Program-made: the position numbers and the translations under genes | Shown: positions 1 through 64,000 of the stretch, in pieces | How positions within the stretch are numbered: position 1 is the first letter of the stretch | Layout of the letters: each line of letters starts with the position of its first letter | The notes under the pieces: generated by a model | The model's database searches: none | What the model saw: the letters and a program-made list of their open reading frames with translations, nothing else | What the model was told of the DNA's origin: nothing | From: Heterodontus francisci | Taxonomy: Eukaryota | Reading direction: 5' to 3' | DNA: 64,000 nt | Assembly (NCBI RefSeq): GCF_036365525.1 | Contig: NC_090378.1 | Coordinates: forward strand, 82,514,357-82,578,356

Positions 1-198
1 CAGATTAAATTTCACCTATTTTGCTTTCTTCTGTACATAAATGAAGTTTTGGAGTATTTTAGTTTGTGTTAAGTTTGACTAGTTCTACTCATTCTCAAGT
101 TGAGAAATCACCTCAGTTGTCCATATCTACAGCAAAATGACATGGGTATGATGTAAATCTTTCCAATATTTCCTTAATTTTGATGCTATTCATTCCAG

Positions 199-398
199 AT
201 GGCTGGGCTTTCAGAAACAATGTGGATATCAAACAACATCAAACATTAAATGATCGTTTCAACGCGGCAAGGCTGTTGCTGAATGAGGAGCCACCCTGTC
301 CAGTGGTAGTGGACACTATGGATAATGCGACTAGTGCCAAATATGCAGCTATGCCAGAGAGACTGTATGTGGTGCATAATGGCAAAATCATTTACAAG
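199..398 (+). CDS. DIO1: Iodothyronine deiodinase type 1, penultimate coding exon
   Basis: ttccag|AT..TACAAG|gtaac; encodes (D)[49 protein letters not shown]. The A(L/M)PERLY motif and multi-exon structure fit DIO1 rather than DIO2/3. The Sec-codon exon is upstream of the window. Confidence 0.95.
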
Positions 399-1538
399 GT
401 AACAGAGTACTTTGATACTCGTGATAATGTCCATTTATTGAATGGTTTCACTACTAGATTTTGAATTGATATTTTCTTTCTCCCCAAGCTTAGGATAATG
501 CATTTGATTTCCAACCCTTGCTTTCCCTGAAGAAGCCAATTCATGCTGGGTTACAATTCCATAGATGTCAGCAGCCCTTTAATAATCCAGTCCAAAGCTG
601 CTGTAATTTGACTACTGTAGAATTGTGCTTCTGGCCTGCTTGTTGTCTTGCTATGCTTTCAGTCTGTTTTCCTCAATCATAATATTCAAAAAAAAAAGAG
701 TAAAAGCAGCAACAGACTCACAACTTTTAACTATTTTTATTATTTACCAAACTCCCATACCCTAAGAAACAAATAACTAGGGGCACAGCCATTCTTTGGA
801 CCTATTGCTTCAATCAAATATTGGTTATTCAGACAAATCCAGGTTAGATTATGATAACCAATGAGAGGAAGATGTACCCAAGGACTGGGATGGTCATGAG
901 CCATGCAGACAAAAGTTGTAGGAATGATTAGAAGATGGGATCGGTAAATTTATAAATATATTTGTGGATTTAATTTTCTGAATTATTGAAGCTTTTAAAT
1001 GTTACATATCTCTCCAAAAATATCATTCCTAGTGTATGTGGAGTTAGGTAGAATTTTGTTTGTGTTTGGAGAGAAAATAGAAATGTGGGGAATATTTTGG
1101 GAATAATGAAAGAAAAGAATAAAGTTGAAAGGAGAAAACATGACATTTAACCAGGGATTAAAAAGAAAATCAGCTCAATAGTCACCACATGGATGACAGA
1201 CTCAGTTCAGAGGTTTTATAAAGCTTTGAATAAAAGCTGGGAGTTTGACCTTCAATCCACATTTAGCAGCATAATCAGCCTAATTAAACTAAAATGTAAA
1301 TGAAACTACTGGCATAGATGACAAAGGAATGCTGGTTCTTAAAGCCTCTCTGAAAAACTAGCTTATACACAATATGTAGCTAAACAATTGTCGTGGTGAG
1401 TGGCATTCCTAAAATTAGCTGTATACACTCAAAATGTTCTATTGGAGCTGACCACAATCACGGAGTATATTGGTAATATGAGCCATAGGTTGTGTTTTTA
1501 CTATTTTTATTTAAGATTTTATCATGAAAGGGAACATT

Positions 1539-2198
1539 GGCTGGAATTTTACACCCCTCAAAAGAGCGGGCTGCTGGCCAGGGTGGGGTAAATGGAGTGG
1601 GAGACTCCAGGAGGGGGGGGGGGGGGGGGGGCATTCCCGACCCGCTCCCGCCTCCTCCACTATTTTATGTGGGGCAGCAGCAAGAAATGGCCAACCTACC
1701 CGTCCTCCGCAACGGGGATTTTACGGTTGGCAGGCAGGCGGGCGGCCTAGGCCTCAGAAAAGCCGCCTGATAAAAGTAGGTGGCCTTCTGGGGGGGCTGC
1801 TCCTGATCGGGCTGCCCCCGATGCTTCTACTGCCCTCAACACCCAACATGCTAGCCACCCTCACAATCGACCTCCCCTTGTCTCACCAGGGCCCGACCGA
1901 TTCCCCACCCCGCCCCGTGAGGCCCCAAAAACTTACCTGTTCTGTGGGGCTCCCTGACATCTTCAGTCTTCAGCTGAGTTGCAGTCCCAGCAGTGGCCGC
2001 TGCTCCCGGTGGCGCTGCTGGGACTAAGAGCTGCCGGCTTGCTGATTGGCCTCAATGAAGTGGAAGTCCTGCCCAAGACCAATTAAGGACCTGTGGACCA
2101 TAAAATCTGGTCTGGATCCCCAGGCCCGGCGGAGACGGGATCACCACCGACTTTTCGGTCCGTGGATGGCTCCCCTCCGACACATGAAAATTCTAGCC
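1539..2198. mobile_element. Non-autonomous DNA transposon / MITE-like element in DIO1 intron
   Basis: GC-rich island in AT-rich intron bounded by inverted termini GGCTGGAATTTT / AAAATTCTAGCC; no transposase ORF. Confidence 0.6.
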
Positions 2199-2460
2199 AT
2201 ATAAGCTTAGAGCCAAAAAACAGGTAGTATTTTATTGTGTTGTATACTGGGGAGTTGTGGATACAGCAGGATAATCACCATCGATACAATGTCATGAATG
2301 AGAAGGTTAGAATAAGGTAGGTATTTGTTCTAGAGGAGGAGAGTACAGTCTCTCAAATTTGTTGTGTCACAGACAAGGCTAGTCAATGAATCATCAATCT
2401 TTGGCAAAGGGATGAAGAAACATCATCCATTTAACTAATAGTTTTCATTTTGTTTTACAG

Positions 2461-2526
2461 GGTGAAAGAGGACCTTGGGGGTATAAACCAGAAGAAGTAC
2501 GATTAGTTTTGCAAAACCCAAGTTAA
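2461..2526 (+). CDS. DIO1: DIO1 terminal coding exon
   Basis: tgttttacag|GGT GAA AGA GGA CCT TGG..TAA = GERGPWGYKPEEVRLVLQNPS*, phase 0 matches previous exon; resembles mammalian GKSGPWNYNPEEVRAVL. Confidence 0.95.
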   Translation, partial: GERGPWGYKPEEVRLVLQNPS

Positions 2527-2607
2527 ACCACTGGTGTAATCTTCAGAGGAAGCTTTCATAGGCACTCATATGAGCACATGAAATACATATAACCAAGTCA
2601 AAGAAGT

Positions 2608-2686
2608 TTTCTTTTCCATATTGATAATGATTTTTTCAGTTTTAAATTAGTAACTGGGATTTGATAATTTGAATATGGAAGAAAAA
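2608..2686 (+). promoter_or_regulatory. Candidate SECIS element (proximal) in DIO1 3' UTR
   Basis: Helix I TTCCATATT(2614-2622)/AATATGGAA(2672-2680), extendable; A-UGAU(2627-2631)/UGAU(2662-2665) quartet; helix II TTTCAGTT/AACTGGGA; AAA at 2644. Spacing (13 nt AUGA-AA, 17 nt AA-GA) is slightly off canonical and helix II is weak. Confidence 0.5.
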
Positions 2687-3899
2687 CAACCTTGTATTTG
2701 GTTAATGCTTATTTTATGTTTTCATACCTATATAAATTGTAATAGGTCACTAAGGTTTAGCCTGTGAAAGCTAGGGCAGTAAATTCCACTTTTGGGTTTG
2801 GGCGGGGGGTGGAGAACAGGGTGCGTGAGAAAAAAATCACGGTACATGAACAATTTACACTCTAAAACATTCAGCACCAACAATACTAAAATAAAACCTG
2901 ACAAAAAAGGCACATTATTCCAAAATGAACAAGATTCATACATTCCTGCAAGTTCCAATGCTAACCTGAAGTACTGTCCTTGTTCTCATTTTTCTGGACA
3001 GATCAATAGTTAAAGTGGGCTGAAATATTCTGGCCTTTGCATAACACAAAATACAATTTGTAACCCCTTGTTGCATTCTCCCTAGTTGGGCTAAGCAAAA
3101 TTATTTAGTTTTTTTTTTAATGCTTATAGAAAACATATGGTTCCATCCTTATGGAATTATTTCACAAACTAACGAGTGAGTCAAAAGATTTGAAAATGGA
3201 GAAATTAAACCCTGATTCTGTGTTCTTGCATTGTTTACAGAATCATGTATTATATCCATAAAAGGATGTGGATATCATATTCCACATTCAGGAAAATTGT
3301 TATACTCCAAGAATCAGTTAATCTCTTTTAATGTTACACCGATAGTGTGAAGTTGTGATTTAGTGTGATCTCTGTAAAGTATTCCTTCAATGTATCATAT
3401 AGCAGTAGTTATACTTAATCAATTTGAGAACTCTGAAGTTTAATCTATATACAGTGAGATTCCTTAATTCATTCAGTTGTTTAAAAATCATTTTTTATGT
3501 AGATGCAGTATTTGATTTTTCAGTCTGCTATTTGAACTATTTTAAATGAATATCTTCATTGAAGCAGTAATGAATCACATGAAACAGAACAGAAATTAGG
3601 CAAAGTGCTGAAAAAGGCTTTTGAACCATATAAAGTACAAAAGTAAAGAAAGCCTCCAAGAAAGCAAAGCATATGAGAGAATCAATTTAAATAAGTAATG
3701 AAAACAGCTTCAGAAAATCAGTGAATTTGACAAATCCTTTGGAATTCAAAAAGCACAATCACAGTTGAAGTTAATACTATCTGGAAAAATAATTGAATGA
3801 TTCTACTTACTTATTTGAATTGATGCAACTTTTTGTTGTCTGATGAGATACAATTGGCGGAATTTAAATTCAATTAATTAGCAAGTTTAACTAATTACA

Positions 3900-4170
3900 A
3901 AATCTGCAATTGAAAGCTAGTCTCAGTAATAGTGCCATGAAATTATCATCAATTTTTGTAAAAACCCATCTAGTTCACTACTCCTTTAGGGAAGGAAATC
4001 TGCTGTCCTTACCTGGTCTGGCCTACATGTGACTCCAGACCCACAGCAATGTGGTTGATTCTTAATTGCCCTCAAATGGCCTAGCAAGCTACTCGGTTGT
4101 CAAGGGCAATTGGGGATGGGCAACAAATGCTGGCCTTGCCAGCAATGCCCACATCCCATGAAAGAATAAA
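3900..4170 (+). mobile_element. SINE 3' portion with CR1-like tail, downstream of DIO1 stop
   Basis: Same family at ~37085-37375, ~63415-63620 and ~63760-64000(-); 3' tail (gggcaattggggatgggcaacaaatgctggcc..cccacatcccatgaaagaataaa) matches the 3' end of the LINE at 27050. Confidence 0.75.
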
Positions 4171-4680
4171 ACAATTCCCAACTAAATTGCTGAAATGCCA
4201 CTACTGTCTGAAAAGGATATTAAAAGGCTTCTAATGTGACCAGGAATTAAACCAGATGAACAAATTAGGAAAGGCAGCTATATTTATCAACATGCCACAG
4301 TTCAGACGGGCTGAGTAATCACCCCCTTAAATTTTCCTTTAGCCACTGAAGTAAAAACTCATATGAAAGTATTGACAGTCTTGCCCTGCAGAAGTGTTGG
4401 CTGCTTTGACTAGCATCAATACTTGTGGAGTAGCCACTGTCTCCAATATCCAACCCTCACTACTGGAAAAGACAGACAGGTATTTGTTAGAGTTTCACAA
4501 TTTTTTTTTTGAAATCCTGAACAGTAAAGTAATGACTCTAGTCAGATCCTGCTTTTCAAATTTGCAACATTAAGAACTGAAAATCGTGTAAGATTTAAAA
4601 GTCGTCATTTTATTCTTTATTTGTCAAGACCTATAATTCAGAGATATAGAATAAGTTCAGTCACTGCAAGTATAATGAAT

Positions 4681-4752
4681 TAGCTATATTGTTTATGAAA
4701 TTTACAGATAAAACCAGAGACAGCTGTGGCATGGTGGTCTGAAATATAGTTA
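4681..4752 (+). promoter_or_regulatory. SECIS-like element (distal), DIO1-type sequence but non-canonical 3' core (UGGU)
   Basis: Helix I TAGCTATATT/AATATAGTTA; GTTTATGA (ATGA 4695-4698), 11 nt, AAAA (4710-4713), ACAGCTGTG, then TGGT (4732-4735) where TGAN is expected. Confidence 0.6.
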
Positions 4753-5063
4753 AGAGCATGTAAATCAGTGGGATGAAGTTTTATATTCCCTATTAAATAA
4801 TTACTATTCAATAACTGTTTTGGATATTTCCATTGTATTCAGTTGAAAAGACTATTTACCCTAAAGGGAACAGAACCTTTTTACTACATTTTATCCCCCA
4901 AATTGTTTTAAATATAAAAACCTATCCAATCTGTGTTGAAAGCTGTAAGCAAAATTGGAATGAATGTTTACAATTCAAAACATTGTGATGCACCATTCAG
5001 ATTTTGATCAAAAATACTTTTGAGTTCCCAATGAAGACTGCGACAGTGTTGCAAAACAAAGAA

Positions 5064-5069
5064 TTTATT
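5064..5069 (-). terminator. Likely polyadenylation signal of IFT25
   Basis: AATAAA on minus strand ~140 nt after the stop codon. Confidence 0.55.
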
Positions 5070-5206
5070 CACAAGAATAACAATTCAATACTTAATGATG
5101 CTTTGTAACATATGGTGCAAAAATATTTACACCAGTAACATTGTACATACAGCCTCAATGTTTCACATTTTCAAGTCTGGTTTTGTAACACTTGTGCTGT
5201 ATAGAC

Positions 5207-5311
5207 TCAATCTGCCTCTGTACCTTCCACTGTCACCTTATGTACTGACACAAAGTGGTCGAAACCAGATTTGATGACAAATCGTAAATGTGTTGCGCTG
5301 GCTCCATCTTG
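5207..5311 (-). CDS. IFT25: IFT25/HSPB11 exon 5 (terminal)
   Basis: tatacag|CAA GAT..GAT TGA = QDGASATHLRFVIKSGFDHFVSVHKVTVEGTEAD*. Confidence 0.93.
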   Translation of the reverse strand, partial: QDGASATHLRFVIKSGFDHFVSVHKVTVEGTEAD

Positions 5312-5371
5312 CTGTATAGAGAACATACTTTGTAATTCACATTCTATTTTGCTTATTAAAAATTACTGCTC

Positions 5372-5720
5372 TCCCAGTAGCTTAGTTGGCAGAGGTGCTG
5401 CCCAGTGCATTATTGAGCCCCACAGGCCAGAAGATTCCAGTTTGATCCCTGTTTTGTGCTCAGTTAGCTAATTACAACCAGTGTAACAGAGGGACAGTAC
5501 AATTGGCTTTGGTGTTTGTTAGGAAAAAGCTGCCAGAGTTCCTGCTCCTGTCCAGTGAATGCTACTAGAAAATACATGCATAGGATAAGAACAGAACAGG
5601 TCTCAGCTTGGACACTGGTCAATTCTGATGTATGAAGAATGTCTACTCAGGTTATACTGGAGGCTGCTCTCACCCAGAAAGATTCCGTCTTTGTGGAGAG
5701 ATGGGGAAAAGTCAAACTCA
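5372..5720 (+). mobile_element. Old tRNA-headed SINE-like repeat (family unassigned)
   Basis: Diverged relatives at ~29405-29510, ~35740-35975(-), ~47360-47530/50511-50560, ~56930-57080(-), ~57340-57620. Confidence 0.5.
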
Positions 5721-6145
5721 AGGTGTGGAATTAATGAAATGGCAGCATTTCTATCACATATAATTTACAAGTCACAACACTATTTTTGCATAAGTAAAAT
5801 CATATCTCAACATTGAAGATGTATATCCTTGTTTTATTTTACTCTCTAACTTAGCTGTAGTGCACCTTGCACTCCCAAAATACTGAATATTACTTTGAAC
5901 TAGCTGTTCAAAGTTAGTAATGTGTACGTGCTACAACATTCCTTGAACTGTCTCCACTTTCCACTGCAGGAAGGTGCTGGCCCTTCACTCAGAACTTGCC
6001 TCAACAGCACTGTAGAGCTCAAGAACTTCAGCAGTATCTGGGAAATCAAACAACAATGGCACTGCTCTCTGGTGAGCTTCCTGCCTATAATCATTTCATA
6101 CAGAGTAAAATATTACCCAAGTTTTTGTGAAAGATATGTACTTAC

Positions 6146-6189
6146 TGTAAATTCTTCTATTTGAAGCTGTTCCTCAGAGCGCTCAAATT
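6146..6189 (-). CDS. IFT25: IFT25/HSPB11 exon 4
   Basis: ctaccag|AA..ACA|gtaagt; (E)FERSEEQLQIEEFT, 44 nt, phases consistent. Confidence 0.9.
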
Positions 6190-6301
6190 CTGGTAGAAAA
6201 GAGAACCACAAGATGAAAACTACCAGATAAATGGGAATAGAGTAGTTGTTTTCCACAGTATCCCTGGTGATTTCATTAAAATATTTATTAAATACACTTA
6301 C

Positions 6302-6370
6302 CACCGTTAGTTAAAGGTTCGAAATCTACAGGATCTCTTGCAACACTTTTCTCAATACTAAGGTTGCGCA
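6302..6370 (-). CDS. IFT25: IFT25/HSPB11 exon 3
   Basis: tttacag|TG..G|gtaagt; (V)RNLSIEKSVARDPVDFEPLTNG, 69 nt. Confidence 0.92.
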
Positions 6371-6528
6371 CTGTAAAAGTGAATCAAGTAGAAACTTAAG
6401 ACTTTTAGAAGATTTGTAATTATTTTAAGTACTTGGTGTCTTGCTGTATTCCAATCAACATTAGCAAGGTAAATATTTACATGTTTACTAATTTGCATTT
6501 ACACTGAAATATATCTAGTAATGCCACC

Positions 6529-6572
6529 CACTCAAAACTGAATATTCACTCAAAACTGAATATTCACTCAAA
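6529..6572 (+). repeat. 18-bp tandem duplication (x2.4)
   Basis: CACTCAAAACTGAATATT repeated. Confidence 0.85.
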
Positions 6573-6732
6573 TGGATGAAGCTGAGGAAAAGTTCATGAG
6601 TAATTAAGGACTTTTTGTTCACTGCATTTCATTCTTTTATACATGTACAGAACTAGGCAAAATAGCCCTTTCATCATAGTAAATCCTTATTCTATTCAAA
6701 TACTGTGATTTAATAAACAGCAAAAATCTTAC

Positions 6733-6839
6733 CATTATAACAATGAATTTTCATCGAGCTAATTTTTATAAGATTAGCAAAACTTAGGATAAATTCTTGT
6801 GGGAACATTCCTGTTGTGATCCAAAATGTTTCTGTATTA
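6733..6839 (-). CDS. IFT25: IFT25/HSPB11 exon 2
   Basis: ttacag|T..G|gtaag; NTETFWITTGMFPQEFILSFANLIKISSMKIHCYN, hallmark FWxTTGMFPQEF. Confidence 0.95.
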
Positions 6840-7315
6840 CTGTAAGCAAAAGTATAAGAAATCTTAAGATAGTTCAGAGAGTTGGCATTTTTGTTCAATT
6901 TTCATCCCTCTTTTCTGATCAATATTGGATTAGTTTCACAGATAGCAGCCACACTTTGGTCCTTGTCGAAGTGGGCATTTTCCATGTCTGAGCCTGGACA
7001 AAAATGACTTGCATTTATATAGCACCTTGAATGTAGTAAAACATTAGTTAGTTAGGAATGGAAAAGGAATTCAAAGTTTCTGCTCCAACTTCTGGTAGCG
7101 ATATGGGAAATTTGAAGTTCTCACTGATTTCAATTATTGCTAGCTCTGGGTGGGGGCCACAACACAGCCTGTGGCAAAGCCCTGAGTGACAGATCGCAAC
7201 TTCTGGATTGCGCTACATCCTAAAGTTGTGGTTAGTTTCAGAGGGGTAAAGACAGGGAACACTAACAGTTTGTTGTCAAACCGCACCCCCCACCCTCAAC
7301 CCTTGCATAATCTGA

Positions 7316-9880
7316 GCAATTATTTCCAAATACCTCCATGGCCTCGTCCCACCCTGTCTCTGTAATCTCCTCCAGCTCCACAATCCTCCAACACTTCTGA
7401 ATTCATCTAATTCCGGTCTTTTGAGCACCCCCAATTTTAATCACTCCACCATTGTGCCTTTTATTGCCTAGGATCTAAACTCCGGAATTCCCTCCTTTAA
7501 GATGCTCCTTAAAATCTACCTGTTTGAAAGCCTTTAGTCACCTGCCTGACTAACTATGTAGCCTGGAGTCAAATGTTGAGAACATAAGAAATAGGAGGAA
7601 GAGTAGGTCATTTGGCCCCTCAAGCCAGCTCCACCATTCAATAAGAACATGGCTGATCTGATTGTGATCTTAACTTTCCTGCCTGCTCCCCATAACCCTT
7701 TACTCCCTTGCTGATCTGAATATGGCCTCAACTCCATGCTCCTTTCTGCCCCCGATAACACTTGTCTATCAAGAATCTATGTAACTCAGCCTTGAATATA
7801 TTAAATGACCCAGCCTCCGCTGCTCTCGGGGGTAGAGAATTTCAAAGATTAACAACCCTGAGAAGAAATTCCTCCTCATCTTCATTTTAAATGGGAGGCC
7901 GCCTACCTCCCATTGAAACTGTGCCTCCTAGTTCTCAGCATCTACCCTGTCAAGCCCCTCAGAATTTTATATGTTACAATAACACCTTTCATTCTTCTAA
8001 ACTCCAAGTATAGGCCCAACCATTCCTCATAAGGCAACCCCTTCATCCCAGAAGTGAACCTCTGAACTGTCTCCAATGCAAGTATATGCCTCCTTAAATA
8101 AGGAGACCAAAACTGTATGCAGTACTCTAGGTGCACTCCTACCAGTGTCCTGTACGGTTGTAGCAAGACTTCCCTGCTTTTATACTCCATCCCCCTTTGC
8201 AATAAAGGCCAACATTCCATTTGCCTTCCTAATTACTTGCTGTACCTGCACGCTAACCTTTTCTGATTCATGTACAAGGACCCCAGATCCCTCTGTCCTG
8301 CAGCATTCTGCAGTCTCTCAATTTAAATAACATTCTGCTTTTCTATTCTTCCCACCAAAGTTGACAACCTCATATTTTCTCACATTATGCTCCATCTGCC
8401 ACATTTTTGCCCACTCACTTTACCTATCTATATCTCTTTGCAGACTCTTTGTGTCCTCCTCACAACTTGCTTCCCTACTTACCTTTGTATCAGCAAATTT
8501 GGCAACAATACACTCAGTCCCGTCATCCAAGTCATTAATATAGGTTGTAAATATCTGAGGCCCCAGTACTGATCCCTGTGGCACTCCACTAGTTAAGGGT
8601 TTTCGGCCTGAAAATGCCCCATTTATTCCAACTCTTTGTTTCCTGTAAGTTAGCTAATCCTCTATCCGTGCTAATATATTACCCCAACACCATGAGCTAT
8701 CGTCTTGTGCAGTAACCTTTTACGTGGCACCTTATCCCAGAGTTGTTACAGTGCAGAAGGTGGCCATGTTCATGCCAGCTCTCCGAAAGAGCAATTCACT
8801 TAGCGCCATTATCCTGCCTTCTCCCTGTAACCCTGCACATTCTTCCTTCTCATGTAACAGTCTAATTCCCTTTTGAATGCTTCAATTGAAGCCGCCTCCA
8901 CCACACTCTCGGGCACTACATTCCAGACCTTAACCGCAGTGGTTAGCACCGCAGCCTCACAGCTCCAGCGACCTGGGTTCAATTCTGGGTACTGCCTGTG
9001 TGGAGTCTGCAAGTTCTCCCTGTGTCTGTGTGGGTTTTCTCCGGGTGCTCCGGTTTCCTCCCACAAGCCAAAAGACTTGCAGGTTGTTAAGTAAATTGGC
9101 CATTATAAATTGCCCCTAGTATAGGTAGGTGATGGGAAATATAGGGACAGGTGGGGATGTGGTAGGAATATGGGATTAGTGTAGGATTAGTATAAAATGG
9201 GTGGTTGATGGTCGGCACAGACTCGGTGGGCCGAAGGGCCTGTTTCAGTGCTGTATCTCTAAACTAAACTAATCACTGCGTGAAAAAGTTTATCATGTCA
9301 CTTTTGCTTCTCTTGCCAATTACTTTAAATCTGTGTCCTCTCGTTCTTGATCCTTTCACAAGTGGGAACAGTTTCTCCCTATCTGCTCTGTCCAGACCCT
9401 TCATGATTTTGAATACCTCTATCAAAACCCCTCTCTGCCTTCTCTTCAAGGAAAACAGTCCTAACTTCTCCAATCAATCTTCATAACTTAAGTATCAAAT
9501 GCCTTTTGGAAATCCAAATACCCCACTGGTATCCCTTTATCCAGCCTGTTTGTTACATCCTCAAAGAACTCTAATAAATTTGTCAAATACAATTTTCCTT
9601 TCATAAAACTATGTTGACTCTGTCTGATTGCATTAAGATTTTCTCAATGTCCTGCTATGACTTCCTTAATAATGGATTCCAGCATTTTCCCAGTGACATT
9701 TGTTAGGCTAATTGGTGTAACGTTTCCTGTCTCTGTCTCCGTCCTTTCTTGAATAGAGGTGTTACATTTGTTTTTTTTCCAATCCGATGAGAACTTTCCA
9801 GAATCTTGTTTTATAATGCTCCTGGGAAGCGCCTGGGGACTTTTACAATGTTAAAGCGCTATTTACATGCAAGTTGTTAT
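7316..9880. mobile_element. Nested LINE cluster: L2-like 3' end (+) interrupted by CR1 (-, ~7581-9805), itself interrupted by a second CR1 3' end (~8738-9490)
   Basis: CR1 RT C-terminal peptides (LEYCIQFWSPYL; KLGLFSL..RGVLIEVFKIMKG..RTRGH); host sequences resume across each junction. Confidence 0.8.
8936..9272 (+). mobile_element. HE1-type V-SINE
   Basis: tRNA-like A/B boxes (gcagtggttagc..gggttcaattc), V-domain (ccgggtgctccggtttcctcccac), CR1-like tail, (TAAAC)n end. Confidence 0.88.
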
Positions 9881-10049
9881 CTGGAGGTTGTTTGACAGGC
9901 CACAGGCTAAGGTGAGGGAAGCCATCACCCGGTTCATAAGACTGACACCCTGGATACAGCCTGCGCCCCAGACCCGGGGCGACTGCTCTTGCCGGACACC
10001 CAGCCTGCAGGTAACCGCACCGGCGACAGAGACAGGCCCGGCTCCTCAC

Positions 10050-10144
10050 CCGTCAATGATATTCTCCGGCGGATGTTTCTCATCCACAGACGCCGCCAAC
10101 ACAACCTGTGTTCCCGCAACCGTCAATCCAAAATCCCGCTTCAT
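10050..10144 (-). CDS. IFT25: IFT25/HSPB11 exon 1 (start codon)
   Basis: gccgacATG..GAC GG|gtgagg; MKRDFGLTVAGTQVVLAASVDEKHPPENIIDG; joined CDS is 420 nt = 139 aa + stop. Confidence 0.95.
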
Positions 10145-10357
10145 GTCGGCCTCTTCGTTACCACAACAAGAAGTCTTTTCCAGTCCTCCAATAACCCTTC
10201 CCCTGTGTCCGATTTACACTTCCGGTCCTTTCCATAACCTTCCCCCGTGTGTCCGGTTTATGGTTCCGGTTTCATGAACTGCCGGAGGCAGGAGCGTTGG
10301 TAATTCATGAGGAATCCTTGTGGCTTTCCGGCCGGTGGTAGTTGGCAGCTGGTGAAG
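10145..10357. promoter_or_regulatory. Bidirectional CpG-rich promoter of IFT25 and LRRC42, including probable non-coding LRRC42 exon 1
   Basis: CpG-rich; ETS/GABP site ACTTCCGG (10218-10225) plus TTCCGG at 10264 and 10326; X-box-like GTTACCACAACAAG (10157-10170); strong + strand donor AAG|gtaagt at 10357/10358. Confidence 0.7.
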
Positions 10358-10544
10358 GTAAGTGTTGAACTTAGGTTGGCGACTGTGGAGAGATTAAAGA
10401 GGAGAGAATGGACTCTCATTCAGCTACGCCCCCTCCCAGCCCTGGGGCCTCCTTATAAAGATGTGATACGGAGCCACTAGTGAGAGCTGGTCGAGTCTAC
10501 TGTGGAGGAGTCTTAACTCTGTATTTATCCAGTGCATTGCTCAG

Positions 10545-11140
10545 CTGATGAAAGGTTAACTCTATTTCTCTCCACAGATGCTGTTTGACCTACTGAGTGT
10601 TTCCAGCATTTTCTGATTTTGTTTCAGAGTTACAGCATTTGCAGTATTTTGCTTTTGGTTTGCTCGACTAATTGTTTTATGGGCCCATGCCAAAGTCTCT
10701 TGCCTTGTCACTGACTCTATCCTTCTCCCTGCTCCTCCCTTAGACTGAAACAGACTGTATACAATCTTGCCATCCTGCTCAATCTGAAGCTGAGCTTCAA
10801 ACTCTATAGGCCATCCATCACTAAGACCACTTATTTCTACCCTCATATTGTTGTCTACTTCCGCAACTGCTAAAATAAAAGCAAAATACTGCAGATGCTG
10901 GAAATCTGAAATAAAAACAAAAAATGCTGGCAATACTCAGCAGGTCTGGCAGCTTCTGTGGAGAGAAAGCAGAGTTAACGTTTCAGGTCAGTGACCTTTC
11001 ATCAGAACTAGCAAACGTTAGAAATGTAATAGGTTTTAAGCAAATAAAGCGGAGGTGGGCAAAAGATAACACAAGGGAAGGTGTTGATAGGACAGAGGGT
11101 CACTGAGAATAACTGACCAGAAGGTCATGTCTTTCACCGC
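10545..11140. mobile_element. Penelope-like element terminal fragments (two, opposite orientation)
   Basis: ~10545-10660 and ~10870-11140 match the 35152-35384 sequence; minus-strand CTGATGA..GAAACGTT hammerhead-like core at 10974-11005. Confidence 0.65.
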
Positions 11141-11159
11141 ACCATTGAAAGACAAAGCG

Positions 11160-11494
11160 TTAGTTTAGTTTAGAGATACAGCACTGAAACAGGCCCTTTG
11201 GCCCACCGAGACTGTGCCGACCATCAACCACCCATTTATACTAATCCTACACTAATTCCATATTCCTACCACATCCCCACCTGTCCCTATATTTCCCTAC
11301 CACCTACCTATACTAGGGGCAATTTATAATGACCAATTTACCTATCAACCAGCAAGTCTTTGGCATGTGGGAGGAAACTGGAGCACCCGGAGGAAGCCCA
11401 CACAGTCACAGGGAGAACATGCAAACTCCACACAGCCAGCACCCAGGATTGAACCCGGGTCGCTGGAGCTGTGAGGCTGCGGTGCTAGCCACTG
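11160..11494 (-). mobile_element. HE1-type V-SINE
   Basis: Reverse complement of the 8936 element; its head abuts the G-rich tract. Confidence 0.88.
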
Positions 11495-14400
11495 TGAGGG
11501 GGTTGGGGTAAGAGGGGGGAAGAGGGGTTGGGGTAAGAGGGGGGAAGAGGGGTTGGGGTAAGAGGGGGGAAGAGGGGTTGGTGGTAAGAGGGGGTGGGGT
11601 GAGGGGGGTAAGAGGGGGTGGGGTGAGGGGGGTAAGAGGGGGTGGGGTGAGGGGGGTAAGAGGGGTGGGGTGAGGGGGGTAAGAGGGGGTGGGGTGAGGG
11701 GGAAGAGGGGTTGGGGTAAGAGGGGGTAAGAGGGGTTGGTGGTAAGAGGGGGTAAGAGGGGTTGGTGGTAAGAGGGGGTGGGGTGAGGGGGGTAAGAGGG
11801 GGTGGGGTGAGGGGGGTAAGAGGGGGTGGGGTGAGGGGGGTAAGAGGGGGTGGGGTGAGGGGGGTAAGAGGTGGTGGGTGGGGTGAGGGGGGTAAGAGGT
11901 GGTGGGTGGGGTGAGGGGGGGAAGAGTGGGTGAGGGGGGGAAGAGTGGGTGAGGGGGGAAGAGTGGGTGAGGGGGGGGAAGAGTGGGTGGGGGGGGTGAG
12001 GGGGGGGAAGAGTGGGTGGGGGGGGTGAGGGGGGGGAAGAGTGGGTGGGGGGGGTGAGGGGGGGGAAGAGTGGGTGGGGGGGGTGAGGGGGGGAAGAGTG
12101 GGTGGGGGGGGTGAGGGGGGGAAGAGTGGGTGGGGGGGGGGTGAGGGGGGAAGAGTGGGTGGGGGGGGTGGGGGGGGGGTGAGGGGGGAAGAGTGGGTGG
12201 GGGGGTGAGGGGGGGGAAGGGGGGGTGAGGGGGGGGAAGAGGGGGTGAGGGGGAAGAGGGGGTGGGGGGAAGAGTGGGAAGAGGGGGTGAGGGGGAAGAG
12301 GGGGTGGGGGGAAGAGTGGGTGAGGGGGGGAAGAGGGGGTGGGGGGGGTGAGGGGGGGAAGAGGGGGTGGGGTGGGGGGGGAAGAGGGGGTGGGGTGGGG
12401 GGGAAGAGGGGGTGGGGTGGGGGGGAAGAGGGGGTGAGGGGGGGGGAAGAGGGGGTGGGGGGGTGAGGGGGGGGAAGAGGGGGTGGGGTGGGGGGGGTGA
12501 AGAGGGGGTGAGGGGGGGGGAAGAGGGGGTGGGGTGGGGGGGGTGAGGGGGGGAAGAGGGGGTGGGTGGGGTGAGGGGGGGGAAGAGGGGGGGGAAGAGG
12601 GGGGGGGTGAGGGGGGTAAGAGGGGGTGGGGTGAAGGGGGGGAAGAGTGGGTAAGAGGGGGTGGGGTGAAGGGGGGGAAGAGTGGGTGGGGTGGGGTGAG
12701 GGGGGAAAGCGGGGGTGGGGGGAAAGCGGGGGTGGGGGGAAAGCGGGGGTGGGGTGAGGGGGGAAAGCGGGGGTGGGGTGAGGGGGGGAAGAGGGGGTGG
12801 GTGGGGTGAGGGGGGGAAGAGGGAGGAAGAGGGGGTGGGTGGGGTGAGGGGGGAAGAGGGGGTGGGTGGGGTGAGGGGGGGAAGAGGGGGTGGGTGGGGT
12901 GAGGGGGGGGAAGAGGGGGTGGGTGGGGTGAGGGGGGGGAAGAGGGGGTGGGTGGGGTGAGGGGGGGGAAGAGGGGGTGGGTGGGGTGAGGGGGGGGAAG
13001 AGGGGGTGGGTGGGGTGAGGGGGGGGAAGAGGGGGTGGGTGGGGTGAGGGGGGGGAAGAGGGGGTGGGTGAGGGGGGGAAGAGGGGGTGGGTGAGGGGGG
13101 GAAGAGGGGGTGGGTGAGGGGGGGAAGAGGGGGTGGGTGAGGGGGGAAGAGGGGGTGGGTGTGGGGGGGGAAGAGGGGGTGGGTGAGGGGGGGAAGAGGG
13201 GGTGGGTGAGGGGGGTAAGAGGGGGTGGGTGAGGGGGGTAAGAGGGGGTGGGGTGAGGGGGGGAAGGGTGGGGTAAGAGGGGGTGGGGTGAGGGGGGAAG
13301 GGTGGGGTAAGGGGTGGGGTGAGGGGGGGAAGGGTGGGGTAAGAGGGGGTGGGGTGAGGGGGGGAAGGGTGGGGTGAGGGGGGAAGAGGGTGAGGGGGGA
13401 AGAGGGTGAGGGGTGGGGTGAGGGGGGAAGTGGGGGTGGGGTGAGGGGGGAAGAGGGGGTGGGGTGAGGGGGGAAGAGGGGGTGGGGTGAGGGGGGAAGA
13501 GTGGGGAAAGCGGGGGTGGGGTGAGGGGGAAAGCGGGGGTGGGGTGAGGGGGGGAAGACGGGGGTGGGGTGGTAAGATGGGGTGGGGTGAGGGGGGGTGG
13601 GGTGAGGGGGGGTGGGGTGGGAAATAGGGGGTGGGGTGAGGGGGGGGAAGAGGGGGTGAGGGGGGGAAGAGGGGGGGAAGAGGGGGAGGGGGGGAAGAGG
13701 GGGAGGGGGGAAGAGGGGGGGAAGAGGGGGGGAAGAGGGGGTGGGGGGGAAGAGGGGGGGAAGAGGGGGTGGGTGGTGTGAGGGGGGGAAGAGGGGGTGG
13801 GTGGGGGTGAGGGGGGGAAGAGGGGGTGAGGGGGGGAAGAGGGGGTGAGGGGGGGAAGAGGGGGTGGGTGGGTGGGGGAAGAGGGGGGTGGGTGGGGTGG
13901 GGAAGAGGGGGTGGGTGGGGTGAGGGGGGGAAGAGGGGGTGAGGGGGGAAGAGGGGGTGGGGGGTGAGGGGGGTAAGAGGGGGTGGGGGGGTAAGAGGGG
14001 GTGGGGTGAGGGGGGAAGAGTGGGGAAGAGGGGGTGGGGTGAGGGGGGAAGAGTGGGGAAGAGGGTGAGGGGTGTGGGGGGAAGAGGGTGAGGGGTGAGG
14101 GGGGGAAGAGGGTGAGGGGGGGAAGAGGGGGTGGGGTGAGGGGGGAGAGGGGGTGGGGGTGAGGGGGAAGAGGGGATGGGGTGAGGGGGGGAAGTGGGGG
14201 AAAGCGGGGGTGGGGTGAGGGGGGAAAGCGGGGGTGGGGTGAGGGGGGGAAGACGGGGTGGGGTGGTAAGATGGGGTGGGGTGAGGGGGGGTGGGGTGGG
14301 AAAGAGGGGGTGGGGTGAGGGGGGAAGAGGGGGTGAGGGGGGTAAGAGGGGGTGGGGGGGTGAGGGGGGTAAGAGGGGGTGGGGGGGAAGAGGGGGTGGG

Positions 14401-17400
14401 TGGGGTGAGGGGGGGAAGTGGGGGTGAGGGGGGGAAGAGGGGGGTGGGGGGGTGAGGGGGGTAAGAGGGGGTGGGGGGGGTATGAGGGGGGTGGGGTGAG
14501 GGGGGGAAGAGTGGGGAAGAGTGGGGAAGAGGGGGTGGGGTGAGGGGGGAAGAGTGGGGGAAGAGGGGGTGGGGTGAGGGGGGAAGAGTGGGGAAGAGGG
14601 GGTGGGGTGAGGGGGGAAGAGTGGGGAAGAGGGGGTGGGGTGAGGGGGGAGAGTGGGGAGAGGGGGTGGGGGTGAGGGGGGGAGAGTGGGGTGGGGAAGA
14701 GGGGGTGGGGTGAGTGGGGAAGAGGGGGTGGGGTGAGGGGGGAAGAGGGGGTGGGGAAGAGGGGGTGGGGTGAGTGGGGAAGAGGGGGTGGGGTGAGGGG
14801 GGAAGAGGGGGTGGGGTGAGGGGGGAAGAGTGGGGAAGTGGGGTGAGGGGGGGAAGAGGGGGTGGGGTGAGGGGGGAAGAGGGGGTGGGGTGAGGGGGGA
14901 AGAGTGGGGAAAGCGGGGGGTGGGGTGAGGGGGGGAAGACGGGGTGGGGTGAGGGGGGTAAGAGGGGGTGGGGTGGGGGGGTAAGAGGGGGTGGGGTGGG
15001 GGGGGTAAGATGGGGTGGGGTGGGTGGGGTGAGGGGGTGGAGGGGTAAGTGGGGGTGGGGTGAGGGGGGGTAAGAGGGGGTGGGGTGAGGGGGGGAAGAG
15101 GGGGGGAAGAGTGGGGAAGAGGGGGTGGGGGGGAGAGTGGGGAAGAGGGGGTGGGGTGAGGGGGGAAGAGGGGGTGGGGTGTGGGGGGGGAAGAGGGGGT
15201 GGGGTGAGGGGGGGAAGAGGGGGTGGGGTGTGGGGGGGAAGAGTGGGGAGAGGGTGAGGGGGGAAGAGGGGGTGGGGTGAGTGGGGAGGGGGGAAGAGTG
15301 GGGAAGAGGGGTTGGGGTGAGGGGGGAAGAGTGGGGGAAGAGGGGGTGTGGTGGGGGGGAAGAGGGGGGTGTGGTGGGGGGGAAGAGGGGGTGTGGTGGG
15401 GGGGGGAAGAGGGGGTGTGGTGGGGTGAGGGGGGGTAAGAGGGGGTGGGGGGTAAGAGGGGGTGGGGTGAGGGGGTAAGAGGGTGAGGGGTGAGGGGGTA
15501 AGAGGGGGGGTGGCGGGGGGGAGAGGGGGAGGGGTGGGGGAAGAGGGGGGGAAGAGGGGGGGTGGGGTGGGGGGGGGAAGAGGGGGTGGGGTGGGGGGGG
15601 AAGAGTGGGGGAAGAGGGGGTGGGGTGGGGGGGGAAGAGGGGGTGGGGTGGGGGGGGGAAGAGTGGGGGAAGAGGGGGTGGGGTGGGGGGGGAAGAGTGG
15701 GGGAAGAGGGGGTGGGGTGGGGGGGAAGAGTGGGGAAAGAGGGGGTGGGGTGGGGTGGGGGGGGAAGAGGGGGTGGGGTGGGGGGGGAAGAGTGGGGAAG
15801 CGGGGGTGGGGTGAGGGGGGGAAGAGGGGGTGGGGTGGGGGGGAAGAGGGGATGGGGTGGGGGGGGAAGAGTGGGGAAAGCGGGGGTGGGGTGAGGGGGG
15901 TAAGAGGGTGAGGGGTGAGGGGTGAGGGGGTAAGAGGGGGGGGTGGCGGGGGGGAAGAGGGGGAGGGGGAGGGGTGGGGGAAGAGGGGGTGAAGAGGGGT
16001 GGGGGAAGAGGGGGTGGGGTGGGGGGGGGAAGAGGGGGGGAAGAGGGGGGGAAGAGGGGGTGGGGTGGGGGGGGAAGAGTGGGGGAAGAGGGGGTGGGGT
16101 GGGGGGGGAAGAGTGGGGAAAGAGGGGGTGGGGTGGGGTGGGGGGGAAAGAGGGGGTGGGGTGGGAGGGGGAAGAGTGGGGAAAGCGGGGGTGGGGTGAG
16201 GGGGGGAAAGAGGGGGTGGGGTGGGGGGGAAGAGGGGTGGGGAAGAGGGGGTGGGGTGGGGGGGGAAGAGTGGGGGAAAGCGGGGGGTGGGGTGAGGGGG
16301 GTAAGAGGGGGTGGGGTGGGGGGGTAAGGTGAGGTGAGGGTGGGTGGGGTGGGGGGGTAAGATGGGGTGGGGTGAGGGGGGGAAGAGGAGGTGGGGTGAG
16401 GGGGGGAAGAGGAGGTGGGGGGGGAAGAGGGGGTGGGGGGGAAGAGGGGGTGGGGTGAGGGGGGGAAGAGGGGGTGGGGTGAGGGGGGGAAGAGGGGGTG
16501 GGGTGAGGGGGGGAAGAGGGGGTGGGGTGGGGTGAGGGGGGAAGAGGGGGTGGGGAGAGGGGTGAGAGGGGGTGGGGTGGGGTGAGGGGGGGAAGAGGGG
16601 AGGGGGTGGGGTGAGGGTGGGGAGAGGGGAGGAGGTGGGGTGAGGGTGGTAAGAGGGCGTGGGGTGAGGGGGGGAAGAGGGGGTGGGGTGAGGGGGGGGA
16701 AGAGTGGGGAAGAGGGTGAGGGGGGAAGAGGGGGAAGAGGGGGGTGGGGTGAGTGGGGAAGAGGGGGTGGGGTGAGGGGGGAAGAGGGGTTGGGGTGAGG
16801 GGGGAAGAGTGGGGGGAAGAGGGGGAAGAGTGGGGGGAAGAGGGGGTGTGGTGGGGGGGAAGAGGGGGTGTGGTGGGGGGGAAGAGGGGGTAAGAGGGGG
16901 GTGGGGGGGTAAGAGGGGGTGGGGTGAGGGGGTAAGAGGGTGAGGGGTGGGGTGAGGGGGTAAGAGGGGGGGTGGCGGGGGGGAAGAGGGGGAGGGGTGG
17001 GGGAAGAGGGGGGGAAGAGGGGGTGGGGTGGGGGGGAAGAGGGGGTGGGGTGGGGGGGGAAGAGTGGGGGAAGAGGGGGTGGGGTGGGGGGGGAAGAGTG
17101 GGGGAAGAGGGGGTGGGGTGGGGGGGGAAGAGTGGGGAAGAGGGGGTGGGGTGGGGGGGAAGAGGGGGTGGGGTGGGGGGGAAGAGTGGGAAAGAGGGGG
17201 TGGGGTGGGGTGGGGGGGGAAGAGGGGGTGGGGTGGGGGGGGAAGAGTGGGGAAAGCGGGGGTGGGGTGAGGGGGGGGAAAGAGGGGGTGGGGTGGGGGG
17301 GAGAGGGGGTGGGGTGGGGGGGGAAGAGTGGGGAAAGCGGGGGTGGGGTGTGAGGGGGGTAAGAGGGTGAGGGTGAGGGGGTAAGAGGGGGGGTGGCGGG

Positions 17401-20400
17401 GGGGAAGAGGGGGAGGGGGAGGGGTGGGGGAAGAGGGGGTGAAGAGGGGTGGGGGAAGAGGGGGTGGGGTGGGGGGGGAAGAGTGGGGGAAGAGGGGGTG
17501 GGGTGGGGGGGAAGAGTGGGGGAAGAGGGGGTGGGGTGGGAGGGAAGAGGGGGTGGGGTGGGGGGGGAAGAGTGGGGAAAGAGGGGGTGGGGTGGGGTGG
17601 GGGGGAAAGAGGGGGTGGGGTGGGGGGGGGAAGAGTGGGAAAGCGGGGGTGGGGGTGTGAGGGGGGGAAAGAGGGGGTGGGGTGGGGGGGAAGAGGGGTG
17701 GGGGAAGAGGGGGTGGGGTGGGGGGGGAAGAGTGGGGAAAGCGGGGATGGGGTGAGGGGGGGTAAGAGGGGGTGGGGTGGGGGGGTAAGGTGAGGTGAGG
17801 GTGGGTGGGGTGGGGGGGTAAGATGGGGTGGGGTGAGGGGGGGAAGAGGAGGTGGGGTGAGGGGGGAAGAGGAGGTGGGGGGGAAGAGGGGGTGGGGTGA
17901 GGGGGGGAAGAGGGGGTGGGGTGAGGGGGGGAAGAGGGGGTGGGGTGAGGGGGGGAAGAGGGGGTGGGGTGGGGTGAGGGGGGAAGAGGGGGTGGGGTGA
18001 GGGGGTGAAGAGGGGGTGGGGTGGGGTGAGGGGGGGAAGAGGGGAGGGGGGTGGGGTGAGGGTGGGAAGAGGGGAGGAGGTGGGGTGAGGGTGGTAAGAG
18101 GGCGTGGGGTGAGGGGGGGAAGAGGGGGTGGGGTGAGGGGGTAAGTGGGGGAGGGGGGTAAGAGGGGGTGGGGTGAGGGGGGGAAGAGGGGGTGGGGGGG
18201 TGAGTGGGGGGGAAAGAGGGGGTGGGGGGGTGAGAGGGGGGAAAGAGGAGGTGGGGGGTGTGAGGGGGGCAGAGGGGGTGGGGGGTGAGTGGGGGGGGGT
18301 GGTGGGGGCGGTAAGAGGGGGTGTGGTGGGGGGGGGGGAAGAGGTTGTGGTGGGGAAGAGGTGGTGAGGGTGGGGTGGGTAAGAGGGCGGGGGGGGAAGA
18401 GGGTGAGGGGGGAAGTGGGGGTGGGGCGAGGGGGAAAGAGGGGGTGGGGGGGTGAGTGGGGGGGAAAGAGGGGGTGGGGGGTGAGTGGGGGGAAAGAGGG
18501 GGTGGGGGGGTGAGTGGGGGGGAAAGAGGGGGTGGGGGGGTGAGAGGGGGGAAAGAGGAGGTGGGGGGTGAGTGAGGGGGGCAGAGGGGGTGGGGGGGTG
18601 AGTGGGGGGGGTGGTGGGGGCGGTAAGAGGGGGTGTGGTGGGGGGGGGGGAAGAGGTTGTGGTGGGGAAGAGGTGGTGAGGGTGGGGTGGGTAAGAGGGC
18701 GGCGGGGAAGAGGGTGAGGGGGGAAGTGGGGGTGGAGGGGAAGTGGGGGGTGGAGGGGAAGAGGGGGTGGTGTGAGGGGAAGAGGGAGTGGGGGGAAGAG
18801 GGGGTGAGGGGGGTGGGGGAAGAGGGAGTGGGGGGAAGAGGGAGTGGGGGGAAGAGGGGGTGGGGAAGAGGGGGTGAGGGGTGAGGGAGGGGTGAGGGGG
18901 TGGGGGAAGAGGGGGGGTTGGGGAAAGAGGGGGTGGGGGGTGGAGGGAGGGGGTGGGGGGAGAGGGGAGAGGGGAAGAGGGGGGGGTGTGGGGAGGGGAG
19001 GTGTGGGGAGGGGAGGGGTGGGGTGGGTGTGGGGAAAGGTGGGGTGGAGTGAGGGGGTGTGGGGAAAGGGGGGGGAGGGGGGAAGAAGGGGGTGGGGTGA
19101 TGGCGGAAGAGGGGGTGGGGTGAAATGAGGGGGAAGAGGGGGTGGGGTGAGGGGGAAGAGGGGGTGGGGTGAGGGGGTGAGGGGGGAAGAGGGGGTGAGG
19201 TGAGGAGGGAAGATGGGGTGGGGTGAGGGGGGAAGACGGGTGTGGGGGTAAGATGGGGTGGGGTGAGGAGGGAAGACGGGTGTGGGGGGAAGATGGGGTG
19301 GGGTGTGGGGGGAAGATGGGGTGGGGTGTGGGGGGAAGATGGGGTGGGGTGTGGGGGGAAGATGGGTGGGGTGTGGGGGGAAGACGGTGTGGGGTGAGGA
19401 GGGAAGACGGTGTGGGGTGAGGAGGGAAGACGGTGTGGGGTGAGAGGGGGAAGATGGGTGGGGTGAGGGAGAAGAGGGTGAGAGGGGGAAGAGGGGTGGG
19501 GTGAGAGGGGGAAGAGGGGTGGGGTGAGGGAGAAGAGGGTGAGAGGGGAAGAGGGGTTGGGGTGAGGGGGAAGAGGGGTTGGGGTGAGGGGGAAAGAGGG
19601 GTGCGGGCGAAAGAGGGGGTAATGGAGAAGAGGGTTGAGGGGGGAGAGGGTGATGGGGGAAGAGGGTTGAGGGGAAAGATGGGTATGGGGGAAGAGGCGG
19701 TGTGGGGGGGGAAGAGGCGGTGTGGGGGGGAAGAGGCGGTGTGGGGGGGAAGAGGGGGTGTGGTGTGAAGAGGGGGGAAGGGGGTGTGGTGTGAAGAGGG
19801 GGGAAGGGGTGTGGGGTGAGGCGGGAAGAGGTAGAGGGGTGAGGGGGAAGAGGGGTGAGGGGAGGGGAAAAGAGGGGTGAGGGGAGGGGCGAAGGGGTAA
19901 AGGGGGGTGAAAGGGTAGGGATGGGGAGGGGTGAAGGGGGAAATGGGGGGATGGGGTGAGGGGGAACGGGGTGGGGCGGCAGGGGGTGAGGAAGGATGTG
20001 ATGGGAAAGAGGGTTGAAGGGAAGAGGGGGGAAGGGGAAAGAGGGGTGGGGGAAGGGGAAAGAGGGTTGGGGGAGGGGGGAAGGGGAAAGAGGGGTGGGG
20101 GATGGGGAAGGGGAGTGGGGGTGAGGGGGAAAGGATGAGGGGAGAAGGGGGTGATGGGTTGAGGGGGGGCAAGGGGGTGAGGAAGGGCGAGGGGGGACAG
20201 GGTGAGGAAGGGGTAAGGGGGACGGGGGGATGGCGAGAGGGGGGAAGGGGGGATGGCGAGAGGGAGGGGGAGGAAAGCGGGGGAGGTGAAGAGGGGGGAT
20301 GGGGATGAGGGGGATGAGGGGGAAGAGGGGGGAGGGGAAGAGTTGGGGGTGAGCAAGGGAGAAGGGGTGAGGTGGAGGGGGGATGGGGAAGGAGATGGCG

Positions 20401-21880
20401 GAGGGGGGATGAGCGGGAGGGAGAGGGGGAAGGGGGATGTGGGGCTAGGGGGAGGAGGCGGAAGAGGGGGGAGGGAAGGGGTGAGGGAGTGGGGGAAGGG
20501 GGAAATGGGGTGAGGGGGAACGGGGTGGGGCGGCAGGGGGTGAGGAAGGGTGTGATGGGGAAGAGGGAGGAAGGGGAAAGAGGGGTGGGGGAAGGGGAAA
20601 GAGGGGTGGGGGAGGGGGAAGGCGAAAGAGGGGTGGGGGATGGGGAAGGGGAGTGGGGGTGAGGGGGAAAGGATGAGGGGAGAAGGGGGTGATGGGTTGC
20701 GGGGGGGCAAGGGGGTGAGGAAGGGCGAGGGGGGACAGGGTGAGGAAGGGCGAGGGGGGACAGGGTGAGGAAGGGGTAAGGGGGACGGGGGGATGGCGAG
20801 AGGGGGGACGGGGGGATGGCGAGAGGGAGGGGGAGGTGAAGAGGGGGGAGGGAGATGGGGATGAGGGGGAAGAGGGGGGAGGGGAAGAGTTGGGGGTGAG
20901 CAAGGGAGAAGGGGTGAGGTGGAGGGGGGATGGGGAAGGAGATGGCGGAGGGGGGATGAGCGGGAGGGAGAGGGGGAAGGGGGATGTGGGGCTAGGGGGA
21001 GGAGGCGGAAGGGGTGAGGGAGTGGGGGAAGGGGTAAGAGGGGGTGGGGGAAGAGTGGTTTAGGGGAAGGGGGTGGGGGGGATTTGGAAGGGGGGGAGGA
21101 GGAAAGAGCGGGGCGGGGGAGGGAGGGGGAAGAGGGGGAGGGGATGGGGAGGAAAGAGGGGATGGAGGGGGAAGAGGGGTCTGGGGGAGGAGGGGTGGAA
21201 AGAGGGGGGATGAGGAGGGTATGGGGATGGGAAAGAGGGGGTGGGCAAAGGGGAAAGGATGGAGGGGACGAGGGGGAGACGGAAGGAGTGGAGAGAGGAA
21301 AGGGGTGGAGGGGGAAGGGGGGGAGGGGAAAGGGGTGGAGGGGGAAGGGGTGGAGAGGGAGAGGGGGAAGGGGTGGAGAGGGAGAGGGGGAAGGGGGAGA
21401 GGGGTAGTGTTGGAGGGAGAGGGGGAAGGGTTGGAGGAAAGGGGGGAGAGGTGTGGGGAGGGAGAATGGTGGGGAAGAGGTGCGGGGATGGGGAAGGGGT
21501 GGGGTAGAGGTGTGGAAAGGGGCTAGGGATGGGGCGGAGGGTGAGGGGGGAAGAGGAAAGGGTGGGTTGGAGAAGGAAGAGGGGGAATGGGGTGGATTGG
21601 AGAGGGAAGGGGTGAAGTTGGAAGGGGAAGGGGCGGGGGGGGAAGAGGAGGGAAGGGGAAGAGGAGGGAGGGAAGGAGTGGGGGGGTGGGGGAAGGGGTG
21701 GGGGGAGAGGTATGGGGGGTGGGGAATGGGGGAGAGGGGGGAAGGGGTGGGGCGTGGGGGTGGCGGTTGGGGGTGTGTGGATTTGGGGGGGTGGGGGGGC
21801 TGTGGCGTTGGAGGGATTGGGGGGTGGGGTTGGGGTTGTGGAGTTGGGGGATGTGAGTGGGGTTGGGGAGGGTGAGTGGG
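11495..21880 (+). repeat. 10.4-kb G-rich, C-poor degenerate satellite (units such as GAAGAGGGGGTGGGGTGAGGGGG)
   Basis: Continuous G-runs separated by AAGA/T/TGA; internal block duplications; lies in LRRC42 intron 1. Confidence 0.95.
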
Positions 21881-22336
21881 GAGAGATTAATGAGAAGAGG
21901 ATAGGCCTCATTCAATCACACCCCCTACTCCCTCAGACTTGGGGGTCCTGTTTTAAGGATGCGACAACAAGCCACTAGTGAGCACTGGAAGAGTTATTAG
22001 TCTGTAGTGGAGGAGTCTGAACTCTGCATCTAACCAGTGCATTGCCCAATTGATTGATTTTGGGCCCATGCCAAAATTTCTGTAACCTTGGTACTGACTC
22101 TATCCCACTCCCGAATACATTGAATTTAAAATCCTCATCCTCTTGTAAAATCCTCATCTTCATGGACCTAACAATGCAACCTTCACCAGACTTGCATTCC
22201 CTTCAATGTCCTCTGATATTTAGCTCCAGCTTCTGTAAATCCTACAAACATACACACATTGCCTTTATGCTGCAGTGGCCCTACTCTTCACCTCCCTTCC
22301 ATCTCTCCAATCTTATTCCATTTTCACAAATCACGT

Positions 22337-22672
22337 GGGCGGCGCAGTGGTTAGCACTGCAGCCTCACAGCTCCAGCAACCCGGGTTCAATTCTGGGTAC
22401 TGCCTGTGCGGAGTTTGCAAGTTCTTCCTGTGAACCACGTGGGTTTTAGCCGGGTTCCTTCGGTTTCCTCCCACAGCCAAAGACTTGCCGGTTGATCGGT
22501 AAATTGACCATTATAAATTGCCCCTAGTATAGGTAGGTGGTAGGGGAATATAGAGAAGGTGGGGATGTGGTAGGAATATGGGATTAGTGTAGGATTAGTA
22601 TAAATGGGTGGTTGATGGTCGGCACAGACCGGTTGGGCCGGTTTCAGTGCTGTATCTCTAAATAAATAAAAA
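22337..22672 (+). mobile_element. HE1-type V-SINE, full length
   Basis: GGGCGGCGCAGTGGTTAGC head, V-domain, (TAAA)n tail. Confidence 0.88.
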
Positions 22673-23181
22673 ATTCATTTCTTTGTCCAAGGTTACAAAC
22701 ACCTTTTCTACTTATTGGTTCTAGTCTATGTGAGAAGTAATAATGTTGGTAGGACTGATAAGGGAATATGAGGAGCTAAGATCAAAGCAAAAAAAAGTTC
22801 AATATTCTCACACGTAAAGCCAAACTGACAGAGAAAAATTCGACCGCTGTTTGTGTGGTTAGAAGATGAAGGTTTGTGGGTGGGGTAGTGATCACATTTG
22901 TGCAGTATTGGGATCAGTTTTGAAACAGGAGGAATGAACTCTACACAAACAGAACTTGGTGCCAAGCTGACGGCAACAGAATACGTAAAGCAGTGGACGG
23001 AGTTTGAACTCACCTACGTGGGCTAAATAAATTCACCAGAGAATGTCATTTTTTAAAATGTGTCCTGAATTTTGGGAATCAAGTTTTTCGATTTTGTTGC
23101 TTGTAATTCTAAATATTTAATAAGTTTAGAAATATCAATAACTTTAAGAAATGTGTATTTAGTTTTTCAGATTGTCTTCCA

Positions 23182-23648
23182 ATGTCTTCACACACCAATA
23201 CAAGTCCTGCATTTGAATTTGGACCTATCTATGTGCGTGAACGGGGACAACTGCACCTGTTAAATGGTGCTTCAGACTTGAAGGCGAGCACTGGAAAATC
23301 CAAGTCTCTGCGACTGTTTCAAAAGGGCTTCACTGTTAAACTGTGTATCGAAGATGGAGACAAGCCAAGTACTTGCAGGACTGATCACATTGTCTTCACA
23401 TACACAAAGGAAGGGAATCTTCGCTATTCTCCCAAGTCACTTTTTGACGTGGTGCTTGGCTTTATAGCTGACAACATACAGCATGTTGACTCATTAATTG
23501 GCTTCCCAGAGCAGATTGCTGAAAAACTTTTCACTGCGGTAGAAGCAAGGAAGAAATTTATTGACCCTGACACAAGTACCAAGGCTCTATTTATATTCAG
23601 CGAGGCCTACGGAAGTCTTGTGCTCCAGTCCCTGTGTTTACGAGACAG
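23182..23648 (+). CDS. LRRC42: LRRC42 coding exon 1
   Basis: Acceptor tttttcag at 23170, ATG 23182; GPIYVRERGQLH..FTYTKEGNLRYSPKSLF..DSLIGFPEQIAEKLF..EAYGSLVLQSLCLRDR; AG|gtacag. Confidence 0.95.
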
Positions 23649-25233
23649 GTACAGTTTCTCCTGTCTGATCTGATGTGGCAGTGTTGAGAACTGCAGACCT
23701 TACATGTCAGCACCATTCAGAAATAGCCTGCACTGAAAACAGTAACTCATCTGTTCTCTTTACAGATGTTGACTGACCTGCTGCATTTCCAGCACTTTCA
23801 GTTTTTGTTTTAGCTAGTGGGGCTAAAATTGGATTCAGTGCTTCTAAGTTAGGGAGGGGAAAATGGGCAACAAGTCCTGTTCCAGTTGCTATTTAGTGAC
23901 TGCTCCCAGAAGGAGCACAGGAGCAGACGCTAGTTTAGAACAGTTGGGCTTGGTTGTAATGTGCTTTCTCCAACCTCAGTCAAATAGCCTGATGCCACTC
24001 GTTGTCACACAAAGAATGGTGACTTGGAAAAGGCACTTGAGAGCTTTCAATATTCCCCAGTGTGAAACTGCACCTTCAAGTGGTGCTAGAATTAGAAAGA
24101 CGTAAGTTGTTTCCTTGTTCACAGTACAATGCAACTGCTTCATTACATACAGTGTCCAATGAGTATGATGTAAATAATTGAGTTTGGTCATTTAGTGAGC
24201 TTTTAATAAGATTTTGAAAACTTGTTGTTTGAGGGACCTGCCACAGCTGAGAGGGCAGGTAGATCATCTGCCTCCGAAGCTCTGCCAATTGCTGCTGTTG
24301 AGACTTGCGTGCACATATCTTGGTGGCTGTTCTCCCTCTGATCTTGCTACTTAGATGCCTTATGCAGACCAAGCAGCTTCCTGCCATGGTTCAGCTAAGA
24401 TCAAGTACCCAAATGAAGTGAAGCAATAAGACCAACATCTCAGCTCTGTAGCACCACTCAAGTTTGATTGCCGTCACTGAAATGAATGAGATTTAAGTTG
24501 CATCACACTTCTCCGACAACAACATTACAGTTTGAGGACTGTGTGCTGTAGTGTGAGACACTGGTGTTTCACCCTCGGACCAGAGTCTGAAACTAGCAAA
24601 ACTAATTTGATGAACGTGCCCTTTGTTTTCTGACCGTAAGAGCTGTGCATGAAATAAGCTTGGGCAGTCTCAAATTTATTTGCTATTGGGCAGGGGCCTA
24701 CAACATAAGACTGCCCCTAATTTGATGCTAATTGACCATTCAGAGGCCAATGTGCTCACGCTGAAGCACATTGCTGAGGCAGAGTAGAGGACTTTACACC
24801 TAAACGAGTGCCTGACCCAAGAACACTGCATTCAAAGCAGGAAGTGTTCCATTCCTCAGTACTAACAGCCACAGAACTAACGAAAGTAATATCCCTCTTT
24901 TTAAAAAGAAATGTTGTAATGGTTTTGTTTTATAATCGGTTGCTTGAGCTTTAATTATAAACTGGAACTAGGGATAAATAATTAATGGAACAGCTTTCCG
25001 GTGAATGTTGATGCTCATCAAGATGAAGATCAGTTGAACTGGGGACAAAGAATGTAACATTACTGCAGTTATCAAGCTGGGTCTAAGTAGAGAAAGCTTT
25101 GTATCAAAACTGCATTGTAGCTGACCTGGGAATGCTTGATGCAATGAAGTACTGCTAAACGCGTGATGTCTCTCGCCTCCATGGGTACCAGATTCACTAC
25201 AGAATTTTACAAAGGTGCCTTAAAACCTTGCAG

Positions 25234-25365
25234 ATTTTTGATGGTGTCAGAAAAGTTGGAAGAAATCCAGTCTTTTCGTGGCTTGACGTGCTTGGACCTG
25301 TCGAGCTGTAAGCTCGGGGATGAACATGAGCTCCTAATGCACCTGACATCTGAAACCTTAGTGAG
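25234..25365 (+). CDS. LRRC42: LRRC42 coding exon 2
   Basis: ttgcag|A..AG|gtacag; FLMVSEKLEEIQSFRGLTCLDLSSCKLGDEHELLMHLTSETLV. Confidence 0.94.
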
Positions 25366-26324
25366 GTACAGTATGTGTTAATATTTCTGAGAAATGAAAA
25401 ATGTTCAGCAATTCCATGCAAGAGGAATCCTCATGGCATTGTGTCACGCCCTAAGCAGATTCAACACTTCAGCAGTGTACTTGATTGGTACTAGAGTCCT
25501 TAAATGACTAGATGGCTTAAGATCAACCTCCAGGGCAAAAGCAGGGCACAATACCCATTGAGTGGACATAATTAGGATCTGTAACTTAGCCAAAATGCTC
25601 AATGCTGTTAATGATTTCTGTTAATAGAACTTAAACAACTGAGGGATAAATGGATGAAACCTCTTGCACCCAAACTGACTCGTGTATATTTCATTCCAGT
25701 TACAGAGTCTTGTGATAGGTTTCAGGCTATATTAAATATTTAACAAAGCATTTTTACTTTAGTTTTTAAAAATGTATCTAAAATGTAACTTTCTGTAGTA
25801 ATGTGTAACCTTAGTGGGTCCAGCCTGTAATATCCTTCAACAAACAGCACTGTCTAAAACCATATAACAAAAAGTATTTGCTCGTCAGATTTAGATTCAA
25901 TCCTGACTGACCAACAATGCTATAAGACTGCTGCAGTGTCTTCCCCAGCAGGATATCCAAACTGCAACCTATGGTTCATTTGTGTCCCTCGAATTCTTTT
26001 AATCCACCCACAAAGCCCAGGCAATGCAGTTCCATTTCTGATTATATTTTTCACTTGCCGGGAGTGATACAAAATTCAAGGAACTGCTGACACAGAGCTC
26101 ACCGACTCTCTAAAATGTTGTGACACAACCAACCTCCCCTCTCCCAGCTTAATGGTCAATTTCAGCAAATAGTATTTTAATGTCTTTCCTAGAAAACTCT
26201 TAATTGACTTAATTCCTGTTTGTGATGGGGTCACTTGGGTGTTGGATTATAATAGTGATTGTAACAATGTTTTTTTTCTCTCTTTCTCTACACTCACCTT
26301 CACTGTTCCCATTTCCCCCTCCAG

Positions 26325-26443
26325 TCTCATCCACTTGTACCTTAGGGATAATGGACTGTCAGACTGTGGTCTGCGTAAAATGACTGCACCCGTCCGAGTG
26401 ATAAAGAAGGGTTTGGGGAATTTGGAAGTGCTGGATCTGTCTG
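26325..26443 (+). CDS. LRRC42: LRRC42 coding exon 3
   Basis: ctccag|T..G|gtaagt; LIHLYLRDNGLSDCGLRKMTAPVRVIKKGLGNLEVLDLS. Confidence 0.94.
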
Positions 26444-27049
26444 GTAAGTTTATAGGCATTCCAAATAACTGGTTGACTTTCTGCAGTGACATAGATTTAA
26501 AAAAGGTTTTCAGTGCAAAATAGAGATAATATTGGATGTGTACAGCAAAAAATGTGTTAATGTTTTAGGTGGGACCCTCTGCTGACAGTAGTCTTTCTTT
26601 CCCTTTAAGATGCTGGCTGGCCTGTTGTACATTTCCAATGTTACCATCTTTTTCTATCTTTAGATTTTGTGATTATCTGTAGATAAGTATTAACAACAGT
26701 ATGTTCAGTATTTGTGCTGGCAAAATGTTCCTTACTTTAATTCTCATTATACCATAACAGGCTGCACACATTTTGTAACGACTGTACTTGCATCTTGATG
26801 CCCTTATGTTATAGATTAGAGTCAGTCCTTGACAGTTTCTTAAAATGTAAATAGTTTTAAAGTATATCAATGTGTAAATTCTACTGGAATTAAAACAACT
26901 TGTGATGCCATAATTGAAATTTTGTTACCCCTACATTTTGGGAGCAATAAATAGCTTAATTCTGACTTCACCACATCACTATTCAATCAAGTGCTGAACT
27001 ACATAAAGCACTGTACAAGTGTCAGAAAGAAAGAACTTTCATTATTTTT

Positions 27050-29095
27050 TTATTCATTCATGGGATGTGGGCATCACTGGCCAGGCCAGCATTTATTGCC
27101 CATCCCTAATTGCCCTTGAGAAGGTGGTGGTGAGCTGCCTTCTTGAACCGCTGCAGTCCATTTGGGATAGGTATACCCACAGTGCTGTTAGGAAGGGAGT
27201 TCCAGGATTTTGACCCAGCGACAGTGAAGGAACGGCGGCGATATAGTTCCAAATCAGGATGGTGTGTGACTTGGAGGGAAACTTGCAGGTGATGGTGTTC
27301 CCATGTATTTGCTGCCCTTTGTCCTTCTAGTTGGTAGAGGTCGCGGGTTTGCAAGGAGCTGTCTAAGGAGCCTTGGTGCATTGCTGCAGTGCATCTTGTA
27401 GATGGTACACACTGCTGCCACTGCGTCGGTGGTGGAGGGAGTGAATGTTTGTAGATGGGGTGCCAATCAAGCAGGCTGCTTTGTCCCGGATGGTGTCGAG
27501 CTTCTTGAGTGTTGTTGGAGCTGCACCCATCCAGGCAAGTGGAGAGTATTCCATCACACTCCTGACTTGTGCCTTGTAGAGGAGTCAGGAGGTGAGTTAC
27601 TCGCCTCAGGATTCCTAGCCTCTGACCTGCTCTTGTAGCCACGGTATTTATATGGCTACTCCAGTTCAGTTTTTGGTCAATGGTAGCCCCCAGGATGTTG
27701 ATAGTGGGGGAATTCAGTGATGGTAATGCCGTTGAATGTCATGGGGAGATGGTTAGATTCTCTCTTGTTGGAGATGGTCATTGCCTGGCACTTGAGTGGC
27801 GCGAATGTTACTTGCCACTTCTCAGCCCAAGCCTGGATATTGTCCAGGTCTTGCTGCATTTCTACATGGACTGCTTCAGTATCTGAGGAGTCACAAATGG
27901 TGCTGATCATTGTGCAATCATCAGTGAACATCCCCACTTCTGACCTTATGATTGAAGGAAGGTCATTGATGAAGCAGCTGAAGATGATTGGGCCTAGGAC
28001 ACTACCCTGAGGAACTCCTGCAGTGATGTCCTGGAGCTCAGATGATTGACCTGCAACAACCACAACCATCTTCCTTTGCACTAGGTATGACTCCAGCCAG
28101 CCGAGGGTTTCCCCCTGATTTCCATTGACCTCAGTTTTGCTAGGGCTCCTTGATGCCATACTCAGTCAAATGCTGCCTTGATGTCAAGGGCAGTCACTCT
28201 CACCTCACCTCTTGAGTTCAGCTCTTTTGTCCATGTTTGAACCAAGGCTGTAACGAGGTCAGGAGCTGAGTGGCCCTGGCGGAACCCAAACTGAGCGTCA
28301 CTGAGCAGGTTATTGCTAAGCAATAATATGGGCGGCGCAGTGGTTAGCGGAGCAGCCTCACAGCTCCAGCAACCCGGGTTCAATTCTGGGTACTGCCTGT
28401 GCGGAGTTTGCAAGTTCTCCCTGTGAACCACGTGGGTTTTCGCCAGATGCTCCGGTTTCCTCCCACAGCCAAAGACTTGCAGGTTGATAGGTAAATTGGC
28501 CATTATAAATTGTCCGTATAATAGGTAGGTGGTAGGGGAATTGAGGGAATGTGGGGATGTGGTAGGAATATGGGATTAATGTAGGATTAGTATAAATGGG
28601 TGGTTGATGGTTGGCACAGACTCGCGGTGGGCCGAAGGGCCTGTTTCAGTGCTGTATCTCTAAATAAATAAATAAAGTGCCGCTTGAAGACACTGTTGAT
28701 GACACCTTCCATCACTTTACTGATTATTGAGAGTAGGCTGATGGGGCAGTAATTGGCCGGGTTGGACTTGTCCTGCTTTTTGTGTACAGGACATACCTGG
28801 GCCATTTTCCACATTGCAGGGTAGATGCCAGTGTTGTAGCTGTACTGGAACAGCTTGGCTAGGGGCGCGGCAAGTTCTGGAGCACAGGTCTTCAGTACTA
28901 TTGCCGGAATATTGTCAGGGCCCATAGCTTTTGCAGTATCCAGTGCCTTCAGTCGTTTCTTGATATCACGTGGAGTGAATCAAATTGGCTGAAGTCTGTC
29001 ATGTGTGATGCTGGGGACTTCAGGAGGGGGCCGAGATGGATCATCAACTCGGCACTTCTAGCTGAAGATTGTTGCAAATGCTTCAGCCTTATCTT
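27050..29095 (-). mobile_element. CR1-clade LINE, 5'-truncated and decayed, with internal HE1 SINE
   Basis: RT peptides GPDNIPAIVLK..NYCPISLLS, QFGFRQGHS..LDIKAAFD, GVPQGSVLGP..FTDD. Confidence 0.88.
28330..28676 (+). mobile_element. HE1-type V-SINE inserted in LINE
   Basis: Full head, V-domain and (TAAA)n tail; LINE resumes after it. Confidence 0.88.
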
Positions 29096-29582
29096 TTATA
29101 TGTAGCCTTTCCCAAGACACTTCAAAGCCAATGAAGTGTAGTCATTGCTGCTGTGATGGAGCCAATTGGTTTAATGTCTCATCCAAAAGACAGTAGCTCA
29201 ATTCTGCAGTGAAGTGTCAGCCTAAACTATGTGCTCAAGTCTCTTGAGTGGGGCTTTAATCCTCAATCTTCTGACTCAGAGGGTGCAATCACTGAGCCAA
29301 GACTGGCTCTTCAGTGCAGGTTGAGATAGTTATTTTTAGTTACATGTGTCACAGAAAAGGAAATCAATATTGTGAGAATTAACCATTAGATTGCAGCGAT
29401 AAGATTTTGCAGATGGTTCAGTGGATAAGAGCACTGTTCACAGTGGTAATGAATAATACAAACCAGAAGTTTCCAGGTTTGATCCCTAGTCTATGCTGAA
29501 GTTATCATAATTTTAGGGAATGCTTCTCATTTGCAATAATTCAGGAAATATGGTGTCTTGAGGGACTGAAATTTCAACCTAT

Positions 29583-29810
29583 GTTTTCGCCGGGTGCTCC
29601 GGTTTCCTCCCACATCCAAAAGACTTGCAGGTGATAGGTAAATTGGCCGTTGTAAATTGCCCCTAGTGTAGGGAGGTGATAGAGAATATGGGATTACTGT
29701 AGGGTTAGTATAAATGGGTGGTTGTTGGTCGGCACAGACTCGGTGGGCCGAAGGGCCTGTTTCAGTGCTGTATCTCTAAATAAATAAAATAAAAATAAAT
29801 AAAAATAAAC
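29583..29810 (+). mobile_element. HE1-type SINE, 3' part
   Basis: V-domain end plus tail and A-rich repeat. Confidence 0.8.
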
Positions 29811-29812
29811 CA

Positions 29813-30044
29813 GGTGTTAGCTGTGGCTCAGTTGGTTGTACTTTTGCTTCTGAATCAGAAAGTTGTGGGTTCAAATTCCACTCCAGGACTTGAGTACAAA
29901 AATCAAGCTGCCACTCCAGTGCAGTACTGAAGGAGTGCTGCACCTTTGAAGGTGCTGTCTTTCAGATGAGACATTAAACCAAGGCCCCACCTGTCCTCTT
30001 GGGTAGATGTAATGGATCCCGTGGCACTATTCCAAAGATGTCCT
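29813..30044 (+). mobile_element. Deu-domain SINE (SacSINE1-like), cut by the LTR element
   Basis: tRNA head (gctgtggctcagttgg..gggttcaaat) plus Deu-like core (ggtgctgtctttcagatgagacattaaacc); relatives at ~29095-29310(-), ~38020-38275(-), ~45700-46020(-), ~53215-53640(+). Confidence 0.7.
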
Positions 30045-30254
30045 TGTTAAATTCTAGAAAGCTTGTTGTGGAAGGATGATGCTGGAGCCTATGTTTACTC
30101 AGTTTCACATTTATTGTACAGAGTAAAAGGATTACAAGCATGTAACTCCTTACTCAAAAACCTCCACCATTCTCAGTGTCTGCTTATAAGTGCTCAAGTT
30201 AGACCCCAATTAACACCAACTGCATATAATTAAACAATTGATACACAATTAACA
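30045..30254 (-). repeat. 3' LTR (210 bp) of the copia element
   Basis: TGTTAA..TTAACA termini; polypurine tract AAAGAAAGAAGGGAATC immediately upstream (30255-30271, minus); internal TATAAG and AATAAA (30110-30115, minus). Confidence 0.82.
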
Positions 30255-33200
30255 GATTCCCTTCTTTCTTTGATTATATGTGGATTAATATGCTCAAACA
30301 ACATTTCAAAATAAATTCCATTTTATGTACCAAGTGTTAACAGGCTCATAGAACACTTCAAAATAAATTCCATATTAGGTACAAAGTATTACATTGTGAG
30401 ACACCCCTCCTCAAGCACCCCTAACAATTTCTTTGCACTAGCATTTCTTCTTGTGAAATAATCGTATAGCTGATGACTTGCATCTACCCATTTAAGTTTT
30501 GAGATTTCCTTTCTCTCCAGCATTTGTTTCAATCCAGCAAGGTCAATACATAGCCTTTTCTCTCACACACTTTTTGTAGAGTGTACATTGTCCCATAAAG
30601 AACGATTATCCACATAACATTCAATGGGTATTCTATTTTCAGTATGTCCCTCATTCAGAATTTCAGCCACAACATTTGACTAAAAGAACCCTATATCCAC
30701 TGTCTCCACAAGACCCAGTATTTCTGCAGCTAAAGTGCTTTTAATGACCCATTTTATTTTCTTAGCTTCCCAAGCTAAAAGACAACATTTTCCATTTTCA
30801 CCTATCAGAAATATTATGAAACCAGCTGCACTTGAATAACCATCAGCAAGATTAACATGTGAAGCATCACTAAAAATTACTAGCTTCATGTTCTTTGGAT
30901 TATCTAAGGATGTGAACTTCAGTACACATTTCTCCAGATTTTATTTTTTAATGTTTTATTTGCCCTTAAAACATCCTCAATTTTCGGATGTTTCATCACT
31001 GTGCTTAACTCCAGCACATCAAAACTAGCATCAGGTCTAGTCTGAGCACACAACCAGTTTAATTGACCAATCAAGCTCCGTAATTGTTCAGTCTCTTCTG
31101 TCTCTGCTTTAGATATGTCATCATCTTTCTGTGATGATCTTGCACAATTAACTGGGATGGGAGTAACACTCTCTAAATAGGATTGTTGTTTTAAAGTTAT
31201 TCCAGACTTAGTCTGCTTATTATCTAAACCAGTATATTTAAAGGCCCCTTAAGCCTGACACCCAATCTTAAATTCTGCCCTAATCTTATTAATAACATAT
31301 TTCTGAAAATTCGCAGTACCACCCAATAAGAAATCATCAACATGCATCATGAAGATGCCTGAAAGTTTCCCTTTGATACCAATAAAACATTGCAGGATCT
31401 GCTTTTAGTTGAACACAACGAATTTTCAACAAAACAGATCTCACTAATAGATACCACAGCCTGGAAGCATAGTTTGGGCCATAGACGCATTTGTTCAGTT
31501 TCCATAGTTGTCCTTCTGCATCTGCTGCCTCTTTAGGTGGTTTCAGAAACACTTCTCTCTGAAAAGCATCACCCGGCAGAAATGCGGCTTTTATGTCAAT
31601 GGATCTACACTCCCATGAATCTGTGGCCAAAAGAGTTAAAGAGTTTCAAGATTACTTTTCCAACTGTGGGAGAGTCCACTTTATCATCGGTATTCCCCCA
31701 GTCGCTCTTCAAAACCCCTCACAACTAGCTTCACTTTAGCCTTATAAGTCCCATCGGGAAAGACCTTTTCAGTACAAATCCATCTATGCGACAAGGCTGG
31801 CTGTCCCCTATCTGGTACCTCAAAATAAGCTCCAAACTCTCTCTAATTCTTTATGTTTTGCTTCTCTTATTAGTTTATCAAGTTTATTGGCAGCCACTAA
31901 AACTTCATGGTCATGAGGACTTCTGCTTCTAGTTCTAATCCAAGACTGTTCTTTAGCCTCCGTTTTGTTGTGGAATCTGTTCAAACTATTACCTCTGTTA
32001 GCACCTTGATATCTTTCGGATCTACTGCTATAAGCGCTCTCTTGCACACTATAGTAGGCTCTTTCTCCAGTACGTAATCACTTCCTTACACAAGAGTCAC
32101 TTCAGAGCCAGTATTATAACTTGCACTGCACGTTCTTACTGTCCACTTTTACACCCCATTTTGCCAGTCCATGGACCTTGCTTCTTGGCCATCATCTTGA
32201 ACATTCAACCAATATTTAAACTTGCCTGTAGATTTTCCTGCACGTCCCACATTCTCCTGCATTCTCCCATTTATCAGACCCCTCTGGAATATATGTTACC
32301 CGAGTACCTACCCGGGGCAATTGGCCTTTGGATGAGATAGCTCTTTCCTGAGCATCATGATCACTCACATTACTATCCAACCCTTGATCTACCTCATTCT
32401 ATTCATCAAGAACTTCATCACAAAACACATAAGCATTTGAGATACAAGTTGCCTCATTTCCCTCTATCAGCTACTCATATTCTGAGATTCTGTAATCAAT
32501 CCTGATTAATTTCAAGGAATGAACCTTAGCAGTTTGATTTCCATGCTTTTAACTACTGTTTTACCATCACACCCTAATATCTTACCAGGGCCCTTCCATT
32601 CCCTAGGACCCTCTCGATAATACACCAAATCTCCTGAATTAAATTCTACCTCAGAGCTCTCCAGATTTTCTTCGGCTTTCATCAAGGCTGAAGTCTCTAT
32701 CACCCTGCATGTAAAGCATTCAAATGTGCAGAAAAAAATGGAAGTCATTGTAGTACCTTCTAGAGCAGGAGGACTGTCGCACAGTACAGAAGGCAATTTG
32801 GGATTCCGCGCAGAGACCAATTGATGGGGACTATATCCTCCAATCATCTGAAGTGAATTCTTTGCATGAACCGCCCATGCCAGGGTGGTTGTCAACTTGC
32901 AGTTTGGTTCGTCAGCTAAGATTTTATGCAGCCGCAGTATTCAAAACCATAATGTTCATGTTTTCACACGTCTCTGAACTCGTCATTGGCAAATTCCCCT
33001 CCATTATCAGTCAGAACCTTAGCTGATGGCCCAAGTCCAGTCCCTATCCATTTCTCCATGATATTATCTATAATCACCCTTGCCATTTATTATTATAGAA
33101 AAACTAAATCTAGTTGCTAGGTCTATAAAATGTATAATGAAAATATTCTTGTCTTTGTCCCAAATCTTTAAATCCACGGCAACTACCTCATTAACATCAC

Positions 33201-34018
33201 ATGCCAATGAAAGGCTTACAATAGGACATGATGGTGTCCTCTGATACTTTATACAGATCTCACACTTTTCACTAATCTCTTCTATTATCCTCGTATACTC
33301 TTCATCAATCACACAATTTTAATCTGACAAAAAGGGTGAGCAAATTGTCTATGTAACTTTAAAACAATTTGCTTTTTATCACTGATTCTTATCACCTGAT
33401 GCCATTAATACTTCTCTAACACTCTGACTAGAAACAGCAGGCTTTGTTAAGGAGATATAATAATGCCCTGACTGGATAAACTGTAAATTCAGACTTTCCA
33501 AAAACAATTGCCCTTTCATGCTCCATATCAAGTTTCATTTGTGCCTTTTTCATTGAAGGTTTACTCAACAGTCAAGGTATCTCACTGGAGACCTCATCAG
33601 TACTGATAATGTGGCTTACTCCAGCTATTTTACATGGGATTACTACTCTCTTCAGTGACTTCAGTCAAACCTAAAGCTGGTAGTACTTTATTCTCCTTAA
33701 CCTTGCATTAATCTTCACCACTGAGTCAATCCAGATAACATTGTAACCAATCAATTCCACATACTGTCGATGTGCAAGCACAACTAATACAGCAGAGTTG
33801 AATGAATCTGCAACTAGCACATTCATTACAGGACTAAAATGCCTTGTGACTAGTACAATTTGTTCAGATTCATCAGTATTTTCCTCTTCTGCCTCAGAAT
33901 TCTCTGTCATGTGTTATTTTGCAGACTCTGCCTCTCTGCTTTGGGTAGTTCATTGCATAATGATACATTGAGTCACACTTGAAGCACCTATTAACTGTTC
34001 TTGGGCATTCATGGGATT
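30045..34018 (-). mobile_element. Ty1/copia LTR retrotransposon (GalEa-like), decayed, 5' LTR missing
   Basis: Minus-strand order: gag knuckle (RCFKCDSMYHYAMNY, ~33945-33989) - protease - integrase (CEIC..VAVDL..IDLATRFS) - RT (IDIKAAFL..LWKLNKCVYG; HVDD at 31333-31344) - RNase H (FSDAS..KSTLAAE..KRLCIDL); many stops and frameshifts. Confidence 0.88.
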
Positions 34019-34081
34019 CTTACAGTAGGATTCTTAAACAGAAACCAGTTATCACCTGCACTGTTGTTTCTTCTGCACCAG

Positions 34082-34170
34082 GTAACCCCAGAATCAGTGA
34101 GCATGGTATGCGATATTTATTCTGCTTTTCAAAGCTGAGGGCTCTGGATATCTCAGGAACTGGTGTTACG
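34082..34170 (+). CDS. LRRC42: LRRC42 coding exon 4
   Basis: caccag|GT..ACG|gtgagg; (G)NPRISEHGMRYLFCFSKLRALDISGTGVT. Confidence 0.92.
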
Positions 34171-34429
34171 GTGAGGATGGATAATAGTTTCCCATTTAAT
34201 ATGCCATTATCTTAGTGGTATCCAAACTGGAACTAATTCCTATACTGATTACTATAGATTTGATACAAAATTTCTTTGAAATCAGCTACAGATTTCTGAA
34301 TGATGTCTAACTTGTTAACTCCATTGCATTCTGGAATACAGAATGTTTGGAGAATTGGCAACAACAAAATAACTATTTAAAACTGAATCAAATTCCCATG
34401 TCAACTGAAACAGTAAATATGATCAAATA

Positions 34430-35145
34430 CAAACCAAAGTGAACCAGACTGTTTGCAACTTGGTGTTTTGCTTAACTTCTGACCACATTTCCGCTGCATT
34501 ACCAACACTGCCTACTTCCACCTCTTTATGATTGCCTGACTCCATCCCTGCCTCAATGTATCTGCCCCTGAAGCCCTCATCCATGCCTTTGTTGCCTGTT
34601 GACTTGACTATTCCAGTGCTGTCCTGGCAGGCTTCCCATCTTCCACCTTTCACGAACTTAAGCTCATACAAAGCTTTACTGCCCTCATCCTGATTTGTAC
34701 CAAGTCACATTCATTCATCATCCCTATGCTCATTGACTTACATTGGCTCCTGCTCTGTCAATGCCTCCATTTTAAAATGCTCATCCTTCGTTTCAAAGCC
34801 CACCATGGCCTCTCCCTTCCCTATCTCTGTAACGTCGTACAGCCCTCTGCAATCTCTGCACCCCTCCAATCTGGCCTTTCGCACATCCTAATTTTAATTA
34901 TTCCACCAGTGGGAGCTGTGCCTTCAGTTGCCTGGTCTCTTAGCTCTGGAATTCCCTCCCCTCTCCACCTCTCATTCCTCCTTTAAGACGCTCCTTAAAA
35001 TCTACCTCTTTAACCAACCTTTTGGTCATCTGCCCTGATAAGCCTTATGTGGTTTGTTGTCCAATTTTAATTGATATCATTCCTATAACGCATCTTAGGG
35101 TGTTTTACTATGCTCAAGATGCTATTTAAACACAAGTTGTTGTTA
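34430..35145 (+). mobile_element. L2-like LINE 3' fragment
   Basis: Decayed LIDLHWL..FKMLIL.FKA.HGL..PYL peptide; tail matches the 7316-7577/9806-9880 copy. Confidence 0.7.
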
Positions 35146-35151
35146 CTTCAG

Positions 35152-35384
35152 TAAAACAAGAAATGCTAGAAATACTCAGCAGGTCTGGCAGCATCTGTGG
35201 AGAGAGAGGCAAAGTTAACGTTTCAGGTCAGTGACCCTTCATCAGATCTGATGAAGGGTCACTGACCTGAAACGTTAACTTTGCCTCTCTCTCCACAGAT
35301 GCTGCCAGACCTGCTGAGTGTTTCTAGCATTTCTTGTTTTTATTTCAGATTTCCAGCATCTGCAGTATTTTGCTTTTTATTATA
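35152..35384. mobile_element. Penelope-like fold-back insertion with 15-bp TSD and hammerhead-like cores
   Basis: 94-bp arms 35153-35246/35247-35340 with one mismatch; TSD TTGTTGTTACTTCAG at 35137-35151 and 35385-35399. Confidence 0.8.
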
Positions 35385-36173
35385 TTGTTGTTACTTCAGG
35401 TTGTAAATTAATCTCTTCGTTTAGATGGCAGTTAAACTGCTCAAGTTTATCTCAGGGTTTCTGATCTGACTCCCTCTGTTGGATTACTACCCTCTAATTG
35501 TTTCTATGTAATACTTATTCTGATTTTGATGCTATTGCCCTGCCCTCTTTGTTTCATTTTCCTCCTTCCCTCCTCCCCTGAAGGCACTGATTGTTGCAAT
35601 ACAGTTCCATGTGCAGCAACTACCTTTTGATAACTTGCCCAAGTGGCCTTTTTTCTTATCTAGGTCCAGTGAATGGAGGTGTTCTAGTCCATTCATTGAT
35701 AGGAAACAGTACCTGTCGAACCTGATTCTGTCCTCATTCAATATCCAGGCACATGATTTCCAGTGGGGTTTTTTTGATGTTGATCAGAAGCAGGAATCTT
35801 GACTGATCTTTTCTCATTCCCATTTTCCCCTTCTTCCACTGTCCAAGGATGCTGAGACCAATTGTAATGCCTCAGCTGCTGCCCCGACAGGGATCAGCAG
35901 AGTACAACCTCAGGAGCAGACCTGGTCTGTGTAATATTGGGTGGCATATTAACTAATTGAGCCATCAGGGGAGCAAGCTATTGAATTGTTACAATCTTTG
36001 GTGCAATTTTCTTCTATTAACCGGAGATACGCACCTCCTGCTACTATAAGGTCACCACCAATATATCCAGGCAGCTGTCAGGAGGTAAAGACTTCCCATC
36101 TAATTTTCCCAATTATAGAAAATTAATGGTGTAAAAAAAGTTTCTCATTAGTTTTAATTTTCCTCTGTAATAG

Positions 36174-36287
36174 CCCAATTGTTCATCAGTCCAAACGATT
36201 CAGAGCAAGTTGTCGCTCTTTGCTGCTGGGGAACCTCTGGAGGAGTTTGAACACTCGTGCTGCAGGACAGAAGGCTGGGCAGAACAG
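36174..36287 (+). CDS. LRRC42: LRRC42 coding exon 5
   Basis: taatag|CCC..CAG|gtactg; PNCSSVQTIQSKLSLFAAGEPLEEFEHSCCRTEGWAEQ. Confidence 0.9.
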
Positions 36288-37518
36288 GTACTGAGTGTGG
36301 TAGGAGTATTCTAATTTTCCAACATGATTTTGACAAATATGAGCTGGATTTAAAAACTGCAATTTGCAGACTTGGATCTTTTAATGGTTGAGTTCTGAGA
36401 ACTGATTCCAATCCTCTCCTGATTAATAGGTTGAAAAACTTATTTTACTGCTGCCTGTGAAGGTCCCATGTTTAATGAAGTCTTCCCGACTGTTGGTTCA
36501 CAGCATAAAACTACTGCCAAATTAGCACTAATTTGACAATCTCAGCAAAGCTTTCTGGGTTTTCTTCTGAGGTTGATGTTGAGGCAGATTGTTTGGGCAG
36601 AGTAGAGAGAATTTTACCCAGCGTCTGGCGATTACTGAACCTGATCATGGAGCACTTCATGCTGATGCCAAGCGCCTGAAGTAGAAAATTCTTCATTCTC
36701 CAGTGACATTATCATTCTAATTATTGGCAATGTTTCAATGTCTCCATCATTAATGCTAGGGGTCTTTGCTTTGAATTGCTCCATTGCCATTTGAACTTGT
36801 TTTAATTGGATGAGTTTCAGGCATTTGCAGGATGAAACTCAGATCAGGATGGAGAGGGAGGGAAGTTGAGACAATTTTGCTCCAGAGTTGCATTTCCTTT
36901 CAACCTATTATAGAGTCTGGGATATTGTGCATGAACATTGTGATAAAACAATGCCCAGAAACTGTATATCAAAGAAAATATATTTGTGTTTGTGTTTTCG
37001 CCTCCAGAATAAAACTTAAGTTCCTTATCCAGTGTTGCTTCACTACATTTCAAGGCAAAACTCTTCTTCCTGTAAAGAATAAAATAGTGCAGTGGTAATG
37101 TTACTGGCTGTGCAACTCAGAGTTCATGAGTTAAGATCCCACCATGTTAAATTGTGAAGTAGAATTCAGTAAACCTAGTAATTTGTGGACTGGCACCAGA
37201 AAGATGACCATGCAAGTTGCTGGATTGTTGTAAAATCGCATCTAGTTCATTAATGTCCTTTAGGGAAGGAAATGTGCCATCCCCACTCAGTCTGGCCTAT
37301 ATTTGATTCCGTCTCACATTAATGACTGATTGTTCATACTCTCTGACGAAGTGACCCAGCAAGCCACTCAGTTGTGGGGGAAAAAAACACTTTTTTGTAT
37401 TTTTTCAAATCTGTGGTGATATTTCTGTTTCTCCAGAAAATAATTGGCAAACTTTTTCAACAATTAATGTTTCTTTTGCAAACCTGTGGAATTTTAAAGA
37501 TTTTTTTTTGCACTTCAG

Positions 37519-37591
37519 GTGGTTTATCAGTGGGAACGTGTGTCTGTTAGACGACATGAAAATGTCAGCAGAACAGTGGCACAGCGGTTCT
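37519..37591 (+). CDS. LRRC42: LRRC42 coding exon 6
   Basis: cttcag|GTG..T|gtaagt; VVYQWERVSVRRHENVSRTVAQRF. Confidence 0.9.
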
Positions 37592-38284
37592 GTAAGTAAC
37601 TTGGAGGAAGTGTGTGACAGAACTGCTGTCTTGATCTATGGCAAGCTTTGTAAAACCAGCATAGCCCTGATGTTAAACTAGATCCTGTTAAATTGGAACC
37701 TGTTTAAATGACACTGATATACAACAGTATACATTGTAAGATCTCTGCTTCCATATTACAGTTGGGACATTAAATTTTTTAGGAACAAGTTAGGGCCAAA
37801 AAGCTTAACCCTCTTTGATAGATCAACTCCACTTATGCATATTCTCACCATATATCTCAATCATTTCTCTCTTCAGAAAAGCATCTAATTGTTTACACAA
37901 TTCATTTACACAGTCTGTCTCAATGATCTTCACAACTCTGTGTAATTTTTTAAAATAAAATTCTGCCTTAGTTCCCCCCCCCCCCCACTTCTTCCAAATG
38001 TCCTATGTTCATTGGTAAGAGAAAGACTTTCCATTTGTACAGCGCCTTACCACATCCTCGGGACTTTACAATCATTGGCTTACTTTAAGTATAGTCACTA
38101 GTTTTGTAGGAAAACACAGCACTTAATTGAACACAGCAAAGTCCCTCAGTTGCAGCTTTTGGTAATGTTGGTTGAGGGACACTGGGAGAGTTCCCTGTTC
38201 TTCAAATAATGTCATGAGATTCATTACACCCCATGAACAAGCAGACGGAGCCTCGGTTTAACATCTCAACTAAAGTACAATATT

Positions 38285-39310
38285 TGGTATTTGAGTCCTT
38301 CACCATAATTAACAATCCAGTTGAGTCATTGTTGTCAGTTGCCTTCATAATCATGAAACTTCAGTCAAGATCTTTTTTCCAGAGCAAATAATGCTAACTT
38401 CCTTAATTTTTCCCATATCTTAAATTCCTAATACCTTCATTGTTCATCTTTGTATCCTCTTATGGATGATTTTCTTTCTGATTAGTGAACAGAACAACAT
38501 ACAGCTCAGGATGGGATTGTCCATTGATTTTGACAGCAAGAATATACCTCACCTGGTTTATACCCTGCAATCCAGTATCTGATTGCTCTGCTTCAGTTAA
38601 GCTAATGGTTTCATAGATTTATCTGTTAGAAACACAGATTCCTTTCCTGATCAGCAAGATGTACAGTGTCCCATTTAACAAATATACTCTCCTTTGCTAC
38701 TTTGCTCCTATGCTAATTATTTTATACTTATCCACATGAATTGCATCTGCTACCAGTTAGCCCAATTACCTGAAATATATAAATGTTTCTGGATTTGGTT
38801 GCATTTTTTTCCTCATTAATTGCTTTACCTCCTACTTTACTACCATTTTCAAACTGGGAGATTTTGCTGACAATGATTTCCTTATCTAAGTCACTGCCTT
38901 ATGTTATAAATAGCAAGATCCCAAGTCTGACCCTCGGGAAACACCACTCATAGCTTGTTTCCACATAAAATGCTGCAACTTATTTTTTATGTTTCTATGC
39001 TAGCTTTATCCTACATCATACTTTATCCCCTATTCAGTAACTCTATACTTTAGGCATTAATTGCAATATGGAACTTTCCCATATTTGGACTCAAAAATTT
39101 TAATATTACATTACTGACAATGGAATTGTATTGTTTGAAAATCTCCAGGTCAGCTAAATGTGACCTCCATTTTCCAAATCCATGTTGATTGCCTTTTAGC
39201 ATGTTTTCCTTTTCCAAAATGTTCATCCACCATATCATTTCTAAGAGTTTCCTTTTAATTGATAAACTTACTGGTCTGTAGTTTCCATGTTTCAGTTGAT
39301 GCATTAGCAC
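38285..39310 (-). mobile_element. Highly decayed CR1 LINE fragment
   Basis: GNYRPVSL..NQHGF peptide (39050-39310) and traces of the GVPQGS region near 38920-38945. Confidence 0.6.
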
Positions 39311-39941
39311 AAATTGGTACAGAGCTTCGCATGATGGTAATGAAGATCAATGTGCCCCATAAAATTTTCTATCAGTTTTCATGGATGGAAAGTTACGAGA
39401 AGCACGCTAGCCTCTATGACTGAATTCATGACTTACACAAAGCTCTGTGCTGGGAGTCATTAATTTATTAAACATCATTTTGTGTCTCATATCTATATAT
39501 GTTATATTCAGCACATCTATCAACTCCAGACAAGTGTGCTTTTTTGTTTGCCCATTTTCTCCCCAGAAGATATGGGTTCTTGTTGGGAAATGCTTTCACA
39601 GGTACTTTCTGCCCTCCAGAAATTCTCCCAATATCCATTCTTCACATGTAAACCTAGGCAATGAGGTCATTGGACTGTGAGTGGGCACTCCATCCAGATA
39701 CACCTTGTGTCCAATTATCATCTTTGCATGGCAATTGGGTGTGGAAATCCTGGCTGAGCTGTGTTTTTTCCCTCTCCTCTGCCATTGGCATGGCATTTAC
39801 TTGGCAAGGGATTGTTCGACAAATCCATGTCCAGCTCCTATTGCAGAACCATACCGTCCATTTAATTTGTGAAATAACTTGCAATTCTCATTATGCTTTA
39901 TAATATTTACATAAATATAATCAAATTCACTTATTTCCTAG

Positions 39942-40195
39942 ATGGGACAAACAAATTGATCACTGGAGCTGCTGATGGATTCACAAATGCTGTGCAAATC
40001 AAGGACCCAAACAGGATGCAGTTTTACAGAAAAGGTGGTCAGGATCTCTGTGTACAGTCCCCTATGACCTCTACGTTTGGGGCCAGTAAGAGAGGTGGTG
40101 ACCGAGCTGAAGTGACTGGTTGTACCACGCCTCTTATGAAACGTAAGCGTGCTGACCTGACCTTGGATGACTGGGACGTGTTGAACTGTTACTGA
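39942..40195 (+). CDS. LRRC42: LRRC42 terminal exon
   Basis: tcctag|AT..; (Y)GTNKL..MQFYRK..LTLDDWDVLNCY*; joined CDS is 1248 nt = 415 aa + stop. Confidence 0.92.
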
Positions 40196-40287
40196 GGAGG
40201 AACCTGTTATTCCACACACAAGCTGTGTAAAAAGGATTTATGATGATTCCCTGGTTAATGGGACCTGTGTGGCTGAATCATACCATA

Positions 40288-40293
40288 AATAAA
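40288..40293 (+). terminator. LRRC42 polyadenylation signal (second candidate at 40551-40556)
   Basis: AATAAA ~90 nt after the stop codon. Confidence 0.55.
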
Positions 40294-40635
40294 GATTTCA
40301 AAATTCAATCTTTGCCTGAAAGTGAAAGATGAAAGTATTGTTGGTCAGTTTACAATGTTTCTGATGATACATATTTCTCACCTTAGGTTTTGGAGTTAAA
40401 TTGCTTTTTGAGTTGTATGATAAACTGAAATCAAGTATTAAATCTTTTTAGATTGTACAAGATAGATCTTCTGACAATCCCTGAACTGTCAATTTTTATT
40501 TATTCTGATTATAGTTACTTCTCTTTTTCTCTTTATTCTGACTTGGTATGAATAAAAATGACTCACTGAGAAGAGTCCATCAGCAGCCCATGGATGACAT
40601 GCCCTTTGTTTTTCACCTCTCCTGTGGACAGATTA

Positions 40636-42060
40636 GAACTAGGAGCAGGAGTAGGCAATTCAGCCCCTCGAACCTGCTCTGCCATTCAATACGATCATGG
40701 CTGATCTCAACTCCACTTTCCTGCCGGTTCTCCATAACCCTTCAACCCATTACTAATTAAAAATCTGTCTATCTCCTCAAATTTACTCAATGTCCTGGCA
40801 TCCACCACACTATGGGGTAGTGAATTCCACAGACACACGACCCTTTGAGAGAAGTAATTTCTCCTCATCTCTGTTTTAAATCTGCTACCCCTTATCCTAA
40901 AATTATGACCTCTCGTTCTAAATTGCCCTACAAATTGCCCTCTCTACGACTATTTTGTCAATCCCCTTAATCATCTTATATACCTCAATTAGATCTCCTG
41001 TCACTTTTCTAAACTGGAGAGAGTAAAGGCCTAAACTGCTCAATCTGTCTTCATAAAACAAACCCCTCATCTCTGGAATCAATCTAGTGAACCTCCTCGG
41101 AACTGCTTCCAATGCAACCACATCCCTCCTCGAGTAAGGGGACCAAAACTATACACAATACTCCAGGTGTGGTCTCACAAATGCCTTGTGCAGTTGCAGC
41201 AACACTTCCCTACTTTTATACTCTATTCCTTTAGCAATAAATGCCAAAATTACATTTGCCTTCCTTGGTACCTGCTGTATCTGCATACTAGTTTTCTGCG
41301 ATTCATGCACGAGGACACCCAGATCCCTCTGCACCGAAGCACTCTGAAATTTCTCCCCATTTAGAAAATAATTTGCCTTTCTATTCTTCCGACCAAAATG
41401 GATAACCTCACACTTAGCCGCGTTAAACTCCATCTGTCAAATTTTGGCCCATTCACCTAACCTATCCATAATCCATTTGTAAATTTCTTATTTATTGCAA
41501 CTATCCCACCTATTTTAGTGGCATCAGCAAATTTGGCTATGAATCCACTATCTCCTCTGCCACTTACTTTAAGACCCTAGGATGTAGGCTATCAGGCCCT
41601 GGGGCCTTCAATCTCAATAGTTTGCTCAGTACTTTTTCCCTAATGATGATGATTGTTCTAAGTTCCTCCCTTTCTATAACCTCTGCATTACCTCTTACTA
41701 TTGGGATGGTACTAGTGTCCTCCGCCGTGAAAACTGAGGCAAAATACTGATTTAGTGTCTCTGCCATTTCTGTGTTCCCCTCTATTAACTCCCCAGTCTC
41801 ATCCTCCAAGGGACAAACATTCACTTTAGCTACTCTGTTCCCTTTTATATACTTATAGAAGGTTTTACCATCCGTTTTTATATTTTTTGCACTAATTTTC
41901 TTTCATAATTTACCTTTGCTGTTTTTATTACTTTTTTAGTAACCCTTTGTTGATTTTTAAAAGTTTCCCAATCTTTCACCCTGCCACTGGCCTTTGCAAT
42001 ATGGTATGCCTTAGTTTTTGTCTTTATGTTATCCTTAACTTCCTTGCTTAGCCATGGATG
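40636..42060 (-). mobile_element. CR1 LINE fragment with internal deletion
   Basis: Peptides MAETLNQYFASVFT..KAPGPDSLHPRVLK; MEFNAAKCEVIHFG..QRDLGV..RPHLEYCV; RRFTRLIP. Confidence 0.85.
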
Positions 42061-44444
42061 TTGGACTGATGGGATAAAAGCTCCTTCTCTTTGTCAGTTG
42101 TGTATATCCATGAAATTTCATCAGGTAGTTTTGAAATTGACAATAGTTTAATCTCAGCCAGAGAGGCCATTGGAAAGTTAATGTGCGAAATAGAAAGTGC
42201 TGGTACAAATTCACCTTCGGACAGGGGAAATTTGAAAAAGGTATTCAAAATCATGAAGGGTTGTGAGAAAGTAAATAAGAAATTGTTTCTAGGAGCATAA
42301 GGGTCAGTAACCAGAGGACTATGGATTTAAGGTAATTGGCAAAAGAACCAAAGCGGACATCAGGAAACTTATGCAGCTCTACCAAAGAGACAGCACAGGC
42401 ACAATGGGCCGAATGGCTGTTAAATTCTTTTATCTATGAAATCATAGGCATTGTACTGAAGTTAGGGCTATGGAACTTTGTGGGGGCAGAGTAAAAGAAG
42501 CAAAGGTGTGTTGAGGCTAATATCTCACTGTTGTCCCAGTTAAGATTAGTATAGGCTGAACATTGAACAGAGAGATTGAAGGGAGATCGAGATTGGTGTC
42601 TGGGCCTGAACCCAAACATAGGGGAAATTTTTTTAATCTGAATTTTTTAAACTACTTTCTGATCATGGACTGCTGGGACGACAATCTTCCATTTTGTGCT
42701 AACTTTGACCAGATCCATGGCGAACATGATTCTTGGTGTAACTGCCAGGATTTCACACATGTGGATGTTAGGGGCCTGAAATTTCCTGGTCTGTATGGAG
42801 GGGTGGGTGGTGGTGATGACCACTTGTTTTTTTTTATCAGTTTTCATTCTGTATTGATAGAATTCTTCATATTTTTGAGTAATTCCACCTAATGTCTGGA
42901 ACCAGAACTAATCTGAGGTATAACAGTTAACAGCACAAGAAAGTAGTTGTCAGTGAAATGGGAATGAGCTCTCTGGCCTCATCATTGCTAGTCTGATGGG
43001 TGACTCACACAAACTTGAATACAAGGGGTAAGTGATGGGAGGGCATGTTCTCTCCCAGCTGAGAGACAAGACAAGTAACCTGCTTCCACACCTCTGTCAG
43101 TACCACTCTGGCACTAGCCTTTTCAGAATTGCCATTGCTGTAATTCTGCCTGTGAGGGGAATGTTTAAACATGCTAGTAGCACAACCTTAATGCACAGTC
43201 AAGGTGAGAAATCCCAAGTACATTACATTCTGCAGCTCCATGGAACAATATGTCTAGCTACCAATGCACAGCATATTTTTGAATATAGTATCAAGATTGT
43301 TTTTGCCATTCCTGAATCATGCAGCGGGCTTACCTGCCTTTGACTCATATTGAGAGGATCTGAAGAGGACCTGTAGATTTAACATTTTTGATGATACTGG
43401 CTGACCTTGTGACACTGTTCATGGTAAGTTAAATAATGCACTGTTTTATAAGGCCAAGAATTTTACATTGTGCAATGCATAATATAATAATATTACTCCT
43501 GCTAAAGGAGCTGTGTCGAACATGTTCTATCCTTTTACGGTCACTAAATGTAATTACTCGAGATATTTGAAGTCAATTTTAAAAAAAAATCTTTTTCAAC
43601 AATGACTAATCCTACTTTGGTCTTCCATATCCTCAAGCTCTTTATCTGCATTTGGACACCTCATCCTTTACCCCTTCCTGTCCTTCAAAATCTTCCCTAC
43701 TTTTAGACTGATTAAGCTCCAGGATATTTTCCTCATTGAATTCTTCTTCCAACTGTTTGCCCTCAATCTTTGCACCAAGCACTAATAAACTTTCAACCTA
43801 TAATTTAACTTGCCTTTCCACAGCTCCACCAATTTAGATGCCTACCTCTTTTCCCTCAAGGCAGGTTTTCACATTAGCTCCAACAACCACACATATGGCC
43901 ATGTGGCAGTGCGATTATATTCACGCCTTCAGAAAGCTTCATTAAATGCTGCTCAATCTTTCACTTGCACATTAATATTTCCCACCAAAAGATTCATTAA
44001 ATGAAATACCTTATTTCAAGTAAACTTGATATAATACAACAAAAACCAGTGGACATGTAATTGTGGAATAGCTGAGACTTAGCAACAGTCATCAAAGAGA
44101 AAACATTGGCATAAACCAATTGAGTTTGATCAACTGGTTACTATTACTTTAAAATGTTATCAGCAGTACAAAAACTCTAATATACAATACTATTGAAAAA
44201 TCTTATCACACATTTGGAAGTCACCGTGATGTTGGCTTTTAAGTCTTGAGTCCATGACAGCTTAAAATTGGGCGCAGTGAGATGTTGCATTTTCCAAAAC
44301 CATCTGCAGAACAAAGAGGCATTTCTTGGGTAAAAGAACTGTGAAACAGGAAAGTCTGTTGTCCGAGATTAGTAATATGGGGTCATTGTTACATGGCTGT
44401 CGTTTTCCTTTGTGTGATGTCGTTACTGCCAGCTTCTTCTGGCG

Positions 44445-44593
44445 TCAGTTTGCAGAACAGATGTACTCGTCTGACCAATCCACACAGTGCTGTACACCAT
44501 CCCTGCACAGTTGTCTGGGAATGCAGTTACAATACTGGAAAACAACAGCCTCACAGCTCCAGTACTGTGGCCCACATGGAGGACAGTCAGACA
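44445..44593 (-). CDS. LDLRAD1: LDLRAD1 exon 6 (terminal)
   Basis: ttttcag|TG..; SDCPPCGPQYWSCEAVVFQYCNCIPRQLCRDGVQHCVDWSDEYICSAN*. Confidence 0.94.
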
Positions 44594-46284
44594 CTGAAAA
44601 CAAGATTATAAAGATCAAACAATAGTAACAATTGTTTGACACTGCCATTTTTTAAAATTAGTACGTATTACGGACATAGAAATATAGAAACTTTACAGCA
44701 CAGAAAGAGGCCAGGGGACATTAGGGCTAGAAACAGAATACTGTCGGTATCAAATATTTCTGGTCAGGTATAGCATGGTTCGATACACAGTAAAGCTTCC
44801 TCTGCTCTACTCTAAAATAGAAGTCAGTCACAACCTCAAGAGTGCCCTTTGCACCAGGCTCCCACTTCTGTTTCCCATGCAGCCTCACGTGGTCTGATGA
44901 CCTCTCTGGTGAGTAAGATTGCTTTTGCCCGCTTTTATTTTTCCCCTAAGTATCGTTTCTTTTCTGTAACCACCATCATATCCTAAGTTGTTATTCTGAC
45001 TTCTGTTCCACAATTATCACAAATAGTTTATCTTAGTTACTTGTACATTTCTTGGAGAAGGTTAGTCACATTCTTTATCCCATATCCATAAAAAGGTAAG
45101 CTATCAAACAAGAAATGTGCTTTCAGCCATCTATGGTGTTTGTAAAATGTATTCAAACAAACATTTGGCTGTAAATTATTTACAAATTACTTTGTGCCCC
45201 TTCCCTAATAAACTGTAAATCATATCCCTCTGGGTTTGCTTGGGTGAGAGTATCCAAATAAGCTGAGCTGAGCTTAGCAAACAGTTGCAGATGCTTAAAG
45301 AAGTAGAATTGGAGGGTGAGTCTTGCTCATCTTTAGCAAAATAGTAAAATAGTGGCAGTCAGAAAATGCCTATCTTCTTGGCAGACCTCAAGGCCTGAGG
45401 AGAACTTAAGCAGGAAAGAAAAGTTGCTCTGATTACTAAAGGTTGTTTTCCTCAGTGCTAACTTCCTAGGAATTACAGTTGTATAATGTGATCTTTTCAT
45501 TCTTTATTGTAAACATGTTCACTAATGCATTTCTAACCTTTTGTGTTTGTAAAATTCATTAAATTGTTATAACAAGTTACAAACAGAATGCCATAGTTCA
45601 TCTAAAATGCTTGAAGTGATAGAGAAGATGGTGAGAATATGTAAGGAAAAGCAAAGGAAGAATCGAAGTAGGAGAACATTTAAAAATAAGAAAAAATTGT
45701 GTTTCTCTAATGCTTTTGACAACCACCAGAGGTCTCAAAGTGCTTTATAGCCAATTAAGTACTTTTGAAGTGTAGTCACTGTTGTAGGAAATGCAGCAGC
45801 CAATTTTCACACAGCAAGCTCCCAGAACAGCAATGTGATGACCAGATAATCTGTTTCTGTGATGTTGATTGAGGGATAAATATTGGCCAGGACACGGTGG
45901 CTAACTCCTCTGCTCTTCTTCGAAATCTTTTACACCACCTCAGAGGGCAGAAGGGGCCTCGGTTTAACATCTCATCTGAAAGATGGCACCTCCTTCAGTA
46001 CTGTAATGGAGTGTCAGCCTTTATCAGAGATGCTGATGAATTGTGAAGCAGTCAGTGGCACTAATAAAAGGGGTGCAGGGCATAAAACAATGTTTGTAAG
46101 CAATCTCAGCAATGGCACCTGAGGCTTGTATACCTCTGCATCTGGGGTAAATACAGTTATTCAACTAATGCCGATAAAAAGTCACTGGTAAGTTAATCAT
46201 AGTGTCTAAATAAGGTAACAATGCTGCCTTCAGCAGCTTGAGACCCACTAAAACAACTGGCAGCTCCAGATGTACCCTGTTCAG

Positions 46285-46780
46285 TACCATTCACGACTGC
46301 TCAGATACTGAAGCAGCTCTTGTTCATGTGCAGCAAGACCTGGACAAAATCTAGGCTTGGGCTGACAGGTAATATGTTACATTTGTGCCACACAAGTGCC
46401 AGGCAATGACCATCTCCAACAAGAGAGAATACAAGCATCTCCCCTTGACATTCAACAGCATTACCATCGCTGAATCCCCCACCATCAACATCCTGGGGGT
46501 TATCATTGACCAGAAACTTAAATGGACCAGCCATATAAATACTGTGGCTGCAAGAGCAGGTCAGAGGCTGGGAATTCTACAGTGAGTAACTCACCTCCTG
46601 ATTCCCCAGTGCCTGTCCACCAGTACAAGGCACAAGTCAGGAGTGTGATGGAATACTCTCCACTTGCCTGGATGAGTGCAACTCCAGCAACACTCGAGAA
46701 GCTCGACACTATCTAGGACAAAGCATAAACCCTAAACATTCATTCCCTCTATCACCGGCGCATAGTGGCAGCAGTGTGTA
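46285..46780 (+). mobile_element. CR1-clade LINE fragment (same family as 27050)
   Basis: PHKCQAMTISNKRE..NILGVIIDQKLKWTSHI; VRSVMEYSPLAW. Confidence 0.85.
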
Positions 46781-46816
46781 CCTTTTTAAAAAGGCCTGGT
46801 ATGGATTCATACTCAC

Positions 46817-46945
46817 AGGGGCCAGATTCATCCGAGCAGTCTCCACAATTGTTGAACCCGTTACACACTTGATCAATGTAAACCCACGAACTAGGATCGC
46901 CACATCTAAACACAAGATAGCTCGGCAGATTGTGCGGCAAATCAC
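46817..46945 (-). CDS. LDLRAD1: LDLRAD1 exon 5
   Basis: tgccag|GT..T|gtgagt; DLPHNLPSYLVFRCGDPSSWVYIDQVCNGFNNCGDCSDESGP. Confidence 0.94.
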
Positions 46946-47030
46946 CTGGCAGGATAGAGCAAAGCATCAGCTAAAGCCTCTTAAAGAGAAATGTAAATAC
47001 AAAGAGAAAACTACGTTAAAGATTACCTAC

Positions 47031-47168
47031 TGCACATTGCAAGATCCTCACTCGCACCATCTAAACAGTCCTTGATCCTGTTACAAACTTGAGAAGATTG
47101 CAAACAGGTGACACTGTTGTCACACAGGAATCCTGAATCATTGTTTGCTGTTATGCAAAATCTGCTCT
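47031..47168 (-). CDS. LDLRAD1: LDLRAD1 exon 4 (LDL-A repeat)
   Basis: tttcag|AG..A|gtaggt; SRFCITANNDSGFLCDNSVTCLQSSQVCNRIKDCLDGASEDLAMC. Confidence 0.92.
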
Positions 47169-47525
47169 CTGAAAAATAAATATTTTGAGTTTGAACAGGG
47201 TTTTCTCTTTCAACCTCTTTTCCTGCACTCTAAACACGCGCAATCTCCTTTTGTATTTAATAATTTGCATCAAAAAAAGTACCAAAAACTGTCTAGCAAA
47301 ACAAAGGCTAACTGTGGAACTAAGTTACACAAACAAAAAAATTATCCCTAGTTTAATGTCCATCTACGCTAACTTCGCTGATGTCAGACAAAGCTATAAT
47401 TGATCTCAGCAGGACTAGATAGGAAGAGGGGAAAAATTAGGTGCTTCTTGGTTCTGGTCACTCCCCTTTCACTGCTGCTGGAGGTGCATGTGGAAGTTGG
47501 GTGAAGGTGGGATTGGACTAGTTTG

Positions 47526-50515
47526 GAGTGGGCTTCGCCATCAGAAACTCCTTGCTCAGCATGATAGAGCCTCCCTCAAATGGCTCGGAACGCATACTGT
47601 CCATCCGACTGCTCACCACCTCTGGTCCAGTACACCTACTCAGCATCTATGCTCCAACACTCTGTTCCGCACCTGAAGCTAAAGACCAGTTCTATGAACA
47701 ACTACATAACATCATTAGCAGCATCCCCAACACCGAACACCTATTCCTGCTGGGGGACTTTAATGCCAGGGTTGGGGCCGACCATGACTCATGGCCCTCC
47801 TGCCTTGGGCGCTATGGCGTTGGAAGGATGAATGAGAACGGGCAGAGACTGCTTGAGTTGTGTACCTATCATAACCTCTGCATCACCAACTCGTTCTTTC
47901 ACACTAAACCCTGTCACCAGGTTTCATGGAGGCACCCAAGATCACGTCGTTGGCACCAGCTAGACCTCATTGTCACAAGGCGAGCCGCCTTAAACAGTGT
48001 TCAAATCACACGCAGCTTCCACAGTGCGGACTGCGACACCGACCACTCCCTGGTGTGCAGCAAGGTTAGACTCAGACCAAAGAAGTTGCATCATTCCAAG
48101 CAGAAGGGCCACCCGCGCATCAACACGAGCAGAATTTCTCACCCACAGCTGTTACAAAAATTTCTAAATTCACTTGTAACAGCCCTTCAAAACACTCCCA
48201 CAGGGGATGCTGAGACCAAGTGGGCCCACATCAGAGACGCCATCTATGAGTCAGCTTTGACCACCTACGGCAAAAGTGCGAAGAGAAATGCAGACTGGTT
48301 TCAATCTCATAATGAAGAGCTGGAACCTGTCATAGCCGCTAAGCGCATTGCACTTTTGAACTACAAGAAAGCCCCCAGCGATTTAACATCCGCAGCACTT
48401 AAAGCAGCCAGAAGTACTGCACAAAGAACAGCTAGGCGTTGCGCAAACGACTACTGGCAACACCTATGCAGTCATATTCAGCTGGCCTCAGACACCGGAA
48501 ACATCAGAGGAATGTATGATGGCATGAAGAGAGCTCTTGGGCCAACCATCAAGAAGATCACCCCCCTCAAATCTAAATCGGGGGACATAATCACTGACCA
48601 ACGCAAACAGATGGACCGCTGGGTTGAGCACTACCTAGAACTGTACTCCAGGGAGAATGCTGTCACTGAGACTGCCCTCAATGCAGCCCAGCCTCTACCA
48701 GTCATGGATGAGCTGGACATACAGCCAACCAAATCGGAACTCAGTGATGCCATTGATTCCCTAGCCAGCGGAAAAGCCCCTGGGAAGGACAGCATTACCC
48801 CTGAAATAATCAAGAGTGCCAAGCCTGCTATACTCTCAGCACTACATGAACTGCTATGCCTGTGCTGGGACGAGGGAGCAGTACCCCAGGACATGCGCGA
48901 TGCCAACATCATCACCCTCTATAAAAACAAAGGTGACCGCGGTGACTGCAACAACTACCGTGGAATCTCCCTGCTCAGCATAGTGGGGAAAGTCTTTGCT
49001 CGAGTCGCTCTGAACAGGCTCCAGAAGCTGGCCGAGCGCGTCTACCCTGAGGCACAGTGTGGCTTTCGTGCAGAGAGATCGACTATTGACATGCTGTTCT
49101 CCCTTCGTCAGATACAGGAGAAATGCCGTGAACAACAGATGCCCCTCTACATTGCTTTCATTGATCTCACCAAAGCCTTTGACCTCGTCAGCAGACGTGG
49201 TCTCTTCAGACTACTAGAAAAGATCGGATGTCCACCAAAGCTACTAAGTATCATCACCTCATTCCATGACAATATGAAAGGCACAATTCAACATGGTGGC
49301 TCCTCATCAGAGCCCTTTCCTATCCTGAGTGGTGTGAAACAGGGCTGTGTTCTCGCACCCACACTTTTTGGGATTTTCTTCTCCCTGCTGCTTTCACATG
49401 CGTTCAAATCCTCTGAAGAAGGAATTTTCCTCCACACAAGATCAGGGGGCAGGTTGTTCAACCTTGCCCGTCTAAGAGCGAAGTCCAAAGTACGGAAAGT
49501 CCTCATCAGAGAACTCCTCTTTGCTGACGATGCTGCTTTAACATCTCACACTGAAGAATGCCTGCAGAGTCTCATCGACAGGTTTGCGTCTGCCTGCAAT
49601 GAATTTGGCCTAACCATCAGCCTCAAGAAAACGAACATCATGGGGCAGGATGTCAGAAATGCTCCATCCATCAATATTGGCGACCACGCTCTGGAAGTGG
49701 TTCAAGAGTTCACCTACCTAGGCTCAACTATCACCAGTAACCTGTCTCTAGATGCAGAAATCAACAAGCGCATGGGTAAGGCTTCCACTGCTATGTTCAG
49801 ACTGGCCAAGAGAGTGTGGGAAAATGGCGCACTGACACGGAACACAAAAGTCCGAGTGTATCAGGCCTGTGTCCTCAGTACCTTGCTCTACGGCAGCGAG
49901 GCCTGGACAACGTATGCCAGCCAAGAGCGACGTCTCAATTCATTCCATCTTCGCTGCCTTCGGAGAATACTTGGCATCAGGTGGCAGGACTATATCTCCA
50001 ACACAGAAGTCCTTGAAGCGGCCAACATCCCCAGCTTATACACACTACTGAGTCAGCGGCGCTTGAGATGGCTTGGCCATGTGAGCCGCATGGAAGATGG
50101 CAGGATCCCCAAAGACACATTGTACAGCGAGCTCGCCACTGGTATCAGACCCACCGGCCGTCCATGTCTCCGTTATAAAGACGTCTGCAAACGCGACATG
50201 AAATCGTGTGACATTGATCACAAGTCGTGGGAGTCAGTTGCCAGCATTCGCCAGAGCTGGCGGGCAGCCATAAAGACAGGGCTAAATTGTGGCGAGTCGA
50301 AGAGACTTAGTAGTTGGCAGGAAAAAAGACAGAGGCGCAAGGGGAGAGCCAACTGTGCAACAGCCCCAACAAACAAATTTCTCTGCAGCACCTGTGGAAG
50401 AGCCTGTCACTCCAGAATTGGCCTTTATAGCCACTCCAGGCGCTGCTTCACAAACCACTGACCACCTCCAGGCGCGTATCCATTGTCTCTCGAGATAAGG
50501 AGGCCCAAAAGAGTG
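47526..50515 (+). mobile_element. RTE-clade LINE, 5'-truncated, uninterrupted 977-codon frame (47528-50461)
   Basis: Partial AP endonuclease (IYAPT, LLGDFNARVG, DTDH), RT (NYRGISLLS, QCGFR, FIDLTKAFD, GVKQGCVLAP, LFADD), C-terminal CSTC..H....C zinc motif, short 3' UTR; GAGTG duplicated at 47526-47530 and 50511-50515. Confidence 0.93.
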
Positions 50516-50702
50516 ATGCAGCCCATGGTAGCCAGTTGCGCGACATATGGAAAGGCTGCCCTTGACTTTGAAAACGACTGCTCATTTTAGCACATTGGAA
50601 TAAAGCGAGAAGGTAAAAACAATTAGGTTGAGGGACGTGAGGGCAAAGGCTTCGTTCTGTAAGTGTGATGACTGAATGTGTGTGTTCATCGGTACTGTGA
50701 TA

Positions 50703-51367
50703 TGGAGTTTCCGCTACGGGTACAGTCAGCAAAATACGCCCAGCTCTGCGCCGATTTTGTGAAGTGGCTTTACACTCAAGTTTCCATACAAATTAGCATA
50801 ACCTGAAAGTAAAATCGCTCATAAATTAATGCAATCAAGCGGTTTAATCAATCATCGTCAATTCGTGACTGGAACACAACATTTTACAGCTTCACAAAGA
50901 GGTTTGGGGTTGCCAGGGAATGAGTCATTCTTCAACTGACTGATTTAATATTCTTGATCTTAGTTTTTAATTGGCTTCAATTGACTGCTTTGATCGGCCC
51001 TTGGTACTTAAGACCTGTGACCAACAATCAATTGAAGTCGCAAAGGTGTGCCCTGATCTGCTGTAATTTATTAACTTTAGACTAATTTAAAGTAATTACA
51101 GCAGCAGCAACATAAGAAACACAACAGGGTCAGAATTCAACTGATTGCTGTCAACTACAAAGTACAGATGATGATTAATGTTCAAGAAATTGACATAATA
51201 TGATGAATGTCAGGGTGCAATCAAGGGAAACTCACCATGCCGACCTGGGGACCTGGCCAGTATTGTGGGCAGCAATTGACTGCCTTGGGCGAACCAGCGA
51301 AAATGATCACGCGGATACTCGGGCGTAGCGTGGTTAGAGGCACGACTCACTTAAATTTTAAATTCCA
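50703..51367. mobile_element. Old MITE-like element
   Basis: Imperfect subterminal inverted similarity (tacgcccag..gatttt vs aaaatga..cgggcgta) and TGGAGTTT/AAATTCCA ends. Confidence 0.35.
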
Positions 51368-51431
51368 CGACCTTTAATGTTACTTAATTCCCAGATATCC
51401 GGGCGCAAAGCATACAGAAAGTATATCTAAC

Positions 51432-51581
51432 CTGGAGTACGTGTCGGGATGCCAAAGACCACAACACATGTCAGGGTAGTGACAGTAACTCCCAGTATCA
51501 GCATCACAATGACAGAGATCCAGCAGTATTGCCTGGAGCAGCAGCAATAACAAGAGTCACTCTGGCTACAATCCCAACAAT
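51432..51581 (-). CDS. LDLRAD1: LDLRAD1 exon 3 (transmembrane)
   Basis: caacag|AT..G|gttaga; (D)CWDCSQSDSCYCCCSRQYCWISVIVMLILGVTVTTLTCVVVFGIPTRTP. Confidence 0.9.
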
Positions 51582-51725
51582 CTGTTGGGGGGGAATGGGG
51601 GATGTGGAAGAAGAAAAATACAAACACATAATTCACATTCTCCTGCAAAATCCATCCTTCAATGAAATGCACGGCGCATCCGAAACAAAGCAGTCTGAAT
51701 ATTCCCCACGCCCCTCAAGGTTTAC

Positions 51726-51789
51726 CTCTCTTGCTGTTGTTGGATGCCATGGATATCGTTGAACCAAAAGATGTGACATCAAAACCTCG
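51726..51789 (-). CDS. LDLRAD1: LDLRAD1 exon 2
   Basis: Polypyrimidine tract..atatag|CGA..G|gtaaac; RGFDVTSFGSTISMASNNSKR, phases 0 to 1 as required. Confidence 0.72.
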
Positions 51790-51893
51790 CTATATATCGA
51801 AGGAAAACAAAAGTTGGGAATGTTAGTAAAATGTATATAACCCTACACTGAACATCGTAATACTACTTCTAGGTGGTGGATTCTCTTTGTTAC

Positions 51894-51932
51894 CGTGCCG
51901 ATATTTTCTGGGTAAGTCTTGTGAAATTTCAT
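51894..51932 (-). CDS. LDLRAD1: LDLRAD1 exon 1 (start codon)
   Basis: agaATG..ACG|gtaaca; MKFHKTYPENIGT, resembles human MNKVFPQ; joined CDS is 669 nt = 222 aa + stop. Confidence 0.7.
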
Positions 51933-51967
51933 TCTCTTCCGTTCCTGCCACACAATCAGAGTCTTTT

Positions 51968-52056
51968 GTTGCTGGGAAGATTTTGGTTCATAGTAGCAAT
52001 CCAGCGATTTCCGTTCTTTCATTGCTCGTCCGTCACTTAGTTACTAAGTAAAACAC
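51968..52056 (-). promoter_or_regulatory. LDLRAD1 proximal promoter with imperfect X-box-like motifs
   Basis: GTTGCTGGGAAG (51968-51979) and GTTACTAAGTAAA (52040-52052); local CpG enrichment. Confidence 0.35.
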
Positions 52057-52814
52057 AGATCAAGAAAATATATGGATGTCGTTCGTGCCAGGATTTTACC
52101 AAAGCAAATACTGTAAATATTGTCCAGTACAGCAACACACAAATCATGCCTCCCGCCTGTGCCAAAAACGCTCCACATTACAATCGAAATGGAACCAATT
52201 TAAATTCTCATGAGAATCTAATGCAGCATCCGAATTTAAACTCTGACAATACAGGAACTGAAAGAGTATGATTACAAAAGTGGTTACGAGGACATGTAAT
52301 TTTTGAAGCTAATTTCCCTATAGCTCATATTTCTATCCATTAGTTGCTAGAGATTTATGTTTACGTTTCAAAAAGATAAAGAATTGGGCCGGAGCATTCT
52401 TCAGCTGCAGATTTTCCATTCGATGTGGTGAGTCTGTAGATTTTGCCGAATCTACTAAGAAATTGAATGCGTTTCTGGCGAGGATCGTAGCAGAAGTTGA
52501 TCTGATCTAAATGTTTTGGTTTGGCTTCATGACGGCTGTCTTATTGTACATTTACACAACGAACTAAACTAAACCTTCGACCACAATCATTGCAGTCATT
52601 CAGTTTTGCACATCGCCAGTTTGCCCAATGACTTGGGAAAGAACCTGGCATTTATTTATATGGTGTCTTTCATCTAAATGAAGAGGATAGTTGATGATTT
52701 ATTAATTACTAAATTACACCCGAGGATTTACTTTACCACGACGATAAATGCTTGCAATGCTAGTCTCTCCCACCCCCACCCCCTAAAGTGCTGCAGGTCC
52801 AAAGTTGGTTTGTG

Positions 52815-53210
52815 GTTCTGATGAAAGGCCAGTTTTTTTATTTGTTCATAGGATGTGGGCGTCGCTGGCTAGGCCAGCATTTATTGCCTTATAGCAGGTA
52901 GTGATGAACCGCTGTAGTCCTTGGGGTACAGGTACACCAATAGTGCTGTTAGGAAGAGAATTCCAGGATTTTGACCCCCGCGACAGTGAAGGATCAGTGA
53001 TTATAGTTCCAAATCAGGATGGTCTTTGGCTTGGACGGGGACTTGCAGGTGGTGGCGTTCTCATGCATCTGCTGCTGTTGTCCTTCTAGGTCACAAACCT
53101 GAAACGTTAACTCAGTTTCGCTCTCCACAAATGCTGCCAAACGTGCTATTTTCAGTACTTTCTGTTTTTATTTCAGATTGCCAGCATCCACAGTATTTTG
53201 CTTTATTTTA
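52815..53210. mobile_element. Penelope-like end split by a CR1-clade 3' fragment (-, ~52835-53088)
   Basis: CTGATGAAAGG at ~52818 resumes as GGTCACAAACCTGAAACGTTAAC at ~53089. Confidence 0.65.
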
Positions 53211-56015
53211 GTTTGTGGTTGGACATGGCTCAATTGGTAGCACACTCGCTTACTGAAGTTAATGGCTATGGGTTCAATCCTGCTCCAGAGACTTGAATCT
53301 ACCAAGACTTCAGTGCAGTAGAGGGCATCCTGTTGGAATTTTGCAATGGTTACCTATTACTGCCCATTAACCCGTCTGGCCTCTTAGGTAGATGCAAAAG
53401 GTCCCATGACACTATTTTGAAGAAGAGCAGGGCATTCTTCCCAATGTCCTGGCGAATATTTATTCCTCAACCAACATCACCAAAACACAGATCTGGTCAT
53501 TATCACAACTGTTTATCAGACTTGCTGTGCACAAATTAGCTGTTGTGTCTTCCACATTATCAATGATTGCACTTCAAAAGTACTTAATTGGCTATAAAGT
53601 CCTTTGAATGTTTTGAGGTGGAGGAGCTATATTAATGCATTTCTTTTCTATAACTCTTGCAGCAATCCCAGTAAGGTTGCATCTGATTTTACCAGTCAAC
53701 CAGAAATCTGAGCTCCATCATATAATCCATGCACAATAGTTATACTGAACTATTTAAATCTGTGTTCACCTTTAAGGACACAGTAGCAAATAGAACTGAA
53801 AAACTCTGCAAATAGGCAGAGTTAAGCCTTAGGTTTAGGTAAATTTTTAAATGGGAATAATCTGACCCCCACCAACCACACAAACCATAACAGACTTGTA
53901 GGTTCCACTGAGGTTTAGAAGCTCACTTACCCAACACACTGAGATAAAAGCTGGAGAAACATAAGTATGACTGGCTTGAATAGGACTGTCACATTTCAGG
54001 GTTTCTTACTCCTTTTCTGCAGAATGAATTTTGAAGAGTTACATGTATTTAAATGTTGGGGTTCAAAGCAGTCAGGAAAAGGGTAATGAGGCAAAAGATG
54101 GTTAAAATGCTGATCAGCTATGCATTGAAATTGTTTCCTCGAGGACTGGGGACAATAAGCAATTAAGCTATCCCAGTAATTGGTAAACATTTCAAACACA
54201 TTATTTGGCAGAAAAGAGAATTGGTTTTGTTGTTTCAAGAAAAACAATGCTGCAAGGGAAGAGTTAGAATGCAGGAGAGTAGGTAAACAAAATTATTGAA
54301 AGTAGAGCAAGATAATCCAGTGATGTAAGGAAGTGTTGCATGTTCATTATTATGCAAAAGTTGTGTTGATTAAAGTAATCCCAGTCATAACTATATTCAC
54401 TTTGTGAAATAAAGCTGTTTAACTATTATTCATAATTCATCTCTCATCAAGTGTTTTCTTAGGGTACCTTCAAAAAAGATTAGAGGTGAATACAGAAAAG
54501 ACAAGAATATCCAGTTCATATCACAAAGGTGTACTATATTGTTACAGCCTTGGGAAATCTATCAGTTAAGTAATGGAAGTTCTAGGACATGCCAAGCAAA
54601 AATTGTTTGAATGACATAGCTAACACTGCTGTAATCAAGAGACTGTTTAAGGCTAGATCCAAACCTGTAACAAGGGCATTCAGGAACTGGTGATGAATGA
54701 GAAGAGCATTATGGTTCAAACATCCTGACTGTGACAAACATGGAGTCAGGGAAGGGAGAGAATTTTTTTTTAATACCTTTCCATTAAGAGAAATTGGAGG
54801 CTGAAAATGGCCAGCAAATGAAGATTAACAGGAGATTGTGAATTAAGTTCATCACCGAAAGGGTTAATGAGTTTGTTTATGAAGATTATACATGTGTTTT
54901 CCTCTTTAAAATGCTTATACATTCAAAAATTTTCTGGACACCAAGAGTGTATATAAGAGTCTTATGCTGCTAGTTTGATTATTTCAGAAGCCACCTCATC
55001 AGAGAATTCAGGGAGGCAGCATGTCGGCTCTTTCCATTCATCTGATGCAGTGGATCTGGTAACCAGATCTGTTCAGCCTCCTATGCTGAAAAAGAGCCAA
55101 ATGATCCATTTCTGCCTTATCTATTGAAGAACCAATCTACCTTGTCTACTTCTGATCGCCAGGCTCAGAGGCCCCAATATTAAACTCTAGATGCTGGTGA
55201 GATCTGTGTTAGAGAGAAAGCTGTCCCACAGATTCAATACTTTCTTTTCCTTTAAAGTCATAGAAATTATTTCTAACTCAAATTATTTTGAAACGTTTGG
55301 TCTAGTTTATGATATACATCAAGGTTTTCTGGCTTTTTTTCATCTTGCCTATGTTTTATTGGAACTATGCTCTTCAATGCTGGCAATTTATTTGTCATTG
55401 CCTTTTACATCTCCAAAGTCTCAACATGGTCTGGCATTGTATATGGCAAAGCAAATTGCCATATGGTCACCTAGCAAACAGTTTTCTTAAATTAAGGCTA
55501 TTCATTTTCCACTTAAATTAATTTGAGGATTCCCTATGGCTTTGTTTTGTCCACTCCCAGATCAACAATTTCCATAATCATCCAATTCAATCCACTTTTT
55601 TTGCAGATGATACTACTCTCCAACAGCCTACAGATCACACTGCCTTACTGCAGACAATCCAGATCAGCAAACTCAGTGAATTCTGTTTGCTGTTGGGGAA
55701 TGTGCCCGAACATTTTAAATTTACTTAAAAAATAAGTAGAATAAGCGCAGTGCCGCAACAACTGATGAGAGGTGATCAAACCAATATTTATTTTATGATT
55801 CCTTGAGCAAAAGAAAAAAAGTCTTATCCACAAAACCCATGTCAGGAAATATTACATTTGGATCAAAAACTACAAACACAAAAGCTGGAGTTTGATTATA
55901 ATAAAGTAAAATTTTTACAGTAAATCAAAGCAAAAATATTTTCACTTGGGTGGGGGAAAATTGAAGTGCACTAAAGGAAAACTTAGCCGAGATGTAAAAT
56001 AAAAGCCACAAGGGG

Positions 56016-56021
56016 TTTATT
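56016..56021 (-). terminator. Candidate TMEM59 polyadenylation signal (another at 55787-55792)
   Basis: AATAAA on minus strand ~540 nt after the stop codon. Confidence 0.45.
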
Positions 56022-56555
56022 ACCAATGAATTACAAATGAAAACTTTAAATTGTGTTCTGAGGTTACTGTGGCTCAATATTTACATAATGTAGGCGTGCG
56101 CAACTGTTTCATGTATTCAAGAGCACGATATGCCATGATGCAGGTACAGAAAAGAGAAAGATGTCAACAAACAGGTCATAAGGTGATTAAAACTTCAGTT
56201 AAATGTCCATAATGATAGTAGAAATAATGCATCGTATAGAAAATGTTACAAGCAATGACATTTAATCTGTACAAAGGAACAACCAGTGCGATCTAAAATG
56301 GTCAGATGCTAACAAATTTTTAAACATGCAGACAAAAGTGTTGTGCAAAAAGAGCTGTTTATAGCTCAGATACCTTTAATATAACAGCTCATATCTATAG
56401 GTCAGCTTAAAAAAGTTCCAATTACTGTTTATATCCAGGAATGTAACAAAAACAATATTTCTTAATTTTGAAATTTCACCTCAACCAGACATTTGGCAAA
56501 AACTACCACTTCAAATTTCAGAACACAGGAAGAGTCCAAATTTAATCCAGATTAT

Positions 56556-56708
56556 TTAAACTGTTGAGTGATCCAGGTTCACTTTAGTAGGTAAAGGTCC
56601 TGCCACGTCCTTTTCATCCTTGGATTTGATGATAATCAGAGAGGATGCTGGATATGGAGTTAGCTTCAATTCATTCATAAACTCCATGTCTCCGTATATG
56701 CTCAGTTT
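56556..56708 (-). CDS. TMEM59: TMEM59 terminal exon
   Basis: ttacag|AAA..TAA; KLSIYGDMEFMNELKLTPYPASSLIIIKSKDEKDVAGPLPTKVNLDHSTV*, matching the TMEM59 cytoplasmic tail; synteny with LDLRAD1. Confidence 0.94.
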   Translation of the reverse strand, partial: KLSIYGDMEFMNELKLTPYPASSLIIIKSKDEKDVAGPLPTKVNLDHSTV

Positions 56709-59149
56709 CTGTAACAGCAAGTCACACCTAGTCACTGAAAGCTTATGGATTTCTTTATTGGTTAATTTCCCCATGGGGACTTTTTTTCCTAAAGCAATAT
56801 TTTACTCATTTCTAGGTCTCAGCAGCATGTTGGCGCAGCTGATATGTCCTCACTCACCACTCACATGTGCAGGTTCCAGCAGCTGCTGACTAGCAGTCAA
56901 TAATGGAAACGTTCATCAGTTCCCACTGCACCCTCCCAACCTGCCGCAACCCAGGGGCACTGAGGTCAACTACAGTGCTGCATTATTTGGCTGGAAATAA
57001 ACCACCGATCAAACCTCCAACCTTTATGACCTGTTTCGCTCCACCATTTATTGGATGAACTTGCTCAGCCAACTGGGGAACCACCTTTTGCAGCTTTTAG
57101 GGTCAAAAATGCGAAATGTAAAGATATACCTCTAACAGTTTTGTAAAATCTGGACGCCCGTGTGTTTCATGGTGGCAGCAGAACACCAGCATGCACAACA
57201 GTACTCCAAAAAAGACACTGTTAAATTAAACATTAAATACACTAGCTTCTAATGCACCTGATGGTTCAATCATTAAATGCAGGACATGACATGACAATAG
57301 GCGATACAGGGCAGAAGGTTGCTGTTTTGACCAATTCATGCCGAAGTTCCCTGATCTCAGCTGATGTGACTGTACAGGTACAATTGGTCTCAGTGCGTTA
57401 GGGTCAGGGAGGGGATAAAACACATATCCTGGATTCCCACTTCAATTAGCTACCCACTGGAAAGTGGGTGTGTGAGGACACCAGATAAGGATAGTATCAA
57501 TATTGTGTTTGATAACCAGCCTTCACTGAGACTCAGATGAAGAATGACTGCTCAAGCAAGGTATCAAGGGCTGCAAGTACCTATACCCCAACATGAATCT
57601 CTACCTTCAAGAGAGGAGGGGAGAAAATAAGGGAGAAAGAGGATTAAATGATATGCAAATGTCATAAAATTATATCAGATTAACACCTAACTGGATAGCA
57701 AAAATGACCATGTATTGATTTCAGTCTCAGTGCAAAACAGGCAACATGCTTTCCCCTTTAAGGGGATACATAATTGGAACTTTTAACCACAGAGAATTTT
57801 CAGAGAGTCTTTTTTAAAATCAGTGCTGCAGTTGAATCAGTTCCCTTAAATTTTCATAATTACACCACTCAGCCACAACATTCGATGCAAATGAAGGGTC
57901 AAATATCAGGAATAAAAATCAGAAGCAGGTCACTGCAGGCATAGTGAAAACTGGGGTCAAAAGTGCAACCAGTAAAGTGGGCGGGGGAGGGAAGAGTGAG
58001 GAAGAGAGAAGTGCACCTTGAATAAGTGAGTACAAGGAATTTTTAAAATATACACACCAATCTGAATACTGTGGGAAGAGTATTCCTTCCCCTCAGCCAT
58101 GATCTTATTGAATGGCAGAACAAGCCTGAGGGGCTAAATGGCCTACTCCTGTTTCTATGTTCCTTCAGAAGCAGTCTCATTCCATTTGTTGCAGTGCTCA
58201 TTTCCTGCCCTCCCCCTACCCATTATCTGTCAAGTTCAGGGGTTTCACAATTGTGCAGGCTTACAGCAGAATGAGATTTTGGCACAGTAATAAGTTTTAT
58301 TTTTATTCAAGGGAATTCAACTGAGGTTTACAGTTGGAGAGTTGGCCTATAAATTGGTATTCAAAAACATTTAAAATCCAACACTCTCACCATACATCAG
58401 TAACTAAGCCAGCTGTGTGGATCCTAGGCTGATGGTGTGAGACATACAGGATGTGTGGTAGCCCAGATCTTCAAAGTATGCATCCCTGGTACTAAATCCC
58501 TTAGAAACTAATTGGGGGGGGCTCAAGAATCATCTAGATATACTGTTTATTGTATACAAAGATAAAATATACCTCCTGGATACTTTCTGTGAAACTTTTC
58601 CAAGCAAGATAGAGGAAACAGTAAGATATAAGTAGCATCCCCTGGAGTATAAAATAGAACAGACAGGAACAGAGGGAAACTATGGAAGCAGAACCATCAC
58701 AACGGACATTTGGTACTGGAGTCGGACAAGGATGGAAGTTCTGGGGAAAGTAACCAGGATCAGGTCATATGGCATACTGGTTATTCAGGGGAACAGATAA
58801 AAGGACCCACCCAAGGGAAAAATAAAATTACACTGCTTCACATTACATGATCAGAACTCACTAATAACACATCTCCGCCCTTCTACTCGAGTGTTTCTAC
58901 AGATAAATTATTTCATAGCAGCCAAGGAGAAGATAAAAACCATGTAGAAGAATTTTTAAAAAACTAAATATCCTCAATTGATCGTAGTGTGCTTTGAGTT
59001 CAAAACATCAGTCAGAGGATGGGCTTTGCAATCACTGAAATAAAGCCACCTTAAAAAAGAAACACATGGTGAATCTCCTCTTCTACACACAACTCAGATT
59101 ACTCAGTTCTGATAGGTCTCCTCTACAACCCTACATGAGTGATATAAAA

Positions 59150-62100
59150 AAAAAAATTTGATATGTGAGCTTTGCTGGCTAGGCCAGCACTTGTTGCCAT
59201 CCCTAACTGCACTCAAGAAGGTGGTGGTGAGCTACCTCCTTGAACTGCGGCAGTCCACCTGGTATAGGCACCCACAGTGCTGTTAGGAAGGGAATTCCAG
59301 AATTTTGACCCAGCGACAGTGAAGGCGATATAGTTCCAAGTCACGATAGTGTGTGGCTTGGAGGGGAACTTGAAGGTGGTGGTGCTCCCATGCATCTGCT
59401 GCCCTTGTTCTTCAAGGTGGTAGCGGGTGCGGGTTTGGAAGGTGCTGTTGAAGGAGGCTTAGCAAATTGCTGCAGTGCATCTTGTAGATGGTACACACTG
59501 CTGCCACTGTGCTCTGGTGGTGGAGGGAGTGAATGTTTAAGGTGGTGAACGGGCTGCCAATCAAGCGGGCTGCTTTGTTTTGGATGGTGTTGAGCTTCGA
59601 ATGTCATTGGTGCTGCACTCATCCAGGCAAGTGGAGAGTACTGTATCACACTCCTGACTTGTGCCTTGTTGATGGTGGCCAGGCATTGGTGAGTCAGGAA
59701 GTGAGTTACTTGCCGCCGAATTTCCAGCCTCTGACCTGTTCTTGTAGCTACAATATTTATATGGCTGGTCCAGTTACATTTCTGGTCAATGATAACCCCC
59801 AGGACATTGATGATGGGGGATTCAGCGATGGTAATGCCATTGAATGTCAAGGGGAGATGGTAGATTCTCTTTTGTTGGCACTTGTGTGGCTCGAATGTTA
59901 CTTGCCACTTATCAGCACAAGCCTGAACGTTGTCCAGGTCTTGCTGCACGTGGACTGAGACTGCTTCATTATCTGAGGAGTTGTGAATGGTACTGAAAAA
60001 GTGCAATCATCAGCAAATATCCCCACTTCTAACCTTATGATGGAGGGAAGGTCATTGATGAAGCAGCTTAGGCCTAGAACACTACCCTAACGAACACCTG
60101 CAGCAAAGTCCTGGGGCTGAGATGACTGGCCTCCTACAACCATAACCATCTTTCTTTGTGCCAGGTATGACTCCAACCAGTGGAAAGTTTTCCCCCCCCC
60201 CCCCCCCCCCACCCGATTCCCATTGACCTCAGTTTTGCTAGGGCTCCTTGATGCCACAATTGGTCAAATGCTGCCTTGATGCCAAGGGCAGTTACTCTCA
60301 CCTCACCTCTTGAGTTCAGCTCTTTGGTCAAGTTTGGACCAAGGCTGTAATAAATTCTGGAACCGAGTGACCCTGGCAGAAGCCAAACTGAGCATCGGTA
60401 AGCAGGTTATTGCTAAATGTGCTGCTTGTTAGCACGGTCAATGACATCTTCCCTCACTTTGCTGATGATGGGGCAGTATTTGGCCAGATTGGATTTGTCC
60501 TGCTTTTTGTGGCCAGGACATACCGGGCAATTTTCCACATTGTTGGGTAGATGTCAGTGTTGTAGCTTTACTGGAACAGCTTGGCTAGGACACATCTATT
60601 TATGGAGCACGCCCGCAGTACTACAGATGGGTATTGTCAGTGCCCATAGCCTTTGCTTTATCCAGTGCTTTCAGCTGTTTCTTGATATCACATGGTATGA
60701 ATTGAATTGGCTAAAGACTAGCATCTGTGATTCTGGGGGACCTTAGGAGGAGACTGAAATGAATCATCTGCTCGACACTTCTGGCTGATGATGGATGCAA
60801 AAGCTACAGCCTTGTCATAGAGTTTTACAGCACAGAAACAGGCCCAACGCGCCTGCGCCGACCATCAAGCACCCATCTTAATTAATCCCATTTCCCCGCA
60901 CTTGGCCCGTAGCCTTGCATGTTATGGCATTTCAAGTGCTCATCTAAATATTTCTTGAATGTCGTGAGTGTTCCCACCTCTACCACCCCTTCAGGCAGTG
61001 TGTTCCAGATTCCAACCGCCCTCTGGGTGAAAAGATTCTTCCTCAACTCCCCTCTAAACCTCCTGCCCCTTACCTTAAATCTATGCCCCCTAGTTATTGA
61101 CCTCTCCGCTAAAGGAAAAAGTTTCTTCCTATCTATCCTATCAATGCCCCTCATAATTTTGTATACCTCAATCAGGTCCCCCCTCAGCCTTCTCCGCTCC
61201 AAGGAAAACAACCCCAGCCTATCTATTCTGTCTTCATAACTGAAATGCTCCAGCCCAGGCAACATCCTGGTGAATCTCCTCTGCACCCTCTCCACTGCAA
61301 TCACATCCTTCCTATAGTGTGGCGACCAGAACTGTACACAGTACTCCAACTGTGGCCTAACTAGCATTTTATACAGCTCCATCATAACCTCCCTGCTCTT
61401 ATATTCTATGCCTCGGCTAATAAAGGCAAGTATCCCATATGCCTTCCTAACCACCTTATCTACCTGTGCTGCTGCCTTCAGTGATCTATGAACAAGCACC
61501 CCAAGGTCCCTCTGACCCTCTGTACTCCCTAGGGTCATACCATCCATTTTATATTCCATTGCCTTGTTAGACCTCCCAAAGTGCATCGCCTCACACTTCT
61601 CAGGATTAAACTCCATCTGCCGCTGCTCCACCCATCTTACCAGCCCAGCTATATCGTCCTGTAATCTAAGGCTTTCCTCCCCACTATTTACGACACCAAT
61701 TTTCGTGTCGTCTGCAAACTTACTGATCATACCTCCTATATTCATGTCTAAATCATTAATGTACACTACAAACAGTAAGGGTCCCAGCACCCATCCCTGT
61801 GATACGCCACTGGTCACAGGCTTCCACTCTCAGAAACAACCCTCCACAATCACCCTCTGCCTCTAAGCCAATTTTGAATCCAATTTGCCAAACTGCCCTG
61901 GATCCCATGGGCTCTTACCTTCTTAAACAATCTCCCATGCGGGACCTTATCAAAAGCCCTACTGAAGTCCATGTAGACTACATCAACTGCTTTATCCTCA
62001 TCTACACCTCTAGTCACCTCCTCGAAAAATTCAATCAAGTTAGTTAGACACAATCTCCCCCTGACAAAGCCATGCTGACTATCACTGATTAATCCCTGCC

Positions 62101-63410
62101 TCACCAAGTGGAAATTAATCCTGTCCCTCAGAATTTTTTCCAATAATTTCCCTACCACTGATGTTAGATTCACCGGCCTGTAATTACCTGGTTTATCCCT
62201 GCTGCCCTTCTTGAATAATGGTACAACATTCGCTGTCCTCCTGTCCTCTGGTACCTCTCCTGTGACCAGAGAGGATTTGAAAATTTGCATCAGAGCCCCT
62301 GCTATCTCCTCCCTTGCCTCACATAACAGCCTGGGATACATCTCACCTGGGCCTGGGGATTTATCCACTTTTAAGCCCGTTAATACTTCCTCCCTTTCAA
62401 AGCTAATTTGATCAAGTATATCACAATCCCCCTCCCTGATCACTACACCTACATCGTCCTTCTCCATAGTGAACACAGATGAAAAGTAATGGTTCAAAAC
62501 CTCACCTATGTCCTCCAGCTCCACACACAGATTGCCTCTTTGATCCCTAATGAGGCCCACTTTTTCCCTGGTTATCCTCTTACCCCCTAACATACTTATA
62601 AAATGCCTTAGGATTTTCCTTTATCTTGTCTGCCAGTGATTTTTCATGCCCAGCTTCGCTCTCCTAATTACTTTTACTAAGTACTCCCCTACACTTTCTA
62701 TACTCCTCTAGGGCCTCCGCTGTTTTCAGTACTCTGAATCTGCCATACGCCTCCTTTTTTTTCCTTATCCAATCCTCTATATCCCTTGACATCCAGGGTT
62801 CCCTTGACCTGTTGGTCCTACTCTTCACCTTTACAGGAACATGCTGCACCTGAACCCTCACAATTTCCCTTCTAAATGTCTCCCACTGGTCTGATGTAGA
62901 CTTTCCTATAAGAAGCTGCTCCCAGTTCACTTTGGCCAGATCTTGTTTTATCATATTGAAATCTGTATTTCCCCAATTCAGTACTCTTATTTCCAGACCC
63001 TCTATTTCCTTTTCATAACAACCTTAAATCTTAGAGTTACGGTCACTATCCCCAAAATGCTCCCCCACGGACAGTTCTACCACTTGTCCGGCTTCATTCC
63101 CTAGTATTAAGTCCAGCACCGCTCCACCTCTTGTAGGTCTCTCTACGTGCTGGCTCAAAAAGCTCTCCTGAATGCACTTGAAGAATTCTGCCCCCTTTAA
63201 GCTTTTTGCACTAATACTAACATAGGTGAAGTCTTTTACACGGACATGCTGGGCTCCACCATCTTTGAGGATGGGATGTTTGTGGCACCTCCTTCTCTGG
63301 TTAGTCGTTTAATTTTCCATCTCCATTCACGACTGGATGTGCTTGACCTGATCTGTTGGTTATGGGATCACTTTGCTCTGCCTATAGCATGCTGTCTCTG
63401 CTGTTTAGCA
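59150..63410 (-). mobile_element. CR1-clade LINE (27050 family) interrupted at 60816/63231 by another CR1
   Basis: RT peptides in ORFs 59341-60006 and 60134-60331; host resumes at gtcttttacac (63231). Confidence 0.82.
60817..63225 (-). mobile_element. CR1 LINE (HER1-like), ORF2 in three pieces
   Basis: KSPGP..GNYRPVNLTS..QHGF..YMDFSRAFDKVPH; GVSQG..FADD..LEYCVQFWSP; 3' tail (cagcacagaaacaggccc..gccgaccatcaa on +) shared with HE1 SINEs. Confidence 0.9.
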
Positions 63411-64000
63411 GGGAGGTGGTGGCATAGTGAAAGTGTCACTGGACCAGAGCCAGGCTAAAGCCTTGGGGACGTGAGTTCGAATCCAACCATTGCAGATGGT
63501 GAAGCCTGAATTCAATTAATAAATCTGGAATTAAAAAGCTAGTCTAACGGTGATCATGAACCATTGTCGATTGTTGTAAAAAACCCATCTTGTTCGCTAA
63601 TATCCTTTAGGGATGTCCTTTACCATTACTATCAAGCCAGGGATCAACCCTGGTTCAATGAGGAGTGCAGGAGAACATGCCAGGAGTGGCACCAAGCATA
63701 ACTAAAAATAAGGGACCAACCTGGTGAAGCACAATACAGGACTACATGCATGTTTTTAAAATTCTTTCATGGGTGTGGGTGTTGCTGGGAAGTCCAGCAC
63801 TTATTGCCCATCCCTAATTGCCCTTGAACTGAGTGGCTTGTAAGGCCACTTCAGAGTGCAGTTAAGAGTCAACCATTGTTGTGTGCTGGAGTTACATGTA
63901 GGCCAGACTGGTAAGGACCGCAAATTTTCTTCCCTTAAGGACATTAGTGAAGCAGATGGGTTTTTACGACAATCCAGTTTCATGGTCACCGTATAAGAGA

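Follow-up and report, generated by a model that had tools for sequence, protein, structure and literature searches.

The 3′ UTR of the type I iodothyronine deiodinase gene (DIO1) of the shark Heterodontus francisci carries two SECIS-like hairpins, a proximal one with an intact core and a distal one in which a G (G4734) stands in place of the invariant adenine of the 3′ core. We consider it probable that an old SECIS duplication lies behind the pair, and that the near copy recodes the UGA codon and the far copy is disabled. The duplication would have given the shark DIO1 3′ UTR two SECIS-shaped hairpins, and both would have been held under structural selection for a long time, because the changes in the helices preserve pairing whereas similarity can no longer be detected in the flanks. 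Possession of a duplicate would then have freed the far copy to lose its core adenine, before the two organisms whose contigs cover it (organisms A and B, below) split. With its tandem G.A/A.G core retained, the near copy would be the likely binding site of SBP2 and the likely cause of recoding at the Sec UGA; the far copy, with G at the core adenine, would likely be disabled or much weakened. A sequence-only reading of the same DNA, which overlooked the proximal hairpin, had left it undecided whether the distal one is decaying, works as a noncanonical variant, or is unneeded since DIO1 uses another SECIS or has Cys for Sec. The canonical-core sister favors the use of another SECIS among these options.

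Two SECIS-like hairpins downstream of DIO1

The window, by which we mean the whole stretch of 64,000 nucleotides analyzed, starts inside the DIO1 gene on the + strand (Table 1). Judged by its coding sequence, the gene that hosts both hairpins is DIO1. The translation of the exon at 199-398 has its best match in basking-shark type I deiodinase (92% identity), and both DIO1 exons within the window have open frames and intact splice sites. The Sec codon belongs to the exon before 199-398, which lies beyond the window edge; tblastn across the 64-kb window found no further deiodinase exon and no second DIO copy. Between the two hairpins, the 3′ UTR also holds a SINE-like repeat (3952-4175, + strand), with relatives of 74 to 90% identity at 63761-63973, 27044-27122, 37224-37375, 52833-52888, and 59163-59213. 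Elsewhere, positions 11586 to 21880 are occupied by a purine-rich G/A satellite of about 10 kb, with many periods that overlap and a GC skew close to 0.99, which could be a real tract prone to G-quadruplex or triplex formation or partly a long-read artifact. A stop-free frame of 979 residues at 47522-50458 (+) resembles, by eye, a LINE endonuclease/reverse-transcriptase ORF, and shorter reverse transcriptase-like frames lie on the − strand at 27109-28165, 59344-60006, and 60885-62620.

Table 1. Features of the DIO1 region, in window positions
Feature	Position	Strand	Details
DIO1 penultimate coding exon	199..398	+	AG...GT bounded; 66 residues; Pfam PF00837 match
DIO1 last coding exon, coding part	2461..2526	+	stop UAA 2524-2526
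Proximal SECIS-like hairpin, intact core	2612..2682	+	helix I 2612-2622/2672-2682, helix II 2634-2641/2652-2659, AUGA 2627-2630, AAA 2644-2646, UGAU 2662-2665
AAUAAA, candidate end of a short mRNA with the proximal element alone	2890..2895	+	sequence scan
Distal SECIS-like hairpin	4680..4753	+	helix I 4680-4690/4743-4753, helix II 4702-4707/4724-4729, AUGA 4695-4698, AAAA 4710-4713, UGGU 4732-4735
G replacing the invariant adenine of the 3′ core (1n of the kink turn, by our mapping)	4734	+	organism A contig; no change listed there in organism B
GUCUG in the 3′ internal loop, predicted partner CAGAU 4705-4709	4737..4741	+	RNAfold
AUUAAA, candidate polyadenylation signal 3′ of the distal element	4792..4797	+	another at 5355

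The proximal hairpin lies 100 nt 3′ of the DIO1 stop and came from a scan for canonical cores. Its core is UGAU/UGAU (A-UGAU at 2627-2631), helix I has 11 bp, helix II has 8 bp above two U.U pairs, and the AAA sits in a 10-nt loop. The 64-kb window holds 30 candidates with a canonical core, counting both strands, and this one had the best energy score, which was matched or beaten in 3 of 1,000 dinucleotide shuffles and 2 of 1,000 block shuffles of the UTR. With short flanks, the predicted fold is the one drawn here, and the pairs of helices I and II have probabilities of 0.86 to 1.0. The core fits the published consensus UGAN/KGAW (PMC3753652), and helix I, helix II, and the apical adenines also agree with what is expected of a SECIS. 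The element lies at least 88 codons 3′ of the active-site exon, farther than the minimal UGA-to-SECIS distance given as 51 to 111 nt (PMC3316567).

Despite this intact core, the proximal element makes a weak-looking SECIS when judged by search models. It matches the loose SECISearch pattern and fails the strict, default, and loose+ patterns, all as re-implemented here; the loose pattern has 36 matches in 128 kb (both strands), and one more of them is in the DIO1 UTR at 3546. The Rfam SECIS family gave no match to the element at E values up to 10, with either 2590-2710 or 2612-2683 as the query. There are 13 nt from GA to AA, and the element has neither a G at position 1 nor a U at position −4, two features described as over-represented in SECIS elements (PMC2647825). 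A perfect 18-nt tandem repeat at 6529-6572 (2.4 copies) produces spurious loose matches at 6538 and 6556.

The distal hairpin lies 2168 nt 3′ of the DIO1 stop on the sense strand. Helix I comprises 10 bp (4681-4690/4743-4752), to which U4680-A4753 adds an 11th pair. It is followed by GUUUAUGA at 4691-4698, an 11-nt spacer at 4699-4709, AAAA at 4710-4713, ACAGCUGUG at 4720-4728, and UGGU at 4732-4735, so that 21 nt separate the AA at 4710-4711 from G4733. The internal loops read GUUUA and GGUCUGA, and an R precedes the UGA. Helix II as drawn has six consecutive pairs plus one, with AAAA 11 nt after AUGA, and its base is mismatched (A4700.A4731 and U4701.C4730). The sequence-only reading had described helix I, the spacer, the AAAA, and the spacing to UGGU in just these positions, and its central claim, that a SECIS-shaped hairpin has lost its 3′ GA (UGGU for UGAU), is borne out by a direct reading of the core. 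The mismatches that it saw at the base of helix II are likewise present; they are no sign of decay, however, because the intact proximal copy is mismatched at the same two positions. The hairpin may also resemble the rodent DIO1 SECIS, of which the sequence-only reading took it to be a putative ortholog.

With UGAA/UGGU the distal core departs from UGAN/KGAW and its tandem G.A/A.G pairs, and the element falls to the SECISearch3 filter "no GA-GA in core"; with GG permitted, only the loose ones among the re-implemented SECISearch patterns match it. Its place in the 3′ UTR on the sense strand, its helix I, its internal loop, and the R before UGA are those of a SECIS. No match to the Rfam SECIS family appeared at E values up to 10 on 1-12000, 4600-4850, or 4681-4752. 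A GG-core hairpin of equal score arose in 3 of 1,000 dinucleotide and 5 of 1,000 block shuffles of the UTR, and one with any one-letter change of the 3′ GA in 9 of 300 UTR shuffles, by a score designed after the distal element had been seen. Compared with shuffles, the hairpin is not unusually stable (z of −0.67 and −0.89). By the core test the distal hairpin is outside the SECIS family, yet in its build it appears SECIS-derived.

The two hairpins, about 2070 nt apart, likely share a common origin by an old duplication, as judged from their alignment and pairing. They align in register with 28 of 47 positions identical when AUGA and the 3′ dinucleotide are masked, which is the top value among 189 candidates chosen by spacing only (the runner-up has 19). 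The 5′ arm alone is identical at 17 of 27 positions, a level that 1 of 572 other AUGA sites attains, as do 0.11% of 20,140 AT-rich frames. The proximal element had been chosen by core and energy before it was compared with the distal copy. Helix I keeps all 11 pairs in each copy; three of these pairs differ between the copies on both sides and one differs on a single side. Helix II keeps all six pairs at positions 7 to 12 in each, with one double and one single change. This covariation is seen between the proximal and distal copies alone, two sequences for which the pairs were read off the fold predicted for each. Both 5′ loops have 5 nt, and directly above the quartet each copy has two mismatches. 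The sheared pairs themselves differ solely in A2664 of the proximal copy versus G4734 of the distal one.

Searches that ignore the register do not pick up the relationship. The proximal site has a global score of 43, a slim margin over the 40 of the next non-overlapping AUGA site, and unanchored nhmmer with the distal element did not return the proximal one at E values up to 10. The AUGA site at 4675, which had the top anchored score, was dropped as it overlaps the distal query itself. There is no sign of a larger duplication around the hairpins (the best local score of 40 was reached by 89 of 200 shuffles), and similarity between their flanks is undetectable. We infer that this dissimilarity fits an old duplication in which the hairpins alone were kept.

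Support for G4734 and its expected effect

Contigs from 4 of 24 listed sequencing runs were compared with positions 4600 to 4860. The runs are taken for RNA by guess, and none of the listed holders is recorded as RNA. A 1169-nt contig of organism A (run X1, depth 266), which is of the same species as the assembly, has 0 differences over 4600-4860. This short-read contig, rather than raw reads, provides the confirmation of G4734 that the sequence-only reading had called for, and the run possibly represents the assembly's own sample or individual. In organism B, which comes from a separate study (run X9), a contig over 4610-4860 has five substitutions and 17 gap letters. Its listed changes are one at 4754 and the loss of letters at 4638 and at 4658, the alignment also breaks near 4610, and none of these falls inside 4681-4752; position 4734 is covered at a depth of 119 and lies more than 120 letters from both ends of the piece. 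By the listing rule, the four unlisted substitutions should fall near the piece ends. Because no change is listed there, organism B presumably has the same sequence throughout 4681-4752 and thus the same G4734. An assembly slip does not account for G4734.

The stasis of the distal element in organism B against about eight events in the flanks would fit continued selection, which is suggestive only: the chance of finding 0 of 72 nt changed, given 5 to 8 events in the stretch, is not significant (P of 0.08 to 0.16). For organisms C and D, 62% and 86% of the runs were read, respectively, so that the absence of a contig with the element is uninformative there. In organism D (run X18), an ortholog-like piece matches 4757-4825 (+) and is preceded by 26 unlike letters where the 3′ arm of the distal element belongs, and there may have been an insertion at the element or a loss of it. 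The contigs of organisms A and B both start near the 3′ end of the SINE-like repeat at 3952-4175. A 35-nt piece of run X16 at 4768-4802 looks like a chance match.

What would G4734 do to the core? A G at kink-turn position 1n carries an N1-H and so is unable to accept a hydrogen bond from the L1 O2′, and for this reason the kink recognized by SBP2 should not form with G there. That the base replaced by G4734 corresponds to the kink-turn A1n is our own mapping onto the published nomenclature (PMC5061560). The same source describes the bond from L1 O2′ to A1n N1 as essential for kink-turn folding and reports that an A1nC change disabled a riboswitch kink turn; the substitutions it presents as tolerated are mostly at the 2b.2n pair rather than at 1n, and tertiary or protein contacts can fold impaired kink turns. 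For SBP2, a stable helix II is described as a requirement in addition to the tandem pairs (PMC2761289, PMC1874613). The GA/GA core is said to be kept in all vertebrate SECIS elements that were examined (PMC3316567), UGA/GA has been called invariable with one exception, GGA/GA in Toxoplasma and Neospora (PMC2647825), and SECISearch3 drops candidates without a GA/GA core (PMC3753652).

The predicted fold suggests a second defect in the distal copy, namely the rival pairing of 4737-4741, and this misfolding prediction is soft, as RNAfold has no term for kink turns or proteins. Helix I has pair probabilities of 0.65 to 0.98 and the rival upper fold 0.71 to 0.92, and the SECIS-type helix II has a pair probability of about 0; the fold that contains it is less stable by 3.4 kcal/mol than the rival fold, in which G4734 is predicted to complete a 4-bp ACCA/UGGU helix. 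With A modeled at 4734, helix II still reaches only 0.01 to 0.05, and the gap is 2.7 kcal/mol.

Alternatives to a disabled far copy

Does the distal element work nonetheless as a noncanonical GA/GG SECIS, alone or with the proximal one, with SBP2 and the hairpin forcing the kink? Helix I, AUGA, the 11-nt spacer, the apical As, and a U at −4 are all present, contigs guessed to be RNA span the element (depths of 266 and 119), and its 72 nt are without a listed change in organism B against about eight flank events. Moreover, impaired kink turns can be folded through tertiary or protein contacts (PMC5061560), and the GGA/GA core is an exception on record (PMC2647825). However, the conservation signal is not significant, the tolerance of kink turns is mostly for 2b.2n, whereas G4734 is at 1n (PMC5061560), the vertebrate SECIS elements examined all keep GA/GA (PMC3316567), the predicted rival pairing abolishes helix II, and the canonical sister makes distal activity unnecessary. 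From these comparisons we regard a working GG core as unlikely. It is quite unlikely that a GA/GG core unchanged in at least two species still recruits SBP2 and that the choice of poly(A) site tunes the amount of selenoenzyme. The distal copy might also be past recoding and kept for another job, such as mRNA stability, 3′ end choice, or acting as a decoy for SECIS-loop proteins. The probabilities of helix I and of the rival upper fold, the ACCA/UGGU helix completed by G4734, the lack of a listed change in organism B, and the poly(A)-like signal 40 nt 3′ of the element are in line with this, but the rival fold is without covariation support, the overall stability is no better than that of shuffles, and the stasis in organism B is within chance; we find such a role distinctly unlikely.

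A DIO1 with Cys for Sec, or a decaying DIO1, would need neither hairpin. In favor of this, the window does not include the active-site exon, and neither hairpin scores well on published patterns; against this, the two exons in view have open frames and undamaged splice sites, and the closest relatives behave as expected for UGA at the Sec site. One protein with 86% identity over the exon (P0004) and a member of its cluster (P0015) read FGSCS-W-PPF there, and two further relatives end exactly at FGSCS, as UGA would give. All four shark-named proteins that were examined (P0003, P0005, P0010, and P0057) are without the active-site segment, and Cys is thus shown by 0 of 4; the motif could be located in 25 proteins, of which a single one, a rabbit entry, has C at the Sec site. 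Section 7 of a paper that places DIO1 in all vertebrate lineages except cyclostomes makes no mention of a conversion to Cys (PMC13134290). These comparisons indirectly favor Sec in the shark DIO1, and a Cys-containing or decaying gene seems improbable. The annotated DIO1 isoforms of three sharks (P0003, P0010, and P0057) skip the whole Sec-bearing exon in frame, either as a real Sec-less splice form or as an effect of the UGA on annotation.

The two remaining alternatives concern the core itself. If the GA had been displaced, UGAA at 4740-4743, 8 nt farther on, would be the true 3′ core and would pair with the same AUGA; UGAA fits KGAW, and 4725-4742 resembles an imperfect 8-nt repeat. In this register, however, helix II has four consecutive pairs, the 3′ loop has no bases, the fold as drawn comes to +1.2 kcal/mol, and none of the published patterns matches. 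The alignment of the two copies sets G4734 opposite the core A2664, and UGAA 4740-4743 has its counterpart in the 3′ loop and helix I of the proximal element, which makes a displaced core very improbable. Finally, G4734 could have come from a mistake in sequencing or assembly, or it could be a private allele, given that run X1 possibly comes from the assembled individual and that contigs, not raw reads, were compared. The contig from run X1 has 0 differences, and organism B, from a separate study, has no listed change at a depth of 119; this reading is already largely refuted and scarcely credible.

On its best reading, an old duplication with a recoding near copy and a disabled far copy, the shark DIO1 3′ UTR would, if this is true, let one see how a SECIS was duplicated and one copy lost in a single-selenocysteine gene, DIO1 having one Sec. 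The sister hairpins have their helices in common and are set apart by a single core base, and they would form a natural pair for testing the 1n adenine in Sec recoding. For annotation, Rfam misses both elements and the intact copy is found by the loose pattern only, so that DIO1 could be called SECIS-less. If the GG copy were active, the rule of GA/GA invariance in vertebrates would fall, and filters that enforce GA/GA would miss real elements.

Comparison with known SECIS elements and kink turns

Our literature search, in which subscription papers were outside its reach, found no description of shark DIO1 SECIS elements, no DIO1 SECIS sequence in readable form from any species, and no SECIS pair with one copy short of the 1n adenine. 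When metagenome contigs were scanned by pattern for a copy from a vertebrate, the one match lay in a bacterial-type ORF and was rejected as chance, and blastn against plasmids gave only chance matches of 26 to 31 nt. Tilapia DIO1 cDNA is reportedly endowed with two putative SECIS elements, and the presence of two such elements in a fish deiodinase may already be known. SELENOP is usually called unique in having two SECIS elements, yet the zebrafish deiodinase DI.5, of unspecified paralog, is also listed with two (PMC3753652, supplement S3). Both zebrafish elements are found by the default pattern, which demands a 3′ GA, whereas the shark distal element has GG.

SECIS elements of DI1 are described as type I in all species except zebrafish (PMC2647825). 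With eukaryotic type I SECIS (RF00031) both shark hairpins share the site in the 3′ UTR, helix I, the internal loop, AUGA, the apical adenines, and helix II, which in the distal one can be drawn but is predicted not to form; the proximal one has the full UGAN/KGAW core, and the distal one has GG for the 3′ GA. Unlike that family, the shark copies carry two mismatches above the quartet and have no Rfam SECIS match.

SELENOP is the closest parallel in arrangement. Its SECIS 1 and 2 lie in one 3′ UTR and are thought to be duplicated, and use of an intervening poly(A) site can leave the mRNA without the second (PMC5133445). The shark DIO1 also has two SECIS-like elements in one 3′ UTR, and AAUAAA at 2890 could act alike. 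However, the UGAs of SELENOP are many and both of its elements work, whereas the shark DIO1 pair has one broken core; the SELENOP elements are about 334 nt apart (PMC3316567), compared with about 2070 nt for the shark copies.

At the level of the core, SelT of Toxoplasma and Neospora likewise departs naturally from the "invariant" sequence (PMC2647825). In its GGA/GA core it is the U preceding the 5′ GA that has changed, with both sheared pairs kept, whereas the shark distal element loses a sheared-pair adenine. In nonstandard kink turns such as Kt-23, substitution of a G.A pair is mostly at 2b.2n (PMC5061560), whereas the change in the shark distal element would be at 1n.
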